From positions 1 through 64,000 of the IMG/VR virus record IMGVR_UViG_3300005529_000001: 64,000 nt of DNA. One strand, 5' to 3'. The first letter of the stretch is position 1. Each line of letters begins with the position of its first letter. The translations under genes and the position numbers were made by a program. The notes below the pieces were generated by a model. The model was given only the letters and a program-made list of their open reading frames with translations, had not been told where the DNA came from and did not search any database. This document shows positions 1 through 64,000 of this stretch, one piece after another.

Positions 1-55
1 GCGTTCACTTGTTCCTGTGTCACCTTCCGGCGAGCATGCTTGATCTTCTTGTCTT

Positions 56-382
56 TCACTTCAATCTCTCGCTCGCTTTGATCGCCTGTTCGTGACTACT
101 CCCGATCATCTTATACAAGTCTTCGGGTGACCATCCTGGTAGTGCCGTTCCTGTCGAGTGAAAGACCTCAGCTTTCTGGTGACACGGCGGGCACAACGAG
201 ATGCCATTTTCCTTGACGTAGCCACCGTTTGGCATCAGGTTTCGATCGGTGATGTGATGAGCATCGAGCTCCACTTCACCCGGTCGGATGAGAGCCCAAC
301 CACAACCCCGACACCGGCTGTTGTCGCGATGAAACACGGCATTGCGAAATCGCTCTCTGACCAGCTTTTTCTCGCTTGACAT
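56..382 (-). CDS. HNH endonuclease
   Basis: CRGC...LDAHHI...NGISLCPPCH; start trimmed to MSSEKK. Confidence 0.85.
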   Translation of the reverse strand: MSSEKKLVRERFRNAVFHRDNSRCRGCGWALIRPGEVELDAHHITDRNLMPNGGYVKENGISLCPPCHQKAEVFHSTGTALPGWSPEDLYKMIGSSHEQAIKASERLK

Positions 383-386
383 CGCA

Positions 387-599
387 TCACCTGAACAGCA
401 TGCAAAACTCTTCCCACCTACGTCGCCAGATCGCTCGTCTCTGAGCCCGACGAGCTTGGCGCTTTCGCTCTTTGGCTTCTTGTTCCTGTGTGCACTGCTG
501 GCACCAGCGGCCAGCACCATTCTGACAGTTGTGCTTCCAGCACCACGGGATGCAGAAACAAGAATCAGGTGGGTTGCCGCAGTTGAAACACTCGAACAT
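387..599 (-). CDS. Cys-rich (zinc-finger-like) hypothetical protein
   Basis: ATG start, multiple CxxC, abuts HNH gene. Confidence 0.55.
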   Translation of the reverse strand: MFECFNCGNPPDSCFCIPWCWKHNCQNGAGRWCQQCTQEQEAKERKRQARRAQRRAIWRRRWEEFCMLFR

Positions 600-682
600 T
601 TGAACTCTTGGCGGTGACGTCCCGCTTCAGGACTGCACCGTACCACACTGGGTTGCAGTTATGCATTAGTCTGTAGTTCGAT

Positions 683-757
683 ACGTTCACCTTAGCGAGT
701 CACCCGCTTATGCCAGGCGCAAGGACCCGAGCGACCGTCGGCGATGGTTACTTGCGT
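683..757 (-). ncRNA. AGUA/GAA module copy A
   Basis: ACG-CA-AGUA-ACC...GGU-GAA-CGU, downstream of tRNA-Gly(CCC). Confidence 0.6.
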
Positions 758-763
758 CTTCCT

Positions 764-837
764 GGGAGCGACCGACGGGGTTCGAACCCGTGCCTGCAAG
801 TTGGGAACCTGCATTGCTACCACTACACCACGGTCGC
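764..837 (-). tRNA. trnG: tRNA-Gly(CCC)
   Basis: cloverleaf, GCAGG-TTCCCAA-CTTGC. Confidence 0.9.
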
Positions 838-841
838 GTTT

Positions 842-902
842 CGCTTTCACCTACGCCCCCTCCGGGTCATACCCAGCGGGGGTTTGGGAGTGGTTACTTG
901 CG
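842..902 (-). ncRNA. AGUA/GAA module copy B
   Basis: CGC-A-AGUA-ACC...GGU-GAA-A-GCG; inner CCCCC/GGGGG stem. Confidence 0.65.
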
Positions 903-975
903 GAGCGGGCAACGGGATTCGAACCCGTGACACCCTGCTTGGAAGGCAGGAACTCTACCGCTGAGTTATGCCCGC
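902..975 (-). tRNA. trnG: tRNA-Gly(TCC)
   Basis: CCTGC-CTTCCAA-GCAGG. Confidence 0.95.
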
Positions 976-993
976 ATGTCTTTAACTATCTTA

Positions 994-1869
994 CTACGCA
1001 GCTACGTCTCCGTTCAACTTGGTGCTCAGAGCCTGGTAACGTACCAGGATGTCGGTCTGGTCTTCCAGCACCGCTCGTTGGTGTGAGAAAGCGAAGTGAC
1101 AAACCACTGCATCTCCAACGATCCACAGCGGTTTCAATAACTGTTCTGGGATCCGAGTCGTCAGTTCCACTTCGTCACGGGGGCCCACCTGACCGCCAAA
1201 CCTCTTGAATGATTCTCCGGTCCATGCCATCGTACCGATGCGTTGCCGGCCGGTGATGTAGTGAGAATCAAAATAGAGATCCTCGACGTGGTTGGTCTCA
1301 GCAAGCTCAAGAAAGCGCTTGTGGATGTGTGCTGCAAACTCGCCGTTGGTGCACGCGATTGGGCACCGTGGGTCACCAGTCGAGTGACCGAGATCGACGT
1401 CTAGGGTCCCCCTGTCCTGTTGCAGCTTTGACGTGTATGGGATGTTGAAGACATTACCAACGCAAGCGTAGTTGTGAGGCTCCCGATCGATGACAGCCCC
1501 GAACATGTTCTGGAAGAACTCATCATGCACGTAACAGATGTCATCATCGATCTTGCAATACAACGTGTTGGGTTCGATGCAATCAGAGTAGAACCTGTAG
1601 ATCGAGTCGTTGAACTGGTAGTGGTTACGTTTGGCGTCGTACAGGGCTTTGTTCAGCTGCCCCTTCGGCATCGATCGCTTGACCTTTGGGAATGTCTGTT
1701 CCATTCTCGCGAAGTACTCGAGGTCGCTCTCCACGTCGGTGTTGACCCACAACCTGACCTCATCAATGATGCCAGCATGACGGTCAGCCAAGAGGTACGG
1801 GAGCAACACCCTGAGGTACCGGTAACGGCCCGAAGGCACGCAAATGACGACCTTTCGTCCTTGGAACAT
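994..1869 (-). CDS. GT-A fold glycosyltransferase-like protein
   Basis: N-terminal VVICVPSGR strand, KIDDDIC DxD motif. Confidence 0.6.
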   Translation of the reverse strand: MFQGRKVVICVPSGRYRYLRVLLPYLLADRHAGIIDEVRLWVNTDVESDLEYFARMEQTFPKVKRSMPKGQLNKALYDAKRNHYQFNDSIYRFYSDCIEPNTLYCKIDDDICYVHDEFFQNMFGAVIDREPHNYACVGNVFNIPYTSKLQQDRGTLDVDLGHSTGDPRCPIACTNGEFAAHIHKRFLELAETNHVEDLYFDSHYITGRQRIGTMAWTGESFKRFGGQVGPRDEVELTTRIPEQLLKPLWIVGDAVVCHFAFSHQRAVLEDQTDILVRYQALSTKLNGDVAA

Positions 1870-1880
1870 GCCAGATTATA

Positions 1881-1950
1881 CCACGTTCACCTATGGCGGC
1901 CAGTGTCGTTATCTGTTAGCTGGTGCACGCTTACGACTGGTTACTCGTGG
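1881..1950 (-). ncRNA. AGUA/GAA module copy C
   Basis: CCACG-AGUA-ACC...GGU-GAA-CGUGG; the CCA is that of tRNA-Gly(GCC). Confidence 0.75.
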
Positions 1951-2022
1951 AGCGGATGACGGGGCTCGAACCCGTGACATTGTGCTTGGCAAGCACACAT
2001 TCTACCACTGAATTACATCCGC
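1948..2022 (-). tRNA. trnG: tRNA-Gly(GCC)
   Basis: GTGC-TTGCCAA-GCAC, CCA encoded. Confidence 0.95.
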
Positions 2023-2044
2023 AATGATCGTAACTATACAACAC

Positions 2045-2134
2045 GGAGGAAGCGAAGGGATTCGAACCCTTGGGAGCCCAAGGGGCTCCACCAGCTTTCC
2101 AAGCTGGCCGTTTCAACCTCTCACGCACGCTTCC
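2045..2134 (-). tRNA. trnS: tRNA-Ser(GGA)
   Basis: long variable arm, CCAGC-TTGGAAA-GCTGG. Confidence 0.95.
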
Positions 2135-2137
2135 ATG

Positions 2138-2335
2138 TCACAGTTGTCTTGCTAGCTCATACTGCTCCTGTCGCAGGAGCTCAATCGCCGCATCGCCGAC
2201 GAAACACAAGCTGTTTTTGTTATCTTCAGCTTCGCGGATCATCTCCTTGATGTGTTTAGCACGCTCAAGAAGACGTTCCCTGGTAGTTGGATTGCGGCCC
2301 CCGAACACGTCTGTTTTCAAGCACATCAGGCACAT
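2138..2335 (-). CDS. hypothetical protein
   Basis: ORF filling gap between tRNA and upstream gene. Confidence 0.5.
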   Translation of the reverse strand: MCLMCLKTDVFGGRNPTTRERLLERAKHIKEMIREAEDNKNSLCFVGDAAIELLRQEQYELARQL

Positions 2336-2350
2336 GTTGTAACTTACCGT

Positions 2351-2878
2351 TCAGTTGGAGCTGTGTTTCTTTGACTTGACTGGTGGTTTGGGACGGAGCG
2401 TGTTCCACAACGCTTCTTGGTCTTCGTACGAGTCATGGACCATGCGCACGAAGTCTTCAGCTCGTGACATCGGCAGGATGAGAAAGGTTCCCTTGGGCAA
2501 ACGATTTTTGTTGGGTCGACCCGGGTACCGAGTCTGGCCTGGTTGCAATCCATCTTCAGCGTGGGAACCAACGTACGAAGCGAGCGACAACGTTGGGTGC
2601 TTGCTGTTTCGTAACTCAGCGCCCATGTCCTCAAGATCATCACCAAAGCCGCCCAAGTCGTAGTCAGATACATCAAAGGCGTACTTTTCATCACTTTCGG
2701 GATCGAATCCCGGGAGAAACGATCCGTCATCAGGACCAAAATCTGAGGGTTCACCGCAACGAGCGCATTGCTCACCGTGTATCCCGCTGGTTTTCTGGTC
2801 AAAACCACACCGACCACATGACCAGGTCGCAACAGCCTCCTGAACCAAACGGCGAAGCATTGCAAGACGGATCCGCAT
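2351..2878 (-). CDS. hypothetical protein with MRIRLAMLRRLVQEA N-terminus and Zn ribbon
   Basis: start trimmed downstream of tRNA; CxxC...CxxC. Confidence 0.6.
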   Translation of the reverse strand: MRIRLAMLRRLVQEAVATWSCGRCGFDQKTSGIHGEQCARCGEPSDFGPDDGSFLPGFDPESDEKYAFDVSDYDLGGFGDDLEDMGAELRNSKHPTLSLASYVGSHAEDGLQPGQTRYPGRPNKNRLPKGTFLILPMSRAEDFVRMVHDSYEDQEALWNTLRPKPPVKSKKHSSN

Positions 2879-2889
2879 CGCAGTAACTA

Positions 2890-2983
2890 TGGAGGAAGGG
2901 AGGGGATTCGAACCCCTGGGAGCCCTCACGGGCCCCTCTCGCTTTCGAGGCGAGCGCCTTAAGCCAGACTCAGCCACCCTTCC
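2890..2983 (-). tRNA. trnS: tRNA-Ser(CGA)
   Basis: CTCGC-CTCGAAA-GCGAG, long variable arm. Confidence 0.95.
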
Positions 2984-2989
2984 AGTCGT

Positions 2990-3250
2990 TCAAATGCAAG
3001 ACTGTTTGCGATTCGATGCCCAACCCATGTCAACCGCATACGCATCCCGCGTCATCTTCAACGATTGTTTGGCAGTGAGCCAGTGATGTGGGTACACCGT
3101 GAAGTGGGTGATGTGACCGCACGCTGGACACTCGTGTTCGTACTCTCCGGGTTGGAACACCATCATTGATGGCGGCAGGTGTTCACGAGATTGGCACGGG
3201 TGAAAACGCTTGTCACAGGGGTCGATGTCTCTGATCTTTCGTGTGGGCAT
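2990..3250 (-). CDS. small Zn-ribbon protein
   Basis: HECPACGH motif. Confidence 0.55.
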   Translation of the reverse strand: MPTRKIRDIDPCDKRFHPCQSREHLPPSMMVFQPGEYEHECPACGHITHFTVYPHHWLTAKQSLKMTRDAYAVDMGWASNRKQSCI

Positions 3251-3284
3251 TGTTTTTCTTTTGTTGTAGACCCATTGGGTCGTT

Positions 3285-3375
3285 AGAGGAGGGTGAGGGA
3301 TTCGAACCCCCGGGACCCCTTTCGAGGTCCTTCCGCTTTCAAGGCGGCTGCCTTAGGCCACTCAGCCAACCCTCC
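3285..3375 (-). tRNA. trnS: tRNA-Ser(TGA)
   Basis: CCGC-CTTGAAA-GCGG, long variable arm. Confidence 0.95.
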
Positions 3376-3383
3376 ACGTGAGA

Positions 3384-3590
3384 CTACTTTCGTTTCCCCT
3401 TCTTGGTCTTTGCAGATTGTTCTTGGTACATGTCTGGATGTTCTTGCGCGGTGTGTTCGTGATAGCAGTGGACGCACACCGTCGCCGGGCACTTGAGACA
3501 CAGCCACATCTCAGACGAGTCATTGGCGGGCCCGCGCTGGGGTGCGCTGACCTGGACGACCTTTTCACCGCAGTTAGGACAGGGGATCAT
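3384..3590 (-). CDS. Zn-finger hypothetical protein
   Basis: CPNC, CLKC, CVHCYHEH. Confidence 0.6.
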   Translation of the reverse strand: MIPCPNCGEKVVQVSAPQRGPANDSSEMWLCLKCPATVCVHCYHEHTAQEHPDMYQEQSAKTKKGKRK

Positions 3591-4006
3591 CGTTTCTTAT
3601 GACCGAACGTGGGCGTCTGAGAATGACAATTAGGGCACAACAAGCGCAAGTTCTCGAGGAGATGATTCGATGGTTGACCATCACGGTGATCGAGTTGAAG
3701 CGTGATAGGCAAACCGTTCCAGTCAACAATCCCACACCCTTCGCACTTGTACTCCTTCAACCCTTCCTTGACGAGTCGTTTCGCAAGTTTATGTGTAGGG
3801 TAGCCAGGGTGTTTTCCAGCGAGAATTTCTTGAAGAGGAATTTTGAGTCGGAAACCACCGTTCGTTCTTTGATAAACGCCGAAGTCTCGAGCTCGACGTT
3901 CGAAAATTCCCTGACTGACACCACTACGCATCGCTGCTTCGCGAACGTTGTTGCTGGTATTGAGCAGATGTTCAATCTGTTCTTTCGTAAGACCGTCATC
4001 AACCAT
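3587..4006 (-). CDS. HNH endonuclease (HTH-like N-terminus plus HNH)
   Basis: CEGC...LQLDHRDG...NLRLLCPNCHSQT; ATG at 3' end of tRNA-Ser(GCT). Confidence 0.85.
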   Translation of the reverse strand: MVDDGLTKEQIEHLLNTSNNVREAAMRSGVSQGIFERRARDFGVYQRTNGGFRLKIPLQEILAGKHPGYPTHKLAKRLVKEGLKEYKCEGCGIVDWNGLPITLQLDHRDGQPSNHLLENLRLLCPNCHSQTPTFGHKKR

Positions 4007-4098
4007 GGGAGGAAGCGGAGGGATTCGAACCCTCGGGAGCCCTTCCGGGCCCCACTCGGTTAGCAACCGAGCGCCTTAAGCCTCTCGACCACGCTTCC
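4007..4098 (-). tRNA. trnS: tRNA-Ser(GCT)
   Basis: CTCGG-TTGCTAA-CCGAG. Confidence 0.95.
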
Positions 4099-4112
4099 AA
4101 TTTGCAGATATT

Positions 4113-4187
4113 AGTCGGCGCAGCGTGATTTGAACACGCGACATCCCGCTTGTAGGGCGGGCGCTTCTACCCCTGAGCTATGCGCCG
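4113..4187 (-). tRNA. trnV: tRNA-Val(TAC)
   Basis: CCCGC-CCTACAA-GCGGG (C33). Confidence 0.85.
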
Positions 4188-4196
4188 TCGCTGCTC

Positions 4197-4586
4197 TCAG
4201 AGCAGCGGTAAGTGTCCGGTGATCTTGTCGAGCTCTTCGACCTTGCACGGGCCGAAAGCAGCGCAGGTCAGGGTGGGGACACCATGGAACTCTGTCTTAC
4301 CGGCATCGATGATCGGGTGGACTTCGATGTCAGCTAGCTCTGCTCTGAAGATGAGGTCACGCAGTTCCTCTTCGCTGCCACAGCGGACGACAGCCTTGGT
4401 GAACGACCCGGACAGGAGCCACTGAGCCTCTTCAAGCGAGAGCTTGACAACGATCTCATCGCCACGCTCGCTTTCGTTGTTGTCAACGAGGAACTTCATT
4501 GCGGCGTGAGCACCTTGGGCGATCATCTTGCCCTTACGCATGTTCAGATCGGTGCGTACAACGATGACTTGCTTCACGTCGCTCAT
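4197..4586 (-). CDS. pth2: peptidyl-tRNA hydrolase, Pth2 type
   Basis: KQVIVVRTDLNMRKGKMIAQGAHA...DAGKTEF...T...GP...ITGHLPLL. Confidence 0.92.
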   Translation of the reverse strand: MSDVKQVIVVRTDLNMRKGKMIAQGAHAAMKFLVDNNESERGDEIVVKLSLEEAQWLLSGSFTKAVVRCGSEEELRDLIFRAELADIEVHPIIDAGKTEFHGVPTLTCAAFGPCKVEELDKITGHLPLL

Positions 4587-4627
4587 AGCTACCTCCAGGT
4601 TTTCAAAGAACGCCACGTCCGAAGACG

Positions 4628-4702
4628 TGGTGACCCGTGTTGGATTCGAACCAACGACCACCTGCTTGTCGAGCAGGTGCGCTACCGCTGCGCCAACGGG
4701 CC
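4628..4702 (-). tRNA. trnV: tRNA-Val(GAC)
   Basis: CCTGC-TCGACAA-GCAGG (C33). Confidence 0.9.
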
Positions 4703-4751
4703 TTGAAGAAGGTGTGTCCAGGTTCATGGTACACCTTCAAGTAAGTATCGA

Positions 4752-5147
4752 TCAGGTCTGGCGACTGTCTGCACCCGGGCGTTTCGAGCGTTCCTCTGCC
4801 CGACGGTCCTTGGCCTTCAGGCGCCCACCTGTCACCGTTTCGGGCGCTTCCGTGACCTGAACCGGGGTTGCATCCTTCGAAGCTTCCCTGGCTTTTCTGG
4901 TGGGCTTGGAGGGGTTGTCGATCAGGTCCTGGAGCCGAGCGCGTTGGGCCTTAGCCCCGACGCCCTTGCCCAGCCGCGAATCGAGCGCAGCAAGCTGAGC
5001 CTTCGGGCTCAGGGCTGACCACACCCCCTGTCGCTCCTTGGCTTCCTTGCGCCGGAGCTCGATGTTGGCCGGGTTGTGGCGTCGCCCGCCGACGCCCGGG
5101 TAACGTCGCTTCGAGTTGTCCTTCTTGCCTGACTTCGTGCTTTCCAT
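4752..5147 (-). CDS. basic hypothetical protein
   Basis: ATG-started ORF, K/R rich. Confidence 0.6.
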   Translation of the reverse strand: MESTKSGKKDNSKRRYPGVGGRRHNPANIELRRKEAKERQGVWSALSPKAQLAALDSRLGKGVGAKAQRARLQDLIDNPSKPTRKAREASKDATPVQVTEAPETVTGGRLKAKDRRAEERSKRPGADSRQT

Positions 5148-5150
5148 GTG

Positions 5151-5351
5151 TTACCTTCCGTATGTTGGGTCCTGGTGATCGAGATCGCGAGGGTTTCTTG
5201 CGGGAGGGCTTGGGCACACAGGGGCGACGTAGACGTACTTGTCTTCGACCTCGTGCGTGCATGGGTCACGTCGAGGCGTCTTGGGGATGTCCCACTCGCC
5301 AACGCAACCCACCAACGACGCCAACAACACGGCCCAAACGAGCGTCCGCAT
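5151..5351 (-). CDS. putative lipoprotein
   Basis: MRTLVWAVLLASLVGC lipobox; TACGAT 6 nt before ATG. Confidence 0.6.
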   Translation of the reverse strand: MRTLVWAVLLASLVGCVGEWDIPKTPRRDPCTHEVEDKYVYVAPVCPSPPARNPRDLDHQDPTYGR

Positions 5352-5387
5352 GGTGGAATCGTACCACTGCAACATCACGCTTTCACT

Positions 5388-5464
5388 TGTACCCCCGACA
5401 GGATTCGAACCTGTATGTTTCCGCTTAGAAGGCGGATGCCTAAGTCCGTTCGCGCCACGGGGGC
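5388..5464 (-). tRNA. trnR: tRNA-Arg(TCT)
   Basis: TCCGC-CTTCTAA-GCGGA. Confidence 0.92.
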
Positions 5465-5468
5465 ATTT

Positions 5469-5595
5469 CACACGTTCACCTACAGTCCATCGCGGGAATT
5501 GCACCCGCACCCCCTGGATTTCAGCCAAGTGTGCTACTGTTACTACCAGACGGCTCAGAGACCCGCTCCGTTAGGAGCTTTGGGTTACTGGTGTG
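5469..5595 (-). ncRNA. AGUA/GAA module copy D carrying a CCA-less tRNA-Phe(GAA)-like body (5484-5555)
   Basis: CACAC-C-AGUA-ACC...GGU-GAA-C-GUGUG; inner CTTGG-CTGAAAT-CCAGG and T-arm GCGGG-TGCAATT-CCCGC. Confidence 0.75.
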
Positions 5596-5669
5596 GTCTC
5601 ACCGGCGAGAGTCGAACTCGCGGCTTTCACCTTCGGAGGGTGACACTCTGTCCACTGAGTTACGGTGAG
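5594..5669 (-). tRNA. trnR: tRNA-Arg(CCG)
   Basis: TCACC-CTCCGAA-GGTGA. Confidence 0.92.
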
Positions 5670-5674
5670 ATGTC

Positions 5675-5758
5675 GGGATCTTTCAACTGTTGCCGGACTC
5701 GCACCGGTTGAGCGACTCTTTGATGCGCCTCGTCTTAGTTGATCGTTTACTGGATCCC
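5675..5758 (-). ncRNA. AGUA/GAA module copy P (AAC/GUU variant)
   Basis: GGGAUC-C-AGUA-AAC...GUU-GAA-A-GAUCCC; T-arm-like CCGG-TGCGAGT-CCGG. Confidence 0.7.
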
Positions 5759-5762
5759 TGTT

Positions 5763-5839
5763 TGGTCTCCGAGGAGGGATTCGAACCCCCGACGTCCGCC
5801 TTAGGAGTGCGGCATTCTGTCCAGCTGAATTACTCGGAG
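5763..5839 (-). tRNA. trnR: tRNA-Arg(CCT)
   Basis: loop CTCCTAA, A.G mismatch at 31-39. Confidence 0.85.
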
Positions 5840-5915
5840 AGTTTTGCCGGATCATCGCCCGGTCGCTTACTCTTAATGTTGTGACCTCTTGTGGAATGGA
5901 TCAACACGTTACCAA

Positions 5916-6000
5916 CATCGCATTTCACATTCACCTATGTGGGTACAAACCACTGCGACGGGCGAACCCGCCATCGGACTTCAGTTGTTACTTGGCGATG
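5916..6000 (-). ncRNA. AGUA/GAA module copy E (ACA/UGU variant)
   Basis: CAUCGC-CA-AGUA-ACA...UGU-GAA-AU-GCGAUG; inner UUCG hairpin; overlaps stop codon of upstream CDS. Confidence 0.65.
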
Positions 6001-6659
6001 TCTTTGATGAAGCGAGGGTAGTGCTCGTCATGGACGGCTTTCAGCTTCGCTTGCAAGTCTTGGAACCTACCCTCAAATGGTTCCAATTTCTCGCTCTTTT
6101 CGAAGATCTTGCCGCCTTCAGTCAGGTATGCTTGGACCTCATCGTAGAAAGTCTTCTCAGTGTAACCCTTAGCGAACAGGACCTCACGCATCAGGTCCAA
6201 CAACTCCGGGTCCGTCATGTGGATGATACCCAGGCACCGGTCGCGGTAGCTGTGGTCAAGGTAGAACATCGCATGTGTCATCTCGTGGACATCAAGCACC
6301 CCATCATCCATGACACCGATCAGATATGCTTCACGAGTCTCCATCTTGATGAGACGGTAGATCGCATACATCAGCTGGTCATACTGGTTTGGGTCCTCTA
6401 GGCCCATGTCAAACACCTGTTTGATGACCTCGACCGGGATGTTGAAACCGCCCCAATCACCCGAGGCATAGCTGAAGTGCCCGTCTTCGCCTTGTTCTTT
6501 TGAGTACCACGTCATGAACTCAGCGATCGTGAACTTCTTGTCATGGTACCGTGGGCTCTCGTAGAACTCCTGGTAGCGCAAGAAAGTCATGCACATCTGG
6601 AACGAGTCGTTGAAACGTAGCTCGTAAACTCCTTCGCGAAGCTTGCTGAATTTGAACAT
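5988..6659 (-). CDS. hypothetical phage protein
   Basis: long ORF; start trimmed to MFKFSK. Confidence 0.7.
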   Translation of the reverse strand: MFKFSKLREGVYELRFNDSFQMCMTFLRYQEFYESPRYHDKKFTIAEFMTWYSKEQGEDGHFSYASGDWGGFNIPVEVIKQVFDMGLEDPNQYDQLMYAIYRLIKMETREAYLIGVMDDGVLDVHEMTHAMFYLDHSYRDRCLGIIHMTDPELLDLMREVLFAKGYTEKTFYDEVQAYLTEGGKIFEKSEKLEPFEGRFQDLQAKLKAVHDEHYPRFIKDIAK

Positions 6660-6669
6660 GGTTGTAGGT

Positions 6670-6784
6670 GATTGACGTTCACCTCTTCGGAGTTTCACCG
6701 ACTTCGCGTACTCACCCAGCCTTAAAAGCGACCGAGCTTTCGACTGCCGATCCCGGCGAGTTTATGTTGGTTACTCTGTCAATC
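6670..6784 (-). ncRNA. AGUA/GAA module copy F
   Basis: GAUUGAC-AG-AGUA-ACC...GGU-GAA-C-GUCAAUC; inner ACUCGCC/GGGUGAGU and TCGG-TGAAACT-CCGA. Confidence 0.75.
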
Positions 6785-6868
6785 GTACCGACGAAGGGAT
6801 TCGAACCCCCACGCCCTTGCGGGCACTGCGACCTGAACGCAGCGTGTCTACCGTTCCACCACGTCGGC
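6783..6868 (-). tRNA. trnL: tRNA-Leu(CAG)
   Basis: CTGCG-TTCAGGT-CGCAG, long variable arm. Confidence 0.93.
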
Positions 6869-6883
6869 GTGGCTACACTCTAC

Positions 6884-7312
6884 TTAACCCTCTTCTCGTT
6901 TGCACTCATCACGGACCTCCATGAGGATGCGTCCGAGCCAGTTCGAACCCTTCCCGCGGCAAACGCCCCAGAACGTGTCATTCCACCAGTTGCCCTCAAC
7001 GAGCTTTGCATCACCCGTTGCCAGCAACATCGCTCGGAATAACGGGTTCTTGAACTTCTCCTGGACGAGCTGGCGCATCAGAGCGACTTTTGTCGATTCC
7101 CAATCACGGGGGAGCGAAGCTGCCTTGCCTAATTTCTTAGCTTCTCCAGGCGTCTTGGCGTTCCTAACCAGCTCGTGCCCACTGCCTTCTTTGCCAAACT
7201 TGAAAGCTTGGTATGCGTGTTCGACTGACGGGTAACGTAGACCGTTGACCCAGATCGATGACTCGTGGAAGTTGCTCAAGAAACCGAAGTCACCCCTGAA
7301 GGAGTCAATCAC
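6884..7312 (-). CDS. NADAR family protein
   Basis: FLSNF...YPSVEHAYQAFK...LVEGNWWNDTFWG...GSNWLGRILMEVR. Confidence 0.9.
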   Translation of the reverse strand: MIDSFRGDFGFLSNFHESSIWVNGLRYPSVEHAYQAFKFGKEGSGHELVRNAKTPGEAKKLGKAASLPRDWESTKVALMRQLVQEKFKNPLFRAMLLATGDAKLVEGNWWNDTFWGVCRGKGSNWLGRILMEVRDECKREEG

Positions 7313-7982
7313 CGTCTCCGAGATCAAAGTCTCTGATGTCCGCGGGAGGGTCGGGAGCTGGGGTTGCTGATGGTCCACCTTCGTTGATGCTTCGTTTGAT
7401 GGCAGCGATGAGTTCTTCGGTTTGTCGTTGTTGCTCACGTTCGTCCTCCGGGATGATGTGATTGATCGCGTAATAGAAGAGTGAACTGAAACCGGGAGCG
7501 TACTCTTCGAGCTCCGCTTCGAAGTAATTGCAACGCTTCAGAGCAGCTGCGGCTTCACGTGGGTTGCCCAAGTCAAACCTGACCAATGCAGGTTGGCATC
7601 GCTTGATAACTCGCCAGTATGCCGCGGCAGCATCATCAAACGCGTAAAACGCGCGGTACCAGTGCTTGTCACCCTTGTTGAAGTAGGTGGGTTGGTCTAC
7701 AGATGTCGGCCCAACGTTGCCCAAGTTGTGGTTGTATGATGCTCGCCCAGCTGCGTTCTCAAACGCTACCTGACCCCAGGCCATCGCAAGACGGTTCTTG
7801 CTGGGGTAGCTGCCAAAAACTTTCAGGTGACCGTCACGCAACGCTTGCAGCAGCTCCAGTTGAGTTAGTGGCGTCTTCACCGTTTCTACGTGTTCTCGCT
7901 TGGGTGGCTCCGCTTGTGCAGATCCGAGAGTGCAGCTGAACACAACAGTGATCAACGCGAAGAGCTTCTTCGCCCGGGACAT
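7305..7982 (-). CDS. secreted glucosaminidase/lysozyme-like (GH73-like) protein
   Basis: signal peptide; QVAFEN...NHNLGNV...YRAF...Y pattern. Confidence 0.5.
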   Translation of the reverse strand: MSRAKKLFALITVVFSCTLGSAQAEPPKREHVETVKTPLTQLELLQALRDGHLKVFGSYPSKNRLAMAWGQVAFENAAGRASYNHNLGNVGPTSVDQPTYFNKGDKHWYRAFYAFDDAAAAYWRVIKRCQPALVRFDLGNPREAAAALKRCNYFEAELEEYAPGFSSLFYYAINHIIPEDEREQQRQTEELIAAIKRSINEGGPSATPAPDPPADIRDFDLGDGD

Positions 7983-7999
7983 TGACTCAATCTACTAAG

Positions 8000-8572
8000 T
8001 CAGTCCCGCGTTGTTTCGTCACTTTCACCTGTACATTGTCCTGCAAGCGGGCACGCCGGTAGTTCACAGGTTCCCGTGTTTGGAGAATTGATGTCATCAG
8101 ATGAGGTACACAGCTTCCAAGGCAGCCCAGCCTTGACAACGCGTTTGAGCATGTCAGCAGTCCCACGTGATTCAGCGATGTTGTTGTGAAACGCTAGGAC
8201 CAGATCAATGGGCTCTTCAGGCTTGTTTTCTTCATCAAGCATCTGTTGGTTCCTGATCGGACCCGCTGCACGCTTGTGTTTGGTCCAGTCAGCTGGGTAT
8301 GGCCTGACTTCAAACATGAGTGCTTCAGCAACAGCGGCACAGATGATGTCAGCGCCGACACATGCACCGTGCACGAGGATGGTTCCAGGCCTGAAGCCTT
8401 TCAGCTCTTCAACGACACGGGTGATGTCATTCCAGTTCCTGTCACCAGTGACCAAGATCTTACGAACCTGTTTCTCTGACGGCAGCTTGCGACGTTCTTC
8501 GTCATCACGACGGTCATGGTAACGTCTGTCAGGCTTGTTACGCCTGATCTCGCCAGTCCTTTGCCGAGCCAT
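8000..8572 (-). CDS. SLOG-superfamily (DUF2493-like) protein
   Basis: ILVTGDR...LVHGACVGAD...YPADW...AAGPIRNQQML. Confidence 0.8.
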   Translation of the reverse strand: MARQRTGEIRRNKPDRRYHDRRDDEERRKLPSEKQVRKILVTGDRNWNDITRVVEELKGFRPGTILVHGACVGADIICAAVAEALMFEVRPYPADWTKHKRAAGPIRNQQMLDEENKPEEPIDLVLAFHNNIAESRGTADMLKRVVKAGLPWKLCTSSDDINSPNTGTCELPACPLAGQCTGESDETTRD

Positions 8573-8925
8573 CAGTGGGTTGTCACTGCGTAATGTTCGT
8601 CATGCTGACTGACGTTTTGGACGAGAAGCGTTAGCGTCTCGTTAACCTGAGGCGTGTAAGTCAAGTCACAACCGTCTTTGTTTGACGTGTCACGTTTGAT
8701 GAACTTACCGATCGCCATCCCCTCTTCCTTGCCGTGATAGAGGTAACAGTCCAAGTCACCCCCGTTACCCACGACACGGATGCTTGTCTGGATGTGCGCC
8801 GTGGCTGGGACCTCAACACGGGACAACAGTCCGGGCTTGAGGGTGCCCTCGTAAAAACCGTCTCCCGCAAGTGAAGTCGTGGCTGCCAAAAGAATCGCAG
8901 CCACGACACCTACTACGTGCTTCAT
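8572..8925 (-). CDS. secreted PPC-like beta-sandwich protein
   Basis: signal peptide; GNGGDLDCYLY motif. Confidence 0.55.
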   Translation of the reverse strand: MKHVVGVVAAILLAATTSLAGDGFYEGTLKPGLLSRVEVPATAHIQTSIRVVGNGGDLDCYLYHGKEEGMAIGKFIKRDTSNKDGCDLTYTPQVNETLTLLVQNVSQHDEHYAVTTH

Positions 8926-8928
8926 CGA

Positions 8929-9519
8929 TCACTCCCAGTCACCATTGTACCACCTAGACAGCCTGCTTTTCACGCCCGTTCGGTGATCAGTGACCTGGTC
9001 ATCTTGGGTGCGATACGTGCGAACCTTGTCGCCACGTTGGCCCGTGCCAACTTGCTGTTTACGATCAGTTTCTTTGGCGGTTCGTAATCGCTCTCTGTCA
9101 GCTTCATAGAGTCGAGCTGCAAGGACTTTCATCGCCATCGCTTTGTTTTGGCTTTGGCTTCGTTCATTGTCGATACGAACTTGTAACCCAGTCAACTTGT
9201 GAGTGACAACAACGCAGCTCTCGGTCTTGTTACGTTTCTGGCCACCCGGACCAGATCCGCGGACAGTCTCGATGAGAACGTCCTGGTACGTCAGGGGTTG
9301 GCCACTGACAAAATCAGGATCAAAGACAGCAACGGTTACCGTTGACGTCTGGACCCGACCACGTTTTTCAGTGGGTGGGATCCGTTGCCACCGGTGACCG
9401 CCGCTCTCGTTACAGAACGTCTGTTTGGCTCCTGCACCAGTGAAAGCGGCGATGACCAAACCTGGACGTTCGTCGATTAGTTCGATTTCAAAGACACCTC
9501 CGTGCTGCCACATTGGCAT
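8929..9519 (-). CDS. peptide chain release factor-like protein (RF1-type, N-terminally truncated)
   Basis: ESGGHRWQRIPPTEKRGRVQTST (PxT), GPGGQKRNKT (GGQ), RSQSQNK, RTY. Confidence 0.9.
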   Translation of the reverse strand: MPMWQHGGVFEIELIDERPGLVIAAFTGAGAKQTFCNESGGHRWQRIPPTEKRGRVQTSTVTVAVFDPDFVSGQPLTYQDVLIETVRGSGPGGQKRNKTESCVVVTHKLTGLQVRIDNERSQSQNKAMAMKVLAARLYEADRERLRTAKETDRKQQVGTGQRGDKVRTYRTQDDQVTDHRTGVKSRLSRWYNGDWE

Positions 9520-9566
9520 ACACAGAGAGTTGCTCTTTCACGAGCAGCTTTGCGTCATCGCCGCCC

Positions 9567-10073
9567 TCAGCGGCTCTGATCTCGAGGATGACCGTCTCCA
9601 TTGTCTGTCTCCCCAGCGACCGCTCCGAAGTGCTCGTCCAGGATCATCCTGTAGACACGCCGGTTGAGACCGCTGTGTTGTTTGAAAAACTCGTTATCGT
9701 CTCCCGCGAAGATCTTGAGCAATGCGCTCGCGACGCCGGGAGACCTGCTCAGGCCTGCATCACAGTGAATGATGATCCGGCTTGCGATGGGGTGAGCCGC
9801 AACAAAAGCGAGGATCGCTTTCGCGTGGTGCGGCTGGAACATCAATCGCTCGACGTCTTCTCTGACAACACGTTCAGGTTGTGTTCCACCAACCCGAGTG
9901 TCCCAGACACGATCGATGTCGTAGAACTGGAGCTGCAAGACGCCCAAGGTGTTGCTGTTGGTCGGGAGCCTAGCGGGTCCGTCTTCTTTGGGGGTGCTGA
10001 TTGAGATGAAAACGTGCGGAACCTTGTGTTCCACGGTCTCTGCAAGCTGTCTGTTATAAACGATGACGTCCAT
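9567..10073 (-). CDS. Cys-based (tyrosine/dual-specificity) phosphatase-like protein
   Basis: HCDAGLSRS CX5R loop; FYDID acid loop. Confidence 0.8.
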   Translation of the reverse strand: MDVIVYNRQLAETVEHKVPHVFISISTPKEDGPARLPTNSNTLGVLQLQFYDIDRVWDTRVGGTQPERVVREDVERLMFQPHHAKAILAFVAAHPIASRIIIHCDAGLSRSPGVASALLKIFAGDDNEFFKQHSGLNRRVYRMILDEHFGAVAGETDNGDGHPRDQSR

Positions 10074-10112
10074 GAGACATCCTACCCCTCAGGCGATGTT
10101 GAATTCACTCTG

Positions 10113-10190
10113 CGGTACCGGGAGTGGGACTCGAACCCACGGTGTGTCGGCTTATGAGACCGATGCTGTTGCCACTGAAGCCACCCCGGC
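10113..10190 (-). tRNA. tRNA-CAT (elongator Met or Ile2)
   Basis: TCGGT-CTCATAA-GCCGA. Confidence 0.85.
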
Positions 10191-10193
10191 GTA

Positions 10194-10279
10194 CCCAACG
10201 AGTTTTCACTTTCTCACTACCCGGTACTCCCGCCGGGTTCGCAGCTGCCGCTACCTGCGGCAAGTTACTGTTCGCTGGG
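10194..10279 (-). ncRNA. AGUA/GAA module copy O (ACUU/AAGU variant)
   Basis: CCCAGCGA-AC-AGUA-ACUU...AAGU-GAA-AAC-UCGUUGGG; two inner hairpins. Confidence 0.75.
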
Positions 10280-10353
10280 TGCTGACGGCGGGAGTCGAAC
10301 CCGCAGAACCCTGCTTCTAAGGCAGGTATGTATGCCTGTTCCATCACGTCAGC
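10277..10353 (-). tRNA. trnL: tRNA-Leu(TAG), short variable arm
   Basis: CCTGC-CTTAGAA-GCAGG; 5-nt variable region. Confidence 0.8.
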
Positions 10354-10358
10354 ATTGA

Positions 10359-10436
10359 GAGTGCCCCCGGCCCGATTCGAACGGGCGACCCGCTGCTTCG
10401 AAGGCAGCCGCTCTGAATCCGCTGAGCTACGGGGGC
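10359..10436 (-). tRNA. trnR: tRNA-Arg(TCG)
   Basis: GCTGC-CTTCGAA-GCAGC. Confidence 0.92.
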
Positions 10437-10475
10437 ATATTTCCATTTCGTGCAAGACTATGGTATGGTGGCGTC

Positions 10476-10985
10476 ATGGATACCCACACCAATGGGACCA
10501 ACGGGAAGACCATCCCGACACGGACCAGCCTGGTACCGGTCGAGGTGGAGCTCTCTCCGCGGCCCAACATCGAACGCATCTTCCACCTTGCCTCAGAAGT
10601 TGTCAACATTGAGGCAAAACGTAACGAGGTGATGACTGAGCTGAAAGAGCTCGTTGTCAAGCTCGATGAGACTGACACTATGAGGTTGTTGCTTGCAATG
10701 GCGAAGCAACCGAACATCGCTAGCTCAGCGCTGGCGACCTTGCCAATCTTGGAGGGAGCAAAGACCATCGTCCCACCGCCCATCACCAAAGAGCCCACGT
10801 TGACCGATGAATACAAGGGTCGCATCATGGCTCTGATGGGCGATGGCCGTGAACGCAAGGCCGAAGCGGTCATCAAAGCGCTCAAGGCAAAGAAGCAGAA
10901 ATCGACTGTTTACTTGGCTTTGGGCCAGCTGGTCGGCGAAGGGCAGTTGGTGAAGCCGGCGTTCGCTCACTATCGCAAACGCTAA
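10476..10985 (+). CDS. putative DNA-binding protein (C-terminal winged-helix-like)
   Basis: coherent plus-strand ORF with own -10 (TATGGT) and downstream hairpin. Confidence 0.65.
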   Translation: MDTHTNGTNGKTIPTRTSLVPVEVELSPRPNIERIFHLASEVVNIEAKRNEVMTELKELVVKLDETDTMRLLLAMAKQPNIASSALATLPILEGAKTIVPPPITKEPTLTDEYKGRIMALMGDGRERKAEAVIKALKAKKQKSTVYLALGQLVGEGQLVKPAFAHYRKR

Positions 10986-10994
10986 AACTTGGTG

Positions 10995-11025
10995 GGGGCC
11001 CAGAGAGATCATCCCTGGGCCCCCG
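10995..11025. terminator. GC-rich hairpin between convergent units
   Basis: GGGGCCCAG...CTGGGCCCC inverted repeat. Confidence 0.55.
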
Positions 11026-11029
11026 TCGA

Positions 11030-11384
11030 GGGAGGAGGGCCGATAAGCCGGGTTCTGTCGTTGGGCGATCATTCCTCTGGGATGCATGTTGCCATGCACC
11101 TCAAGCAGCAACCCGGGAACATCGGGCGAGCAGCCCTCAACCGTTCCCTGTTTGCCTTGCTGCGGATGGGGTTTGCCACAAGGGACTGTCACCAGCCCTG
11201 TCGGGGTCTCTTACACCTCGGTTTCGCCCTTGCCTGATCGAGGGGTTGTTTCCCCAAGCCATCGGCGGTCTGTTTTCTGTTGCACTGTTCCGTCGCGTCG
11301 CCGCGCCTGGCCGTTAGCCAGCATCCTGCTCTGTGCAGCCCGGACTTTCCTCTGCATGAATGCAGCGATTCGCCTGGCCTTCCC
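11030..11384 (-). ncRNA. rnpB: RNase P RNA, type A
   Basis: GAGGAAAGTCCGGGC, AGTGCAACAGAAA, ACAGAACCCGGCTTATCGGCC hallmark segments. Confidence 0.97.
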
Positions 11385-11385
11385 A

Positions 11386-11472
11386 CGGTGCCAACGGAGG
11401 GATTCGAACCCTCACGTCCTTTCGGACCCCTGCTTCTGAGGCAAGGAAGTCTGCCAGTTTCATCACGTTGGC
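11386..11472 (-). tRNA. trnL: tRNA-Leu(CAG)
   Basis: CTTGC-CTCAGAA-GCAGG, long variable arm. Confidence 0.92.
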
Positions 11473-11522
11473 GTTGGGGGTGAATCCGGTTACCTCACCC
11501 AGGGGTATTGCTACGCCGGTTG

Positions 11523-11876
11523 TTACACGTCCACGGCAATTTTCATGGCCTTGCCTCGAGCCAGCTGGAGCTTGTTGATGAAGACTAGCATGTTGACCAC
11601 ACCGATGTCGCCCATGGGCCAGCGCACCATCTCGTTCTGTAGCTTCTCTGATAGCTCTTCGCTCAAGCCGGTGTCGGCTCTGTTCCCGTCAACGACGACC
11701 GCGACGTCAATGTCGCTGTCAGCGCGGAAGAAATTCTTGTCGATGACGCTGCCCACGATGTAGACTTCCCGGCATGGGAGACCCAACACATCAGCCGCTG
11801 TGTTCCTGATGAAGCCGGCATTCTGCTTCAGGATCTCGATCGCTTCTTGCCGGTACTCTTCGAGTTCAGGGTCCAT
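11523..11876 (-). CDS. minimal nucleotidyltransferase (Pol beta superfamily)
   Basis: VYIVGSV...DSDIDVAVVV (GS...DxD). Confidence 0.8.
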   Translation of the reverse strand: MDPELEEYRQEAIEILKQNAGFIRNTAADVLGLPCREVYIVGSVIDKNFFRADSDIDVAVVVDGNRADTGLSEELSEKLQNEMVRWPMGDIGVVNMLVFINKLQLARGKAMKIAVDV

Positions 11877-11962
11877 CGTGCTAACAGGGGGAGTCGAACC
11901 CCCACGCCCTTTCGGGCACCAGGCTCTCGACCTGGCGCGTCTGCCAATTCCGCCATGTTAGC
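11876..11962 (-). tRNA. trnL: tRNA-Leu(GAG)
   Basis: CCAGG-TCGAGAG-CCTGG (C33). Confidence 0.9.
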
Positions 11963-11965
11963 GTG

Positions 11966-12190
11966 TCATCCGAGCGAGTCTCTGTAAATAGCGCAGTGAT
12001 GAAGGAACTCGTCCTTCGGGGGTGCGCAAGGCTCTGGAACCACCCGCTCGGGTAGCAGGTTCCACAGCTCAGGCACCCACCAACAAAGGTTGTGCCCTTT
12101 CGCATCACGGTGCTGGCGGATGCCAGCGCGCAAGCGCTTGATTTCTTCGATCAGGTCCTCTCGGGACTTGGTTTCGAGATCGTCATCCAT
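11966..12190 (-). CDS. hypothetical protein
   Basis: ATG ORF filling inter-tRNA gap. Confidence 0.6.
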   Translation of the reverse strand: MDDDLETKSREDLIEEIKRLRAGIRQHRDAKGHNLCWWVPELWNLLPERVVPEPCAPPKDEFLHHCAIYRDSLG

Positions 12191-12265
12191 GGTGCCCCCA
12201 GCGGGATTCGAACCCGCGTTTTCTGGGTGAAGGCCAAACGTCCTGGGCCACTAGACGATGGGGGC
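12190..12265 (-). tRNA. trnE: tRNA-Glu(TTC)
   Basis: Glu-type D arm; loop CCTTCAC (C33). Confidence 0.85.
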
Positions 12266-12339
12266 GTGCATGTGTTGAGGTTCTACGGTGCACAACGTAG
12301 CTCGCTTTTGGCATAAAGCCTAAGGATCAATCCAGCACA

Positions 12340-12416
12340 TGGGGTGTCCGACGGGATTCGAACCCGCGTAAGTACGGTCACAGCGTACCCCCTGAGGCCA
12401 CTCGGGTACGGACACC
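12340..12416 (-). tRNA. trnH: tRNA-His(GTG)
   Basis: G-1:C73; GTACG-CTGTGAC-CGTAC. Confidence 0.92.
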
Positions 12417-12592
12417 ATGCGTGCCCGTTTGGGCACAACGTTCAGTTCTTGGTTGATTTCTTGTTATCTTTGTGGTGCTTGTCATGGTGGTTCTTGTAGA
12501 GAACCGCACCGGCGATGACAGCGATCACGATTGCAGCGAGCTTGAGCTTGTTCTTCATTTTCATATCGTACACCGTGTTGCACCAAAGTGCA

Positions 12593-12667
12593 AGGAGCTG
12601 AGGAAGGGACTTGAACCCTCAATCGCCTGCTTACAAGACAGGAGCATTGCCATTATGCTACCTCAGC
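12593..12667 (-). tRNA. trnT: tRNA-Thr(TGT)
   Basis: CCTGT-CTTGTAA-GCAGG. Confidence 0.9.
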
Positions 12668-12670
12668 AAA

Positions 12671-12764
12671 ACCCGTTCACCTGCTGCCCTGGAGTTGAAC
12701 TCAGGCCCTCCCGCTTGGACGGCGGGCGTGCGACCGTTACACTTGCACATGTGGTTACTTGGAT
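12671..12764 (-). ncRNA. AGUA/GAA module copy G carrying a degenerate tRNA body (loop CGTCCAA)
   Basis: AUCC-A-AGUA-ACC...GGU-GAA-C-GGGU; CCCGC/GCGGG arm plus TTCAACT T-loop. Confidence 0.7.
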
Positions 12765-12850
12765 GGTGATCTCCGTGGGACTCGAACCCACACGCCCTTG
12801 CGGGCACCGGATTTTAAATCCAGCGCGTATGCCGATTTCGCCAGGAGACC
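12764..12850 (-). tRNA. trnL: tRNA-Leu(TAA)
   Basis: CTGGA-TTTAAAA-TCCGG. Confidence 0.92.
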
Positions 12851-12851
12851 G

Positions 12852-12926
12852 TGGAGCGAGCGGCGGGATTCGAACCCGCGTTTCCAGGCTGGCGACCTGG
12901 CACATGTGCCTCTCTGTCACACTCGC
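12852..12926 (-). tRNA. trnG: tRNA-Gly(GCC), second copy
   Basis: CCAGG-TCGCCAG-CCTGG (C33), U73. Confidence 0.85.
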
Positions 12927-12930
12927 ATTT

Positions 12931-13040
12931 GCTTTCACCTTCAAGGAATTGAACCTCCACCTCCCAGCTTCGCGCCAGGTGTTCTCCCATTAAACTACAG
13001 TTAGCTTCTCAGCCAACTGGGAACTGGTTACTCACGGAGC
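12931..13040 (-). ncRNA. AGUA/GAA module copy H carrying a tRNA body lacking the 3' acceptor strand
   Basis: AGUA-ACC...D-arm TAGTTTAATGGGAGAA, loop CGCGAAG, GGTTCAATTCC, then GGU-GAA. Confidence 0.65.
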
Positions 13041-13110
13041 TGGCCACGGGAGTCGAACCCGTCATCTCGTCCGTACCAAGGACGCGTGTTCCCACGCCTA
13101 CTCGGCCAGC
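13035..13110 (-). tRNA. trnT: tRNA-Thr(GGT)
   Basis: CGTCC-TTGGTAC-GGACG. Confidence 0.88.
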
Positions 13111-13113
13111 AAT

Positions 13114-13234
13114 CTTCGTTCACCTGCGTCGAAAGGGACTCGAACCCTTACCCAAGCTCAACACTTGGAAACCGGTTTTGTGCCGGCCGCGTATGCCTGT
13201 TTTTCCGCCATCGACCTATGTTGGTTACTGGAAG
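13114..13234 (-). ncRNA. AGUA/GAA module copy I carrying a CCA-less tRNA-Leu(CAA)-like body
   Basis: CUUC-C-AGUA-ACC...GGU-GAA-C-GAAG; GCCGG-CACAAAA-CCGGT, long variable arm, GGTTCGAGTCC. Confidence 0.72.
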
Positions 13235-13310
13235 GGAGTCGACGGCAGGATTCGGACCTGCGAATACCTGGGTTGCAGCCAGGCCCCTTGAACCGCTTGG
13301 GTACGTCGAC
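13234..13310 (-). tRNA. trnC: tRNA-Cys(GCA)
   Basis: CCTGG-CTGCAAC-CCAGG, U73. Confidence 0.9.
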
Positions 13311-13311
13311 G

Positions 13312-13650
13312 TCACATGCCGCCGCCCATTCCGTGGCGGCCGTTGTCGTTGTTGCTCTTGTTGTTGTAGTTCACCCCGCGTGCTTTGCCGTAGCTTGGCA
13401 CCGGGGGCTTGCTATCATCGAGATCGTCTTGGAGAGGCTTGTCTTCAGCGTCGTCTCGTGAGTTGGGACCCTTTGGCAACCGGAGGTTGCCCAGGTCAGT
13501 CGGGTGAGTGTCAGCCATCTTGTCGGGCACTCCATAGACGTGCTCGACCTTTTCTTTTGGCCAACCGTAGACTGCCTTTGCAGCCTCCCTGATTGTCTCA
13601 CGGAGCTCACCGAGACGGATCTTCACGTCTGTAAGTATCTCTGTCCCCAC
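13312..13650 (-). CDS. hypothetical protein with VKIRLGELRETIREA motif
   Basis: ORF fills gap between tRNAs; start overlaps tRNA-Phe 3' end. Confidence 0.55.
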   Translation of the reverse strand: MGTEILTDVKIRLGELRETIREAAKAVYGWPKEKVEHVYGVPDKMADTHPTDLGNLRLPKGPNSRDDAEDKPLQDDLDDSKPPVPSYGKARGVNYNNKSNNDNGRHGMGGGM

Positions 13651-13714
13651 GGCCGGACTCGAACCGGCACCTCCTGGGCTTCAACCAGGCGCTCGACCAT
13701 CGAGCTGCAAGGGG
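13641..13714 (-). tRNA. trnF: tRNA-Phe(GAA), acceptor mismatch
   Basis: CCTGG-TTGAAGC-CCAGG. Confidence 0.75.
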
Positions 13715-13788
13715 GTGGCCTGGGTCGGGATCGAACCGACATCTTACGGGTTTCAACCGTACGCTAAGACCACATCAGCTACCAGGCC
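13713..13788 (-). tRNA. trnF: tRNA-Phe(GAA)
   Basis: TACGG-TTGAAAC-CCGTA. Confidence 0.88.
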
Positions 13789-13797
13789 ATGTGTGGT

Positions 13798-13874
13798 TGG
13801 GGTGACCGGTGGGAATCGAACCCACGTTGACGCATTCACAGTGCGCCCTCTGAAGACCTCTCGAGTACGGCCAC
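13798..13874 (-). tRNA. trnH: tRNA-His(GTG), second copy
   Basis: CGCA-CTGTGAA-TGCG, G-1. Confidence 0.85.
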
Positions 13875-13950
13875 AGTCAGAGACCCCGGAATCGAACCGG
13901 GCCTGCGTCTGGCTCCAAACCAGCTAGGGCGCCTCCTCCCCATGTCTCTG
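13875..13950 (-). tRNA. trnP: tRNA-Pro(TGG), atypical D arm
   Basis: C1:G72, CTGG-TTTGGAG-CCAG. Confidence 0.65.
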
Positions 13951-14022
13951 GAGCTGGCGAAGGGATTCGAACCCTCACAGGCCTGCTTACGACGCAGGAG
14001 CCCACCGTTGGGCGACACCAGC
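13949..14022 (-). tRNA. trnT: tRNA-Thr(CGT)
   Basis: CCTGC-GTCGTAA-GCAGG. Confidence 0.88.
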
Positions 14023-14025
14023 AAT

Positions 14026-14142
14026 CACACGATCTGAGGACTCGAACCTCACCTCCCCTTGCATGCCGGGCAACCCGCCCATGTACGATTCGAACGTACC
14101 AACAACTAGACGGGGCACATGCACCAGCGCACCCATCGCGTG
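14026..14142 (-). ncRNA. tRNA-like RNA with two T-arms
   Basis: GTACG-TTCGAAT-CGTAC and TGAGG-TTCGAGT-CCTCA inside an 8-bp terminal helix. Confidence 0.65.
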
Positions 14143-14215
14143 GTCAGGGTGGTGGGACTCGAACCCACGGCCTCGTCCATCCGAGGGACGCCGTCTGCCA
14201 CTGACTTACACCCTG
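14141..14215 (-). tRNA. trnP: tRNA-Pro(CGG)
   Basis: CGTCC-CTCGGAT-GGACG. Confidence 0.9.
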
Positions 14216-14219
14216 AAAT

Positions 14220-14530
14220 CATCGACCGTCCGATCGCCTCGGCGAGGATATCACCCCTCACACCTGCTCACGTCAGTCACGTTGTTCCGTCACAAGGCTC
14301 AGCAGCTAGCTAGGCCGCCTCAACACCCTGGCGGGAGTTTACCCGCATGCGCTGTTGCTCTGATCGCCGTAAGGCAGCGCACCGTCTTTCCCCCGAATAA
14401 GGAACTGTCTGATCGGAGTACGGACGACGTTACGTTTCCGCGTGCATCGGACCTGACCAGCTCCCGTTGCCAGTGCCTTTCCCCGAGCCAGGGATGGGCT
14501 TTCAGCCACGTGACGGTAGGACGGTCGATG
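14220..14530 (-). ncRNA. unassigned ~310-nt structured RNA
   Basis: 12-bp perfect terminal helix CATCGACCGTCC/GGACGGTCGATG plus several internal helices and GNRA-type loops. Confidence 0.65.
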
Positions 14531-14607
14531 GTCAGCGTAAGAGGATTCGAACCTCCGACCTCGTGCACCCCAAGCACGCGCTCTAAACCAGGCTGAGCTA
14601 TACGCTG
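14529..14607 (-). tRNA. trnP: tRNA-Pro(GGG)
   Basis: CGTGC-TTGGGGT-GCACG. Confidence 0.93.
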
Positions 14608-14734
14608 ATACGTTCTTCACAGTCTCCACCTCAGTAGGCGTCAGCCAAACACCGTGAGGTGGGCCGCTCCAGACGCTTCTTCGGGTATTCCCTTAGAGAG
14701 GCGTCAAACCTGAGGAACGCAGAGTCTGTTTGTT

Positions 14735-14810
14735 TCGTGGGAAAGGAGGGACTCGGACCCTCGATCTTCTCCGTGTGAGAGAGCTGTTCTTGCCGCTGAA
14801 CTACATTCCC
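14735..14810 (-). tRNA. trnV: tRNA-Val(CAC)
   Basis: CTCT-CTCACAC-GGAG. Confidence 0.82.
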
Positions 14811-14833
14811 GAAGATTGAAGCCTCCTTGGCTT

Positions 14834-14910
14834 CCGTCGGAGCGGTCGGATTTGAACCGACAACATCTTGCACCCAAAGCAAGTGCACTACCGGATTGTG
14901 CTACGCTCCG
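14834..14910 (-). tRNA. trnP: tRNA-Pro(TGG)
   Basis: CTTGC-TTTGGGT-GCAAG. Confidence 0.92.
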
Positions 14911-15101
14911 TTTTTCTGTCTTCTGCCGGGCGTCTCTGCCGGCTTGCCGTTTTCAACCCCTATGGGGGCACGGCAATCGAAACGGCAGCACTCCTGTGGT
15001 AGACGTGAGGCCGCCGACGCTTGAGCGCCGTGGTTCACTTCTGCCTAATAGGATGCTCGACATCATGACGAATGATCTCGTTTCGTTTGTTCGGCTTTCG
15101 C

Positions 15102-15179
15102 CGGTGACCCTGGGGGGATTCGAACCCGCCATTTCCACCGTGAGAGGGTGGCTGCCTTAGCCGTTAGCAAGACAGGGCC
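15102..15179 (-). tRNA. trnE: tRNA-Glu(CTC)
   Basis: CCACC-CTCTCAC-GGTGG. Confidence 0.88.
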
Positions 15180-15249
15180 GTGTAGAACCATACTCTAGGT
15201 GGTGGTCGCCGCTTGTTTCACAACTTTTTGCACTTTTTTCGTGTGTGAA

Positions 15250-15606
15250 TCAAACGGTCTCTTCAAGGTCATCAAGGATGCCGCCCCATTGCGGGTACAC
15301 AGCGTCGACGTCAACGCCCATCTTCCGGAGCTTTTTCTGGTTGCTCCTGATGACCTGACGAGCCCAACGTTTCATGAACGACTGCGAGTGAGCCGAGCTA
15401 GACTCTGTTGACTGGGCGATGATGACCTTGCCGTTGCTGTCCTTGACGGTTGCTGTCAGCTGCCACGTTGCGCTAAGGAACAACGCAATCGTCTTGTCTT
15501 CGATCTCCAGCGTAGCGCTGCCTGGCATCCTCTTTGTCGAGGGAGGCGGGTCTTCGTCGATCAGATCGTCTAGCTCAAGCTCTTCGAAACTTCCGAACCC
15601 ACTCAT
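15250..15606 (-). CDS. hypothetical protein
   Basis: tiles with neighbours on minus strand. Confidence 0.6.
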   Translation of the reverse strand: MSGFGSFEELELDDLIDEDPPPSTKRMPGSATLEIEDKTIALFLSATWQLTATVKDSNGKVIIAQSTESSSAHSQSFMKRWARQVIRSNQKKLRKMGVDVDAVYPQWGGILDDLEETV

Positions 15607-15624
15607 TGTTGTGACCCTTACGTA

Positions 15625-15888
15625 TCAGTTGATCTGAGCGTAACGGTACCACACTTTTCCCTCATCGGTGCTCCAAACCCGGCTGTGACCGGGACTGGCA
15701 CCGAGTTCAGGTGGGATGTTGGGCCATTCAAGAGCAATAGCCCACCGGTTTTCGGTCGGGACAAAAGCACAGTCAGAGACGATCGCGGTGGCATAGCGTT
15801 GCAGGTTGCCACCGACAACGACACGCTCACCCTTCTGGACGGGCGGGTTCATGTCTTTACGGTACCACTGACAGGCACCATCCTTCAC
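15625..15888 (-). CDS. small SH3/KOW-like protein
   Basis: VQKGERVVV beta pattern. Confidence 0.5.
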   Translation of the reverse strand: MKDGACQWYRKDMNPPVQKGERVVVGGNLQRYATAIVSDCAFVPTENRWAIALEWPNIPPELGASPGHSRVWSTDEGKVWYRYAQIN

Positions 15889-15900
15889 TCGACGTTGCCC

Positions 15901-16152
15901 TCAGACAACTTCAAGGAACGCGCCGAAGGCCCAACCCCCGCCGTGAGGGCCCAACACATAGACGCTACCCCCGTCGCTTCTCTCAATCGCGATGACCAAC
16001 GCAACCTCTCGAGTCTCAAGACGGCTGATGCGCCGGGGCAACACATCACCAGCCATTGGCCGTGCGCCGCCCGGAACGCTGAAAAGGTCTATGGGCTCAT
16101 CGAGCCAGCTGACTGGCTTCACCAGCTGGCCTGCTTTGAAGATCCCGCTCAT
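15901..16152 (-). CDS. small SH3/KOW-like protein
   Basis: FKAGQLVKP. Confidence 0.55.
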   Translation of the reverse strand: MSGIFKAGQLVKPVSWLDEPIDLFSVPGGARPMAGDVLPRRISRLETREVALVIAIERSDGGSVYVLGPHGGGWAFGAFLEVV

Positions 16153-16354
16153 CCTCGTCCTCGAACATCAGATCAAGTAGGTACATCAGGTGTTCCCCGT
16201 TGTCACCGTCGCCTCCCGACTTGAAACAAAAAGAGTCATTACCCTCTTCGTAGTCAAGCTTTTTGATAGCTTCGTAGATCTTGATTGACCTTGGATCGTG
16301 TGGGACCCCGTTCTCCCAACGCTCGTTGATCCTATCTCTCTTCTTTTTGGTCAC
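16097..16354 (-). CDS. hypothetical protein
   Basis: FCFKSGGDGDNGEHLMYLLD; tiles with neighbours. Confidence 0.6.
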   Translation of the reverse strand: MTKKKRDRINERWENGVPHDPRSIKIYEAIKKLDYEEGNDSFCFKSGGDGDNGEHLMYLLDLMFEDEDERDLQSRPAGEASQLAR

Positions 16355-16682
16355 GTTGCCCCCTCAACGATCCGAGCATCCACTCCTCAATGGGTAAGTG
16401 CTGGAGCCAACGCTCTAAGGTTGGGATGAAACCAAGGTCTTCGACGACATGATCTTCACCGATGTCACGAACGCTGACACGTTTGCCATCACTGTTGGTG
16501 ATGTTGTGCCCAAACTGCTGCTCCAACAAGAAGATGCCAAAGCTGGAGTGGAGGATGGCACGGTGGCGCATGTCAGGTAGCGCCGACTTCGTCTGGTCAA
16601 ACCAGTCGTGAAGAGCGACGTAGTCTTCGGGTTTGCCGCCCCACTTCTTTGCCGAGTTTTTGGCGTGTTGCCAGGGCTTCAC
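16332..16682 (-). CDS. conserved phage protein (DUF6915-like)
   Basis: HAKNSAKKWGG...HDWFDQTK...HRAILH...GEDHVVEDLG. Confidence 0.65.
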   Translation of the reverse strand: MKPWQHAKNSAKKWGGKPEDYVALHDWFDQTKSALPDMRHRAILHSSFGIFLLEQQFGHNITNSDGKRVSVRDIGEDHVVEDLGFIPTLERWLQHLPIEEWMLGSLRGQRDQKEER

Positions 16683-17301
16683 GTTGCCGCAGGCGGACCG
16701 GGCGGGTCTTTCTTGTTGTCCTGATCGTTTCGCTCATGCGCAAGCGCCAGGTGCAAGATGTGCCACGCTTCCACGCCCTCGGTCAGGATGCGAAGCGAGA
16801 TCCACATGATCGAGATCAGAAAGAGAAGGGACAGCGATTGTTCGCGGTGACCCGAGCAGTTTCCGACCATGCCAAAGACAACGATCGCTGCCCAAGCGAC
16901 ACGCATGTAAAGCGGTAGTCTGCCCAGCTGTTTCTGAAAGTTAGAAATGGGTTGCATCAGTTTTCCTCACGTAAGCTCACCGCAAGCGATGCCTTGAACA
17001 TGCTCGAGATCGAGGACACGAACAACGCCAGCCAGTATGAGTTTGTCCAGGTGATGGGGTCGACGTCAAAAACACGGGCAACGCCGTTATTCCAGCCCAA
17101 CCAGACAAATGGTGAGGTGACCAGAGCAGCCACCATGGTGATGACCCATCCCATAATCACGATCATGGCCCAACGTCGGGTGATGAACCGAACGTATTCC
17201 AAGGCTCGACTCATGCCCAAACGTACCGTTTGACCACCTGCATGTTCAGGGCTGCCGAAGTGGCGAAAACGTCCAGGAGCGGGTGGTCTGATGACTGCCA
17301 T
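16679..17301 (-). other. two tandem small membrane-protein ORFs (16679-16957, 16957-17301)
   Basis: hydrophobic segments, overlapping start/stop. Confidence 0.55.
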
Positions 17302-17696
17302 CAGGACTTGATTGCGAACACGCCTCGAGGCTGTTCAGTTTTGAATGGATCGCCGAACAAGCACAAGACCGCCTCAGCAAAGTGCCGGTGCACAAACTTG
17401 GCAAATTCGATGTGTTCGATGCCGTGACGTGTCAGGTTTGACCAAGCGAGCAACTGGATGATAGAGGGCTCTTTCTTGAACGACTCGATCAGGTTCGCCA
17501 TGTCAGTGCGTTTGGTTTGGTACGCTTCCTCGACCGTCTTGAACCAGAGCGAGACCGGGTCAGCGAAAACGGAGTACAAGTGCTCCTCTACCTCGTCATG
17601 CATTGAGTAGATCGATGAGATGTCGCGAAATTCCTCAGCGAGGAGTTGTTCCCGTGACATGCCCAAAACTTGTTCTTTTGTCAGCTTCATCGCCAT
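17301..17696 (-). CDS. hypothetical protein
   Basis: tiles after VWA gene. Confidence 0.6.
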   Translation of the reverse strand: MAMKLTKEQVLGMSREQLLAEEFRDISSIYSMHDEVEEHLYSVFADPVSLWFKTVEEAYQTKRTDMANLIESFKKEPSIIQLLAWSNLTRHGIEHIEFAKFVHRHFAEAVLCLFGDPFKTEQPRGVFAIKS

Positions 17697-19090
17697 GCCC
17701 CTCTGATGGTCTGTTCCTTTGACAGGAAGATCTGGATCTCGTCGGTATCAAACAACAGCTTGCAACCCTGGCCGAGGACCCAACCTCGCTTGACACGGCT
17801 GGGGATCGGCTTCTCCGCGCACCCATCGGTCATGATCAGCATGCCGTCCCAACGTCCCCTGTTCTTGGGATCATTGACGATGGCGGTGGGAGCTGAGAAG
17901 TTGGTCCCGCCGCTCTTGGTCCGATGCAACTTCGGCCGCATCCCCTTGCGCCACTCGTAGAGATCTTTGGGACCAGCGTAGCAGTCAAAGTGACACAGGG
18001 TGATGTCAACCTTGCGAGTCAGTTGGTCGAGCTCGTTGAAGAACATCTCACACATCTCATCGGAAACTGAACCCGATTCATCGATGGCGATGAACAGCTT
18101 GGCAGTGTACCCACGCTTGGTGCCCGGGTGGATGTACGGGTAGCGCTTGTTAATGCGCTTGATGCTGGTCGTCCGAGCGCCCCGGACGATGCTGCCGACG
18201 AACTGCCTCAGCACCGCTCGCCAGTTGATGACGGTGCTGATGTACTTCCGGATCTCAGCGCGGATCTCTTCCGGGATGTTGCCCCATCCGTCTGACTGAG
18301 AGTCAGCGTGACGGACAGCCTTCTCGATGATCCCCTTGACCTTGCCCTCGACGTACTCCCTGAGCTCGTCAGGGATGTCATCCCAACCGTCATGGTCGTC
18401 CATCGGACCGATGCCATAGACGATCTCGCCCTCGCTCCCGCCACCGTTCTTCTTGTTGTCGTCCATGAGCGCGTTGAAGTACCACTCGCTGGACTTCAGG
18501 GGCGGGAACGACTCGATGAGGTCACAACGCCGCAACGTCGCCGCCTTGGAACGATCATCCAACTCAGCGAAACGCTCCGGATCGATCCAGGGCTTGACGC
18601 CCGGGACCAGGCCCATCTTCGGGAGCGGACGTGCCACCTGGCCCGGCTCGAGGTCTCGCGGCGTGCCAGCGTTCTTGACAATGAGCGAGTTGATGGCGAG
18701 ATCGGTCCCCACGTTCCAGTCAACGGCGGGCGTCCGCCGGCGAGCATTGAGGTGCCCGCCCCACAGGTGATCGAACTCGTGATTGAGGACCCCACGAATC
18801 TCCCAGTTTGTCAGCGGCTCACAGGTGACATCCTTCTTACGATTCGCATCGTAGTAGGTGCCCCCGCCCATGAACTGGGGGTTGACCCACATGACGACCT
18901 CGTCGTTCCTTGGATCAAAGGTCACTGCTGCGGTCGGGATGTCATGCGTGAAACGCTTCTTGACGTAACGTGAGATCTCAGCATAGAATGGCACGTCCTG
19001 GAGATATGGGATCAGGTGCCGGCCCAAGTTGAAATCGCTGTCACAGTCACGGAACCCGTGCTGCCGCGTGGAGACGTTCTGTTCAGTCAT
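17687..19090 (-). CDS. metallopeptidase-like (DUF2201-like) plus VWA domain protein
   Basis: HEFDH (HExxH); AIDESGSVS MIDAS, SGGTNF, IMTDG. Confidence 0.88.
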   Translation of the reverse strand: MTEQNVSTRQHGFRDCDSDFNLGRHLIPYLQDVPFYAEISRYVKKRFTHDIPTAAVTFDPRNDEVVMWVNPQFMGGGTYYDANRKKDVTCEPLTNWEIRGVLNHEFDHLWGGHLNARRRTPAVDWNVGTDLAINSLIVKNAGTPRDLEPGQVARPLPKMGLVPGVKPWIDPERFAELDDRSKAATLRRCDLIESFPPLKSSEWYFNALMDDNKKNGGGSEGEIVYGIGPMDDHDGWDDIPDELREYVEGKVKGIIEKAVRHADSQSDGWGNIPEEIRAEIRKYISTVINWRAVLRQFVGSIVRGARTTSIKRINKRYPYIHPGTKRGYTAKLFIAIDESGSVSDEMCEMFFNELDQLTRKVDITLCHFDCYAGPKDLYEWRKGMRPKLHRTKSGGTNFSAPTAIVNDPKNRGRWDGMLIMTDGCAEKPIPSRVKRGWVLGQGCKLLFDTDEIQIFLSKEQTIRGAWR

Positions 19091-19227
19091 CGCCCGCGGG
19101 CCTTTCTCGGCATCCTTGGCGACGTCAGCCATCCACAGACCAGTGCGTGGCGTCCAGAGCATGAGTGGATCCTACCCCTTGGGGGTTGCGGGTTTCACCC
19201 GTCAGGCGACTCACAAACCAACGTGAA

Positions 19228-19617
19228 TCAAGCCAGATCGCGTTCCAGCAACGGTTCGTAATGGATGTGCTCGTCGACGGGCTGACGTTTCATGAACGCT
19301 TGCCGGGTGTCGTCCCATTGCAGGCTGATGCGCAGCTGCTTGTGGGTCACCACTTCGGCGATGAACGCTCTGAAACAGTTTTCGTCTACGACACGGGGGT
19401 CATCAACAACCTCGAGTCGGTAACGTTTGCTGATGCGATCGAGCTCTTCGCTGGCGAGCTTGTAGTGCCACTCAAGGTAGTCACCCGGGAGAGCGGCCCA
19501 GCATCCCTGCAATCGCCAGTTGTCAATTGACACCTGGATGTCCGGGGGCAGCCGGACACGTTCCGGCCTCGACACGGGCACGGCGCTCCGAGCGATGATG
19601 CTGATGACCTCACCCAT
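19228..19617 (-). CDS. hypothetical protein
   Basis: ATG ORF. Confidence 0.55.
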   Translation of the reverse strand: MGEVISIIARSAVPVSRPERVRLPPDIQVSIDNWRLQGCWAALPGDYLEWHYKLASEELDRISKRYRLEVVDDPRVVDENCFRAFIAEVVTHKQLRISLQWDDTRQAFMKRQPVDEHIHYEPLLERDLA

Positions 19618-19620
19618 AGC

Positions 19621-19863
19621 TTAACCTTTCACTGCGAAGACGAGCCCTGCAACGTTGCCGATGACGAGAAAGACGATCATCGTCCAACCCATGAATGCCC
19701 AGGTCGGGATGTGGGCGACCATGCACCAGAACAGCGTGAACAGGCCCCAGAAAAACATCGCTCCGAAAGAGCCGACCATGCTGCCCACGACGAACTTGAA
19801 GCCCTTCGGGAAGAGCAACCAGAGGCCCATGCTGAGGAACACCGCCCAGAGCAACGTGATCAT
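19621..19863 (-). CDS. membrane protein
   Basis: three hydrophobic segments; TACACT 6 nt before ATG. Confidence 0.6.
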   Translation of the reverse strand: MITLLWAVFLSMGLWLLFPKGFKFVVGSMVGSFGAMFFWGLFTLFWCMVAHIPTWAFMGWTMIVFLVIGNVAGLVFAVKG

Positions 19864-20045
19864 GGTTACAGTGTACCACACCGTATCCTGGGCTTGCACC
19901 AGGGCTTTTACACCGTCATTGTAACGTTGCCGACCCCGGTATGTCTTGGGGTCGTCTTGGGAGCACCCAGAGGGCCCACGAGCCGCCCCCAAAAACGCTC
20001 AAGCCTGTCAGGTGAGGGTAACCTAAGCCAGTGCTTGGGGTTGTC

Positions 20046-20636
20046 TCATGACGGTTTGGGTGCTGGTGTTTTCCCCTGGGTTTTGATGGCAGTGTCATAG
20101 GCTTTAAGCAGGGTCTGCAGGTCGTCCCGTGCGGTATCGCCTCCTGACGAGTCACCCTTCATGTACTTGCCCGCCGACTTGTCCCACGCCGAGTAGACGT
20201 TGTTCACGACATCGTTCTGGTTTGATGTCAGCGTGGGTGGAGCCGGCGGGGGTGACCCGTTGGTGAAGCCGATGCCCGACAGGTAACCCACGGTCGTTGT
20301 GCTCAACGTCTGGACGAACTTCTGGATCACTTGCTTGGCGCCATCAGTCTGTGAGACGATGGGAGGCTGACCGGTCGTTGGATCGGGAGAGCCGTACTTG
20401 GTGATCCCATTGCCTGCCTGGCTGTACGCTGTTGCGCGTGCTGTTTTCAGGTCAGGTGTCGATGTCGTGGGTCCCAGGCCCAGCTTTGCCGCTTGGGGCG
20501 ATGGTTGCGTTATCACGGGCTGCCCGGGCTTGGCGTTCTTGATCGTGTCAAGAAACGCTGATAGCTGTGAATAGAGCCCGTTGAAACCCGCGAAGACGGG
20601 ACCCAGGTGAAGTGGGATGACTTTTTTGGTCGTCAT
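20046..20636 (-). CDS. P/T/Q-rich hypothetical protein
   Basis: ATG ORF coupled to upstream stop. Confidence 0.6.
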   Translation of the reverse strand: MTTKKVIPLHLGPVFAGFNGLYSQLSAFLDTIKNAKPGQPVITQPSPQAAKLGLGPTTSTPDLKTARATAYSQAGNGITKYGSPDPTTGQPPIVSQTDGAKQVIQKFVQTLSTTTVGYLSGIGFTNGSPPPAPPTLTSNQNDVVNNVYSAWDKSAGKYMKGDSSGGDTARDDLQTLLKAYDTAIKTQGKTPAPKPS

Positions 20637-20637
20637 T

Positions 20638-21210
20638 TCAGGGCATCATAAGCCACACGACCGGGATGAGACACGCGATGTGACACAGTTGGTCGATCGT
20701 GATGCAGAGCAAGCCGCCAATGGGGGTCATGAAGAAAGCCTTGAAAGCTTCACGGTCATTGGCATACGTGATCTCGTCAACGACCATGTCTGACCAACCC
20801 AACTGGCCCTTGCCCTCCATCAGCTGCTTGTACTGCTGCTCCGTCATCGAGAACGAGCCGTCAGTTCGACGACCGTGCTTCTTGACATGGTTGAACTGGT
20901 CTGCACGGCGCAGGTACTTGGCCCACATCATGACGGGCCAATAGGTGTCGATGATGAAGTGGCTGACCCACAGGATTGCGCAGGCGAGCACCGTCCGCAT
21001 GTCCCAGAAGCCGACGTACATGAACAGGGGCAAGAACAACGTCGTGTAAACACCGACGTGCCGGAACCTGACCTGCCAGTTGAGCGCCTTGGCCAGCGCT
21101 TCCTTCTCTGACTGGAAGATCCAATCGGCGAAGAAGTGCCAAAACACCAAGATCGCAAAGAGCCCGCCTTGAAGGCTGGCGTGTAACAGCATGACGACGT
21201 CAGGGTCCAT
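20638..21210 (-). CDS. DUF3307-like membrane protein
   Basis: WHFFADWIFQ...HVGVY...SHFIIDT...IDQLCH. Confidence 0.75.
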   Translation of the reverse strand: MDPDVVMLLHASLQGGLFAILVFWHFFADWIFQSEKEALAKALNWQVRFRHVGVYTTLFLPLFMYVGFWDMRTVLACAILWVSHFIIDTYWPVMMWAKYLRRADQFNHVKKHGRRTDGSFSMTEQQYKQLMEGKGQLGWSDMVVDEITYANDREAFKAFFMTPIGGLLCITIDQLCHIACLIPVVWLMMP

Positions 21211-21259
21211 GCCCTCAACCTACACCCACGGACCCGGAGTTTGCACCTACTTACTTGCC

Positions 21260-21544
21260 ATGAAACTCCGTCTCGTCCAGTTACGTCGAGTCATCAAGGA
21301 AGAAGTCACGGGTGAAAAACCCACAGACTTCAACCAGTACCTCCCAGACGAGCACCAACTCGGGATGAAAGTGACCAAAGGTGGCAGCATGTGTGCCAAC
21401 TGCAAGTGGGTGTCAGATGACCAGAAGTCATGTGGCAACCCATACTTCCAGGACTGGAATGAGAAAGAAAAGGGTGCTGACGACCCGAGCAAGCTACCTG
21501 AGCCCGCTGACGAGTATTGTTGCGACCTTTGGCACCAGGCCTGA
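21260..21544 (+). CDS. Cys-rich protein with MKLRLVQLRRVIKEE N-terminus
   Basis: CANC...C...CCDLW; plus-strand insertion. Confidence 0.65.
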   Translation: MKLRLVQLRRVIKEEVTGEKPTDFNQYLPDEHQLGMKVTKGGSMCANCKWVSDDQKSCGNPYFQDWNEKEKGADDPSKLPEPADEYCCDLWHQA

Positions 21545-21835
21545 TCACCAGGGAGCGGGCTTCCAACCGTTATGGTTGGGTGGGATGCGAACGTGTTCGA
21601 TGGGCCGCGCAATGTCACCGTACCAGATGACTAGGACTTCCCAACCCTCAGTCGGAGCTGTTTTCCGTGAGTGACGTCGTGACACGTCGCGGTAACAAGC
21701 GATGACCATGCAGGGTTGCCAAGCGTCAACCCAGTCATCCTTGAAATGGCGACCCTGACGATCAAAGACCGCGACCCGCTTCGAAATGGACCGAAGAAGC
21801 ACCCGACCTGGGACCAGGTGCCTCTCCTTGATCAC
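21545..21835 (-). CDS. small SH3/KOW-like protein
   Basis: LVPGRVLL. Confidence 0.5.
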   Translation of the reverse strand: MIKERHLVPGRVLLRSISKRVAVFDRQGRHFKDDWVDAWQPCMVIACYRDVSRRHSRKTAPTEGWEVLVIWYGDIARPIEHVRIPPNHNGWKPAPW

Positions 21836-22704
21836 GTCGCCTGCAACGCCTTGGTGAACCGTTGCTTGAACAGCTTCGCCGCTCGAGCCCCGATCGCCTT
21901 GCGTGCCTCCTTGGAGTCAACGATCTCACCCGCGGCTTCACGGGTGACATCCTCTACCATTGCTGCGATGACCTGACCTGTCGATTCCATGCCGATGCCC
22001 TGGGGCAGCTTGTCAAGGACGTGTTCAAGCCTGGTCTCAGTGACCCACTCAAGAGCGATGGCCTCAGCCTCCTGGAGGACTTGCAGCTTCCCGGGATCCT
22101 CGACCTTACGGGTGGTGTTTGTCTCCCGTTCTTCGTCGCGCTTGTGCTTGGCGATGACACGTTCACCGTTGTTCTGCTTGAACTCGACCAACGGTCGCAG
22201 GACGACGCCTTCACGGGGCTGATCACCCTCGACACCGTTGCGTCGTGCCTGTTCGGACGGGGCATCACGTTCAACGTTCAACGCCTCGATCTCCGCGGGC
22301 ACCCGCCTCCAGTGAACGAACTCGAGCCCAAGCCGACGAGAGACCTGCTCAGCGTTGGGAACGTCGAGCCAGCAATCGCCGATCTTGACGTCAAAAGCCA
22401 CGAACTTGAGTTCCTTGCCGTAGCGCCATGACTGAGCTTGCTGCTTGCCACCGTAGGCTTCGCCGAAGATGACGACTTCCATCGCACCCAGCTCGGCCAT
22501 GCCTACTGCGAGCGCTTCAGCATCGAACAGCTTGACGAAGTTGTCGTGTTTCTCGCCACCCGAGAAGAAGTGAAGCTGTCCTTCCTTGAACGAGATGTGC
22601 GCGGACGTGCCATGGATCTTCTCAAGCGCGTAGACCTCCCGGAAAAGGAAGATCATCGCCTGTGATTCAGGTCGGTACAAGTTCTGGATGTGCAAGTATC
22701 CCAT
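21832..22704 (-). CDS. RNA ligase, Rnl2-like
   Basis: EKIHGTS (motif I), GEAYG, FVAFDV, EGVVLRP, AKHK. Confidence 0.85.
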   Translation of the reverse strand: MGYLHIQNLYRPESQAMIFLFREVYALEKIHGTSAHISFKEGQLHFFSGGEKHDNFVKLFDAEALAVGMAELGAMEVVIFGEAYGGKQQAQSWRYGKELKFVAFDVKIGDCWLDVPNAEQVSRRLGLEFVHWRRVPAEIEALNVERDAPSEQARRNGVEGDQPREGVVLRPLVEFKQNNGERVIAKHKRDEERETNTTRKVEDPGKLQVLQEAEAIALEWVTETRLEHVLDKLPQGIGMESTGQVIAAMVEDVTREAAGEIVDSKEARKAIGARAAKLFKQRFTKALQAT

Positions 22705-24238
22705 GTTACCCTCCGTAAGCTTTCAAACGATGAACCCGCGGGCTCGTTTGTCTCTTCGCGTGATCAACCAATGGACGAGCCTCGAGAGTTGCCGGTGGCT
22801 CATCTCTTCGATCCGTCTCAGACCGAGCCATCGCGCGAGACGGACTAGCGCCTCGGGCCTTGCTCGTTTGAGATGTCGTTTTTCGATCCGGATCATCGCA
22901 TCACCCTTTGGGGCGGCGATGCCGTCCCGTCAGTCCTTTGTCTTACGCGCCGCTTTCATGAACTTGCCAAGAGCGGTATGTAGCTGTTCTGCGTCGGCTG
23001 GCGTCAGGTCAAAGATGACTGTCCGTGCTGCGTTGAACCTCGGTTGCAGTGAGAAAGTGAACTCACCCTCGTTGTTCATCTGTCCGGGATCAATGAGAGC
23101 CATCTTGACTGTCTTAACGTTGTCCGACATGGAGAACATCCTACACCCCTGTGTGAAGAAGTGTATCCCTACCACAAATCCCAGCTCGACAACGAAGGCG
23201 CGTTGAAACCTTCGTCCCACCACCGCTCGGGATCGTGACAGATCTCACGGGTCGCGCGGTTCAAAGCGCGACGGTGACGCCGGTTAGCGTTCCTCTTCTC
23301 GTAACGGACGGTGGCGTCGCCGATGCAAGCAAAACGGCGCACGCGGCTGCAGCTAGCCTGGACGGCTGGAAGCGTAGCAATCATCTCTAGGGTCTCCTTG
23401 GCCCTAGAGCATGTCAACCTCTCCGTTCATGCTAGTAGCTATACTTCTCGTCCGCGAGAGTCTACAAACCACTGGAACTGGTCGGCCCACTCGTTGAACC
23501 TCTTGAGAGAGATCCCCATCTTTCGAGCCCGTGTTCGCCAAAGACTCTTGGACGGAACGAACGAAAAGAACCCACGCTCGACCTTGTGCCAAGCGCTGAA
23601 AGCTTCCCACCGCTCTTCAGCGGTCAGCTTCATGTCAGCCGCGTGGTTCGACCGCCGCGATGCGATCTTCTTCGTTCTGGTTGTAGAAGCGGTTTTCAAG
23701 GTAGTTCCAGTGGCGTGTGTCTTGGATGCTGATCGAAAAGAAGAACTTGAAGATGTCAAGCCAGCCGCGCAAGCCAGCGTGGTCTCCCTTTGTGTTGAAA
23801 CGCCAGCCGATGCTGAAGCCCTGTTGGCTACCGTACCCAACCTCGACTTCCAACGATTTGTGGAAGACCGGACCAGCAACGAAGCACCAGCTGGACACTG
23901 ACGGGACGAACCGCATGTGTTAGCCGATGATGCAGTGCCAGACGTAAGCGATACCGAACATGACCGGGTAGAGGAAACAGGTCGTGAACAGCGTAGTAAC
24001 AATGGCTGCGCTCTCTGCGCTGTAGTCGAATTTCTTCACCAGCTCTTTGGTGAGGTCCCGAATGGATATGCCGATAAGCGGGAACCCGGCGACGATGAGG
24101 ACGCCGACGGCTTCGAGGAACGTCAGCTCAGGCAGCCCGAACTTGCGGACGATGAACCAGTTCCACAGGTGGGAAAAAACGAAACCACCCACCAGCGCCT
24201 GGCCAATGCTGAGGAAGAAATTGAGAAAGCTTTTCATG

Positions 24239-25258
24239 TCACTTGTTCTCCTGTGGATCGCCGCAGCAGCGACCGCCCGTTTCATACCACCCAAAGTACT
24301 CGTAGTGCCCGTCTGTCATGGCTCGACACTGGTTGCGAACGCCAAAGACGTGGCCTGACATCAGGCCTGAACGAAACGGAGCTCGCGGTGAGTGTTCCGG
24401 GATGGCGGTGTTGTTGATGAACTCGTCGATGTTGCCAACCATATCATAGACGCCCCATGGGCTTGCACACTCGGGCTTGGAACCCGCCGGTGTCAAGAGG
24501 TTGTCGAGGATCGTGGTGACGCGGTCATGCGGGCGTTTGGAATCGAAAACGCTGATCTCATAGCGCTTGCCCGTTTGCGGGTTGATCGGTTTTTCGGGGT
24601 CTTCGGGAAACGGGTTGTCAATGTTGCACGCCGATTCATCGCGGCTGTAACCCGGGTGCTCGCCGTGCCCCGCGTAGGGATAGGGTTGCATATCGGGACC
24701 CTCACAAGCGAACGTCCACTCTTCCTTGGTACAGAGCCGCTTGCCTTGGGCTTCACAAGCGTGCTTGACATCGTACCATGTCATCCACGACTGGGGCCGT
24801 TGGCCCTCAACGTTGGGGTACTCGTACTTGTCAACGCAGTAGTGCTTGTGAGGCCTCTTAGCCTCTGGGGTCAGGCACTTTGTCGGGTACTGGAACTCCC
24901 CACACCGGCCCGTTGGGTATTTCTCGAGGCTCTTGGGAGGGTCTACGGTGTTGCCCTGGGCATCGACCCATCGCAAGCAGACTTCCTGGTCGTTGGGGCA
25001 GTACGTCCCGTCAATCTCAACCATGTCAGCCGGACACATCGATCGCTCCAGCTTATCATGGCAGTTGGTGCAAGTCCCTTCGATAAACTCGCCACCCGGG
25101 TGTCGCCATCCCCCGTCATTGCTAACTCGCTGGACACCAGCAGGTGAAGCGGAGACTGCTTGGCCTGAAAAGGCCGTCATTTTCGTGACTGTCTTGTTAG
25201 AACACGCGACTACAACTGCAGTGCACGCGACCAGCGACACCGCCCAGCGCCTTCTCAT
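24239..25258 (-). CDS. lipoprotein with FGE-sulfatase (C-type lectin fold) domain
   Basis: lipobox VVAC; CEAQGKRLCTKEEWTFAC, SPWGVYDMVGNIDE, GGRCC. Confidence 0.85.
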   Translation of the reverse strand: MRRRWAVSLVACTAVVVACSNKTVTKMTAFSGQAVSASPAGVQRVSNDGGWRHPGGEFIEGTCTNCHDKLERSMCPADMVEIDGTYCPNDQEVCLRWVDAQGNTVDPPKSLEKYPTGRCGEFQYPTKCLTPEAKRPHKHYCVDKYEYPNVEGQRPQSWMTWYDVKHACEAQGKRLCTKEEWTFACEGPDMQPYPYAGHGEHPGYSRDESACNIDNPFPEDPEKPINPQTGKRYEISVFDSKRPHDRVTTILDNLLTPAGSKPECASPWGVYDMVGNIDEFINNTAIPEHSPRAPFRSGLMSGHVFGVRNQCRAMTDGHYEYFGWYETGGRCCGDPQENK

Positions 25259-25770
25259 GTGTAGACCCCTGTTGCTGGTCTAACCTTATCATGACAGGAC
25301 TGTTTGGTTCATACCCCCGTCAGAACACGAGCTGTCTCACATCTCGAGATGAATGCTAGTCGCCCCAATCGGCACCGCAGTCAGGACAGCTATTGTGACG
25401 CGCGTTCGGGTGCTTGCAAAAGCGGCTGATCGTTCTCAATAACTCCTGTGTGAGATGGACGTCAGCTTGCAACCCACGTAGGTGAGCGAGAACACGTTCG
25501 TGTACGTCTTTGATCTGGCTCTGTTCGAGCGGAAACGTAACCTGGGGGACGCTCATGGCATGCACCCTTTGATTCCATGGGGACGTTCGGTGTCTATCGC
25601 ATAGTCTAGGTTCCGGCGAAGCTCGCTCAGGGCAGCCCGTGCGTTCGCATTAGGAACCGCCGCGTCGGGGACCCAGGCCAGCGCCGCCTTCAGTTGCTGT
25701 GCTTCCTCCACCGACATGTGGACGAACAGCTGCGGGCTGCGGGTCCAAGGGTTCTGGACGTGTGTCTTCA

Positions 25771-27201
25771 TCAGTCCTCGCTCTTGTCTCGGGAGACCGC
25801 GGCGATGCGTTCGGCTTGTTCGGCAACACTAAGGCTCTTCCACCACTTCCACGTGGCGGGCACCGACTTGTCAACGTCGGCGTTGTCACGGACCCGGGTG
25901 TAGACCGGGAACCGCATCTTGCCGTCCTTCGTCAGCCCGTCCTCAGTGAGGGGATCGGGCTGAGCTTCGCACTCGGCGTTCTTGCCATTCCAGCTGTCAG
26001 CGCCCTCGGCTTGGATCTGAGCGCGGAGAGCATCGTTGAAGCCTCCCCCCACCCGGGTGATGATCTTGTTGGGAAGGACGACGTAGAAACCACCGAACTG
26101 TCCTTCACGTTTGGTGCCCCGGCGGCCCTCGTAATTGCCGACGATGACGCCCTCGTAAGTGACGACCGGCTTCAGCTTCAGGATGTTCTTGGAACGCTTC
26201 CACTCGTAGGGGGTGTGCATCGTCTTTAGCATCACGCCCTCGTATCCCTCGTCCATGCACCTGGAGAAGTACTGTTTGAGGACGTCTTCCTGGAAAGCCA
26301 TGATGTAAGGAACCTGACGGATTGGTGACGTCTTTTCCTGCTCGAACTCGACACAGGCGAGGACAACCTCTCGGACGAGGTCGGCGCGCTCAGCGTAGGT
26401 CAGCTTCGTCTCCTGAGCTGCCCAGTCGGAGAACGGCATCGCGTCGAACACGTTGTAGTACATGTTCGAGTCGTCTTTCTGGTCTTCTTTGTGGACCCGG
26501 CCCGACATCATGACGCTGGATGACTCGTTCCAGTCAGCCGCCATCCCCTCACCGTCGAGGACGATATCATCGAGCTTCATCGCCTCTAACGTCGCGCGGA
26601 TGCGGGGGAGCGACGGGAGCTCGGTGCCGTTGCGGGTGAACAGAGTCACCTTGCCACCGCGCTTGATGGCGATCAAGCGCAAGCCATCAAGCTTCGGCTC
26701 GACACGGACGGGATACGTTACCTTCTCGAGGATCTTGATGCCTTCGCCCTTGACGAACTCGCTCTTCAACGTCTTGGCCAGAGCGACCTCGAAGCTCTTG
26801 ATGAGATCGGGCCACACTTCGTTGACAGTTGATTCCTGGACGCCGCAACGAAGATTTTTAAGAAGGATACGCTGGCACCACTTCTGTTGGACTTCCGTCG
26901 CGCCACTCATGAGCGTCACGACGTAATCCTTGGCTGCGTTTCCCGTCAGGGTTCGGGTCGCAAGCATGCCGGTTATGCCGTCAAGAAACCTCTCGAGAAC
27001 CCCATCATCGTTGAGAGGTTTGTTCGTCGGTTTTGGCATCTTGAACTTGGTGACGTAGTAGACCGTGTACGGGTCCTGGGCCGCGACGAACACCCTTTTC
27101 AGGAGTTCGTTCTTGCGAGCTGCTTCCAGGATGTCGATCTTGGCGAGCTTGCCTGAGGTGCTCTCGAGCTCTTCGAGGATGTCGATGACCGTTCGTGCCA
27201 T
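25771..27201 (-). CDS. lig: ATP-dependent DNA ligase
   Basis: EPKLDGLR, LDGE, VFD, EGVMLK, LKLKP, RFP motifs. Confidence 0.95.
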   Translation of the reverse strand: MARTVIDILEELESTSGKLAKIDILEAARKNELLKRVFVAAQDPYTVYYVTKFKMPKPTNKPLNDDGVLERFLDGITGMLATRTLTGNAAKDYVVTLMSGATEVQQKWCQRILLKNLRCGVQESTVNEVWPDLIKSFEVALAKTLKSEFVKGEGIKILEKVTYPVRVEPKLDGLRLIAIKRGGKVTLFTRNGTELPSLPRIRATLEAMKLDDIVLDGEGMAADWNESSSVMMSGRVHKEDQKDDSNMYYNVFDAMPFSDWAAQETKLTYAERADLVREVVLACVEFEQEKTSPIRQVPYIMAFQEDVLKQYFSRCMDEGYEGVMLKTMHTPYEWKRSKNILKLKPVVTYEGVIVGNYEGRRGTKREGQFGGFYVVLPNKIITRVGGGFNDALRAQIQAEGADSWNGKNAECEAQPDPLTEDGLTKDGKMRFPVYTRVRDNADVDKSVPATWKWWKSLSVAEQAERIAAVSRDKSED

Positions 27202-28253
27202 GGTTACAGTGTACCACAGCGAGTGGCTTTAGTTGCACTCAATGAAGTCACCCGGGACAGCAACAGAGATGGTCGAGTGACAGCTTGGGCAGTTTCGCAG
27301 CTCGAGGTCCGGGATTCCCATGTCCCGGGGCACATACTGGATGCCCACGTACTGGAGCGTTTCCCACTCGTTCTCGGTGATCTCGTGCCCACACGAGCAC
27401 TTCTTGGGCCAACTCTCGACGAACAGCTTCCTGGTCTCAGGATCGTCCATGGCGGCTTGGGCTGGGTGCTTCATTCGTCATCAACTTCAAGAACATAGAG
27501 GGCCCGAGCATGGACGTTAACACATTCCCTGATAGTGGCGACGTCACGGTAACTCAAACCCTGGAACAGAGTGACCACGCGCGCAGCGATCTCGGCCTGG
27601 CGGTCGACGTCCTCTTGGGCCTTAAGCTTCTGGGCTTCAGCCTCAAGCTCGACGATGCGTGTCTTGCGTTCTTCGCTCATTTTGCCTCTTGTTTCGGCGT
27701 TGACAACGCGGCAATGAGCAACTGAGCATCGGCAATATCGATCGTCGTCCGGATGGTCTCGTTGTCATCGTTCTGTTGGACGATCTCAGCTTCGCCAGTC
27801 CGGCGGTTGACATAGACCTGGAGCGTTGAGTCTGGGCCGTCAGTCGTGAAGACTTCCTTCCACTCGTTCCGGTAATCGCGTAACCAGACCACGTTGTCAT
27901 CAGCCATGGGCCGACTGTATACCGGCGTACACGCCGTTTGCAACGCTGGCGGTTACGAACGTCTCAGTTGTTCACGCCTGATGGCGTTCAGGAAATCGGG
28001 ACCAGGTCGCCGCAGGCCACATCGCCCCAGTGAGCGTAGATAAACCCGGTGCCATTGGAGGGCAACAGCAGGTAACCGTGAGCCGACTCATCGGTCTGCG
28101 GGTCAGCTCTCCACCGACGGTCTCGGGTCTCCACCGTCCCGGGGTTCCCGCTGGCGTTGGTGAGAGCCCAGGTGCCGATGACGGTGCAGACAACCCACCC
28201 CTCGATGAACTCGTTGAACTGGCACAGGGTGCCGAGAGGAAGCCTGTCGTTTC

Positions 28254-28709
28254 TCACATCGGCTTGACGAGCCGAAGGTCGTGGATGATGCACCGGCCCA
28301 CGAACGGGATGACGAAGGTGTGCTTCGGCACCTCTAGGTCGACCTGCTGCCGGGCGACGCGAGCTCGTTCGGTGACTCGCACGGTGCCAGCATAGATCAT
28401 AGACATTCCCCTCGGGACGACGATCAGGTCCTGGTTGCGAGCTATCCGCAACGTCGGGAACGGATAGACCCTCACGTCCCGCTCGATCTCCGAGAGCTCG
28501 AACCTCGCTGTGAACGAGCCACCGAGGTGCAGCGTCTGCTTGAAGCTGCCCGTTGGGCTGCCTGGGTTGATGTACGCTCCCGGCCGCTCCCTGATCGCAA
28601 GCCCGTACTTCTCGTCCGAGTCCTTCCAGGTGATGGTGCGTCGTCCCTCTTTCGGGGCAGCTGCTCTGCGATTGGGATTCTTCGATGAGTGTGGACGTTT
28701 CCAACCCAT
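28254..28709 (-). CDS. hypothetical protein
   Basis: TAAGAT 6 nt before ATG. Confidence 0.6.
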   Translation of the reverse strand: MGWKRPHSSKNPNRRAAAPKEGRRTITWKDSDEKYGLAIRERPGAYINPGSPTGSFKQTLHLGGSFTARFELSEIERDVRVYPFPTLRIARNQDLIVVPRGMSMIYAGTVRVTERARVARQQVDLEVPKHTFVIPFVGRCIIHDLRLVKPM

Positions 28710-28961
28710 GGACCAATCTTACCACCTTGAGCGGGCCAGATGCACCGTGCCTGTCCATGTGGTCAAGGATACCACAGTCCTACAGCGGCTTACACTGTGG
28801 AAAAACAAAGGGCCGGAACCCACGGGAAATCCTCCAAAGAGGCGCTCGGTCCGGCCCGGAGTTACTTGCGGGAATAACGGTACCCACGTTCACATTCATT
28901 CAAGTCAATATGCACCGCGGACCCAATGTCCGCCGTCCGGCGCGTCCCAATCAAAACAAGA

Positions 28962-29372
28962 CTATGCCTTGGGCTTAGCCCCTTTCCCGAACTTCTCACC
29001 AGCGCTCTCGAAGTTCTCGACGAGCGGAGCGATCATCTCCTTCCAGACCTGGTCGAAGACGAGTTGCTTGCGCGCGTTACGCTCAGCACGGCTGGGGACG
29101 GGCTTGCCGACCCCAAGACGGTGCTTCGTTGCTTGTTCCTTGAGGTTCGCGCGCTTGCCGTTCGGGTTACCGACCTCCTTCTTCATGGCTTTACGCCAGA
29201 GCTTCCTGAACTTTCGTTTCAATTGCCGTGCTTCCTCGGCCGAGAGCTGCTTCAGGGCGCGTTGCATGTCAAGCGATGGCTTCTCGATCGGGAGGATGCC
29301 GAGCTCGAACATGACCGTCTGGATGAAAGCGCGGTCAACGTCGCGCAGGTTTTCTCTAGGCTTAGTCGTCAT
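28962..29372 (-). CDS. basic hypothetical protein
   Basis: tiles after peptidase gene. Confidence 0.6.
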   Translation of the reverse strand: MTTKPRENLRDVDRAFIQTVMFELGILPIEKPSLDMQRALKQLSAEEARQLKRKFRKLWRKAMKKEVGNPNGKRANLKEQATKHRLGVGKPVPSRAERNARKQLVFDQVWKEMIAPLVENFESAGEKFGKGAKPKA

Positions 29373-29910
29373 CGCTCTCTCCGAACCCGTCTACTTTCAG
29401 TGCCCACTTCAGGTAGGTCTTGAGGTACTGCGCTCTGAACTTGTGAAACCGTTTCTTGTCGATCCTGATCCCCAACCGTCCAGCCAGCTTACGTCCGCGT
29501 TCCCATGCTTCGAACTCCTCATCAATGACGTCTAGTCGGTGATGGAGCGTCTTTTTCTCGTTGGGATCGTCCGTGTTGTACCCCATCCCAAATCGCTCGT
29601 CTTTGCTGCGGTCGCCGATGAGGATGTGCCCACATTCGTGAGTGATGATGTAAAACTGGCGTTCGGCCGACCTGCCGCTGCTGATTTTGAGCGATTTATT
29701 TTCGCTATCGATCTCTCCTCCACCTGTGACTTTCGCAAACTGGACTGAGTAACCCTGCCTGTTGCACCACTCAATGATCACCCCGAGAGCGCTGGTGAAC
29801 TTGAGGTCCCGTTTGTAGCGACGCTGGGCCTCAGCTCGGCGTGCACGGGGAGCCCTACGGAGCCTCTCCGCTGCACGCGTGCGCCAGACATCAGCCGCAA
29901 ACTCCGCCAC
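29362..29910 (-). CDS. HExxH metallopeptidase-like (ImmA/IrrE-like) protein
   Basis: ITHECGH...EEFEAW. Confidence 0.65.
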   Translation of the reverse strand: MAEFAADVWRTRAAERLRRAPRARRAEAQRRYKRDLKFTSALGVIIEWCNRQGYSVQFAKVTGGGEIDSENKSLKISSGRSAERQFYIITHECGHILIGDRSKDERFGMGYNTDDPNEKKTLHHRLDVIDEEFEAWERGRKLAGRLGIRIDKKRFHKFRAQYLKTYLKWALKVDGFGESDDD

Positions 29911-29927
29911 AAAGTCTAGGTATCGTT

Positions 29928-31136
29928 CTACTTCTTGGCCCCCTTGTCCTTGGCGGGTGCCTTGAAGATGCCGGGGATGTTCGGGATGATCCCGATCCCT
30001 GCCTCACCCATCGGGACGCCGAAGACATCGAGGATGTCCTTGGCACAGTACTTGTGGATGCTCTTGGCGAGCCCGATCTTGTCGATGCCGTGAGCTGTCA
30101 GCTTCGACCACAGCGAGATACGGTGCTCTTCGCCCAGCTCCCGCATGATGGCGGTGATGTTCTTGCCCTGCTGCTCGCTCAGCGTCTCCACGTTCTTGAA
30201 GACGTGGTCGCTGACCTTCTCGATGAGACCGTTGCGCTTCTCGTGCGACTGCTTGTCGAACTTGGCTTTGACTGAAGCGGTGTGGAAACGGTCGACCAGG
30301 TCCTCACCCGTTAGGTTGGTGTCGATGTTCTTGCAGTAGTCTCGGAACGCCGACGCTGCGTCGTTGCCGACGAAGACTCGGACGATGTTCCAGAAGCGGG
30401 GGTCGAGTGGCTTCTCGCTGAGTCCCGCAGCAACCAGCGACTCGTTGACAAACTCCCAACCGCGAGGGGATGGCTGCTGGGTGTTCGGGTCAGCGCCCTT
30501 GGCCGGGTACAGCCAGATGTCTCGCTGCTCGACGAAGTCCGGGATGAAGTAGTGGAGGTTACCACCCTGCTCGGGGTCAGTGTTCCGTGCCCAGCTGCAA
30601 AACTCGGCGGGGGTGACCATCAGGTCCACGACCGCCAGTCGTGACAGCAGCGCCGGATCGATCTCGTTGACCTGGTACTGGGCGCCGGTGTTGATCGCGG
30701 CGTAGACCCTCGACAACGGGTGAAGCTTGTGACCGTTGAGCTCGTGGTCCAGGACGATCTGGAACGAAGCTTGCATGACCTCGGTCGTGCCTCGGTTCAG
30801 CTCGTCGAGGAAGATGACGTGAGGCTCGTCACACGCCATCATGTACCAGTCAGGCGGGTTGAACCTGGTGACGCGGCCGTCGGTGCTGGGCAAGCCGATC
30901 AGGTCGCCCTCACTCATCTGGCCGAGGCGGCGGTCAATGACCTGGTAACCGCCCTCCTTGATGAGGCCTTGCTCGAGGAGCTGCTTGCGGATGATAGCGC
31001 TGACCTGCCTGACAGACTGGCTCTTGCCCCTGCCGTGGTCTGCGCGGAGAAGCACTGACCGTCTGGCGGGCAGCAAGGCTGCCGTCTCCTTGAAGGTCGT
31101 CATTGACATCGTCGTCTCGGAACCGGTGCTTGCCAT
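29928..31136 (-). CDS. MoxR-like AAA+ ATPase
   Basis: Walker A DHGRGKS, Walker B IFLDELNR, AAIN, DPALLSR, SPRGWE. Confidence 0.88.
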   Translation of the reverse strand: MASTGSETTMSMTTFKETAALLPARRSVLLRADHGRGKSQSVRQVSAIIRKQLLEQGLIKEGGYQVIDRRLGQMSEGDLIGLPSTDGRVTRFNPPDWYMMACDEPHVIFLDELNRGTTEVMQASFQIVLDHELNGHKLHPLSRVYAAINTGAQYQVNEIDPALLSRLAVVDLMVTPAEFCSWARNTDPEQGGNLHYFIPDFVEQRDIWLYPAKGADPNTQQPSPRGWEFVNESLVAAGLSEKPLDPRFWNIVRVFVGNDAASAFRDYCKNIDTNLTGEDLVDRFHTASVKAKFDKQSHEKRNGLIEKVSDHVFKNVETLSEQQGKNITAIMRELGEEHRISLWSKLTAHGIDKIGLAKSIHKYCAKDILDVFGVPMGEAGIGIIPNIPGIFKAPAKDKGAKK

Positions 31137-32469
31137 TCCTAAAACTCCTCAGAAGAAGTTGATGTTTCAGTGTAACCCAATCAGATCGGGCTTTGCATAA
31201 CCGTCAGTCGTCTTCAATCCCAAGAGCTTCGCGTTCGTCTTGTGTCAGTTTCGACAACGCCCGCTTCCGCACCTCTTTGGGATCTTCGAACTGGAGAATG
31301 ATCTCGTCACCAAGGATTGCCATGTGTTCATGGCCATTGTCATAGTAATTGACAATGTTGATAGTGCAGGATTCGATGTCTCCGGGTGTTCCCATCACCC
31401 CTTGACCCTGTGCCAGTCGCTCGGCGACATCACGGCTCGAAGCCCAACCGATCGTTTCGGTGCCGCCGAAGCGACCCTCGTTCTTATCAACGGGCGCGGT
31501 GACCTTGTAAGCGTTGATCGAAGTGATGATGCCCCTGATCTCATCACGGATGTGTGAAGTCTTGTTCCGCCTTGGCATGGGAGGAAACTACCACGCCAAG
31601 CTCAGCTCTTACACCAAGCGTTGTCGTACACGAGCGACCAGCTTTGGCAAATCGTCGGCGAGCTCTTCGTAAACGTGCCACTGGGGGCCCATCAGCCGGA
31701 AGCACTGGTAGTAGGACATCCGAGCCACGTTCTCAACGAAGTCACGGAAACCGTTGAAATGATCGGGCATCATGGTGTCGACGAGGAGGACCCAGTCGCC
31801 AATGCGTTGGAACTCGACGAACTGTCGCTTGACGACCGCTTCCTGGAACGCAACGGCAATCGAGTTATTACTGAAATCGTTGTCGCTCCAGTGACGCTTG
31901 CTCAGCACCCCGACAACGTAAGCGATCGTCTCAGGGCTGTGGGGCAAGCCCAACAGTTTTTCAGCAAAGTACTGGCTGACTCCCGCCCACTTGTTGACTA
32001 TGACCAGGCCCATCATGAGTAACTACTCGCTCCCAGAGCCGTTACTCCCTGTCCCTCTTGCGCTGTTTTTTCTGTGGGCGGTCTGTATCGTCTGAGGGTT
32101 GCCGGTAGGGAGCGTAAGGCGTGTCAGTCAGCACCGCGACACCCGGTTGCTCGACTGGAGCTTCAGGATCGATCTCACGACCTGTCTGTTCTTCGGTGAA
32201 GAGCGGAGCTTCGAGCACGATGACCCCCTCTTGGGGGCTGTTCACCGGGACGGGCATGACCGCCTTGAACTCAGCCTCTGTCGGCGGAACCACCCCGATC
32301 CTGTTGCACCAGTGAGTCAGAGCACCGTAAGTGCTAATGCCCCTGTCAGCTAGCATCTGCTTCAGCGTCGTCTTCCGACGCCTGATCATGTCGCTTAGCT
32401 TCAGCCGGGGCTGGTGTTTGGGCTCATACAGCCCCGGGGTCCCTCGTCCGTCACGCTGCATGACGGATA

Positions 32470-32772
32470 CTATACTCTCTTGGCTCGGCGCTGGGCCTCT
32501 ACGATGTGGAGGAGGTCAGCAATGCCGTGCTGGAACTGCGGCGACTTGGCGATCTCGTCAACCCGCTGCTCGGTCAGCTTCAGGTTCCATTCGTCAGCAA
32601 GTGCATTGACGAACTTCCGCATGACCCGCAACACGTAGTTCCGGGCGGAGGAGTGGTTCATGCTGAACCCAAGCTCCGTCATCATGTCCGCGATCTCGCG
32701 GTAGTTGTCGCCTTCGTCGTCGGCGACTGTTGCGTAACCGCGATCGACTCTCATTCCCCTGCGCAGTGCCAT
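32470..32772 (-). CDS. HTH-like DNA-binding protein
   Basis: NYREIADMMTELG...SARNY. Confidence 0.5.
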   Translation of the reverse strand: MALRRGMRVDRGYATVADDEGDNYREIADMMTELGFSMNHSSARNYVLRVMRKFVNALADEWNLKLTEQRVDEIAKSPQFQHGIADLLHIVEAQRRAKRV

Positions 32773-33358
32773 GTGTCACTCCTTCTTGGGTGGTTCATCG
32801 GGTTTTCCCTGTTTCAGGGGCAACGGGATGACGTTCGATGTCTCTTTCTTGCTAGCGTCTGGTTGCTTGGAACCCGGAAGCACCCTGCTCGACGGTCGGT
32901 TGGTAGGGTGCCTCAGGTTTCGTAGCTGGCCGATCGGGGGTACCACACGGCGACCTCCCGGTTCACCCGGTGTCGGAGCGTAACCACCCCATCGCAAATC
33001 TCCTTGCCGCCTGACGATGGGTGAAGCAAAACGTTGGTTTTGGAACTGACGCATCCTCTCGGAGAGGTCCATGTCAGCGGGCAACGGTGAGGGCTCGGGT
33101 TCTGGCCTGACTGACGGGAGAGGAGAGGGCTGCTTCTCTCTCACGACCAGCCGGAATGCTCCCGCTGCTGATAACAGCAACAGGCCGCTTCCCGCGCAAT
33201 AGAGGACAAAGTCAACTGAAGACATCAGCTATCGACTTTGCTTTTCTTCTTGGAGTTGACGCTCTCGATGACCCGTAAGGTCGTCTTCCAACCGACGTAG
33301 GTGCCGGCGGCAAACGCGGCTCCGGCGACGACCCCGCCCGCAATGAAAACCCACTTGA

Positions 33359-34174
33359 TCACGTGAGCCCCTTTCCGGATGCAACCCGTTTGACCTCATC
33401 CTCGGTGATGGGGTATGACTGCGAATCGGTCTGGTCTTCGACAAGACCGAACCGGAGCCTGAGGATCGCTGCTTCCTTCGCTGACAGCTCACAGATGACG
33501 CTCTTGACGATCTCGAGGAGTTGCTTCTCAGCAACGTTCTCGAAAGGATCGCAGCCTGGGCGGTCATCCTCGACCTTGTCCTCGATGGTGTCGCCCTCGC
33601 CGTTGGCACTGAGCGGTTGCTGGAGCGAGATGGTGCCACGGCCCGAGTGGATCGTTGCCTTGACAACAGTCTCGCTCGCGCCGATGATCTCCATCAGCTC
33701 CTCAGTCGTCGGCTCGGCCCCGTTCAGCTCGCGGTACTCTTCCGCAGCTTGCAACAGCTTGCGTTGCACCGTGACTGCATGAGCGGGAAGGCGGATGATC
33801 CGCTTGCGCTTCAGCACGTGCTGGCCGATGGCCTGCTTGATCCACCACGTTGCATAAGTCGAGAAGCGGAAACCTCGCTTCCAATCAAAGCGCTCGACTG
33901 CCTTCATCAGGCCGATGTTGCCCTCCTGCAAGAGGTCTTCCAGCGGGACCTGGCTGTTCTTGTACAGCTTGGCGATGGAGACAACCAGGCGCAGGTTGCA
34001 CTCAATGATCCGCTTGCGAGCCTTGTCAGAAGCGCCCTTGTCTTCGCCCTCAAACGTCTTGAAGAGCTCGACCACCTCTGGGTGTTTCAGCTGCGGGAAC
34101 GCGTGAAGCGCGTCCAGGTATGCGCCGACAACGTTCGTGTCGACGCCCTTTTCTTGGGTCTGCATCAGTTCCAC
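33359..34174 (-). CDS. RNA polymerase sigma-70 family factor
   Basis: NLRLVVSIAK, DLLQEGNIGLMKAVERFDWKRGFRFSTYATWWIKQAI, region 3-4 ILRLRFGL. Confidence 0.95.
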   Translation of the reverse strand: MELMQTQEKGVDTNVVGAYLDALHAFPQLKHPEVVELFKTFEGEDKGASDKARKRIIECNLRLVVSIAKLYKNSQVPLEDLLQEGNIGLMKAVERFDWKRGFRFSTYATWWIKQAIGQHVLKRKRIIRLPAHAVTVQRKLLQAAEEYRELNGAEPTTEELMEIIGASETVVKATIHSGRGTISLQQPLSANGEGDTIEDKVEDDRPGCDPFENVAEKQLLEIVKSVICELSAKEAAILRLRFGLVEDQTDSQSYPITEDEVKRVASGKGLT

Positions 34175-34581
34175 CTCGGTCGGCCGCCCGTGGCGGCGTA
34201 GACGAACGCGCTGTTGTCAAAGTCCCCAGCGGGTAGCTTTGACTCCTCGAGCTCACGCGCTTCCTGCTCTGACTTGAGCCAAGCGGTGTGAACCTCTCGC
34301 CGGCCTCGACGGAGCTGCTGCTCTCGCCGGACATAAGCGATTTCGATCTCCCAGGGCTGGGTATCGAGGCGTGCCTCGAGTGCCCTGTTGCGATCATCAT
34401 CGAGCGCTCTCAAGCGGACGATGAGATCCTCATCGAGGAGGGTGCCCAAGATGTCAACGTTGACAACTTCCGGCAGGGGAACGACCTGGCGGCGGGGGCG
34501 GGAAGGAAGTGAAGTGGTTGACGATGAATCGGAATGCTTCCGGGTCTTCTGCACAGTGGTCCTCGTCTCGTTGGAGCCCAA
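34165..34581 (-). CDS. hypothetical protein
   Basis: overlaps sigma start. Confidence 0.55.
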   Translation of the reverse strand: MGSNETRTTVQKTRKHSDSSSTTSLPSRPRRQVVPLPEVVNVDILGTLLDEDLIVRLRALDDDRNRALEARLDTQPWEIEIAYVRREQQLRRGRREVHTAWLKSEQEARELEESKLPAGDFDNSAFVYAATGGRPRWN

Positions 34582-35611
34582 TTGGGCGTGTCACCAGACT
34601 TTGACAACCTCACTCGTGCGCACCGTGAGGCTTGCACGCTATGAAGTCAGTTGATGCTAACATAACCACCCGTCATTGCCTTGTATAGGCTGGATGATCG
34701 TGATGAATATCAGCCCAACACCTTGTGCTTCTTGATGTCGCTCAGCGCTCGTGCAACATCAAGCGCCATCGTCATCTGCCCCTGCGCTTTCCCGCTGATG
34801 ACGGAAGAGCACAGAGCGTCGGCCGTCCGCAGAGCGGCTTTGAGCAAGACAAGCTGGGTCTCATCCAGAGTGATCGTCACTGACTTCGCCATAAGATTTC
34901 TCCTGGTTCCAGAGCAGCAACCTACATCTACGTTCCGTTAGCTTTCACAAAAGACTTTGTCGGTTCATCCTGGGTGAACCAACTCGAGGTGATGCTTGGA
35001 CATCGAGTGACACATCCCCTCGTGGAAAACCACGACGTGGTCAGCCTTGGGAGACCGACGGACGATGTGAACAACCGTGTCCTTCGGGATCGTTCCCGAT
35101 GGCTTCAGGTGTTCGACCACGTCCCATAGCTGGGTGGTCAATCTTGCGCGAGCTTTAAACATTTTTGTGACTTTACTCTTTGTTGTTCTTGGGTTTCACT
35201 GCCGGGATTCCCCCACATTTGATAGGGCAATACCTCTCGAATTCGCCCGTGCGGTCCTTCAAAGTCCGCCAGAGCCCAGTCGGTGGGTCAAAATCCCAGA
35301 TGACATCAGCACTAAACGTAACCTCAGTGCCGAATGGTTTGGGCTTAAATTCGCCGCCTGTTACACTTGCGGTCTGCTTGTGACGGATGCAGACCACGTG
35401 AACCAGACCATCGGAATCAACATGCACATACCCCCGTGGGATTGCTAACGTGTTGAACGTGTCAATATGATCGACGACGCTCCTACGAACGGCGGCTTCG
35501 TCAGCTCTCAACGTTTCCTTGATCTTCCGGATGAGAAAGCCTAAAGCCCGCGCTTTCTTAACGTTGGGTATCACCGAGACAACCTACCATTGTTCACGGT
35601 TAGGGTTGCAC

Positions 35612-35685
35612 TGGTTGGGGCGGAGGGATTCGAACCCCCGTAAGCTGATTCAAAGTCAGCGGTCCTGCCGTTGGACGACACCCCA
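35612..35685 (-). tRNA. trnQ: tRNA-Gln(TTG)
   Basis: GCTGA-CTTTGAA-TCAGC. Confidence 0.93.
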
Positions 35686-35713
35686 ATAGAGAGTAACAAG
35701 CTGCGTTCCGTGT

Positions 35714-35785
35714 TGGTTGCTCCGACTGGACTCGAACCAGTGGCCCCCGCTCCATGGTAACGGGTGTCCGCCGATATGCGGAGCA
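35714..35785 (-). tRNA. atypical tRNA-like RNA, reduced D arm, CAT centred in loop
   Basis: 7-bp acceptor plus ACCA, canonical T arm, CCCGTT-ACCATGG-AGCGGG. Confidence 0.55.
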
Positions 35786-35787
35786 AT

Positions 35788-35883
35788 GCGTCATGTCGAA
35801 CGGAATCGAACCGTTGCCCGGGTAGCAGCCGCGAGCCTTCACAGGATTCTGTGTTTTTCCCAGTGCTTTCCTCGAACGACATG
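35788..35883 (-). ncRNA. tRNA-like RNA with 4-nt anticodon loop
   Basis: CATGTCG/CGACATG acceptor, CACAG-AATC-CTGTG, T arm AACGG-TTCGATT-CCGTT. Confidence 0.55.
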
Positions 35884-35886
35884 ACT

Positions 35887-35961
35887 TGGCAGGGGCGCAG
35901 GGACTCGAACCCTGGTAGCGAGTTTTGGAGGCTCGCGTCCTAGCCGCTGAACGACACCCCT
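35887..35961 (-). tRNA. trnW: tRNA-Trp(CCA)
   Basis: loop CTCCAAA, G73, C.A mismatch at 31-39. Confidence 0.85.
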
Positions 35962-36053
35962 GTAAAAAGCGCTGGTACATGGGACAACTTGCGTTGATCA
36001 GACGTATTGGTTGTTAGTCAGTCTTCCGACAACACTCACCATGTTTGCCAGCT

Positions 36054-36130
36054 ACGGCACCGTCGACGGGAATCGAACCCGCATTTCCTGGTAGACAGCC
36101 AAGCGACCTAATCCATTGATCGACGACGGT
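36054..36130 (-). tRNA. trnD: tRNA-Asp(GTC)
   Basis: CTTGG-CTGTCTA-CCAGG (U37). Confidence 0.85.
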
Positions 36131-36213
36131 ATTGTATCGCTGTGAGAAGCTACCAACTCCTCGCGAGGCGGTGGGGCTCCCTTGCGCTGGGCGCCCATGT
36201 TACCTTGCAGCGA

Positions 36214-36287
36214 TGGCGGTCCCGAGGAGAATCGAACTCCCGTAATACGCTAGACAGGCGTACGTCCTACCACTGAACGACGAGACC
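36214..36287 (-). tRNA. trnD: tRNA-Asp(GTC), second copy
   Basis: TACGC-CTGTCTA-GCGTA (U37), GCCA. Confidence 0.88.
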
Positions 36288-36375
36288 ATTGGCTCCTCGT
36301 TTACCTCGGCGCTTGCCGCGCGTTCTGGTGTACAGACCATGTTGGCATGGTATCGGACCTGGACTTGTTCCGGAG

Positions 36376-36447
36376 TGGAGCTCACGGGATTTGAACCCGT
36401 AACTTCCAGCTTGCAAAGCTGGCACTCTCCCGTTGAGTTAGAGCCCC
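36376..36447 (-). tRNA. trnA: tRNA-Ala(TGC)
   Basis: G3:U70, CCAGC-TTTGCAA-GCTGG. Confidence 0.92.
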
Positions 36448-36448
36448 G

Positions 36449-36530
36449 TGGAGCAGGAGGGGATCGGACCCTCAATCACGCAGCCTCCGCTGGCGAGCGG
36501 CCTTACCGAGTGACCATCCATTGCTGCCCC
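36449..36530 (-). ncRNA. Ala-acceptor tRNA-like RNA with aberrant anticodon arm
   Basis: GGGGCAG/CTGCTCC-A (G3:U70); CCGCT-CGCC-AGCGG. Confidence 0.55.
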
Positions 36531-36609
36531 GTTGCAGCGTCGGTGGGTTACGTAGCAAATTGCATTCTATAGACGAGGAACTTCAATGATAGAATTGCCA
36601 CCGAGCCTA

Positions 36610-36652
36610 GCACTTCACCTTCTTGTCGGTCCTCTGCGACTGGTTACCGTGC
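36610..36652 (-). ncRNA. AGUA/GAA module copy J (minimal, GGUA variant)
   Basis: GCAC-GGUA-ACC...GUCG/CGAC...GGU-GAA-GUGC. Confidence 0.6.
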
Positions 36653-36654
36653 AG

Positions 36655-36727
36655 TGGAGCACGCGGGACTCGAACCCGCCACCTCAACGTTGCGAACGTT
36701 GCGCTCTCCCAGATGAGCTAGTGCCCC
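36655..36727 (-). tRNA. trnA: tRNA-Ala(CGC)
   Basis: CAACG-TTCGCAA-CGTTG. Confidence 0.92.
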
Positions 36728-36780
36728 GAAAACTCCGGCATGGTGACTGCTCTCGCAGACGATCCCGGAGGGATTATGGT

Positions 36781-36856
36781 TGGCAGCGGGGGATGGAGTT
36801 GGACCACCATTTCCAAGCCTTAGACGCCTGGCGACTTGCTGTTAGTCGACCCCGCT
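36781..36856 (-). tRNA. atypical tRNA with CUA (amber) anticodon, 6-bp anticodon stem
   Basis: CCAGGC-GTCTAAG-GCTTGG; G73-CCA; D loop lacks GG; T loop TCCAACT. Confidence 0.55.
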
Positions 36857-36857
36857 G

Positions 36858-36930
36858 TGGAGCTAGCGGGATTCGAACCCGCCACCTTCTGCATGCCATG
36901 CAGACGCTCTCCCAAATGAGCTATAGCCCC
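36858..36930 (-). tRNA. trnA: tRNA-Ala(GGC)
   Basis: TCTGC-ATGGCAT-GCAGA. Confidence 0.92.
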
Positions 36931-37055
36931 GTGTGCCGGCGGTTACTCTGAGTCTTCACCTTCAGGTTTGCAGCAAAGCACGATGAAACACGCACGCTGT
37001 GTGAATGCATATCGTAGTTGGTCGCTGGTCCTCCTATCCGCGCCGGCGGATCGGA

Positions 37056-37131
37056 TGGTGATCCTGGTGGGACTCGAACCCACGAGTTTCTGCGAGTCAT
37101 GCAGACGATCTGGCCGCTGATCTACAGGATC
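37056..37131 (-). tRNA. trnV: tRNA-Val(GAC), second copy
   Basis: TCTGC-ATGACTC-GCAGA (U37). Confidence 0.85.
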
Positions 37132-37371
37132 GTGGCCGGTCTCTCCCGGCGGTCATAGCGGACGATGTGGTCCGCACGTTTTGTCTTTACCTTTCCTTCC
37201 GCTTGTTGCGGTACTGCCGTCGCCAACAGGGCCGGCACATGTATGCCATCCCCGCGAGCTGTGCAGCGATTTGACACCACTTACACATTCCGCGCCTCCT
37301 TTCGTATGAACGAAAGTGGCTACGGAGGTCTTGAATGATCCATGCAGTGACACCTCTTGTTTGGCAAGGTT

Positions 37372-37449
37372 TGGTTGCGGACACCAGGAGTCGAACCTAG
37401 CTGTTGCTGGGTTATGGGCCCAGCGTGTAAGCCGTTTCACTCGTCCGCA
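37372..37449 (-). tRNA. initiator-like tRNA-fMet(CAT)
   Basis: three G-C pairs CTGGG-CCCATAA-CCCAG; U1:A72; ACCA. Confidence 0.75.
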
Positions 37450-37523
37450 GTGGGTCCGGAGGGCAATGATCCCACACGCTTCCGGTTAAAAGCCGGCTGC
37501 TCTGCCAATTGAGCTACGGACCC
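37449..37523 (-). tRNA. trnK: tRNA-Lys(TTT), atypical T loop
   Basis: CCGG-CTTTTAA-CCGG; T loop ATCATTG. Confidence 0.8.
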
Positions 37524-37529
37524 GTATTA

Positions 37530-37636
37530 CATCGTTCACCTGCCAGGATTCGAACCTCCATGTCCGGCTTGAAAGGCCAGCATCCTACCATTAGATGACG
37601 AGACCTTGCGATCTCGGGGTAAGTGGTTACTTGATG
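37530..37636 (-). ncRNA. AGUA/GAA module copy L carrying a tRNA-Glu(TTC)-like body without 3' acceptor strand
   Basis: CAUC-A-AGUA-ACC...GGU-GAA-C-GAUG; CTGGC-CTTTCAA-GCCGG; GGTTCGAATCC; GCAA hairpin. Confidence 0.75.
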
Positions 37637-37708
37637 GAGCCCAAGGCTGGAGTTGAACCAACGACCTCCCGGTTATTTACCGGTTGCTCTACACTGAGCT
37701 ACTTGGGC
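37635..37708 (-). tRNA. atypical tRNA: Thr-like acceptor, AAT-centred loop
   Basis: GCCCAAG/CTTGGGC-TCCA; loop TAAATAA. Confidence 0.55.
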
Positions 37709-37709
37709 A

Positions 37710-37781
37710 TGGTGGAAAGGGCTGGACTCGTCCAGCACTTCCGGGTCAAGAACCCGGCGCTCTGCATTGAGCTACCTCTCC
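37710..37781 (-). tRNA. trnK: tRNA-Lys(CTT), 6-nt T loop
   Basis: CCGGG-TTCTTGA-CCCGG; GCTGG-ACGAGT-CCAGC. Confidence 0.6.
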
Positions 37782-37811
37782 GTGCTTGAATTCTATACAT
37801 CGCCGGGCGTC

Positions 37812-37876
37812 GCCTGTTCACCTACACCAGATTCATAGTCTGGGTAACCGCGCTTCCGCGGCATGGGTTACTGGGC
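37812..37876 (-). ncRNA. AGUA/GAA module copy M
   Basis: GCC-C-AGUA-ACC...GGU-GAA-CA-GGC; hairpins CCGCG/CGCGG and CCAGA/TCTGG. Confidence 0.68.
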
Positions 37877-37883
37877 TTCGCAG

Positions 37884-37956
37884 CCTCTCTGTCCGGACTC
37901 GAACCGGAAGTCTCTACCTTCGCAGGGTAGCATGTTTTCCATTACACCACAGAGAG
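37884..37956 (-). tRNA. trnR: tRNA-Arg(GCG)
   Basis: CTACC-CTGCGAA-GGTAG; CTCTCTG/CAGAGAG acceptor. Confidence 0.75.
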
Positions 37957-38370
37957 ATAATCGTTGAAATATTTGATGCCCTTTCGCTGGCCGTTCTTGG
38001 GTGGATCAAATCGAAGTGAGAAGCTTGTTGTGTGACCCTCGATCTCACTCATCGACACATATGCTACGACCTTTCGATCGATGACATACAGTGCCATGTA
38101 GTCGATGTTTCGTGTTGTATATCGCAACCCGCTGCGACGGTTCGTGAAGTGTGACAGGCAGACCGTCCCTTTCTTGGATGATTTCACTGTCTTCGCTTGA
38201 AGTTTGACAACTTGATTTTCTTTCACAGCGATGATGTCAATGTGACTGACGTCGCCATAGGGAAAGAAGACATCGTAACCTTGGTTCACTAGATCACTTG
38301 CAATTGCAAGTTCTCCTACGTTGCCTGTTGCTTTGGTGACCGACAGCATGATGCTATCGTAACGTGTCAT
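37942..38370 (-). CDS. PD-(D/E)XK endonuclease
   Basis: GELAIASDL...PYGD...DIIA...KLQAKT; Y...IDYMALY. Confidence 0.82.
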   Translation of the reverse strand: MTRYDSIMLSVTKATGNVGELAIASDLVNQGYDVFFPYGDVSHIDIIAVKENQVVKLQAKTVKSSKKGTVCLSHFTNRRSGLRYTTRNIDYMALYVIDRKVVAYVSMSEIEGHTTSFSLRFDPPKNGQRKGIKYFNDYLSVV

Positions 38371-38374
38371 CGTT

Positions 38375-38497
38375 GGACGTTCACATTCACGCTTCACTGG
38401 CGTCCCTGCACCGTGCATCTAGGGGAATGTACGCGCCGAAACGCAGTCCCCCAGGTGGGAATTGAACCCACTCAAGTTTGAGCAGTTACTTGTCACG
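38375..38497 (-). ncRNA. AGUA/GAA module copy N (ACUG/CAGU) carrying a circularly permuted tRNA-like domain
   Basis: order: T-arm GTGGG-TTCAATT-CCCAC, closed 7-bp acceptor CTGGGGG/CCCCTAG, short D-like hairpin. Confidence 0.65.
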
Positions 38498-38499
38498 AC

Positions 38500-38576
38500 G
38501 AGTGGGTCCAGTGGGAGTCGAACCCACATCTCTCTGCTTAAGAGGCAGGACTCTGAGCCAGTTGAGTTATGGACCC
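38500..38576 (-). tRNA. trnK: tRNA-Lys(CTT)
   Basis: CTGC-CTCTTAA-GCAG. Confidence 0.9.
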
Positions 38577-38628
38577 TTTGGCCAGGTGATGTCTGCTGAG
38601 AACGAGCGCCTGGCACGCTGCCGTCTCA

Positions 38629-38704
38629 TGGTTGGGGTGGCAGGACTCGAACCTGCGTATCGTAGGGTCAGAACCTACTGCTGTTGCCACTGAGCCACAC
38701 CCCA
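38629..38704 (-). tRNA. trnQ: tRNA-Gln(CTG)
   Basis: GTAGG-TTCTGAC-CCTAC. Confidence 0.9.
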
Positions 38705-38705
38705 G

Positions 38706-38778
38706 CTGCTCGAGCAGGGATCGAACCTGCGATGGGCTAGTTAACAGCTAGCTGCCTTACCAACTTGGCTATCGAGCA
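38706..38778 (-). tRNA. trnN: tRNA-Asn(GTT)
   Basis: GCTAG-CTGTTAA-CTAGC, G73. Confidence 0.9.
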
Positions 38779-38779
38779 A

Positions 38780-38840
38780 TGGCGGTGACGGTCGCTTCGG
38801 CTAGGCCCAGATTCGGGCTGTCGGTCCACGAACAGTCACC
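38780..38840 (-). ncRNA. miniature cloverleaf ending in GCCA
   Basis: GGTGAC/GTCACC-GCCA with internal hairpins, no T-loop consensus. Confidence 0.45.
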
Positions 38841-38842
38841 AG

Positions 38843-38913
38843 CTCCAGCGGAGGGAATCGAACCCCCGTCGTCTCGGGAAACAGCCGAGCGCACGCCATC
38901 GTGCTCCACTGGA
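38843..38913 (-). tRNA. trnN: tRNA-Asn(GTT), U37/C38
   Basis: CTCGG-CTGTTTC-CCGAG, G73. Confidence 0.78.
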
Positions 38914-38962
38914 AAACGGAACGCAGATTGTCAAAGATCAACTGAAAGCTTGCGCTGTCAGT

Positions 38963-39048
38963 CGGTGCGGCGTCAGGGAGTCGAACCCCGCGGGCCAAAA
39001 GGCACCTGGGTTACAGCCAGGTCCATCTCCGTAGTGGTCTACCACCGC
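38963..39048 (-). tRNA. trnY: tRNA-Tyr(GTA)
   Basis: CCTGG-CTGTAAC-CCAGG, long variable arm. Confidence 0.85.
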
Positions 39049-39260
39049 ATGTTATGTCGTGTGCTTAAACGTCGTTTGCCGAGGAACTTTCTCTTCCTCG
39101 GCAACTCTGAGTGGCTTCTCTTACCCCTCTTCATCGCTCCGGAAGCTCGGAGCAATGGGCGCTCCGATCAAATCGTGGTCTTATCGTTGGCATATGCCTG
39201 CCAACGCTTCTGATTCGCTTTGTTGATTTGGGCTTGGGTATTCATGATCGTCTTTCGACT

Positions 39261-39338
39261 TCGTCGGACCGAGTGGAATTGAACCACCGACCTCCTGCTT
39301 ATCAGACAAGCGCTCTAAACCAACTGAGCTACGGTCCG
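39261..39338 (-). tRNA. trnI: tRNA-Ile(GAT)
   Basis: CTTGT-CTGATAA-GCAGG. Confidence 0.92.
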
Positions 39339-39400
39339 GAGAACTACGAACGGCATTGCCGTTGCAGTACGGATACTCTATCCAGCCCCGAGAGCCTGTT

Positions 39401-39730
39401 TCACACTTTTTCGCACTTTTTTCGTCCATGTGTCTTGCGATTCTTCCACCCATACGTGGGGGTCTGGGCGTGGCAGTTCGGACAGAGAAAGCGGAGGTTC
39501 TCCGGGAGCTGGTTCGTGTTGTCACCATCGATGTGATCGACTGGCAATGTGAGGGGCTTGCCGTTGTGGACAGGTTCCTGTCCGCACTCCGCACACACGT
39601 ATCGTCGACCGATCTCAAGGAGAAGCTGCTTCAAGTTGCAGGGCTTCGGTCGCCCCCGCAGCAAGATCTTCTCAGGTGTCTTCCGCCTCATGCCCTTGTT
39701 CCAAGCTGCACCCATCCGTCGATGGTACAA
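39401..39730 (-). CDS. HNH endonuclease
   Basis: CAECG...LPVDHIDG...NLRFLCPNCHAQT. Confidence 0.85.
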   Translation of the reverse strand: MYHRRMGAAWNKGMRRKTPEKILLRGRPKPCNLKQLLLEIGRRYVCAECGQEPVHNGKPLTLPVDHIDGDNTNQLPENLRFLCPNCHAQTPTYGWKNRKTHGRKKCEKV

Positions 39731-39944
39731 GGAAGGTGTCGACGAGGACCAGCGAGCAGTCGCACAGGGTCTCGAAGATGATCGGCTGCGAGAACATCAC
39801 CTTGACCCGCTCTTCGCAGCCGAGATGCCCCTCCCTCGGGTAATCAACCCCGATGACCAAAGCAAAATGCGAGTGTTCCCTGTCGTTGTGCCGGGAGAAC
39901 TCGATGACCAGGTCACCCGGCTTCAGGTCTTTGTGGGAGGCCAC
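39672..39944 (-). CDS. small SH3/KOW-like protein
   Basis: LKPGDLVI. Confidence 0.5.
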   Translation of the reverse strand: MASHKDLKPGDLVIEFSRHNDREHSHFALVIGVDYPREGHLGCEERVKVMFSQPIIFETLCDCSLVLVDTFLVPSTDGCSLEQGHEAEDT

Positions 39945-40353
39945 GATCTGAAATTACACCCGTCGTCAGCACCTCGATCCAGTTGTAGCGAGCCCAGAAG
40001 TGTCCCTTCCGGAACATGATGCAATACCACAGATCCTCAGTGACATCAGAAAGACGTGGTTTCGTTTTCTTGCTGTCAAAGATTGGATCAATCCGAGCAC
40101 GCATCAGCTCTAGGTGCGAAATGTGGTAACGGTGATCCAACACTAGTCCAACGCCAGCTTCGTCCATCGTCACCCCACGTTCTTCTGGAAACGGATATGG
40201 GCGGGCGATCTCAGTCTCGAGCTCGTCATAGAGGTTGACGCCACGATATATGCACTTGACAGCTGTCCCGTGTGGGATGGGAACTTCATGCCCGCACCGC
40301 GTGATGGTCACCGCTAACAGGTGATCGACTTCTTCACGCTTTTCTCTGAGCAT
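39913..40353 (-). CDS. hypothetical protein
   Basis: coupled to dNMP kinase stop. Confidence 0.6.
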   Translation of the reverse strand: MLREKREEVDHLLAVTITRCGHEVPIPHGTAVKCIYRGVNLYDELETEIARPYPFPEERGVTMDEAGVGLVLDHRYHISHLELMRARIDPIFDSKKTKPRLSDVTEDLWYCIMFRKGHFWARYNWIEVLTTGVISDRGLPQRPEAG

Positions 40354-41048
40354 CAGTGACCAGCTTGGCAGCTACGCAACTCGCGTAGCATCTCCTCGAC
40401 GCGTTCGGGCAGCGTTGGGAACGGGTACTCTTCCGGGTTCTCAAAGACGTACTCAACGTGCTCGTCAGTGGGCCTGTCTTGCTCGCTTGCGTGCTGGCGC
40501 CATGCGGCAATGCTCGAGTGCTTCTTTCCCGGGGCACGGACATCGACTCGTTTAGCTGCAAACCAAGCGTGGATGTTGTCACGGTCATTCTGGAAACGAG
40601 CGTCATTGATGACGATGTCAATGTGCTGTTCTGCCAATGGTTGCAGGTCCCAGCTGGCACGGATGCTCAGCACGTCAGGGTGGACCAGGTCTCGCATGAA
40701 CTCCGTGCCCAATGGTTGGAGGAACGATCGTGGGCTGATTTCGATCTTTCCCTTCCCCTCGCATCGCTTGCAGAGCCCGATGGAATAGTCGTTGACGGGT
40801 TCTGGGTAATGAACCTTGGTCGTCCCCGTTCCCAAGCACGCCGGGCACTTCAGGTCCCAACGTGGGTCCGCGGCGTTGCGTGAGTGAGATGGACCGTACA
40901 ATTGCTCCTTGGAGAAGCCCATCATGTCGGCAGCAAAACGCTTCAGCGGTCCCGCTAGCGAGAACATCGTGAAACCATGACGCTCCACCAAGATGTTGGC
41001 AATGCTGTCTTTGCCCGCGCCCGCTTCACCCGAGAGGACAATGATCAT
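40353..41048 (-). CDS. deoxynucleoside monophosphate kinase-like P-loop protein with Zn-finger insert
   Basis: LSGEAGAGKD, FSLAGPLK, SPRSFLQPLGTE, VINDARF; CPAC...CKRC insert. Confidence 0.85.
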   Translation of the reverse strand: MIIVLSGEAGAGKDSIANILVERHGFTMFSLAGPLKRFAADMMGFSKEQLYGPSHSRNAADPRWDLKCPACLGTGTTKVHYPEPVNDYSIGLCKRCEGKGKIEISPRSFLQPLGTEFMRDLVHPDVLSIRASWDLQPLAEQHIDIVINDARFQNDRDNIHAWFAAKRVDVRAPGKKHSSIAAWRQHASEQDRPTDEHVEYVFENPEEYPFPTLPERVEEMLRELRSCQAGH

Positions 41049-41649
41049 GGCCCGATTCTACCGTCGGGTCACGTAGTGGTCACTCTTCGGTGTCGGAATG
41101 AAATGACGAGTACGCCCCGGGCCGGACAGCTTCCAGCAACATGTCGCTTGCGCGTTTGAAGTGCTCGATCGCGGGTGCTGCGTCGTACTGAGCCGACGTT
41201 CGTCGCTTGCCCGGCCGGATGGTCTGACGCTCACGACGGTCATCGTCTTTGATAGTTTCTGGTGCACCCATCGCCGCAGCCATGCCATTCCAGGCCCGAG
41301 CCAAAGCCTCCTCCGTAGAGGGTGCAGCCATCGATTCCTGGCTCGGCGTTCGCGGCACCGCAAGCGCTCTGACCAGCTCGTCAGCGAGCCTGATCGCTTC
41401 AGTCACGCGTTCAGCAGGGTTCAAGTCCCGCATCAAGGCTGGGTTCATCAACGCAAGCCCAGCAAACCACTCGCGAACAGTCGTACCTGCCGGTGGGGGC
41501 GGAGGCGATTCCTGCATCTGTTGCCGGATCAACCTCAATTCCATCGACATCGTACGAGACTTCAACATAATACAAGCGTACCATTTTAATGCTGAGACTT
41601 TCACCGTTTCCGAGCCGTCTGACGTGGGGTAAAACGAAGCAAAGACCCC

Positions 41650-42978
41650 ATGAACGTACCCGTTATCCACGTCCATTCGCAATCAGACAAAGCCACAACG
41701 GGTTACGTCACTTTCATGTGGGAAACCATGAGAATCCTAGCGAATCACCCAGAATCGCTACGACTGTCGTTGCACTGCATCGGACCGACTGCAACAGAAC
41801 GACTCAAAGAGTTGCCCCAGTGCAAGACGTACTATGTCCCAAACGCAGAAGCTGACAAAGGCATGTCGGGCTCGACTGCACATGGTGCTTGCATCGAACA
41901 CGCGCTCGCGATGACTGATGACGGTGACATCCATATCCTGGTTGACTCCGATACTGTTGTCCTAGCAAAAGGATGGGACGACTACGTCAGGTGTGAGCTG
42001 CTTGACAAGAGGATCGGGACTGTCGGCGCCACGTATGAAGACGTGGGAGGTTTCACTTCGGGAGGAGGAAACGTCCAGACATACAAGGGCATCCCAAATG
42101 TGGTATGGATGGCGTTGTCACCCGTCCACCGCTGGCGTGACCTGAAAGCGATGCCCAGGAAAGGAGATGACATACACATCACAAACGATGGATTATCAAA
42201 GACGTATGGCTTGCCGGTCGGTTACCACGTCCTTCGTGATGTGGCCTGGCAGATTCCAGAATACCTGACACAGCGTAACATCTCCTACGTTGGTTGGAAG
42301 CAGCTAAAACCGACAAAAGAAGCCATTGTCCTCAAGAACCTCAGCGACTACCATGAAGAGTACCAGGTAACCGCTGATAACGTCCCGTTCGTTGTCCACC
42401 ACCGTGGCAGCATGCGTCACAATTACAGGGGTGACAGGATCAGCCAGAATTTCTATACCGCTGTTGACACCTATCTCGTTCAAGAAAAGGAGCGGGCGCC
42501 GCGGTGGTCGTGGCAACCGTCACCCGCAAACGAGAGCGTCTTGCAGATGATGCAAGTGGTCAAGGACCAGAACGCTCAACGCATCGCTGACCTTGAGAAC
42601 CAAGCTGGGATCACGCCAAAAGCTTCAACACCTGCTCCCGCCGCCAACGTCGCGCCGTCGGCCACGATCTCAGGTTGGCTCAAGGCAACCCTTGATGGCC
42701 AGGGAGCTTTCAGCCGTTACGCCTTGCCTGTCCCGCAACAGGTCGAAATCAGCTTCGTCCCATCTCAAACGTGCAAGCACCTTAGGTTGGAGGGAACAGT
42801 CTCCGCCGTCAACATTGTCTTGCCAAAGGCTGAGTTCCAACACTCCTTGACGGTCAGAAATCTCACCGCGGGACCTGTCAAGCTATCAGTTTCAGGCGTT
42901 GGGATGACGTTGGATGTGCCCGTAGGGGCATGCTGGCAGGTCTTGGTAGACGTTGATGGACCCATCCACGTCAGCTGA
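41650..42978 (+). CDS. glycosyltransferase-like protein with C-terminal beta domain
   Basis: GSTAHG, HILVDSDTVVL DxD; long plus-strand ORF. Confidence 0.55.
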   Translation: MNVPVIHVHSQSDKATTGYVTFMWETMRILANHPESLRLSLHCIGPTATERLKELPQCKTYYVPNAEADKGMSGSTAHGACIEHALAMTDDGDIHILVDSDTVVLAKGWDDYVRCELLDKRIGTVGATYEDVGGFTSGGGNVQTYKGIPNVVWMALSPVHRWRDLKAMPRKGDDIHITNDGLSKTYGLPVGYHVLRDVAWQIPEYLTQRNISYVGWKQLKPTKEAIVLKNLSDYHEEYQVTADNVPFVVHHRGSMRHNYRGDRISQNFYTAVDTYLVQEKERAPRWSWQPSPANESVLQMMQVVKDQNAQRIADLENQAGITPKASTPAPAANVAPSATISGWLKATLDGQGAFSRYALPVPQQVEISFVPSQTCKHLRLEGTVSAVNIVLPKAEFQHSLTVRNLTAGPVKLSVSGVGMTLDVPVGACWQVLVDVDGPIHVS

Positions 42979-43268
42979 CGGTCAGGGCGGGAAATTGTAA
43001 TCGCTTTCTTTGAAGTTCCAAAGGACATAGCACTCAAAACGCATGTCACCGTGTGGCTTCTCAAGCGGGACCACCCCAACAATGATGCCGATCCCGATGT
43101 GTTTTGTCTTATCGAGGTGTCTCTGTCCCTTGTATGATGTTACAAGCATCCCAGGATAGGGACGATCGTAGTGACCCTTGCCTGTCTCAAACGTGCCAGG
43201 AAACTCATCGGATTGGCCCAACAGCTCCCACGTCGTGCAGTTGTTCTGCTGGGTGAGAGCGACTTCGG

Positions 43269-43790
43269 TCACGGGATCGCTTCGGGGTTCTTACGGAAGT
43301 CAGTGAACTCGCTTGTGTGCCTGTTGAGGAATCCCCATGACTTGGTACGCGTGCCAGCAAAGAAGAGGCTCCACGCGCCATTCTTTTCGTCCTTCAGGTC
43401 AACGCGGTGGAAGTCCCTGGGACTGATGATGTTGACCTTCCCGGGCTTGATGTCGCGTTTTTCAATGTAGACGGGCGTACCCGGAAGCCCGATCTCCTTG
43501 ATGTGACCTTCTCCCGTACCCGGGAGTGGGGTGTAAGGTTGCATCTCCCAGGTGACGGGATTGTGAGCACGTTCCTCGTAATACCCACCCGCCAGGATGA
43601 TGCTTAGCCCCCATGCCCACGGGTGATTGTGCAGCTCTTCACCTTGATCGCTGCTGTGAAAGTGATGCAGGTAGATGTTCCCCCACGCCCTGTCTTTGCC
43701 AAAGAGGTAACATCGTGTGAGGTACGGCTTGCCGTTGATCGTGATCGTTGTTTTCGGTAACTTTGACTCAAGCCAGCTGAGAAATCCCAT
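43269..43790 (-). CDS. cupin-like protein
   Basis: LHHFHSSD...LHNHPW...GGYYEE...FHRV. Confidence 0.6.
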   Translation of the reverse strand: MGFLSWLESKLPKTTITINGKPYLTRCYLFGKDRAWGNIYLHHFHSSDQGEELHNHPWAWGLSIILAGGYYEERAHNPVTWEMQPYTPLPGTGEGHIKEIGLPGTPVYIEKRDIKPGKVNIISPRDFHRVDLKDEKNGAWSLFFAGTRTKSWGFLNRHTSEFTDFRKNPEAIP

Positions 43791-43830
43791 AGAGAGACAG
43801 TAACCCAGCGCTCGCCCGTGTACTTGTTGC

Positions 43831-44112
43831 TCAGTCCAGGCCCGTATCCCAACCCTTGGCGGTCGGATCGGCGTGTTTCTCCCACCGCGGGTCAGCGTGG
43901 CGATGCGCACCCTTCGTGTCAACGTGGTCCTCTTCAGACTCATCCATGCCCACAACGGGAGCGCTGTCCTGGTCCATGCCCTGGTCCCAAGTCGCTCCAG
44001 TCGGATCGGGGTGCGTTTTCTTGTTCGCGTTATATGGGGTGTCGTTTGCCACGAACTCACGGACCAGCTTACGAACCAGCTGCCGGAACTCTCTCAAGGT
44101 CATCTTCATCAT
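43831..44112 (-). CDS. acidic protein with MKMTLREFRQLVRKLVREF N-terminus
   Basis: shared N-terminal motif. Confidence 0.55.
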   Translation of the reverse strand: MMKMTLREFRQLVRKLVREFVANDTPYNANKKTHPDPTGATWDQGMDQDSAPVVGMDESEEDHVDTKGAHRHADPRWEKHADPTAKGWDTGLD

Positions 44113-44351
44113 CGTCCCACCCTCACCCTGCCGTGATAGTGCCAGCCCCAACCTCCATGCCAACGCCAATAATGGCGATACACAACACCATCGACGACGG
44201 TCGTCGTGTAGTAGGTGTATGGGCTGACATAAACAGCATCGGAGGGTGGGTCCTGGACATACATCACGGGTGGTGAGTCATACACCACACACCCGGGAAC
44301 GGTTGTAACCAACCCCAGAGCCATCATGAATGCCACGAGCAGGCGCTTCAT
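44109..44351 (-). CDS. lipoprotein
   Basis: MKRLLVAF...VPGC; W/H-rich tail. Confidence 0.6.
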   Translation of the reverse strand: MKRLLVAFMMALGLVTTVPGCVVYDSPPVMYVQDPPSDAVYVSPYTYYTTTVVDGVVYRHYWRWHGGWGWHYHGRVRVGR

Positions 44352-44980
44352 GGAGCTAACTATCAACCTCAACGGCCCTGGGGGAACCCTTCCGCCCAGT
44401 CATGAAGCCGGTCAGACAGGTCATCGACGACGTCCTTGGCTTCGTCCTCGTTTTCCCACGAGGGTTCAAAAACATCGAACTCGAAAACACCAGGATTGTT
44501 TGTCGGCTCCAGGATGTCAAACTGGTAGTTGACCTTGCAACCGTACTCATCTTGAAAGTCTTCGATGAGAGCGGCGATATCGTAGTCGGTCTTTCCGTGC
44601 CCGTTCGCCACGTCTATCACGATTTCATTGAGCGGGTCATTGACGACCTTATCACCAGTGATGGGTGTCTCAACGCTGAGACCAGCACGGTGTGGGACGC
44701 CCGATCCGTTCAAAACGACTGGTTCACCATGGTAAGCACAGACTCGGAAAATGAAGCCGTTCATAGCCTTGACCGTAACACTCTCAAGTGTCAGATTGCA
44801 CTAACGTGAAAGCTGAGAGGGACGAGGTCCGGATGAGGCGATTGTTGATGATGACGTGCCACTCCCAAGGTGCGGTGTCAACGCCATCTTCAGAAATTAT
44901 TTTCAGCGAGGAAACGACAATCCCAAAACCACGTCCGTTTGCGTGCACCAAGTCACCCGGCACGAAACCTATGCCCTTCT

Positions 44981-45397
44981 TTACTCTGGGTCGCGCCATC
45001 GTTCTCTCCGTTTGACCTGGAGCTGCGCGATGACTTCGTCGGCTCGCCCGCCCTTGCCCGCGTGCATGTCATGTCTAATGCCCTTCTCATTGTTGCAACG
45101 AGAACACGCTAACGCTAGGTTACTCGGGTCAGTCGCTTCGCCATCATCACACAAAGGCTTGATATGTTCAATTGTCGCCTTCGTTTCACCCGATGGGTGA
45201 ACCAGTAGCTTGGTGCCGCAGTGGATACACTTGCCTACCCACGGCTGTGGATAACGTACAGGGTCAGGGTGGACAGCGATCGGACGAAACGTGTTATCCG
45301 TCGCTACGATCGAAAGGACTACGTCAGCCCTGCTCTTCGCTCTGGGCCTGGTCGGAGCCCTCTCCGTCCTGTCCTTCTTCGCCCTCTTCCGACTCAT
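44981..45397 (-). CDS. HNH endonuclease
   Basis: CIHCG...TIEHIKP...NLALACSRCNNEKG. Confidence 0.85.
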   Translation of the reverse strand: MSRKRAKKDRTERAPTRPRAKSRADVVLSIVATDNTFRPIAVHPDPVRYPQPWVGKCIHCGTKLLVHPSGETKATIEHIKPLCDDGEATDPSNLALACSRCNNEKGIRHDMHAGKGGRADEVIAQLQVKRRERWRDPE

Positions 45398-46253
45398 CGT
45401 CTTCGGAGTCTACATCACCACCGCCCGGTTTTGCATTCGCTCCCAACATCGTGCTGGTGTCACCACCACCGGAGAGCTCTGGGATTTCTGGTGCGCGGCG
45501 AGCCGCAACGCCATCCATTCCCATCACTGACGGGTGGATAGTCGTGGGATCGTTTTCAGGGCAGTGCATCTTCAACGTCGTTACCGGATCCTCGGGTCGT
45601 CTCGGATCGCCCTCCGTCCCAGCGGGACGCCCGGGCGTCGCGTACCACATTCCCTGGATCTGCTCTGGCGAACCGTGATCACGTTCCGCATCATAGTCCG
45701 AGTAAAAACCCTTGGGAGGCTCAACTGGATCAACCATGCCGGCGCCAGCGGGATACTCAGCTAGCAACTGGCGTTGCTGCATGTACTCATGCGCTTCGCT
45801 AACAAGCCAGGCCGTCTCTCCGAACAGGCTCGTTGGTTTTTCTTCGGGCGGGTCACCCAGTGACGTCTTTTCTTCGTCACCCTTGAGGTGAGGTGACATC
45901 TTCAGGTCATCGTCGCCAGTTTCAGGGTCAGGGATTCCGTTTCCCTTCCCATCACCGAGCATGCGATCGTCTGTCTCGTCAAGGTCGCCCTCTGCTCCAG
46001 AAGGCAAGCCCATCGGATCGCCCAAACGTTCGTGATCATAGGGTTCGGGTTCGTAACCATTGGGAGCCCAACGACCGGGGACAACAGCCTGCTCGTCCAT
46101 GTCACCCTCGAGGCTGGCACTCTTGGGCAGCTCGCTTTCCAAATGACCCGGGACAGCTGCGTCTGGGTCGCTGGGAGCCGATGGGGTCGTCCCACGAGAC
46201 ATCATGACCGCCTCGTGCAAGTACTCCCTGAGCAGACCTAACCTGATTCTCAC
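45324..46253 (-). CDS. acidic low-complexity protein with VRIRLGLLREYLHEA N-terminus
   Basis: D/E/P/G rich; start trimmed to GTG. Confidence 0.65.
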   Translation of the reverse strand: MRIRLGLLREYLHEAVMMSRGTTPSAPSDPDAAVPGHLESELPKSASLEGDMDEQAVVPGRWAPNGYEPEPYDHERLGDPMGLPSGAEGDLDETDDRMLGDGKGNGIPDPETGDDDLKMSPHLKGDEEKTSLGDPPEEKPTSLFGETAWLVSEAHEYMQQRQLLAEYPAGAGMVDPVEPPKGFYSDYDAERDHGSPEQIQGMWYATPGRPAGTEGDPRRPEDPVTTLKMHCPENDPTTIHPSVMGMDGVAARRAPEIPELSGGGDTSTMLGANAKPGGGDVDSEDDESEEGEEGQDGEGSDQAQSEEQG

Positions 46254-46557
46254 GAGGGTAACTATTCTAGAAACCGGATGACTTCGGGATTGAGGGTGCT
46301 CACCGTGTACTCGAGGAAAGCATCCCTGCAATTAGCTCCCCAGATCACACGGATGCGATCGATCCCATCGTTAGCAACGACCACCCCGAGACCCACGAAC
46401 GCGGGTACTATGCCCTTATTGACTAACGTTGTCTTGCGACTATCATAGACGATAAACGCGCCAGGCGGCCACGACTCGATGTTGCGGATGCTCTTTTCTG
46501 CTTGTTGCCACACAGCCCGAGTCGACCTACCATCAGGTTTCTTGGGTGACTTTCTTA

Positions 46558-46953
46558 TCACGTCCCGACCAGACGTAGCTGCGGCGGGGGGCTGACGGGG
46601 GTCGCCAACAGCTCAGCAGAGATGATCCGGTGAGGAACCCGCTTGTTGATCCACTGCCTGAACGCTTTCTGGCCCATCAGCGCTCGCTTCCGGGCCAGAA
46701 CAAACGTTGCGTCCATCAGGCTCATGTCCTGGCGGAAGTTGTTGCAGTTGTAGTGAGAGGGCGCTTGGTTGTCCTGTATACCACGAGCAACGGAGCGCGG
46801 GATCAGGTGTTCGATGGTGACACTGTGCAGCGACTCGAATGTCTCTCCGCACAGGACACAGTGCCAGTCCCACATCCTGAGCAATCGAAGCCGCTTCTCC
46901 ACGTCCTTAGGTTTCATCACCATCGGAGCGCTGGCCTTCTTGCTTTTCGGCAT
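46558..46953 (-). CDS. HNH endonuclease
   Basis: CVLCG...TIEHLIP...NQAPSHYNCN. Confidence 0.75.
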   Translation of the reverse strand: MPKSKKASAPMVMKPKDVEKRLRLLRMWDWHCVLCGETFESLHSVTIEHLIPRSVARGIQDNQAPSHYNCNNFRQDMSLMDATFVLARKRALMGQKAFRQWINKRVPHRIISAELLATPVSPPPQLRLVGT

Positions 46954-47043
46954 GTCTAGACCTTACCCAGTTGCCCACAGAAAATGCATCACGGGAGCCA
47001 TCCAGTGGACAGCCCCCGTGCAAGCAAAGCGTTCTTGGTGGGT

Positions 47044-47616
47044 TCAGTGCGACGAGCTGGGACCGATCTGGATGGGACCGGCGCGCTTCGTGTCGAAAGC
47101 CTGCTTGGTCTCGTCGTTGATGACGATGTCGTACTGACTCATGTCGACCTTGGGGAAGCCCATCATGTGAGCGATGCTGCCATTCGGAACCGAGCCCAGG
47201 GAGATCTCGTAGACGCGCTTCTTATCGAGCAACGTTTTCTGGTCAGCTTCGAAGCTGTTGCGACCCGCTTCGATCGCCTGCTGCAGGCGGACGTACATCG
47301 AAACATCGAAGTTCGGGTTGTGCTCCTGGATGAACTGAAACACTGCCTTCGAGCCGTCCTTGCCGTAACGGCCCTGCATCGCGCCGTCATAGACCTTCTG
47401 GAGGTCAGCGGCGTACATGCTCGGGACCTGGGCCATCTCCTTCACCTTGTTGAAGTAGTTAGCGTAGTTGTTCTGGTCCTGGGAGTACTGCGCCTTGAGC
47501 CCAGCTTCCTGGGTGACACAGTCGTTGTTGATGCCGGCGACGCAAGCGAAACAGCCGACGCCGAAGACCACGAGGATTGCCACGGTGGCGATGAGAGCCT
47601 TGATTGCGATTGACAT
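47044..47616 (-). CDS. membrane-anchored LemA-like helical protein
   Basis: N-terminal TM/lipobox, YANYFNKV...[11 protein letters not shown]. Confidence 0.55.
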
Positions 47617-47647
47617 GTGAGAGTTCTACCTTGTTTGGGTTGGTTGT

Positions 47648-48811
47648 TCAGTAGTAGCTGTAGGGGTAACGTCGGGAGCTGTTTTGATCGGGACCGAAGT
47701 CGTTCTGGTCGCCCTCTTCGAAAGGATCGTTGAGTTCGAAGAAGACCGTCAGCCCGATGCTGACAACGAGGGCGATGATGAGGGTTACCCACCACTCGGT
47801 GGGTGTTGGCGTCATCTCGGCCTCGAGGTATTGGAAGTCGTGCATCGGCTTGCGCTGGAAGTACTGGTCCACGTTGGTCCGCAGGTCTTGCATGACAGCG
47901 TCCTTGGTCAGGACGGCGTCGTTCATGACATCGTCACGGAGCTTGACCTTGAACAGCTCGTTGGTCGTCCAGCACATTACCGTCGCCCACTGTGGCTTCA
48001 GGTTGTCGTCAACGGAAACGACCAGGGTCACGTCGTTTTTCTTGCCACCCGTCCACGACTCTTCGAGGGCGTAGAAGTAATCGTCGGGCATGTTCTTGAC
48101 CAAGACAACGATGGTGTTGGCTTGCTTGGCTCGTCCGAGGTCACCGTTGAGTTCAGCTAGCGCGGCGTTCCAGTCAGACTGGTCGGGTAACGTGAAGCCC
48201 AGGGTGACGAGATGGTCGAGCCGGTAGTAGTCGTAGACGTGTTGTGGGTTGGCTGGCAGCTGGCCCTTGTACTTCTCCGTCAAGCCTTGGTGCCTGAACA
48301 GGGTCCCGGGCGACGCCTTGATGTAGTTCTCGAACGGGTGGGTCAGGCTGGTCGGGTCGCCGATCTTGACCGACGTCCAACGCGGGGGCTCCTTGACGCC
48401 CTGGTCATCGATTCGGTCGATGTCAACGTGTTCGGCGTTCGTGGTGTCAACCACCCAGTCGTAATCGTTGCCTTGGACCTTGCGTGACCAACCGTGGTGA
48501 CGGTAGCACGTGTCGCACTCCTCGTGACACGATCGTTTCTTGCCCGACCCACTGCACACGTTGTGACAATCACAATCGTAGGAGTGCTCGCATGGGACAG
48601 TCACCCGTTCCTTGCTTGCCACCCGCCCGTCCCACACCTCGGTGTCGCTCTTGTTTTGGCTCGAGACGATGCCAGCAGCTGCTCCAGCAACGACCAGGTT
48701 CGCCGCAAAAATGCAGGCGAATTCCTTCCAATTGACGCCCTTCAGGAAGACGAAAGCAATTGCTGGGATGACAACGGAGACACCCGCGACGATGAGGAAA
48801 AACGCCCACAT
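47648..48811 (-). CDS. membrane protein with extracytoplasmic domain
   Basis: two N-terminal TMs, Cys-rich insert, WxGGKKNDV, C-terminal TM. Confidence 0.7.
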   Translation of the reverse strand: MWAFFLIVAGVSVVIPAIAFVFLKGVNWKEFACIFAANLVVAGAAAGIVSSQNKSDTEVWDGRVASKERVTVPCEHSYDCDCHNVCSGSGKKRSCHEECDTCYRHHGWSRKVQGNDYDWVVDTTNAEHVDIDRIDDQGVKEPPRWTSVKIGDPTSLTHPFENYIKASPGTLFRHQGLTEKYKGQLPANPQHVYDYYRLDHLVTLGFTLPDQSDWNAALAELNGDLGRAKQANTIVVLVKNMPDDYFYALEESWTGGKKNDVTLVVSVDDNLKPQWATVMCWTTNELFKVKLRDDVMNDAVLTKDAVMQDLRTNVDQYFQRKPMHDFQYLEAEMTPTPTEWWVTLIIALVVSIGLTVFFELNDPFEEGDQNDFGPDQNSSRRYPYSYY

Positions 48812-48850
48812 GTTGGTGGGTCCAACCCTACCACGAGTGTCAACCAAGAT

Positions 48851-49849
48851 TCACACCAAGGCGTTCATGCGCTGGACAGCGAGCTGCAACAGGTTGTTTT
48901 CAACACCGAGGTTGATTCGTATCCGACTTGCATCGCCAAATGCTGACCCAGGCGGGATAGTGACCATCGCTTTATCGGGGTCGAATTTTGAGCCTGGCTT
49001 GAACCAGCCAAACATGCCGTGTTGGGCCATGTCGCTAGTATCCAGCACGTCGGGGTGCAGCGTTCGTATCAGCCTCTTGTTTTCATCAAGGAACCGTCTT
49101 GCCGTGTTGTGAAACGTATCAACATCGCTTGGGTGTTTCTTCTCGTGTTCAATGATGTTTGCCAACACGTCTTGCGATAGGAGCGACACACCCACTGTGG
49201 ACGCTTCGACATACTCACCCGCAAATTTCGCGATACGCTCATCATCAGTGACGATCCACCCGCACCTGAGTCCGCTGAGCCCGTACATCTTGCTGGAGCT
49301 GTAGATCGTGGTGCCCGCCAACTCAGTAATAGCATCTAGATAAACGGGTGTGTGATACGCTGCGTCATGGACGAGGAATGTCCCAAGCTTGGAACACTTC
49401 TTTCTGAGTTCAAGCGCTTCGTCGATCGATGTCAGGCGGCCATCGGGATTGTTTGGCGAGACGATCAGGTATGATGTTCCCCATGTCGGCTCGTCTTTAA
49501 GGACCAAACCCAGTCCTCCGAGCCGGATCGCTTCGGGCATCTGCGACCAGTAGGGCGTTCGCATTGCGATGTGGGTCTGGCCCAGCTTCCGGAGCGCGTA
49601 AAAGACAGCTAGCAACCCCTGCTTTGCCCCAGAAGTGACGATCACGTGTTGGCCGTATCGCTCTTCCAACAACATCACGAGGCGCTGGCTACCCTCGGGT
49701 GCTTGGTAATCGCAATCGCAAATAATGTTATCCAGGTTGAACAGTTCAGGCGGGTACGCAACCTGGAGCGCGTGACGGATGACATGGGCTTCGCCAACTG
49801 TCAGATCGATCCACCCGGGCGGGAGCTTTTTCCTGATGAGCGGGTCCAC
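48851..49849 (-). CDS. PLP-dependent aminotransferase, class I/II
   Basis: SGAKQGL, SPNNPDG, HDAAY, SSSKMYGLSGLRCG. Confidence 0.88.
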   Translation of the reverse strand: MDPLIRKKLPPGWIDLTVGEAHVIRHALQVAYPPELFNLDNIICDCDYQAPEGSQRLVMLLEERYGQHVIVTSGAKQGLLAVFYALRKLGQTHIAMRTPYWSQMPEAIRLGGLGLVLKDEPTWGTSYLIVSPNNPDGRLTSIDEALELRKKCSKLGTFLVHDAAYHTPVYLDAITELAGTTIYSSSKMYGLSGLRCGWIVTDDERIAKFAGEYVEASTVGVSLLSQDVLANIIEHEKKHPSDVDTFHNTARRFLDENKRLIRTLHPDVLDTSDMAQHGMFGWFKPGSKFDPDKAMVTIPPGSAFGDASRIRINLGVENNLLQLAVQRMNALV

Positions 49850-50242
49850 GATCCAAAACTACTCCGCTTCACCGGTTCAGGTTATTGACAATCTCGCCGA
49901 CAAGCTCGGCGGGCTCAATTTCTACCGTCAAGTGCTGCACCTCGACATTGAACACATCTCGGCACATGCCCATCTCATAGCCGAGGTCATGGATTTTGCG
50001 TGCGTGGAGCATGTCGTTGATGTTGTCCTGCAATTCGCTGATCATGTCGGGCGGAAATCGCGACAAGTCTAAACGATCGAGCCGTTCGTCAATCTCCCGA
50101 CGAGTCGCGTCGATCATACCATCAACAGAAGCAAACGCTCGAGCTGAGGTGCCCTCGATCAATTCGCCTTCGTATCCAGTCTCAATGCCCCGGATAACCA
50201 AGAGGTAGACGTACGCCATGGCACCATCATACTCCGTCCCAA

Positions 50243-50974
50243 TTAGCGCGCGAGCTCTTTCCACCGGGTCTCAAGAAATCGAGCGTAAGGCAATCCCGCG
50301 AGACCGTAAGAGCCAACAGCGTACGCGTCTGTCGCCTCGACCAGCAACGTCTCACCCTGCGCGGTGACGCCCATGTCGAGGCAGAACGCAGCATTCATCT
50401 TGCCCTTGCAACACTTGAGTGCTTTGTTATAGGTGCTCTTGTTGAGCGAGGTGAACGCGTCACCGCGGTAGTGCCGGACGCCGACGGGCTGGTCGTGCTT
50501 GAAGAAGCAACGGTATTCGCTCACAAACTCGATCTCATCGCTGACAAAGCAGGGAGTCTCTTCCGGGTATGCAGCAACCGCAAGCCTCGATCGCGGGTCA
50601 AGCGGATCAAAGACGAAACCCCCGAACAGCTTCTGTTGGACGGGCTTGACGAACTTGCGAGCGACAAGGCTCCTGACTCCTGCCAACGTCATGCGCTCGA
50701 TCTTCCGTCCCAACATCCAGTCGAGGTGTTCGGGATAATCAACGGGTGTTGGCACCGGTTTGCCTAGCAACTTCAATGCATCCCAGACGTCACCCAGGTT
50801 GCCGCAGACGATGACACTCGGGCCGAGGTCAGGCATGTTCTCAAGGTTCAGGTCACCGAACCCGTAGAACGGGACCACAGGGATCCCCTGGATGTGGAAG
50901 CCCTCGGCCGCAGCATAGGTGTTGGCGTTGTCCGGGATGTTCTCACGGAAACGGATGTAAGCCTTGTCAAGCAT
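50243..50974 (-). CDS. ATP-grasp domain protein (DUF4343/R2K-like)
   Basis: FVKP..QKLF, SEYRCF, LDMG, LLVE. Confidence 0.8.
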   Translation of the reverse strand: MLDKAYIRFRENIPDNANTYAAAEGFHIQGIPVVPFYGFGDLNLENMPDLGPSVIVCGNLGDVWDALKLLGKPVPTPVDYPEHLDWMLGRKIERMTLAGVRSLVARKFVKPVQQKLFGGFVFDPLDPRSRLAVAAYPEETPCFVSDEIEFVSEYRCFFKHDQPVGVRHYRGDAFTSLNKSTYNKALKCCKGKMNAAFCLDMGVTAQGETLLVEATDAYAVGSYGLAGLPYARFLETRWKELAR

Positions 50975-51887
50975 TTGCGTGCTGCTCCACGAGCTTCAAA
51001 CCCTCAGCGACATAGTAATCAACAGGCTGGTCTTTCTGAAGGAGACCCGCCTTCATCATCTCTTCCAACTCGTCTCTGACCGCGTTGCACCACGACCCAG
51101 GTTTGGTCGCCACCTTCGACAAGATGATTCCCATCGTGCCCTTCGGCAGCTTGGGCGAGTTGTCATCAGCGTAGACCTGCTTGACCCTGACTTCTAGTTC
51201 AGCAGCACGAGCGAGTGCCCGAGCGCGCTTGTCAGGACGCTTGGTCGTCAGGTCAGCGCGGGACAGCGCCATCAGCCTCTCAAAGTTGCGGACGTCACCG
51301 ATGTCGACGAGCAGTCTCCTGACCCCTGAGTCACCCCACGACTTCTTGTAAGCCGCGGGTCGGAGGTGGTTCAGCACCAGAGCCCTGACGGTCGTGAACA
51401 AGCTGTGGTCGTTTCTGAACAGGTCAAGCCGGTGATCGATGCGATCCAACATCCTTGCCCCGACAACGTCATGCTGGTGGAACGTCACCCGACCATTGAC
51501 GAATGCACGCGTCCGAGCCTTGCCGATGTCATGCATCAACGCGCCCCATCGCAGTTCAAGCTGAGGTGGCACCCCAGCGACGACCTGCTTGGTGTGATCC
51601 CAAACGTCCTTGTGAAGTGCCGAACGCGGGTCTTCACCCAAACCCTTCATCTCCCCGATCTCGGGGAATAACGCTTCGAGACAGCCCGTCTTCAGCAACA
51701 GCTCAAGCCCATCAGCTGGGCGTGAGCCGCAGAGGATCTGATCAAGGAGCTTGCGGACGGTCAGCGGGTTGCGACGCCACAGGTCTTCGAACTCACCGGG
51801 AGAAAAGACTCGTGGGACAAACAAATCATCAGGAGCGCCCGTGTTGGAGCCCCTAACACACAACTCTAGGAGTTCGATCGGATCCAT
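50967..51887 (-). CDS. HD-domain protein resembling the C-terminal half of CCA-adding enzyme
   Basis: L...G.L..LFPE, HKDVWDHT, ALMHDIGK, F..H..VGA, NHLR, VRRL, LSRAD; no N-terminal DxD head. Confidence 0.85.
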   Translation of the reverse strand: MDPIELLELCVRGSNTGAPDDLFVPRVFSPGEFEDLWRRNPLTVRKLLDQILCGSRPADGLELLLKTGCLEALFPEIGEMKGLGEDPRSALHKDVWDHTKQVVAGVPPQLELRWGALMHDIGKARTRAFVNGRVTFHQHDVVGARMLDRIDHRLDLFRNDHSLFTTVRALVLNHLRPAAYKKSWGDSGVRRLLVDIGDVRNFERLMALSRADLTTKRPDKRARALARAAELEVRVKQVYADDNSPKLPKGTMGIILSKVATKPGSWCNAVRDELEEMMKAGLLQKDQPVDYYVAEGLKLVEQHANA

Positions 51888-53046
51888 GACCTGCTTATCG
51901 TATCACAACCACGAATCTGTTTTCACGGGTTGAGGTGATGCACGTCACCCTTGACCGTGTTCGCTGGGCACTGCCGAGACAACCCTTGGACGTGCCAGAT
52001 GTTGTCTTGGCCCAAGTACCAGCAATATAGGTCATCACGGATGTAACGAGGCTCGGGAGCGTAGGGATTGTGAACGCAGCCCGCGAGCAGGAGAAGACAA
52101 ATGACACGTTTCATGTCATGAACTCTATCCTAGCTCAGAATGTCGTTCACCCTTCTTTTCGTGCTCAAACGGGCGCCATGGCATCCAGACGCGGATGACT
52201 GCCAGAGCAATGAGACAGACGAAAAACAGCTGCCAGACATCAAGGTTGTAAGAAACGCCCCAGACCTTGAAAGCGTGTTCGATCGTAAAACATGCGGCGA
52301 CGAGCACGCTTATCCGAGCGAGCCAGACGAATGCATGGTACAGAGCCCAAGCGATCACGTGACGGGTGACCCCTTGGGCAAACCCTCACCGTCTGGAAAC
52401 AGCACGTGCATCAATGCGACCGTATCACGGACCAGCTCGCTGTCGAAGTGTGCCAAGCCCGTCGTGGGATCAAAGCTCACGATAGCTTTGGGCCAGTCGC
52501 TTGGGTAGGGTGCTGCCCACAGCACGCACAGCCTCGTTAGCAAGCCAAACGCTTGGCCACGCTTGGCCACGTTCCCGTTGAGCTCATCATCACAGATCTT
52601 GTTGAGCAAGTTGACGAGCGGGACGACCTCGGGTGGGAAGATGGGAACACGAGGGTTCTTGGGTGGCTTTTGATCTTTCTTTCCCATGGGAGCGCTCTGG
52701 ATTGCGATACGACGTTGCTCGCTCTTACAAATAGCGACTTGTTTTGATTTCACGTCGTGACCTTGACGCGGCGTTTTCCCAACCGCTTCTTGACATCATA
52801 CATCGTGTCGATGACGAGCTCCCTGTTCTCAGCAAGTCGCCTGACGATGTCTTGTGAGTTCAGCAGCTCGTGGACCTGCAGGACCGCAGTCAGGCTTGGG
52901 TCATTGAGGATAGCCTTGAGCTGATCCTCCGCTTCGACCAACTTGACCGCAGCAAGCATGAGCTTAGCATGGACGTCAACGCAATCAGCGAAAGGAGCAA
53001 CTTTGGCCATGCTCGGATTGTAAGCACGCCATCGCAGCCTTTGCAC

Positions 53047-53613
53047 TCAGTAACAGTAGGACAACTCGTCAAGATTGATCCGGTTCCACGCTGCGACTTG
53101 CGCAACGGTCGTCCGGTCAGGACAGACAAACGCGTGTGGGTACCAGGTCGTGTTCATCAGCGTCCCGTAGACGTGTTGGGCTCCAAAAGCGTGACCCATC
53201 TCGTGTTGGAGGATGCCGCTGACATCCTGCTCATACCAGTTTTTTCGTAGCGAAATCTCGAAACCGCCCAGTGTAGACGTCCACGCCAGGGGCTTTGGAA
53301 CGTTGACCCCGTCGTTGTCTTGGGGTGCATCGATTGCTTCGTGGACCCACAGGGTGCAGCTGTCTTTCCAGGGTTGCCCGTGGTCTACGGCCACAACGTG
53401 GCGCCACTGGTGCAGAGCTCGGTCCCACTGGTCTATGGCATCATGAGCGCCTGGAATGGAAGCGTTAGGTAGGTCGAGACACACGTAGATGTGTCCCTGT
53501 TCTTCAGGTTGCACCGCGAGTGGCGGTTTGCTCCACTCCACGCCGCAGCCGTTAGACAGCACCGCCACGAAGCACACAGCGCTTGCCAGTGATACGAACC
53601 GTCCGAACCCCAT
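53047..53613 (-). CDS. lipoprotein zinc metallopeptidase (matrixin-like)
   Basis: lipobox SNGC; HEMGHAFGAQH; TLM Met-turn. Confidence 0.8.
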   Translation of the reverse strand: MGFGRFVSLASAVCFVAVLSNGCGVEWSKPPLAVQPEEQGHIYVCLDLPNASIPGAHDAIDQWDRALHQWRHVVAVDHGQPWKDSCTLWVHEAIDAPQDNDGVNVPKPLAWTSTLGGFEISLRKNWYEQDVSGILQHEMGHAFGAQHVYGTLMNTTWYPHAFVCPDRTTVAQVAAWNRINLDELSYCY

Positions 53614-54842
53614 TGACGGTACCTATCCGTTGCAAGCACTCTGTTGGCACCCAAACCAAGCCCGCGCCAGGCGCTAAGACAAGGCAACACGCTGCTTCTT
53701 CGTCATCTATTGAATAGACGACAATGCCAACGTCCTTTTCAGCCCAGTGAGTGTCAGTTAGCTTTGGGTCATTCCATAACAGCGGAGTGACCATGGCGGT
53801 GAACTCAAGGCCGTCTTCATAGTTGCAGTCGCTCCAACGGTAGACATAGTTGATGAACGAGCCACGCTGGACCAGGTCACCCGGGAAGACAACCATCAGA
53901 AGAGCTTTTTGATCTCGCCACGACTCCAAATCTGCATCAGATCTCTTGGGTCGTCGATCTGTTCGGGCTTGGCTGCGGCGCCCATCGCCATCCGTTGCTT
54001 GGCTGTCTTGATGCGAAGCTTCTCGACCTCGGCTTCAAGCTTCTTGGTGAGCTCGGCTCTCTCGTCTTTCGGGCTGCGGCCGTTGAACAGCGTCACCGCT
54101 GCATCACGGCAACGGTTGAAGAAATCAAAGATGTCTTTGATGTCAATCTCATCACCGAAACGGATGCCCAGCGGCTCGTCACCCTCAGCGACGTCCGTCT
54201 CCCTGATGCTGAAATCAACCCTAAAACGTTTCACTTTCTCTTTTCTCTTGGGAGGACATTGGGCCCACCCAAAGCGCCGCTGATCCCATCAATGAAACCG
54301 ATCGCCATCTTGCCGAACTCCCAAGCCATCCAGAAAGCGATGATGAGCGCGATGATGAGGATGGCACCAACGATGCAGATGAGAACGACAGCCCATGTCG
54401 GTAACGTGATCATGATCTCCTCGCGGCGTTGAACGCTTTGACACGTGCCCAGGTGCAGTAAACACCCGCCATGACGATCATCTGCTGGGCCCAGAAATGG
54501 TAGATGGGCGGGCGGCCCAAGCGAAACCAATGGTAGAGCGTGACGCCCAAGACAACGCTGGTGATCGTTGACAGGACCAGCGCCCAGACCAGGTGGTAAC
54601 GAGCGAGCGCGTTCACTTCTCTTCCTTGGGACCGTCGTCGGTGATGACGATGTTCTTCACCACCTTGATCCCACGTGGGACGACAAGGTATGACAGCACG
54701 GTCAAGTTCCACGTCAAGGTTGCCAGCAACACCATCGCTGGGATCGACCACGTCATGTTGTGCTGGTTGAAGACGTGCAACCCCCAGACCATGATGGGGG
54801 CGCAGACAGCGTTGGCGGCGTATCGGAACCAGGGAGGCAGTT

Positions 54843-55307
54843 TCATGCGGGCCTCACATATTCCATGAGGGGCGGGAGCTTGATGCCACCATGGCCGTAA
54901 CGGTCACCCTCCGGGATGTAGGACCTGACCTCGACCTTGGCGCCCGTGGCATTGATCTGCTGGATGGCATGTTGTAGCGAGTAATGATCTCGCGTGGTGA
55001 AGAGCGCGGTCCCGGTCGGTCCCTCGACAAAGTCCTTGGCGTCCTTCAGACCATGTCCAGTCAGCTCCCGGATGACCTTGATCAGGCCGATCTTGTTCGG
55101 ACCCGCATCGACCAGGCAGACGACGCAGTTGCCCGTCTTGAACAGCAGGCCCATCGCGTCCATGCAGCGTTGGAAGAAGTCACGGACATGGACGATGGGG
55201 ACATCATCACCGAAGGAGATGTGCCGCAGCTCGCTCGCGGGAGTGTCATCATCAGCAACTTCCTGGATGACGAAGTCGATGCGGAGGTGCGTCTTTCGAT
55301 CGATCAT
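54843..55307 (-). CDS. protein containing ribosomal protein bL12 (L7/L12) C-terminal domain
   Basis: LVDAGPNKIGLIKVIRELTGHGLKDAKDFVE. Confidence 0.85.
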   Translation of the reverse strand: MIDRKTHLRIDFVIQEVADDDTPASELRHISFGDDVPIVHVRDFFQRCMDAMGLLFKTGNCVVCLVDAGPNKIGLIKVIRELTGHGLKDAKDFVEGPTGTALFTTRDHYSLQHAIQQINATGAKVEVRSYIPEGDRYGHGGIKLPPLMEYVRPA

Positions 55308-56898
55308 TGGATGACCTCGTTGAACTTGCCGAAACGGTAGACGAGAAGCGTGGAGATGGTGAACCAGACCCCGTGGATGAGGTCGCCCAGGGCACGGTGG
55401 TCATCATTCGCTTTCCAAGACTGGAACGCGAAGAACAGACACAGGCTGACGACGATCGCTTTCACGACCAGGTAAGCCCACGCAAAGTTTCGGGCGATCT
55501 CTTTGCGATCACTCATGTCACGATCCGTTGATGACTTCGAGCAATTTGAGACCCATGGGAGTGATCCGAACGTCATCACAACCATCATGGCCCGTGCAAC
55601 AAGCCTGGACGTAGCCCTTACGGATCAATCCCTGGATCGTTGAAAGCCTGACCCTATCATTTGTATGGACATGGGTCCAGCCGCCGCGGAAACCAGCGTG
55701 ACGGAAACGAGCGTCAGCACGCTGTGTGTTAAAGACCCGTGCGAGATCTTCGAGAACTGTGAACTGAATTGGTCCGATGTGCCACGGACGGAGCAACGCC
55801 TCGAAAGACCTGCGTTGGTCACGAAGCTGTTTGTCGATGCGTGATACCATGTTGCCATCATACGAAATTGGGGGCAACATTTGCATCGCCAGACCATAGG
55901 ATCAGGAAATCATTGTCGACGACAGCGATCACCATCCCATCGGGCCGGCAACCCTTGCCACGTGACAGGCACGAGTTGTTGTCACCCATGCTGAGAACCT
56001 TGACGAAGTCACCGGGCTTGATCATGTCAGCCCGCCAGGCCCGGCCCTCCCAGTCGTAGGAACACTCGTGGCCCTTTGCTGCCCACGTCTCGGTGCCATT
56101 GGACAACGTGTGATAGTAACAGACAGCGAACGTGTTAGCGTGACAATGCTGGAGCTTCACATGCTGCTCATGAACCTGATCCCAGCCAAACGTCGAGACT
56201 CAACCTCATCAGCAGTGTCGCCAGCGACCCACCCGATGCCCTCTTTCTCCCACGACGGGTGACGCAACTCCAGAAGCGCTTCCAGCACGACAGGGATGTG
56301 GTTCGAGATCGGGCCGACGTTGGGAACCAGCTCGTAAGCGATGGGATAGACGCTGACGATCCGGTCACCGGGACGGAGGAGAGCTTGCAAGCCATCGACG
56401 TTGCATGGGCCGCACGTGGCAGCCACGTTCTCGTGTGGGACTCGGACGGTGCGATACCGAGTCACGACTTCCCCACTTGCAGGTGGGTATCACCGAAGAG
56501 CGCGGTCTTGAAGTCCTCACGGGCCGGAGCATCGAGCGGGATCGTTGTCCAGCTAGCCTGCCCAGACGGGTAGCACGCCAGCGACTTGCTGATGCTGGCG
56601 TTGACGTCAGTCACCTCCAGTGGCTGGGTGATGACAAGCTCGATCGTGACCCTGAAACGTCGGTGTTTGGTCATGGTTGCCTCGGAGCGGGATCAGCGCA
56701 CATGCACTGGTGGTTGAGCAGCTGGCTGACCTGGCCGTTCGGGCACGCGATCTTGCTGCACTCGGTCTCGTTGTGCGAAGCTACGCCATAGCTGATGGCC
56801 GCGACGATGATGACGACGATGAGGCCGAGCCAACCCCCGGGCCCAAAGAAGATCGCATCATCAGTGGCGTCGCTAGCGTCTTCCCAGTCCCACATGGT

Positions 56899-57519
56899 TC
56901 ACTCCGTCGGCGGCCGGCAACGCCAGGGCAGGCGGTCCGGGCAATCGTTGATGTCGAACTCAGCAAGGCCGCTCATCGCGCCGCAGCGAGGTGCGATGGT
57001 GCTGAAGCCCGCGCTCTCGAAGAAGCTCTCGCTGCGTTGGTTCCAGGGTGAAGCGACAAGGCGGCTGTATCCCAGACGGTGACCGAGCCGGATCGACTCG
57101 TTGATGAGGATGCGACCGATGCCACGGTTGCGCCACCGGGCTTGGGTGTAGATGCCCGTCCTGAACGTGGGGACGACACAGCTGGACTCGGGCCGGAGCA
57201 AGCACCATGCGATGGGTTCGAGACGATCGCTTGACTGCCACGCGGTGACAGCCCACCAGTCCTGGCCCGACTGGAGCCCGTCATTGTACTGGTCGATGAG
57301 GTCGCGAAAGAGCGAGCCCGCACCGACGCCGTCGTCCTTGAGGTCGCCGCGATCACCGCTATTGGTCAGGTGCATCCGGAGGTCAAAGACCAGGGACTTC
57401 GACAGGAAGTTCCAGGGCTCGGACTCGAGCCGGAGGCTGACGGGCAGGGGAGGCGGGACCGGCCGCACGCCGCTCGTTCTCGCCTTCTCAGGTGCCCTCG
57501 AGTTATTCGTTGCGGCCAT
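56899..57519 (-). CDS. GNAT acetyltransferase
   Basis: IYTQARWRNRGIGRIL; N...SFFESAGF. Confidence 0.85.
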   Translation of the reverse strand: MAATNNSRAPEKARTSGVRPVPPPLPVSLRLESEPWNFLSKSLVFDLRMHLTNSGDRGDLKDDGVGAGSLFRDLIDQYNDGLQSGQDWWAVTAWQSSDRLEPIAWCLLRPESSCVVPTFRTGIYTQARWRNRGIGRILINESIRLGHRLGYSRLVASPWNQRSESFFESAGFSTIAPRCGAMSGLAEFDINDCPDRLPWRCRPPTE

Positions 57520-60500
57520 GAATACAGTGTACCACAGCTGGTCTTACGTTTTCACTCAGAGGGCTTTGGGGGTCTCTCGAGCTTCGACGACGAAGCCAGC
57601 CCAGTTCGGGTAAGCCTTGAGCTTCTCACGGTCCTCGGGGGTGACGGGATACGCAAGCAAGCGCATGTCAGACCCGATCGATGCAGCGACCGGGAAACCG
57701 AGCTCCAGCTCGAGTGAGTGACGGGCTTCCTGCAGGCGACCCACTTGGGCGACGCCGCCCCCGCCGGAACGCGTGGCCATCAGGGCTTCTCCGACAAACG
57801 CAGGCCCTTGCACGTGGTGAAACCCGCCAGCGGCCGACGCGTCAGGCATGTGTCCTCGTTGAACGAGAGCGGGCTCTCCTTCTCTCCCAGACGTTCAGCC
57901 ACGTGCTTGCGCAGGCCCGTCGCAGCTTCGACCCACGCGACGACCTTGTCAGCGAGGACCCGGTCGAGGGGGCGGATGCGATCAGCGAGCTGCTGTGCCG
58001 TCATGGCGTCAGCACCGTCGAGGCTGAAAGAGATGCTCGACGGCAGCATGTCACGGAAGATCCGGGCGAAGAACTGCAACTCTTCTTTGGTGAGGGGCTG
58101 CATCAGTTGCTCCGGTCGGTGGGGGCCGTCATCAGCTCGGTGCGTTGGACGACATGAGCTCGCAAGCCTTCAAAAGCTTCGACGATCGTCATCAACTTCT
58201 GGGCCATAACCGGATCGAACGGCCGGACGTCATCGGCACCGTCCTTGAAATCGCTGACCATGGTGTTGAACTCACCCTCGGGGTCAGCGAGGTCCTGTGC
58301 AGCGTCACGGAGGCTCTCGAGGAAATCCTCCTTCGTCAGCTTGTACTCGTCACCTTCCATCGTCTCATCCTCCTTCGAGCGGATGCTCGCATCAAAAACC
58401 GTACTCCACGGACGCACCCTGGACATCACTTGCCCATCGTAGGAACCGGAGTCAACGGTGCAGCCAGGGGTGCGACAGCGGTGGGACAAGCTTTTGAAAG
58501 GTCAGGGTGTTCGTAATGGATGCGTTCGACTGCAACCTGCTGCCACTTGTCAGCGACGCAGGTCGAAGCGCAAGTTGACATAGCACAGCACAGGACGATA
58601 GCAGCCCACCGGGCGATCTTGGAGATGACAACACCCTGCTGGAACTCGGTTGAGGCGTACTCGGCTTTCTGCACGTCAGCGTCAGCCGCGATCTTGGCCT
58701 TCATCACCTCGGCCTTCGAGGCATCATCGAGCATGCCGAACCAGGACTCCATCTCTTTTTCAGACGGGATAGGACCAGCAGACTTCTTCTTGGTGCTAAG
58801 GTCATCCATGGCACTCAGGGAGTGGGACAGGCGACACGGACTGCACCGGCAGAGTCCTGCACTATCAGGACGGTGCCCACACAGTGCATCTGCCCAGACG
58901 CACCCCCAGCAAGGTGGTACTGGACGGTGACGCCGCAGGCTGGCACCAGCGCGGTGAAGAAAATGAGGGCGAGAGCGCGCATCACTTGCTCCGGACCTTC
59001 GCGGGTCCCGCTTGGGGGACGCCACGACGATGGACGCGGTACCCGGCATGCTTGTCGGGCACCTTCAGCTTGGCATCGTTGGTGAAGACGAACAGGCCCC
59101 AGCCACCGTCCAGGGCGAAACCGGTGATGACGTTGACACCCGCGAGTTGCGCCTGCAGGGACTTCTGCGCAGCGTCGAGGTCGTCAGGCTTGGGAGGCAG
59201 CCCGTTGTCACGCGGGGGTGCCGGCTCGGTGGGGGACCCTTTCTTCTTGCCGGGACGCATCACTTGCCATCCAGCTTCTTGACCTGGCCCTTGTTACCGC
59301 CCGACTTGACGCGGGAGCGGGTGCGGCCGATGCCGCGCGGGGGCTTGGAGGTGTTGGCTCGCTTGTTGTGGAGCCAGTCCTCACGCTGGATGCGGGTCTC
59401 GTCGTCGGTCTGTCGCCGGACGAAGTCCTTCAGGCTCTCGCCCGGGTAGCCGCCCTTGCGGTGCTTGGTCTTCAGCGAGCGTGAGTGCGACTCACGCAGC
59501 TTGGTGGGGGTCCTGTCGCTCGGCATCGTCGTTCGTTGCTCCGTGTTGGGTTTTTGAGGGTTTCGGGTTTTTTCTTGCGCAGCTAACACACATGTGTACG
59601 GGCTCAAAGACGACAGCTTCTTCGCTGCAGTTCGGGGTGCCGCACAGCTTCTTAGCGCCTGCCATGGACTCGGATCCTATCCCAGTGGGCCAGCAACGTT
59701 CACTGGTGCCGGCCGTTGATGTACCTGAGGATCGACTCCGATATCTCACGCCGGTGGTCGATGCCCGCTTGGACGAGGTCAGCGAGCTTGGTATCGACGG
59801 TCCGGATGCTCGCGATGAGCTCGCGGTCATGAGCGCCAGCGAGGTCGATGTTGCGCAAGGCGTGAGCCTTGACGCGGCTGACGATGGCAGCGAACTGTTC
59901 TCGGGTCGGGCGCTCAGCCATTGCCCAGCTCATAAGCGCAGACGAGCGCCAGCAGGACGAAACAAGCAGCGGGAGCGTAACGCCCGTAGGGGGTAAAGAC
60001 GCGGCGATCGGCGACGTCACATGCCGCAGACCAGAGGCGCCAGACGGGCCGGGCGACGGGAGCCAGGATGACAGCGATCGTGGCCAGGACATTGGCACAG
60101 GCGCGGACGAAGGAGCTCCACACCAGCGCAAAGTGGTTGGTCCATGTCATGAGCGAGTACCAACCGAGGACGATGACAGGGGTGCCGAACAGGACGGCAC
60201 AGAAGACCGGGAAGTTTACCATAGCTTTCTCCTTACAACGAGGCGGGAAACGAGTACAAGGCCACTGAAGATGGCGAGGAAGACGAGCGCCCTGGTGGGA
60301 CCGCTGGTCACGGTGCCCTGCAACAGCCAGACGACGAACGCAGCGATGACGGCTGCGATGGGCGGGTCGATGTCAAACAGGTTCATTGCGACTCCATCAT
60401 CAACTGTTGCAGCTCGGTCGGCCCACCGTTTGCCATGAAAGCGTGGAAGAGGGCAGCCTCGACAACGAACAACGCCGCGAGGAGCAAGATGACCTTGGCG

Positions 60501-61067
60501 CGGTTAGCCACGGGTGATGAGGCGCCCGAGGCGTTCCAGGAACGGGTTGAAAACCCCGGTGACGAAGAGGCACGAGAAGACGAGCAGGGTGCCGAAAGCG
60601 ACAAAGATGATGACGATGGCTGTGTCAGGCGCGGCAACGGCGACGGACAACGTGGTGAAAAGGGAAAAGAGGGTGAGGTACGGGTAGTCACAGACGAGGT
60701 CCCGGGTCCCCCAGAACAGCCAGCAAAAGTAGTCGATGACGGGCTTCACTTGAGCACCGTGAGGATGGCGACAGTGATGAGAAAGGCGATCGCGATATCA
60801 ACCGCGAGCTTGAAGGGTTGGTTGAACTCGGGACGCATCACCAGGCCTTGATGACGAAGTGGATCGCAGCAACGAGCATGAAGACAAGGATGACACACAT
60901 CCCGATGCCAGCGACGGCGATCACCGCCCGGATCACCCGCATGTCATCCCGGCGGTCGATGCGCATCGAAGCGAGGTCTGCTGACAGGTCAGGCTTGGTG
61001 ATTGCTGCCTGACGCCGAGACGACTCGTACGCATCGACCTTGAGACGTTCTGTGTCCTGTGTGGTCA

Positions 61068-61514
61068 TCACTCGTCCCTGTCGCAGGCGGCTGACTCACG
61101 GATGCGGCACTCTTGCCGTTTCTCTCCGGCATCGATGAACTCGCACTCGCTCTTGAGGCAGTAGGTGAGGGCGCGGCAGAAGTGCCGGTCGTCGGCGTGC
61201 TTGAGGATGTCGCACTGGGCGCCCTGGGCGGTACCCTCGCACGACCTAGCGGTCGCGGAAAGAGCGACAAAAACGAGGACGATGCCGATGGCCATCAGGA
61301 CCGCAGCGGTGAACACGCCCAGGGGCTTGTCCCAGAAGCGACGCCCGTCGAGGTTGGTGCCAAAGTACTTGCCGTTGATCCCGACGACGTTACCCCTGTT
61401 GTTGACGATGAGGCTATCGCCGACCCGGATGCCCCGGACGCTTGACTTGCCATCGACCCTGATCTTGACGTTGCCGTCGTCCGACTGGATGCTGACCGCC
61501 ATGTTGAGCTCCAT
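61068..61514 (-). CDS. membrane-anchored Cys-rich protein
   Basis: TM then C..I...D.RHFCRAL...C..I...KRQEC. Confidence 0.55.
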   Translation of the reverse strand: MELNMAVSIQSDDGNVKIRVDGKSSVRGIRVGDSLIVNNRGNVVGINGKYFGTNLDGRRFWDKPLGVFTAAVLMAIGIVLVFVALSATARSCEGTAQGAQCDILKHADDRHFCRALTYCLKSECEFIDAGEKRQECRIRESAACDRDE

Positions 61515-62502
61515 CCTACCCCACGACGGGAGGCAAATTCACACCAACAAGGACAATGGGCTTGCCCTTGCGACGATCGATCAGGTTCGGAGCCTGGGCT
61601 TTGATGACTTCCAGCATCGCTGCAAACGAATGGGTGCCACGGACGATGACGTTCGAGTTGCAAGCGCTACGTGGGTCAACGGTCCGGTCCCACCAGCCGA
61701 GGACGGTCCAACCGCCAACGTGGGACAGCTTGGCCTCACCCTCGACCTCTTCGCATGACCGGCGGTACGGGTCGCCGGGGACGGAGCCAGGGCAGAAGCC
61801 ACCATCGAGGCGACCGCCGTGAAGCGACGGGGGCAACCGTCGCTCGATCTCGTGCTCCCGCATGTGCGGGTTCTTGGGACACCTGAGGTAGTGACCGCTG
61901 CGCTCCCAGCAACCGAAGAAATAGCACTCGGCAGTCAGGACGTCGGAGGGGACCCGGACGTGGCCCGTCCCGTTGCAATGGGGACAGGGAACATCACGCT
62001 CTGGCAACATGACAGTGTCGTCAGCCATGGCGAGATCCTACTTCTCGTGACGACGCTTTTTCACAGGCGGGCCGAGGACCTCTCTCCGGCCTATCGCTGA
62101 TGAATCACTGGTCCAGGGCTGCCACATCATGTGGACAACAGCGTTAACGAGACCGACGATGACACCGAACCTGGGCATAACACCGCTCGTCTCGGGGTAC
62201 CAGATGACCAGGGTGCCCGGAGCGAGGGGACCTTCAAGGCTGATGTGGCGTCGGTCGGAAAACAACCCGTCGGACAACCGGTGGGTCGCGAAGTCCATCT
62301 CAGTTGACCTGATAAAGATCGGCAGAGGGAACCCAACCAAACTGGGTACGGGACGTCAGCAACATCACGTAACCGTGGCTTGCAGCGACAACAAGGACCA
62401 TGTCATTGGGCATGACCCTGCCACAACGAAAGGCGTCAGCATCCAGGCTGGAGAAAAGCTGCCGCGAGAACTTGTGGGTATAGACGGCCAAGTCCCCGGG
62501 TT

Positions 62503-63147
62503 TCAGACCGGGTCCTGTTCCTGCTTGCGCATCCATTCAGCGATCTCGTGTTGGATGTCCCAGTAAGCTCGCGAAGCCTCACGGTAACGCTCCACCAGCG
62601 ACGGAGGGAGCGGGACGGAGTGCTTGTAGAGCAAGGATGCCGACGAGCCCGCCGCCGCTTCGGGCGGCGGGCGCGGCACCGGGTCTTCGATCCCATAGAC
62701 CGGGAACTGCTCCGACTCGCTGACGTAGTACCGTGGCAACCCGCTGCGGACCGCCCGTGCGCGCTCGCGGTTCACTGTCTCCCGACGTTCCAGGTTCTTG
62801 GCGACGTTGCCGTTACGCTCGCGGCGGCCCTGCCGGACCCAGCCGACGGTCGCGTCAGAGGCACGGGCCATCGCCTCGTCTCGCTCGGCATCGGTGAGGT
62901 AGCCGCCCGACGTCGAGAACTCCCCGACGTAGCAACGGGGCTTGACCAGCATGTGGTAGACGACGACCCGGCTGGGATGGATGCCTGTCGCGTGGAACCA
63001 CCGCTGGGTCATGTCATCGCAACCCGGTCCATCGCCGACGACGAAGCTGTAACCGCACTCAGCGGCCTGCACCAGCTTGGGAACGTAGTGCTCGGTGAAC
63101 TCCTCGGGGGTCAGGTCGAGGTGACCCGTCACCATCACTGTCTTCAT
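62503..63147 (-). CDS. SLOG-like protein
   Basis: VMVTGH...FVVGDGPGCD...RDEAM. Confidence 0.6.
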   Translation of the reverse strand: MKTVMVTGHLDLTPEEFTEHYVPKLVQAAECGYSFVVGDGPGCDDMTQRWFHATGIHPSRVVVYHMLVKPRCYVGEFSTSGGYLTDAERDEAMARASDATVGWVRQGRRERNGNVAKNLERRETVNRERARAVRSGLPRYYVSESEQFPVYGIEDPVPRPPPEAAAGSSASLLYKHSVPLPPSLVERYREASRAYWDIQHEIAEWMRKQEQDPV

Positions 63148-64000
63148 GGCTCTCTCTCCTCCTTCTCCTTGTCTGGGTGGAAGCGGCAGAGGACGTTGTG
63201 GGTGCCGAAGCCCGCGGCGGCACCGCAGCACCGGCAGGTCCAGCAGTTGGCATAGACGCACCAGGCGTCCCAGGGCGGTTCGGGCACCCGGGTGTGGTCG
63301 TCGCTAGTAGTCCAGCTTGGTTGGCTCACTGGGAGCCCCCTCCTGTTGGTCGCCGTGGAGCAGCCAGCGACCCAAGCGCTGCAGCTGGGCCCAGGCGAAG
63401 GAAACGAGCACCCCGGCGAAGAACACCGGCGAGTAGGACACCGCCATCGCTCGCTTGCGCCAGCCCCAGCCCTTGGCACGCCGCCAGCCGACCCCGGGAT
63501 CGAGAGCGATGCCCGAGAAGGCATAGCTGATGAAACTGATGATGAAAGCGAAGACGCAGGGCATCACCCAGCTGGGACCACGGTGGAGCTGGGCCAGGCG
63601 GACCGCGACGAACAGCGGGGTGCCCAGGCACGCGAACGGGCCCGCGGCGACGCCGAACAGGAAGACGAAGCGTCTCCAGATGGGTTCCATCACTCGACCC
63701 CCGGGTCGCCGGTGGCGATCCAGCAGACCAGCCGCCACAGCAGCTTGCCGGCACCGGCAACAGCTTGGACAACGAAGACGATGGGCGCCCAAGAAGCCAG
63801 CAGCCACCTCTGCCGGAGAGAGCGGCCCTCAGACTCGCTCCAGAGCCAGACGCGCTCGGTGGAGCCGAGGATGCCGACGATGAAAGAGAGGGCTGACCAG
63901 ACAAAGAAGCACGCCGCGTAGACGCCGGCGGGGGATTGGCGATGGTCCTGAGCGAACACCCACGAACCGACCAACAACAGGCCGGGACCGCAAAAGAGCG

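What the first reader, a model, noticed from the sequence alone, without database searches (positions are those of the whole stretch)
14220..14530. Unassigned ~310-nt highly structured RNA between two tRNA-Pro genes
Seen on the minus strand: a perfect 12-bp terminal helix, long-range pairs GTCACGT/ACGTGAC, CATCCCTGG/CCAGGGTG and AGCTGG/CTAGCT, and hairpins GGCT-GAAA-GCC, GCGCTG/CAGCGC, GCGGG-TAAACT-CCCGC and GAGG/CCTC. A possible pseudoknot is AAGGC/GCCTT. There is no convincing ORF. Short words echo RNase P RNA (GGAAAG, GCAACAG, GGTAAACTCC) but not in the canonical order, so I do not assign it. It may be a novel large ncRNA or ribozyme hosted in the tRNA array, as GOLLD RNAs are.
Basis: partly seen in the sequence, partly recalled or inferred. 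Interest (0 to 1): 0.75.

Follow-up and report, generated by a model that had tools for sequence, protein, structure and literature searches.

The report
New structured RNA in phage tRNA array
A conserved, roughly 310-base folded non-coding RNA that matches no catalogued RNA family sits wedged between transfer-RNA genes of a 369-kb soil jumbo phage and its relatives, adding a third, smaller example to the unexplained "ornate" RNAs that phages carry in their tRNA islands.

Summary
Window 14216-14528 (minus strand) lies between tRNA-Pro(GGG) and tRNA-Pro(CGG) in a 55-tRNA array of a 369,475-bp jumbo phage with terminal repeats.

It has no Rfam 15 match, even at E<=10, in this copy or in four homologs. 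No reading frame is conserved.

I found six further homologs in metagenomic phage contigs. All lie in tRNA arrays, and the six with an intact 5' end start at the 3' end of a tRNA.

Their alignment supports a 12-helix fold. 98.1% of cells pair, and 28 pairs carry compensatory changes, against 2-8 in slid controls.

Its four long-range pairings and the GGCT-GAAA-GCC hairpin do not. The RNase P "echo" is at chance level, and a full RNase P RNA lies 3 kb away.

Soil metatranscriptomes contain the RNA: a 234-nt contig at 96% identity, while neighbouring non-tRNA stretches have zero depth.

Best reading: a new family of stable non-coding RNA, co-transcribed with the tRNAs and cut out by tRNA-end processing. 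It works as a folded particle. An invariant palindromic loop (UAGCUA) either pairs with an invariant joiner or mediates dimerisation.

Its function is unknown. It occupies the same genomic niche as GOLLD and ROOL but is not homologous to either.

The parts
14216..14531 (-). The whole non-coding RNA unit. The helix-closed core is 14221-14529. Probable transcript ends lie at or just after the CCA of the upstream tRNA and at the RNase P site of the downstream tRNA.
   Evidence: Gap between two tRNAs. No Rfam match. Seven-sequence alignment A3 and its consensus fold. Model R1 finds a single copy in the genome at 278.6 bits.
14512..14529 (-). P1, 5' strand of the 18-bp closing helix. It starts on the last base(s) of the CCA encoded by the upstream tRNA.
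   Evidence: 6 of 18 pairs have compensatory changes; 96.6% of cells pair.
14221..14238 (-). P1, 3' strand. It is followed by a 5-nt spacer (GAUUU) and then the next tRNA.
14501..14511 (-). J1/2, a near-invariant unpaired segment ACGUGGCUGAA (its first base varies A/U; CGUGGCUGAA is identical in all 7). Its UGGCUG can form 6 pairs with loop L11.
   Evidence: Identical over CGUGGCUGAA in all 7 sequences. It is the only 6-bp candidate between columns that are otherwise unpaired. No covariation is possible because both sides are invariant.
14480..14494 (-). P2 hairpin (UCCCUG/CGGGGA). It is nearly invariant (one pair departs in two sequences), so covariation can neither support nor refute it.
14449..14477 (-). 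P3 hairpin with internal loops (GGCACUGGCA...CUGGUCAGGUCC). It is almost invariant and is the sequence signature used to find homologs.
14426..14444 (-). 5' strands of the P4-P5-P6 stack, which leads to the inner five-way junction.
   Evidence: helix 4: 4 compensatory pairs
14269..14291 (-). 3' strands of P6-P5-P4, including the conserved internal loop GAACA.
14384..14425 (-). P7 arm (P7a and P7b).
   Evidence: helices 6 and 7 each have 2 compensatory pairs
14347..14382 (-). P8 arm. Its loop contains the invariant UCAGAGC (14357-14363).
   Evidence: 2 compensatory pairs
14331..14346 (-). P9 hairpin GCGGG-UAAACU-CCCGC, with loop consensus UARANN.
   Evidence: 2 compensatory pairs
14293..14330 (-). 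P10-P11 arm. The 7-nt loop L11 (14307-14313, CUAGCUA) carries the invariant 6-nt palindrome UAGCUA.
   Evidence: P10 has 3 and P11 has 4 compensatory pairs
14241..14263 (-). P12 hairpin (GUGUGAGGG...UCCUCGCC).
   Evidence: 3 compensatory pairs
14529..14607 (-). Upstream tRNA-Pro(GGG). Its 3' end defines the 5' end of the RNA.
   Evidence: The same zero-length junction is seen in the 6 homologs with an intact 5' end.
14141..14215 (-). Downstream tRNA-Pro(CGG). RNase P cleavage at its 5' end would create the RNA's 3' end.
11028..11385 (-). Phage-encoded bacterial class A RNase P RNA in the same array. It is a likely contributor to processing of the array transcript and is not part of the RNA itself.
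   Evidence: 267 bits, full length; also present in relative G001

Best explanation
The element is a gene for a new family of highly structured non-coding RNA, about 310 nt long, carried in the tRNA array of a clade of uncultured soil jumbo phages.

Inferred mechanism:
1. It has no promoter or terminator of its own and is transcribed as part of the polycistronic tRNA precursor.
2. It is cut out by the enzymes that mature the flanking tRNAs. 3'-end processing of the upstream tRNA makes its 5' end. RNase P cleavage at the 5' end of the next tRNA makes its 3' end. The RNase P may be the phage's own or the host's.
3. The released molecule is closed by an 18-bp helix that protects it from exonucleases. 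It folds into two stacked multi-helix junctions with many invariant unpaired bases.
4. It therefore acts in trans as a folded particle rather than through base-pairing like a small regulatory RNA. The invariant palindromic loop UAGCUA either docks on the invariant joiner UGGCUG to lock the fold or forms a symmetric kissing contact between two copies, as seen in OLE and GOLLD.

Its cellular target is not known. The genomic company (58 tRNAs, tmRNA, RNase P RNA, a release-factor-like gene) points to tRNA metabolism or translation take-over.

Shown: conservation, the fold, absence of coding, position, and presence in RNA libraries. Inferred: co-transcription, the processing route, trans action, and the tertiary or quaternary contact.
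For: - Source: the window is part of a 369,475-bp virus record with terminal repeats.
- Location: the gap lies between two tRNAs on the same strand as 55 tRNAs.
- No known family: no Rfam 15 match at E<=10 here or at E<=5 in four homologs.
- Homologs: six more were found, all inside tRNA arrays. In the six copies with an intact 5' end, P1 starts 0 nt after a tRNA, either Pro-GGG or Val-CAC.
- Fold: the consensus has 91 pairs in 12 helices. 98.1% of cells pair, and 28 pairs carry changes on both sides, against 2-8 in slid controls and 0 of 500 shuffles.
- Not coding: no conserved frame, 1-nt indels, no codon periodicity.
- Selection: 82% identity to G001 with 2 gap columns, higher than most flanking tRNAs (51-84%).
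- Co-transcription: no sigma-70-like promoter and no minus-strand terminator in 12000-16500.
- Processing enzyme nearby: a full-length RNase P RNA lies 3 kb downstream in the same array.
- Expression: soil metatranscriptome X5 holds a 234-nt contig at 14267-14497 with 9 differences, while neighbouring non-tRNA stretches have depth 0. Four metatranscriptome runs from three studies hold its 31-mers.
- Tertiary contact: UAGCUA is invariant in a 7-nt loop, and UGGCUG is its only 6-bp partner among unpaired columns.
- Precedent: palindromic kissing loops (GGCC/GAUC/AGCU) hold OLE and GOLLD multimers together, and GOLLD and ROOL lie near phage tRNA islands (PMC12286853; PMC6582537).
Against: - There are only seven sequences from one phage clade. 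They are related, so covariation counts overstate the number of independent events.
- P2 and P3 are invariant, or nearly so, and remain untested.
- Expression evidence comes from assembled contigs at low depth (3.9). DNA carry-over is not formally excluded, and no transcript ends were seen.
- In three homologs the next tRNA is 120-850 nt away, so RNase P cannot set the 3' end there without a further step.
- Relative G011 has the RNA but only an 89-nt remnant of RNase P RNA.
- Relatives G003, G008 and G012 lack the RNA in the sequence held, so it is dispensable for the wider group.
- Neither the L11-J1/2 contact nor the dimer contact can be tested by covariation, because both segments are invariant.
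- No function was demonstrated.
Confidence: 0.6

Rival explanations
1. A cis-acting structured spacer. The fold would exist only to insulate neighbouring tRNAs from misfolding, or to guide or pace processing of the long precursor, and the excised piece would have no role of its own.
For: It always lies directly against a tRNA 3' end. It has no promoter or terminator of its own. Some relatives do without it.
Against: Other spacers in the same array are short and some are poorly conserved (15-56% identity, with many gaps), whereas this one is 82% identical with 2 gap columns. It has twelve helices and long invariant unpaired segments, far more than an insulator needs. It is seen in metatranscriptomes where neighbouring spacers are not.
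Confidence: 0.13
2. A self-processing or otherwise catalytic RNA of a new class, for example one that cleaves or ligates itself or acts on tRNAs.
For: The complexity, the two multi-helix junctions and the many invariant unpaired bases are typical of ribozymes. It sits in an RNA-processing context next to a phage RNase P RNA.
Against: No match to any known ribozyme family. No joints or read ends that suggest cleavage or circularisation. The junctions with the tRNAs already provide the ends.
Confidence: 0.1
3. A strongly diverged or rearranged copy of a known housekeeping RNA: RNase P RNA, tmRNA, SRP RNA, Y RNA or a group I intron.
For: Short word echoes are present: GGGGAAAGG, GGUAAACUCC and GACGGAACA (RNase P-like), GGUCAGGUCCG (SRP-like) and GGUCCGAUG (Y-RNA-like). 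These are recollections, used as leads only.
Against: No Rfam hit for any of these at E<=10. Similarity to the phage's own RNase P RNA is no better than to shuffles. The P4-like pseudoknot is not maintained. The genome already has a full RNase P RNA and a tmRNA. There is no Ro60/TROVE gene. The flanking tRNAs are intact, so it is not an intron.
Confidence: 0.04
4. A small protein-coding gene, or the decayed remnant of tRNA genes or a mobile element, with no function.
For: Mechanical ORFs of 85-177 aa overlap the interval. Decayed tRNA-like pieces exist in other spacers.
Against: All these ORFs run into tRNA genes and none is conserved. The element is conserved better than the tRNAs, with compensatory changes. 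The tRNA model finds nothing inside it.
Confidence: 0.02

Closest known systems
[quoted passage not shown]
   Same: It is a large, elaborately folded non-coding RNA of unknown function, encoded by phages and prophages. It lies inside or beside tRNA clusters with tRNAs on both sides, and uses conserved palindromic loops for RNA-RNA contacts (PMC12286853; PMC6582537).
   Different: GOLLD is more than 400-800 nt long; this RNA is about 310 nt. There is no sequence or structure match to the Rfam model, and the helix layout differs. Multimerisation is not shown here.
ROOL RNA (Rumen-Originating, Ornate, Large)
   Same: A phage and prophage RNA, often near tRNA islands, with no known protein partner. 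It is a complex fold held together by kissing loops.
   Different: No Rfam match. This RNA is smaller, comes from a different environment and phage group, and a nanocage or oligomer is not shown.
Stable 'species 1 and 2' RNAs (rnaC, rnaD) of the phage T4 tRNA cluster (own knowledge, not checked here)
   Same: Non-tRNA stable RNAs of unknown function, encoded among phage tRNA genes and released from the same precursors by tRNA-processing enzymes.
   Different: The T4 RNAs are shorter (about 120-140 nt) and simpler. No homology was tested or is expected.
Bacterial class A RNase P RNA
   Same: Similar size class, a closing terminal helix, GNRA-like loops and a few shared short words. One genuine copy lies in the same array.
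   Different: No model match. There is no P4 pseudoknot, no similarity above chance, and the junction architecture differs.
tRNA-punctuated release of non-tRNA RNAs (tRNA-snoRNA dicistrons; MALAT1/mascRNA; mitochondrial punctuation model) (own knowledge)
   Same: Ends of a non-tRNA RNA are set by RNase P and RNase Z acting on adjoining tRNA(-like) structures.
   Different: Those systems are eukaryotic or organellar. Here the idea rests on position only; the ends have not been mapped.

Membership tests
Bacterial RNase P RNA (class A) | Match to the Rfam covariance model at or near its gathering score | tested here: not met
   No RNase P hit at E<=10 on 14100-14650 or at E<=5 in four homologs. 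The same library finds the genuine copy at 11028-11385 with 267 bits.
Bacterial RNase P RNA (class A) | P4 pseudoknot between CR-I-like and CR-V-like segments | tested here: not met
   The candidate AAGGC/GCCUU has 0 compensatory changes. Pair 56/242 is kept in 1 of 7 sequences, and the 3' segment instead covaries with P10.
Bacterial RNase P RNA (class A) | Sequence similarity to the RNase P RNA of the same genome | tested here: not met
   Smith-Waterman score 21 against 19.2+-2.4 for shuffles; nhmmer finds no hit.
GOLLD RNA | Match to the Rfam model, with its conserved 3' domain | tested here: not met
GOLLD RNA | Encoded by a phage or prophage next to tRNA genes | tested here: met
ROOL RNA | Match to the Rfam model | tested here: not met
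tmRNA | tRNA-like domain plus a tag reading frame | tested here: not met
   ARAGORN and Rfam find none in the interval. The genome's real tmRNA is at 265088-265457.
Group I intron | Rfam match and insertion within a host gene | tested here: not met
   No hit. Both flanking tRNAs are complete.
Y RNA / YrlA | Rfam YrlA match on the element, and a Ro60 (TROVE) partner gene | tested here: not met
   The weak YrlA hits fall on tRNAs, not on the element. There is no TROVE domain in the phage genome. A host-encoded Ro60 cannot be excluded.
SRP (4.5S) RNA | Domain IV motif in a matching model context | tested here: not met
   Only the word GGUCAGGUCCG is shared. There is no Rfam hit.
Homo-oligomeric ornate RNAs (functional class, not a homology family) | Self-association through symmetric loop-loop contacts | not testable with these tools
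   An invariant palindromic loop UAGCUA is present. Complex prediction refuses RNA-only jobs. Native gels, SEC-MALS or cryo-EM are needed.

The most novel reading that the evidence does not exclude
The RNA is the founding member of a new functional class: either an RNA-only dimer or oligomer, or a ribozyme or tRNA-binding RNA. Jumbo phages would make it from their tRNA precursor to take over or protect the host's tRNA and translation machinery, for example by sequestering tRNAs or ribosomal factors, or by acting as a decoy for tRNA-targeting defence nucleases.
Probability: 0.25. Interest if true: 0.85.

Novelty: new variant of a known kind. Interest (0 to 1): 0.62.

Why it matters
Large, intricately folded bacterial and phage RNAs without a known function are rare. 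The few that exist (GOLLD, ROOL, OLE, raiA) have recently proved to form unexpected RNA-only assemblies.

This element adds an unrelated and much smaller example from the same niche, phage tRNA islands, in a clade of uncultured soil jumbo phages that also carry their own RNase P RNA and tmRNA. At about 310 nt it is easy to transcribe, probe and image.

It comes with a sharp, testable hypothesis. A 6-nt palindromic loop either forms an internal pseudoknot or forms a dimer. The ends are set by tRNA processing. It could therefore help explain why phages place ornate RNAs among their tRNAs.

Tried and rejected
- Plasmid and cultured-phage collections: BLAST finds no match.
- Exact-pattern scans: the first motif chosen gave nothing. 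Later motifs returned only the same 3-4 viral contigs. One viral hit (L020) and ten metagenome hits were chance matches in coding DNA. All 11 genome-contig hits were chance.
A 252-position model was used instead.
- Model search of more distant relatives (G002, G003, G004, G008, G012-G015): nothing real. The 12.7-bit hit in G003 is spurious, with no tRNA context and 171 model positions skipped.
- RNase P relationship: rejected.
- Y-RNA idea, prompted by GGUCCGA: no TROVE gene.
- SRP, tmRNA and group I intron: no model hits.
- Protein coding: rejected.
- RNA-only dimer prediction: the tool needs a protein chain.
- Literature searches for phage-encoded RNase P RNA, or for a similar element, found nothing directly relevant.
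- TAG recoding, suggested by the CTA-anticodon tRNA and the release-factor-like gene: no clear signal.

Full report
WHERE THE WINDOW COMES FROM

The window is the first 64 kb of a 369,475-bp IMG/VR virus record with direct terminal repeats, so it is a complete jumbo phage genome. Its ATP-dependent DNA ligase is at most 31% identical to that of any cultured phage. Relatives come from soil and mine metagenomes.

The minus strand of the window carries 55 tRNA genes and a full-length bacterial class A RNase P RNA at 11028-11385 (267 bits). The rest of the genome adds three more tRNAs and a tmRNA. It has no RNase P protein gene.

THE OBSERVATION

The interval 14216-14528 is the gap between tRNA-Pro(GGG) at 14529-14607 and tRNA-Pro(CGG) at 14141-14215. 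The perfect 12-bp terminal helix is present. On its own, the 313-nt sequence folds only modestly better than shuffles (-133.1 kcal/mol, z = -2.19).

No Rfam 15 family matches, even at E<=10 with permissive filters. The mechanical ORFs across the interval all run into the flanking tRNA genes.

HOMOLOGS

BLAST against plasmids and cultured phages found nothing. Contigs related through the DNA ligase gave two homologs, in G001 (82% identity) and G005 (77%).

Invariant motifs from that alignment were then used for exact-pattern scans. These added a 309-kb contig (G011) from IMG/VR and three more metagenome contigs, L031, L032 and L025. Other pattern hits were chance matches in coding DNA.

That makes seven distinct sequences. 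Each lies inside a tRNA array on the tRNA strand. In the six whose 5' end is intact, the first helix begins 0 nt after the 3' end of a tRNA. That tRNA is Pro-GGG in one subclade and Val-CAC in the other. The next tRNA follows after 5-8 nt in four copies, and after about 120-850 nt in three.

A covariance model of the core (R1) finds exactly one copy in the own genome and one in G011. It finds none in the more distant relatives G002-G004, G008 and G012-G015. The family is therefore narrow and can be lost.

IT IS A STRUCTURED RNA, NOT A GENE FOR A PROTEIN

Every reading frame carries stops in most homologs. Indels are single bases. The 121 variable columns fall 44/36/41 over the three codon positions.

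RNAalifold gives 91 pairs in 12 helices. On that structure 98.1% of cells pair, and 28 pairs carry changes on both sides. When the partner columns are slid by 1-3 positions, only 2-8 pairs do so. None of 500 shuffles reaches the observed value. Ten of the 12 helices have at least two compensatory pairs. P2 is invariant apart from one pair that departs in two sequences, P3 is almost invariant, and P6 has no compensatory change.

Between the window and G001 the RNA is 82% identical with 2 gap columns. That is better than most neighbouring tRNAs (51-84%) and far better than some spacers (15-56%).

ANATOMY (window coordinates)

- P1 is an 18-bp closing helix: 14512-14529 paired with 14221-14238.
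- J1/2 is a joiner, ACGUGGCUGAA; CGUGGCUGAA is invariant and the first base varies A/U.
- P2 and P3 are hairpins.
- P4-P5-P6 is a stack with conserved internal loops.
- The stack leads to an inner junction that carries P7, P8, P9 and the P10-P11 arm. The P8 loop holds the invariant UCAGAGC. The P9 loop is UARANN.
- P12 is a hairpin before the return strand of P1.
- The 7-nt loop of P11 (14307-14313) holds the invariant palindrome UAGCUA.

Among columns left unpaired by the consensus, the only 6-bp complement is UGGCUG of J1/2 with UAGCUA of L11. Both segments are invariant, so covariation cannot distinguish an internal pseudoknot from a symmetric loop-loop contact between two molecules. The latter kind of contact, with palindromes such as AGCU, holds OLE and GOLLD multimers together (PMC12286853).

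The terminal helix and the P8, P9 and P12 hairpins are right. The four long-range pairings have no compensatory change and break at their variable positions. The segments involved pair elsewhere with covariation. The GGCT-GAAA-GCC hairpin is absent from three homologs.

The RNase P echoes are not significant. The Smith-Waterman score against the phage's own RNase P RNA is 21, against 19.2+-2.4 for shuffles, and nhmmer finds nothing. I also followed up leads from remembered motifs:
- Y RNA: there is no TROVE gene.
- SRP RNA, tmRNA and group I intron: there are no model hits.

EXPRESSION

The 4.5 kb around the element has no sigma-70-like promoter and no minus-strand terminator. This is consistent with one long precursor.

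In a soil metatranscriptome (X5) a 234-nt contig covers 14267-14497 with 9 differences. Non-tRNA neighbours (11488-11781, 12958-13692, 13987-14133) have zero depth. Four metatranscriptome runs from three studies hold 31-mers of the RNA.

This is contig-level evidence at low depth. It suggests a stable transcript of close relatives but does not prove one, and no ends were seen.

HOW IT MOST LIKELY WORKS

Shown:
- a conserved, covarying, non-coding fold;
- a 5' end that abuts a tRNA 3' end in the six copies with an intact 5' end;
- presence in RNA libraries.

Inferred:
- The RNA is co-transcribed with the tRNAs.
- It is freed by tRNA 3'-end processing upstream and by RNase P downstream. The phage even supplies an RNase P RNA, although G011 keeps the RNA with only a remnant of that gene.
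- The 18-bp P1 then protects the ends.
- The two-junction fold, with its many invariant unpaired bases, acts as a particle in trans.
- L11 either closes the fold on J1/2 or links two copies.

The target is unknown. The surrounding genes include a release-factor-like protein, a NADAR domain, a SLOG domain, a nucleotidyltransferase, a CCA-enzyme-like HD protein and the tmRNA. This company points towards tRNA and translation take-over.

Rivals: a purely cis-acting spacer, a new ribozyme, a diverged known RNA, or a decayed or coding sequence. Each is weighed in its own section of this report.

COMPARISON AND NOVELTY

By niche and character the closest known things are GOLLD and ROOL and, from my own knowledge, the two stable RNAs of the T4 tRNA cluster. 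The RNA fails the membership test for every family considered. It is best described as a new RNA family of a known kind: ornate phage RNAs of tRNA islands.

Its small size and its clear structural hypothesis make it a convenient experimental entry into that problem. Its narrow distribution and unknown function limit the score.

Noticed in passing
window 11028-11385 (-); L054 (G001:39985-40339); L055 (G011:262137-262225): The phage carries a full-length bacterial class A RNase P RNA inside its tRNA array (267 bits). Relative G001 has one too (276.6 bits). G011 has only an 89-nt, 21-bit remnant. No RNase P protein (PF00825) is encoded. My literature searches found no report of a phage-encoded RNase P RNA.
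   Followed up: partly
own genome G000:C1:265088-265457 (-), outside the window: ARAGORN finds a tmRNA with tag peptide ANDNGFADDVRLAA. Together with 58 tRNAs and the RNase P RNA, the phage therefore carries three classes of translation-related RNA.
   Followed up: no
window 36781-36856 (-) and 8929-9519 (-): A tRNA with anticodon CTA (an amber suppressor, called 'Pyl' by ARAGORN) and a 196-aa release-factor-like ORF (RF-1 and PCRF domains) both lie in the tRNA region. A stop-to-stop frame comparison gave no clear sign of TAG recoding in the genome.
   Followed up: partly
window 6884-7438, 8000-8572, 9567-10073, 11523-11876 (all -): Small genes are interspersed among the tRNAs: a NADAR domain, a SLOG/YspA domain, a weak DUSP/Rit1-like phosphatase match and a minimal nucleotidyltransferase. 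These suggest nucleotide- or ADP-ribose-related and tRNA-related functions within the array.
   Followed up: no
window 14911-15102 (-): The 192-nt spacer between tRNA-Glu(CTC) and tRNA-Pro(TGG) is 77% identical to its counterpart in G001, more than many of the tRNAs. It could be a second conserved non-tRNA element or a small ORF.
   Followed up: no
window 14023-14140 (-): This 118-nt spacer contains two T-arm-like motifs (GTTCGAATC, GGTTCGAGTCC) but no callable tRNA, and it is absent from G001. It is probably decayed tRNA gene(s). Similar decayed pieces occur in relative L056:3320-3609.
   Followed up: partly
window 35714-35807 (-) and 37713-37781 (-): ARAGORN reports an odd 94-nt 'tRNA-???' with a two-base anticodon. 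Rfam finds a tRNA at 37713-37781 that ARAGORN misses.
   Followed up: no
L015:1811-2662 (G005) and L056:2537-3244 (G008): Some relatives have 700-850-nt insertions in the array next to the position of the RNA. The one in G008 is AT-rich and looks like an inserted ORF, possibly a homing endonuclease.
   Followed up: no
window 50967-51887 (-): A 306-aa ORF with HD and poly(A)-polymerase RNA-binding domains, resembling a CCA-adding enzyme. This fits a phage that matures its own tRNAs.
   Followed up: no

Follow-up and report, generated by a model that had tools for sequence, protein, structure and literature searches.

Amber-reading tRNAs are known from several systems that resemble the gene analyzed here, a tRNA-like gene with the anticodon CUA (the CUA tRNA) in the window, the first 64 kb (64,000 nucleotides) of an uncultured phage record. 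The pyrrolysine tRNA, tRNA-Pyl, is distinguished by a 6-bp anticodon stem, a 3-nt variable loop, one linker base between the acceptor and D stems, a 5-nt D loop, the G1-C72 pair, and G73 (PMC1851642). The CUA tRNA is similar in its anticodon, in a 6-bp anticodon stem that opens with a C-G pair, in G73, and in lacking G18G19 and T54-Psi55-C56 (PMC1851642), but differs in its 4-nt variable loop, two linker bases, 7-nt D loop, and A1-U72 pair. The E. coli suppressor su+7 (supU) offers another likeness: one change at anticodon position 35 of a Trp-type tRNA turned CCA into CUA, and U35 makes su+7 a substrate of GlnRS. A tRNA-Trp-derived amber suppressor is charged with glutamine (PMC9976931). G73, A1-U72, G2-C71, and G10 are common to su+7 and the CUA tRNA. 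However, su+7 arose in the laboratory by mutation of a canonical chromosomal tRNA. The CUA tRNA occurs naturally in a phage; its anticodon helix is extended, its D and T loops are degenerate, it has C3-G70, G32, and G38, and its charging is a prediction.

Phages provide three further comparisons. The Xanthomonas jumbo phage XacN1 has a pair of tRNA-Sup(CUA) genes in a big tRNA array, and its genome is likewise not recoded. In silico read-through of 18 TAG stops in XacN1 gave no targets (PMC5852040), which matches our result for the window phage. The XacN1 tRNAs differ in being canonical (GG D loop, UUCGA T loop, anticodon loop CUCUAAA, A73) and are unrelated in sequence; the covariance model that we built for the CUA tRNA family scored them at 30 bits, the level of any tRNA. 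Phage tRNAs that evade host anticodon nucleases are also extra copies whose loop flanks, positions 32 and 38, differ from those of the canonical copy (PMC10264068), but they keep a sense anticodon, whereas here the anticodon became a stop reader. Lak megaphages and crAss-like phages encode CUA suppressor tRNAs as well; many in-frame TAGs occur there, in contrast to none detectable here and 91% coverage under the standard code. The CUA tRNA is a structurally new variant of something already known, an amber-anticodon tRNA in an unrecoded jumbo phage, and such tRNAs in unrecoded phages are still unexplained.

The record is 369,475 bp long with direct terminal repeats, has an estimated completeness of 100%, and is the same contig as the JGI metagenome record Ga0070741_10000068. 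The virus is a jumbo phage of soil type with a GC content of 56%; its proteins include a T4-type major head protein, a tail sheath, and a family B DNA polymerase. Its head protein reaches a best identity of just 30–50% among GenBank phages, and hundreds of uncultured viral contigs are related to the phage via this protein. A megablast search against GenBank phages found no close relative, and matches in a distant blastn search were confined to the Ala tRNAs. ARAGORN detected 58 tRNA genes and a tmRNA in the whole genome; 55 of these tRNAs lie inside the window, in two arrays on the minus strand. The tmRNA (genome 265088–265457, minus strand) has the tag ANDNGFADDVRLAA, and the tmRNAs of relatives have similar tags.

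Two further matches of the Rfam tRNA model in the window were missed by ARAGORN, so the true tRNA count there exceeds 55. One is a 58-bit tRNA at 37713–37781 (minus strand) with the loop UUCUUGA, the anticodon CUU, and a 6-nt T loop; the other is a weak 27-bit tRNA-like stretch at 37535–37601 (minus strand). A 94-nt element at 35714–35807 (minus strand) is reported by ARAGORN as tRNA-??? with an "anticodon" of 2 bases. It ends in ACCA and its T arm is normal, but its acceptor is mismatched at the top and it contains a long insert. Its identity to positions 7901–7992 of the related contig L098, in the same slot, is 93%, and informative covariation was not found. The second tRNA array also contains a PD-(D/E)XK endonuclease gene (37942–38418, minus strand), and a sigma-70-family factor (33359–34174, minus strand) lies just downstream of this array. 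A scan of the tRNA array for promoters and terminators found none above shuffled expectation. The 0-nt spacer between tRNA-Ala(GGC) and the CUA tRNA implies that the two are co-transcribed. The features of the locus and the stop-anticodon tRNAs of related genomes are listed in Table 1.

Table 1. Features of the CUA tRNA and its neighborhood (window positions) and of the stop-anticodon locus in the phage (G000) and related genomes.
Feature	Position	Strand	Description
tRNA-Ala(GGC)	36857–36930	-	Directly upstream of the CUA tRNA, 0-nt spacer; same junction in L098
CUA tRNA, whole tRNA-like gene	36781–36856	-	76 nt, anticodon CUA, encoded CCA end; ARAGORN, fold, covariation, own covariance model
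D loop	36837–36843	-	AACAGCA, without G18G19; the single G may serve as G19; read from sequence and ARAGORN
Anticodon stem, 5' strand	36826–36831	-	CCAGGC (6 bp); fold, covariation, pair probabilities
Anticodon loop	36819–36825	-	GUCUAAG, 7 nt; U33 and A37 normal, G32 and G38 unusual; 3 of 7 positions differ from AUCCAAC in L098
Anticodon	36821–36823	-	CUA (TAG on the plus strand); CCA at the same place in orthologues
Anticodon stem, 3' strand	36813–36818	-	GCUUGG (6 bp, one G-U); fold, covariation, pair probabilities
Variable region	36809–36812	-	AAAU, 4 nt; sequence and fold
T loop	36797–36803	-	UCCAACU; C replaces U at 55, with U54, C56, and A58 kept; compared with the genome's other tRNAs
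Discriminator	36784	-	G73; conserved in 3 of 3 family members
tRNA-Ala(CGC)	36654–36727	-	53 nt downstream of the CUA tRNA; 100% identical to its L098 orthologue; syntenic slot marker
Canonical tRNA-Trp(CCA)	35887–35961	-	A1-U72, G73, loop CUCCAAA
G000, two tandem tRNAs	genome 336639–336712 and 336718–336792 (= L015:12639–12792), outside the window	+	8-nt loop AUUUCAAC (U33-UCA-A37 with one extra 5' base)
G002, two tRNAs	PTH2-like/HD_4 locus		8-nt UCA-type loops ACUUCAAA and ACUUCAAG
G009, one tRNA	PTH2-like/HD_4 locus		8-nt UCA-type loop ACUUCAAA
G001, two CUA tRNAs	PTH2-like/HD_4 locus		Loops CUCUAAA and UUCUAAC
G003, one UUA tRNA	PTH2-like/HD_4 locus		Loop CUUUAAA

The initial annotation, made from the letters alone, had described a tRNA-like gene with an amber anticodon, and this was borne out by an ARAGORN call at exactly the same positions and strand, by a cloverleaf fold, and by covariation. 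ARAGORN names the gene tRNA-Pyl, anticodon CUA. This name arises because its anticodon table lists CTA as Pyl whatever the tRNA, and it should not be taken as evidence of pyrrolysine. The Rfam tRNA model (RF00005, gathering threshold 29 bits) left the CUA tRNA unmatched even at E ≤ 10 when a 121-nt stretch was searched. In the 4-kb neighborhood the same model found 19 tRNAs, 18 of them above threshold, and the CUA tRNA was not among them.

The acceptor stem, AGCGGGG/CCCCGCU, is followed by U8 and C9; one G separates the D stem (GACU/AGUC) from the anticodon stem, and the T stem is GGUGG/CCAUC. Each structural element listed earlier from the letters is present, namely the 6-bp stem CCAGGC/GCTTGG, the loop GU-CUA-AG, and G73-CCA, as are the D loop without GG and the non-UUC T loop. 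The minimum free energy and centroid folds are both this cloverleaf, at −31.3 kcal/mol (z = −2.88, with 1 of 200 shuffles as good), and each pair of the 6-bp anticodon stem has a probability above 0.98. Almost all other tRNAs of the genome have a GG D loop and a UUCGA- or UUCAA-type T loop, and the CUA tRNA is the odd one out. Tertiary pairing is retained at U8-A14, A15-U48, G53-C61, and U54-A58, and probably also at G19-C56. The molecule can equally well be drawn with a normal 5-bp anticodon stem and a normal variable loop of 5 nt; C26 and G44 then form a Watson-Crick pair, and a single additional G follows the D stem. Its departure from a standard tRNA is therefore smaller than "Pyl-like" suggests.

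To find orthologues, 80 syntenic loci from related phages were fetched via the sigma-factor gene, 1.4 kb from the array, and scanned for tRNAs. The closest relative, L098 (IMGVR_UViG_3300035696_000017), has a sigma factor 82% identical to that of the window and shares the gene order Val(GAC), Ala(GGC), x, Ala(CGC), Ala(UGC), Asp, Asp, Trp. Its gene at x (L098:6585–6659) is 75 nt long, abuts Ala(GGC) without a spacer, and has the anticodon CCA, a 6-bp anticodon stem, a 4-nt variable region, a D loop without GG, the T loop CUCAAAC, G73, and a CCA end. A covariance model built from the window and L098 copies was used to search the related loci, and a third member was found in a slot between Tyr and Asn (L105:4606–4677). 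This member has the 6-bp stem, the loop AUCCAAC with the anticodon CCA, a 4-nt variable region, and G73, together with normal D (GGG) and T (UUCGA) loops. The model gives 98 bits for the window copy and 95.3 and 64.7 bits for the L098 and L105 orthologues, respectively, and at most 50 bits for ordinary tRNAs. G73, the extended 6-bp anticodon helix, and the 4-nt variable region are traits of all three members.

The covariance model did not find the family in five near-complete relatives, and the same slot in L101 and L115 contains spacer alone. Pattern scans, both exact and degenerate, covered IMG/VR, JGI metagenomes, and 185,579 prokaryote genomes; every match was an identical copy of one of the three types, and none lay in a bacterial genome. 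These patterns were strict and may miss divergent members. By overall sequence, the tRNAs nearest to the family are the phages' Gln, Met, and Trp types, and the acceptor stem and G73 of the L098 copy are identical to those of tRNA-Gln(CUG) genes on other viral contigs. We interpret the family as a small one that evolves fast and is made up of second-copy Trp-type tRNAs in one sub-lineage of environmental jumbo phages.

Other unusual tRNA-like genes were observed during these searches. Tyr/Asn-slot genes in several phages (L115:3792, L111:1803, L108:5199, and L105:4606) keep a UCCCGGG-type acceptor and G73, and their anticodon loops are entirely different, some with 6 or 8 nt. Loops of these two lengths also occur in many more tRNA-like genes around the Lys tRNAs of related phages. 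An unrelated viral contig, L188 (IMGVR_UViG_3300035517_000267), carries another CUA tRNA at 11519–11592 (minus strand) with the loop CUCUAAA; its acceptor positions 2–7 are the same as in the window tRNA, and it has a U-C mismatch at 1:72, G73, and the T loop GUCAGUA.

Covariation in the three-way alignment supports the structure. All 22 pairs are kept, 66 of 66 pair cells are standard, and 8 pairs changed on both sides; none of 500 shuffles reached any of the five measures used, and slid registers were only 34–56% paired. The C-G pairs at the two ends of the 6-bp stem are invariant in all three members, which neither supports nor contradicts them, so covariation speaks for just the four middle pairs. 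The CUA tRNA and its L098 orthologue are identical in 52 of 76 columns, compared with 93% and 100% identity for the flanking Ala tRNAs and 90% for the canonical tRNA-Trp. Six stem pairs differ between the two copies; none has lost its pairing, and in four of them both bases changed. Such fast sequence change under strict constraint on shape is not the behavior of a pseudogene. As judged from this alignment, the CUA tRNA is a genuine, structurally constrained, and selected RNA.

The CUA state was found in one genome only. Both orthologues read CCA in the loop AUCCAAC, and the L098 copy does so in the identical slot between Ala(GGC) and Ala(CGC), with the same 0-nt junction, so CUA is derived by a change of C35 to U. 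The simplest reading of the sequences is that CCA was ancestral and that C35 to U, A32 to G, and C38 to G arose in this phage. All three family-bearing phages also have a canonical tRNA-Trp (A1-U72, G73, loop CUCCAAA); the odd copy is thus redundant for decoding UGG and free to change. By its anticodon the CUA tRNA is not a tRNA-Trp, though it descends from a Trp type, and its G73 and A1-U72 follow the pattern of most canonical Trp tRNAs in the clade (the orthologues have U1-A72). That the CUA tRNA is a real tRNA derived from a CCA form is very probable.

Most likely, the CUA tRNA suppresses amber codons weakly after host enzymes have charged it with Gln and/or Trp. It would be transcribed with the neighboring tRNAs and cut out of the transcript by RNase P, and a host synthetase, likeliest GlnRS and/or TrpRS, would charge it. 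Once charged, it would compete weakly with release factor 1 at UAG. With no recoding of phage genes, an effect, if any, would consist of read-through at a low level, affecting the roughly 9% of phage genes, and the host genes, that end in TAG. The change would be either adaptive or tolerated in a redundant copy. We put the probability of this whole explanation, including actual suppression of UAG, slightly above even, at roughly 0.55.

The identity of the charging enzyme is suggested by known recognition elements. GlnRS recognizes U35, the discriminator, and the 1-72, 3-70, and 10-25 pairs, and bacterial TrpRS recognizes G73, the anticodon, and the first pair (PMC9976931). For GlnRS, the CUA tRNA has U35, C34, a weak 1:72 pair, G2-C71, G10-C25, and G73; the mismatches are A36 and C3-G70, as against the G3-C70 preferred by E. 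coli GlnRS. For TrpRS it has G73, A1-U72, C34, and A36, and C35 is lost. Our best guess for the inserted residue is Gln and/or Trp. A search of the phage found neither a class Ic (Trp/Tyr) nor a class Ib (Glu/Gln) synthetase.

Features expected of an amber suppressor are present in the form of a cloverleaf with CUA, U33, a purine at 37, and an intact acceptor end, whereas phage genes needing read-through of UAG were not found. An active suppressor would be favored by the encoded CCA, U33, A37, the kept tertiary pairs, and selection on all four stems. Against it, decoding tRNAs rarely have G at positions 32 and 38. The signal for the i6A37 modification, on which amber suppressors rely, is A36-A37-A38, and modification of this type strengthens the reading of codons that start with U. 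As A38 is absent from the CUA tRNA, the modification may not be made, and as U55 and G18 are missing, the elbow may be weak. An RF1-like protein of the phage, with PxT and GGQ motifs, would also oppose suppression of UAG. The missing match to the Rfam tRNA model and the occurrence of CUA in a single genome count against an active suppressor as well.

The genetic code of the phage was evaluated over the whole genome. TAG stops at 29928, 25356, and 16332 had been cited as a sign that the genome is not wholesale recoded; all three are real, and this view is upheld by a greedy set of open reading frames, which covers 91% of the genome under the standard code and gains nothing when TAG is read as sense. 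Frames of at least 150 amino acids end in TGA (212), TAG (31), or TAA (22), and a set of 452 genes scored by codon usage ends in TGA (369), TAA (42), or TAG (41), giving shares of about 80% for TGA and about 9–12% for TAG. Past TAG, the reading frame continues for a median of 14 codons, with a mean score of −0.11 per codon, and these extensions are neither longer nor more coding-like than those past TAA or TGA. Four long TAG extensions with positive scores have their own ATG 3–7 codons after the TAG, with a purine-rich stretch before three of the four, and so are simply the next gene. Stops with 50 coding-like codons on both flanks number 2 for TAG, 3 for TAA, and 11 for TGA genome-wide, and both of the TAGs have an ATG three codons downstream.

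Wholesale or partial recoding of TAG was rejected on the standard-code coverage, the unremarkable TAG extensions, and the count of two flanked TAGs. Neither a recoded gene nor visible programmed read-through was found genome-wide by this method, the reach of which does not extend to short C-terminal extensions. The initial annotation had inferred conditional read-through and pointed to extensions past TAG stops as the place to look for it; the genome yielded no in-frame TAG and no coding extension, and conditional read-through stays purely inferential. Avoidance of TAG in CUA-bearing genomes was considered and dropped: the TAG share is 13% and 10% in two CUA-bearing genomes (G000 and G001), 18.5% in G002, and 9–11% in three genomes without CUA, and these shares are uninformative and confounded by GC content.

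An alternative is that the CUA tRNA is a tRNA-like RNA that does not decode. Its body would be kept for binding, for example as a decoy or resistant substitute against host tRNA nucleases, and its triplet would be incidental and free to drift. In line with this, the anticodon loop is the fastest-changing part, three of its seven positions differing from L098 as the stems co-vary, and positions 32 and 38 are atypical. Related phages have many tRNA-like genes with 6- or 8-nt loops, and in the slot between Tyr and Asn a constant body bears wholly different loops (CCA in L105, others at L115:3792, L111:1803, and L108:5199). Phage tRNAs with altered anticodon loops are also known to escape anticodon nucleases (PMC10264068). 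However, U33, A37, the 7-nt loop, G73, and the encoded CCA are kept, as expected of a charged decoding tRNA, two of the three members have the sense anticodon CCA, and no nuclease or partner was identified. We consider a non-decoding role unlikely.

Quite improbable is an inactive or decaying duplicate, in which the CUA anticodon and the degenerate D and T loops would be damage without function. The lack of an Rfam tRNA score, the loss of G18 and U55, the redundancy with the canonical tRNA-Trp, and the absence of the gene from the five near-complete relatives and from the slot gaps of L101 and L115 would all fit with decay. Decay would not, however, leave all six stem pairs altered relative to L098 able to form, four of them after substitution of both partners; the fold is also stable, and nothing of the acceptor end, G73, or CCA has been lost.

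A pyrrolysine-type (pylT-like) tRNA charged by a PylRS of the host or phage, the lead first raised for this gene, did not hold up and is now a very remote prospect. In addition to the shared features given above, G10-C25 and A11-U24 are as in D. hafniense tRNA-Pyl. Nevertheless, four of six structural hallmarks of tRNA-Pyl fail, as does the identity pair G1:C72. The 6-bp anticodon stem is present, but CUA is not conserved, both orthologues having CCA; the variable loop has 4 nt in all three members, not 3; the linker has two bases, U8 and C9, not one; and the D loop has 7 nt in the window and 6 nt in the orthologues, not 5. The linker and variable region had been noted from the start as departures from tRNA-Pyl, and the lengths of 2 and 4 nt were confirmed. 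An alternative 5-bp D stem with a C9-G pair is not kept in L098, which has G9. Position 73 is G as in tRNA-Pyl, but where that tRNA has the major identity pair G1-C72, the window copy has A-U and the orthologues have U-A; A11-U24 is not conserved. G18G19 and T54-Psi55-C56 are missing from the window and L098 copies, but this is not a family trait, as the L105 type has GGG and UUCGA. A search for pylS had also been proposed; the profile of the PylS C-terminal domain (TIGR02367) found no PylS-like frame in the complete 369-kb phage, and it detected class II relatives in 13 of 14 control genomes. Structure, the 1:72 identity pair, the orthologue anticodons, and the absence of pylS from the phage led us to reject this reading, and the "Pyl" of ARAGORN is only a name for a CUA anticodon. 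An Asp-derived tRNA with an expanded 9-nt loop, also raised initially because the string GUCUA occurs in the loops of both tRNA-Asp genes, has practically no chance and was rejected, as the orthologue loop AUCCAAC has no GUC, no U precedes GUC to act as U33, the C-G pair that closes the loop has a predicted probability above 0.99 in all three members, and the tRNAs closest in sequence are of Gln, Met, and Trp type, not Asp.

The suppressor reading, in which a redundant Trp-type tRNA became a weak reader of UAG, can be set beside other stop-anticodon tRNAs in the clade. These were surveyed by whole-genome tRNA scans of five large relatives and a synteny check. A conserved locus has the order PTH2-like, tRNA-binding domain (PF01588), HD_4, one or two tRNAs, PD-(D/E)XK nuclease (PDDEXK_1), and glycosyltransferase (GT1), and the tRNAs there match a stop codon in all of the genomes in Table 1. 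The main stop is TGA in all of these genomes. This suggests that stop-reading tRNAs are tolerated or useful in the clade, and their recurrence modestly raises the chance that the CUA tRNA of the window is no accident.

Several genes related to translation were observed in the phage. An RF1-like protein of 196 amino acids (window 8929–9519, minus strand) is truncated, lacking domain 1, and keeps a codon-reading motif of PxT type (PPT) and GGQ. Its best profile score is to RF1 (180 bits), above RF2 and PrfH, and it is also encoded by the L098 phage and four other viral contigs. Co-adaptation of this gene to the CUA tRNA was rejected, because the L098 phage has it together with the CCA form. Adjoining it, at 9567–10073 (minus strand), is a weak, sub-threshold match to the Rit1 DUSP-like domain of an initiator-tRNA phosphoribosyl transferase (E = 8.5e-4, 20 bits against a cut-off of 22). 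One PTH2-type peptidyl-tRNA hydrolase gene lies inside the first tRNA array (window 4197–4727, minus strand), and a second (genome 334594–335232, plus strand) lies beside the pair of stop-anticodon tRNAs.

A broader proposal is that the clade deliberately keeps stop-reading tRNAs despite its standard code and that the phage, with the truncated RF1-like factor, two PTH2 genes, and the tmRNA, manipulates translation termination in infection, the odd CUA tRNA being an adaptive part of this system. We regard this as possible but speculative. If it were true, the purpose might be timed read-through, sabotage of host termination, or counter-defense. The pattern of stop-anticodon tRNAs beside termination and rescue genes in the clade is worth a study of its own.

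In summary, the origin of this amber-anticodon tRNA can be read directly, as a redundant, oddly built Trp-type tRNA that was one base away from CUA. With its extended anticodon helix and weak elbow, the family may appeal to tRNA engineers as a natural scaffold. Together, the CUA and CCA forms in the same slot provide a natural before-and-after pair for studying what benefit a stop-codon reader brings to a phage and how the phage comes by it.

Follow-up and report, generated by a model that had tools for sequence, protein, structure and literature searches.

We report that a phage open reading frame encodes a free-standing protein with the neck remnant, HD body and tail of a class II CCA-adding enzyme, that all of its HD metal ligands are conserved throughout a large family of similarly headless proteins, and that it co-occurs with a separately encoded CCA-type enzyme without an HD motif. 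The gene lies in the window (the whole stretch of 64,000 nucleotides that was analysed) of a giant phage genome of 369,475 bp. Our preferred reading, held tentatively, is that this HD protein is a stand-alone tRNA-docking phosphohydrolase that may supply in trans the 3'-end cleaning that E. coli Cca has in cis. Its catalytic activity, tRNA 3' ends as its substrate and cooperation with the CCA enzyme are inferred. Coordinates of the features discussed are collected in Table 1.

Table 1. Features of the window and of the remaining phage genome. Positions are those of the window except where marked.
Feature	Position	Strand	Length	Remarks
tRNA array 1	765..15179	(-)		35 tRNA genes
Minimal Pol-beta-type nucleotidyltransferase	11523..11876	(-)	117 aa	Between tRNA-Leu(gag) and tRNA-Leu(cag)
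Rnl2-like RNA ligase	21832..22704	(-)	290 aa	Lysine motif EKIHG at K29
tRNA array 2	35612..39338	(-)		20 tRNA genes
R2K-clade ATP-grasp gene	50243..50974	(-)	243 aa	Neighbour of the HD gene
Headless CCA-enzyme-family HD(IG) protein (neck remnant, HD body, tail)	50967..51887	(-)	306 aa	ATG start
HD protein, residues 217-306, tail (helical C-terminal module)	50970..51239	(-)		Invariant LPKG-x-MG motif
HD protein, residues 92-216, HD/HDIG catalytic body	51240..51614	(-)		Invariant H98, H119-D120, H139, H174, D212
HD protein, residues 1-91, neck-like helices	51615..51887	(-)		Family alignment; superposition on 3WFQ
HD-less CCA-type enzyme	178686-179861 of the 369-kb genome (G000), outside the window		391 aa	Motifs A, B and D
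Repair cassette: RNA ligase, T4-like Pnkp (kinase + HAD phosphatase), RlaP nucleotidyltransferase	208-214 kb, outside the window

An HD protein of the CCA-adding enzyme family without a catalytic head

Profile searches identified an HD domain of the HDIG type within a protein that resembles class II CCA-adding enzymes in their neck, HD body and tail only. Pfam HD matched residues 111-193 (2.7e-9; 37.8 bits, cut-off 22) and the HDIG profile TIGR00277 gave 42.7 bits (cut-off 27.6), while PolyA_pol_RNAbd matched residues 48-77 with a score equal to its cut-off (1.3e-4, 22.0 bits). The NCBIfam profile of the actinobacterial CCA enzyme, TIGR02692, was matched at 2.5e-41 over profile positions 210-410 of 466 only, and its 141.8 bits do not reach the equivalog cut-off of 438.8; the same holds for NF008137 (E. 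coli Cca), with a score of 32.5 against an equivalog cut-off of 451. The head domain PF01743 was absent from a Pfam search of the protein, and a six-frame scan of the whole genome placed it at a single site, at 179 kb, with none near 52 kb.

The AF2 model of the protein (pLDDT 91.7) is predicted to adopt the neck-body-tail fold of class II CCA-adding enzymes. In a superposition, residues 1-243 of the model cover residues 181-447 of the CC-adding enzyme of Aquifex (3WFQ; Z 19.9 and rmsd 3.1 A for 217 aligned positions), such that model residue 1 matches approximately residue 180, and a sequence search aligned the protein to 3WFO as far as residue 497. Comparisons with the human, Arabidopsis, Bacillus and Thermotoga CCA-class enzymes gave Z 9.6-11.5. 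The protein also displays the hallmarks of the HD superfamily, with the H...HD...D ligands, the extra HDIG-type histidines and scores above the curated cut-offs. By analogy with the tails of CCA enzymes (PMC10164559), its tail is presumed to be the part that would dock on the tRNA elbow. The profile matches, the structure and the genome-wide PF01743 scan together confirm a preliminary description of this open reading frame as having the body, tail and HD motifs of CCA enzymes and no catalytic head.

The end of the HD gene is overlapped for 8 nt by the start of the ATP-grasp gene, a neighbour that an 84%-identical relative also has but a 57%-identical one does not; also nearby are an aminotransferase-like gene and genes without assigned function. 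A scan for promoters and terminators across 49.5-54 kb returned no more sites than shuffled sequence.

The HD active site and tail are conserved across a large headless family

More than 1000 metagenomic relatives of the HD protein were found; the best 120 listed are all 299-327 aa in length at 54-84% identity, and many lie on phage contigs of 200-370 kb. The protein is not a truncation: a pseudogene or truncation artefact was ruled out on the size of the family, its uniform length and the common MDPIE start. In an alignment of 25 family members, H98, H119-D120, H139, H174 and D212 never vary, and the LPKG-x-MG motif of the tail is conserved like the active site. Five of these residues (H98, H119, D120, H139 and D212) are furthermore invariant across the phage headless proteins, the Myxococcota headless proteins and the full-length viral and cellular CCA enzymes sampled. 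The nucleotide-selecting motif EDxxR (motif D) has decayed: it reads E34-D35-x-x-R38 in the HD protein, is unconserved in the family and leaves W37 as the sole invariant neck-motif residue among the 25 members. No head motif turned up when the ORFs of every phage and Myxococcota headless member were searched.

Sister to the phage family is a conserved headless chromosomal gene of Polyangiales (Myxococcota), and the joint clade has an SH-aLRT of 98. The Polyangiales proteins, found in Sorangium, Chondromyces, Polyangium and Minicystis and annotated as "HD / HDIG domain-containing metalloprotein", are 296-324 aa long, share 35-44% identity and have identical HD ligands; the two clades differ at several positions, including D140, P177, K249 and M252. 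We found no conserved neighbours of the Myxococcota homologues. The Polyangiales headless gene is present beside two head-bearing paralogues. Some of the genomes that have it possess a fused head-bearing paralogue with an HDxGK motif, and there the headless copy is an extra and no complement, an observation that counts against our preferred reading. The Polyangiales link is a weak hint at the origin of the gene or at the host of this uncultured jumbo-phage clade.

Megablast of the HD locus against the phage collection returned no match, and tblastn of the protein returned only partial matches, at less than 40% identity, to full-length enzymes. In the literature that we searched, of partial coverage and thus no proof of novelty, a headless CCA-HD protein is nowhere described.

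A separate HD-less CCA-type enzyme accompanies the HD protein

Beyond the window, the same genome encodes a CCA-type enzyme whose best model match is PRK13299 CCA and which has no HD motif. The headless HD protein and an orthologue of this enzyme occur together in all three large related phages that were checked, namely G000 (the present genome), G002 (99% complete) and G008 (63% complete). These orthologues of 377-391 aa carry the motifs GGxVRD..DxD, RRD and EDxxR and likewise no HD motif; other jumbo-phage contigs have fused, HD-bearing enzymes of 470-500 aa instead.

The HD protein has no significant BLASTP similarity to the 391-aa enzyme, and since none is detectable, a recent fission of one phage gene into the two was rejected. 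That rejection also draws on the placement of the HD protein among HD-bearing lineages and on the PRK13299 match and missing HD motif of the 391-aa enzyme. The head of the latter shows a generic similarity of 37-44% to the Polyangiales paralogues that is uninformative on the host. Prediction of a complex between the two phage proteins gave a score of 0.00, a value that says nothing either way on binding. The two genes are unlinked, with 128 kb between them, and the neighbours of the HD gene are unconserved, which also speaks against the preferred reading.

We propose that the HD protein would derive from a class II CCA-adding enzyme with an HD domain, from which the catalytic head was lost and a decayed neck, the HD body and the tail were retained, leaving a putative metal-dependent phosphohydrolase with all of its metal ligands. 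In the suggested pathway, the tail would bind tRNA, the HD protein would hydrolyse blocking 3'-end phosphates (2',3'-cyclic, 2'- or 3'-phosphate) to yield a 3'-OH, and the CCA would then be rebuilt by the separate HD-less enzyme. Two unrelated phage polypeptides may in this way perform in trans the job that E. coli Cca performs in cis.

Other tRNA and RNA-repair genes of the phage

The phage genome holds 58 tRNA genes, and by a crude end check about 32 of these lack an encoded CCA, in rough agreement with the earlier remark that many of the tRNAs lack CCA. That over half the tRNA genes are without it is a point in favour of the preferred reading.

The free GS...DxD nucleotidyltransferase that had been noticed inside the first tRNA array does exist, with G42-S43 and D55-x-D57 conserved, and its place between two tRNA-Leu genes is kept in relative L014. 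It is probably a generic minimal nucleotidyltransferase. All of its family matches (Pfam, NCBIfam) fall under the curated cut-offs, among them NF047752 (MntA) with 21.5 bits against a cut-off of 60; the GSx(n)DxD motif is present. Its fold is nearest to 2RFF, AadA and MntA, at weak Foldseek E values of about 0.02-0.2, and CCA heads are matched with a probability of 0.12-0.20 only. No HepT (PF01934) was found anywhere in the genome at E<=1, and the gene is bordered by tRNA-Leu genes rather than by the adjacent HepT/HEPN toxin gene of a type VII MntA-HepT system.

The ligase at 21.8 kb is clearly an RNA ligase by its matches to PF09414 (2.6e-15, 57.4 bits against a cut-off of 27) and phrog_548 (2.1e-25) and by its EKIHG motif; the Rnl2 equivalog TIGR02307 is matched in the C-terminal part only and below its cut-off (43.2 against 197). 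It lies 29 kb from the HD gene with unrelated genes around it. The genome has two clear RNA ligases, with a third PF09414 site at 167 kb under the cut-off. T4-type coupling of an end-healing enzyme to an RNA ligase and a 5' kinase is seen in the Pnkp-Rnl-RlaP cluster at 208-214 kb and not at the HD gene. The T4-like Pnkp brings a HAD 3'-phosphatase, so that this genome could in principle do without another end-healing enzyme, a further observation against the preferred reading. A RelA/SpoT-type HD_4 hydrolase is encoded by a separate gene at 335.6 kb.

Alternative roles for the HD protein

HD enzymes are versatile, and the model of the HD protein also resembles PhnZ, PDEs, SAMHD1 and PgpH (Z 7.7-9). 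The HD activities of CCA enzymes have so far been measured on nucleotides and pNPP and, to our knowledge, never on tRNA ends. The HD site might act on small molecules (2',3'-cNMPs, nucleotides or signalling nucleotides), with neck and tail as scaffold or regulatory parts and no part in tRNA repair. We regard this as unlikely, given that conservation of the tail, with its LPKG-x-MG motif, equals that of the active site, that tRNA enzymes are by far the closest relatives and that the genome invests heavily in tRNA, with its 58 genes.

Another candidate role is that of a dedicated tRNA 3'-end eraser, in which the tail would dock on the elbow and the HD site would strip blocks from the acceptor end (a HEPN/HepT-like cyclic phosphate or a toxSAS-type pyrophosphate); we consider such a role quite improbable. 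It is similarly doubtful that the protein serves counter-defence by removing groups that toxins place at the tRNA 3' end, whether the cyclic phosphate of HEPN/HepT-type nucleases or the pyrophosphate of toxSAS/CapRel-type enzymes. The structural evidence that favours the trans-acting phosphohydrolase applies to counter-defence as well, several RNA-repair genes are present in this jumbo phage, and redundant RNA-repair options, including HD-like phosphatases, have been reported for jumbo phages (PMC7824862); however, the Polyangiales sister family is chromosomal and conserved, which suggests housekeeping more than conflict as its role, and the toxSAS case is better matched by the HD_4 hydrolase at 335.6 kb. 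Were the eraser role true, the protein would act in counter-defence in the phage and as a tRNA quality-control enzyme in Polyangiales, and the long-unexplained HD activity of CCA enzymes would gain a defined physiological substrate.

The preliminary description had instead combined the HD protein, the 117-aa nucleotidyltransferase and the 21.8-kb ligase into one possible split tRNA end-repair system, in which the HD protein heals, the ligase seals, and the small nucleotidyltransferase, replacing the head, or host Cca rebuilds the 3' ends. What survives of this proposal is the placement of phosphohydrolase and nucleotidyltransferase on separate polypeptides. All three genes are present, and the conserved GS...DxD motif and retained position of the nucleotidyltransferase are in its favour; yet the genes lie 10-40 kb apart among unrelated neighbours, the nucleotidyltransferase family has 23 members versus more than 1000 for the headless HD family, sizes which suggest that the HD family is frequent where this nucleotidyltransferase is absent, and its fold is closest to MNT/ANT-type minimal nucleotidyltransferases and not to CCA heads. 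A complete CCA-type enzyme and a canonical Rnl-Pnkp-RlaP repair cassette are encoded elsewhere in the genome. The three-gene reading missed these genes because its view ended at 64 kb, and we now consider it very unlikely.

Least probable of all is that the protein binds or chaperones tRNA without catalysis, for which the GlyRS beta subunit is a precedent with a CCA-like body and tail and an HD-like domain that only hold tRNA (PMC10164559), or that the gene is a decaying remnant. The GlyRS HD-like domain has lost its catalytic His and Asp, whereas every metal ligand is invariant in the headless family, and a remnant is excluded by full-length relatives that number more than 1000.

Implications for CCA-enzyme HD domains

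The phosphohydrolase activity of the bacterial CCA-enzyme HD domain has been measured since 2004; in a fused enzyme this activity is hard to tell apart from CCA addition. The headless family represents a natural separation of function, with HD domain, body and tail as a conserved free-standing protein both on Polyangiales chromosomes and in metagenomic phage sequences, the latter more than 1000 in number, and it makes the role of the HD domain directly testable with one small, soluble-looking protein. For the phage, tRNA maintenance appears as a layered toolkit of 58 tRNAs, a CCA-type enzyme, two RNA ligases, Pnkp, RlaP and the HD protein, rather than as a split system of three genes.

Comparison with known systems

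The T4 Pnkp and Rnl pathway resembles our proposal for the HD protein in removing 3'-terminal phosphates from broken tRNA, but T4 Pnkp does so with a HAD phosphatase fold, whereas the phage protein has an HD fold, no kinase and no linkage to a ligase. The bacterial GlyRS beta subunit likewise uses a headless CCA-enzyme-like module outside CCA addition, with a tail that touches the elbow of tRNA; the catalytic residues of its HD-like domain are lost (PMC10164559), in contrast to the intact site of the phage protein. The uncharacterised Polyangiales protein is headless with the same HD ligands, but is chromosomal in cells.

The Aquifex aeolicus CC-adding enzyme (PDB 3WFO-3WFS) is both the best sequence match (4e-14) and the best structural match (24% identity) of the HD protein, covering neck, HD body and tail; it differs in that the phage protein begins at about its residue 180 and the whole head is absent. 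E. coli Cca (NF008137) and M. tuberculosis Rv3907c share with the phage protein a neck, a tail and an HDIG-type HD body with the same ligands, whereas the phage protein lacks the head and the nucleotidyltransferase, has a decayed EDxxR motif and scores far under their equivalog cut-offs. Phosphatase, 2',3'-cyclic phosphodiesterase and 2'-nucleotidase activities have been measured for the HD domain of the E. coli enzyme, according to Yakunin 2004 as cited in PMC10673834, and phosphohydrolase activity of the HD domain has been measured for the M. tuberculosis enzyme with an H298A control (PMC10673834).

A family of headless CCA-enzyme HD proteins

The phage HD protein scored 37.8 bits against the Pfam HD domain, well above the threshold of 22, matched the RNA-binding neck piece (PolyA_pol_RNAbd) exactly at its cut-off, and also exceeded the cut-off of the NCBIfam HDIG model. 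Its match to the NCBIfam actinobacterial CCA enzyme model (2.5e-41) is limited to profile positions 210-410 of 466, and that to the PHROGs profile 'tRNA nucleotidyltransferase' covers the C-terminal part only. Searching the whole genome in all six frames for the catalytic head (model PF01743) returned a single place, at 179 kb, and no split or frameshifted head upstream of the HD ORF. We then compared an AF2 model built from 25 homologues (pLDDT 91.7, pTM 0.83) with known structures, among which the Aquifex aeolicus CC-adding enzyme was nearest (3WFO-3WFS; Foldseek E 3.5e-6, TM 0.55-0.57). A second structural alignment placed model residues 1-243 on chain residues 181-447 (Z 19.9, rmsd 3.1 A, 217 residues), and the sequence match extends to 3WFO residue 497. 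Together, these alignments indicate that the protein starts where the class II neck starts and continues through the HD body and tail, bearing out the preliminary description of a headless CCA-enzyme HD protein.

The headless protein is a family, not an accident. A word search recovered 1020 proteins, the best 120 of which share 54-84% identity, are all 299-327 aa long and lie in many cases on contigs of 200-370 kb. An MDPIE-like N-terminus is common to all 25 aligned members, in which H98, H119-D120, H139-D140, H174, D212, K123, T126-R127 and the tail LPKG-x-MG are invariant; conservation of the tail equals that of the active site. EDxxR is the nucleotide-selecting neck motif of real CCA enzymes. 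Its counterpart here, E34-D35, is unconserved and only W37 is invariant, a decay expected after loss of the transferase.

Head and HD functions on separate genes

The single head lies in a 391-aa class II CCA-type enzyme that carries the head domain (5e-33), the RNA-binding neck (6.8e-10), motif A, RRD and EDxxR, and no HD domain; its best model is PRK13299 CCA tRNA nucleotidyltransferase (1e-54, under the equivalog cut-off). Besides this genome, two large phage relatives were searchable: G002 (340 kb, 99% complete) and G008 (216 kb, 63% complete). In both, a headless HD protein occurs together with an ortholog of the 391-aa enzyme, 377-379 aa long, that bears a head but no HD motif; the three head-bearing enzymes are 42-48% identical to one another. 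The two halves thus occupy separate genes in all three large genomes checked, while other jumbo-phage contigs have the fused form instead. We rejected the idea that the HD protein and the 391-aa enzyme are pieces of one former phage gene, as they show no significant mutual similarity and belong to different lineages.

The split tRNA end-repair system proposed earlier is partly supported, in that phosphohydrolase and nucleotidyltransferase functions are on separate genes, but its named partners are unlikely, given this enzyme and an RNA-repair cluster elsewhere. That cluster comprises an RNA ligase (267 aa, PF09414 8.5e-33), a T4-like Pnkp (330 aa, AAA_33 kinase and HAD_PNKP phosphatase, 4.5e-40) and an RlaP nucleotidyltransferase (353 aa, 2.8e-17), with a fatty-acid-hydroxylase-like ORF in their midst; the three form the canonical healing, sealing and refilling set of jumbo phages (PMC7824862). 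The Rnl2-like ligase of the window is present as described but is an improbable partner. None of the genes around it has a link to RNA repair; their products are an ATP-dependent DNA ligase, an AAA_5 ATPase, a sigma factor, and DUF3307 and FGE-sulfatase-like proteins. RNA ligase duplication is common in jumbo phages (PMC7824862).

Nothing ties the 117-aa minimal nucleotidyltransferase (mini-NTase) to the HD protein. Its Polbeta, NTP_transf_2 and MntA matches are all weak and under cut-off, its language-model neighbors are generic NTP_transf_2 clusters, and its predicted structure (pLDDT 91.7) lies closest to MNT/ANT-kind minimal nucleotidyltransferases (weak Foldseek scores), with CCA heads further away. 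G42-S43 and D55-x-D57 are conserved, a third carboxylate not being obvious. We found 23 homologues, mostly of 114-120 aa, on contigs of up to 154 kb, the long ones looking phage-like; one relative keeps the gene in the same place, between tRNA-Leu(gag) and tRNA-Leu(cag). No match to the HepT model PF01934 (E<=1) was found in the phage genome, so this is not a classical toxin-antitoxin pair, though the mini-NTase might still be an orphan MntA-like antitoxin against host HepT toxins.

Origin of the headless form

When one genome per prokaryote species was searched, the nearest cellular relatives were Myxococcota, mostly Polyangiales (35-44% identity), whose ORFs are also headless, mostly ~305-350 aa long and without GGxVRD..DxD. 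All other cellular matches (Bacteroidota, one actinobacterium and others; at most 39% identity) were ~470-aa enzymes with a head. In IMG/VR, the headless form was found on 9 contigs and fused head-bearing HD enzymes on ~40 others; in L029, L034, L044, L052 and L058 an HD-bearing CCA-type enzyme ends open frames of 850-1900 aa, which may be domain fusions or ORF-calling artefacts. We built a maximum-likelihood tree from the shared region (quick search, 63 rows); its rows were found via two peptide patterns, which biases the sampling of cellular enzymes. In this tree the headless proteins of phages fall into one clade (SH-aLRT 99) and those of Myxococcota into another (94), and a long stem that joins the two (98, length 0.98) sets them apart from full-length enzymes. 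A single head loss suffices for both groups, and their reciprocal monophyly makes any transfer between phage and Myxococcota old.

The myxococcal gene is conserved and chromosomal in Sorangium, Chondromyces, Polyangium and Minicystis, with 71-97% identity to the Polyangium query among the relatives listed; five such genomes each also encode at least two head-bearing paralogues, some with an HDxGK motif. Databases already include headless CCA-HD proteins under nonspecific labels (for the myxococcal proteins NCBI uses 'HD domain-containing protein', 'HDIG domain-containing metalloprotein', 'metal-dependent phosphohydrolase' and, in one case, 'tRNA nucleotidyltransferase'), and we found no description in the searchable literature.

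Genomic setting

The genome (369,475 bp, direct terminal repeats, rated complete) is that of a jumbo phage with no close relative in the phage collection searched; G+C is 54-63%. Downstream of the HD gene lie the R2K gene, the 131-aa ORF and the aminotransferase-like gene, which may together be a small module for modifying amino acids or peptides. Only the 84%-identical relative keeps the R2K neighbor. Of the two small ORFs directly upstream, the second has a homologue in relative contig L002 (31% identity) and the first no match in L002 or L003; one carries a lipoprotein-like signal (LLLAGC) and the other is hydrophobic and membrane-like. Two further small HD proteins lie outside the window, one of RelA/SpoT type.

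Stop usage in ORFs of at least 150 aa (TGA 211, TAG 31, TAA 22) suggests the standard code. The release-factor-like ORF is 83% identical to an ORF at 6132-6716 in relative L014, which has PCRF and RF-1 matches; a truncated release factor beside a suppressor tRNA may bear on phage handling of termination.

Features of the phage genome (the window is positions 1-64,000)
Feature	Position	Strand	Remarks
tRNA arrays	765-15179 and 35612-39338	-	55 tRNA genes in window; 58 genome-wide
Release-factor-like ORF	8929-9519	-	short; between tRNA genes
mini-NTase	11523-11876	-	117 aa
DUF2201-like metallopeptidase	17687-19162	-	between tRNA arrays
Rnl2-like RNA ligase	21832-22704		second clear RNA ligase paralogue
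ATP-dependent DNA ligase	25771-27201	-	between tRNA arrays
AAA_5 (MoxR-like) ATPase	29928-31136	-	between tRNA arrays
Sigma-70 family factor	33359-34174	-	between tRNA arrays
tRNA-like gene	35714-35807	-	94 nt; anticodon unreadable
Amber suppressor tRNA	36781-36856	-	CTA anticodon; ARAGORN label Pyl
Class I/II aminotransferase-like (alliinase-like) protein	48851-49849	-	after 131-aa ORF
131-aa unknown protein	49869-50264	-	after R2K gene
R2K-clade ATP-grasp	50243-50974	-	PF18299 1.5e-29; overlaps HD-gene end by 8 nt
HD protein	50967-51887	-	306 aa
First small ORF	51923-52114	-	upstream of HD gene
Second small ORF	52125-52358	-	upstream of HD gene
Class II CCA-type enzyme	178686-179861	-	391 aa; beyond window
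RNA-repair cluster	208029-213663		RNA ligase, Pnkp, RlaP; outside window
RelA/SpoT-type HD_4 hydrolase	335590-336216	+	small-alarmone-hydrolase-like
Two tRNA-like genes	336639-336792	+	just downstream of HD_4 hydrolase; ARAGORN reads both as four-base anticodon ttca

Proposed role of the HD protein

Constraint on the HD ligands is the same in the headless family as in fused CCA enzymes. The HD domain of fused enzymes has measured activity: the M. tuberculosis CCA enzyme hydrolyzes pNPP, an activity abolished in the H298A mutant (PMC10673834). From this constraint, the HD activity of fused enzymes and the conserved tail, we infer a tRNA-docking phosphohydrolase that would act on tRNA 3' ends in cooperation with the CCA-type enzyme: docked through its CCA-enzyme-like tail, it would convert phosphate-blocked 3' ends to 3'-OH ends, which could then serve the phage's own CCA-type enzyme. 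The earlier claim that many tRNAs lack an encoded CCA roughly held up (~32 of the 58 genes by a crude check), which makes the CCA-type enzyme necessary regardless. Because Pnkp has its own 3'-phosphatase, the HD function may be redundant or else specialized for acceptor ends versus anticodon-loop breaks. The tail module stacks on the tRNA elbow in CCA enzymes and the GlyRS beta subunit (PMC10164559).
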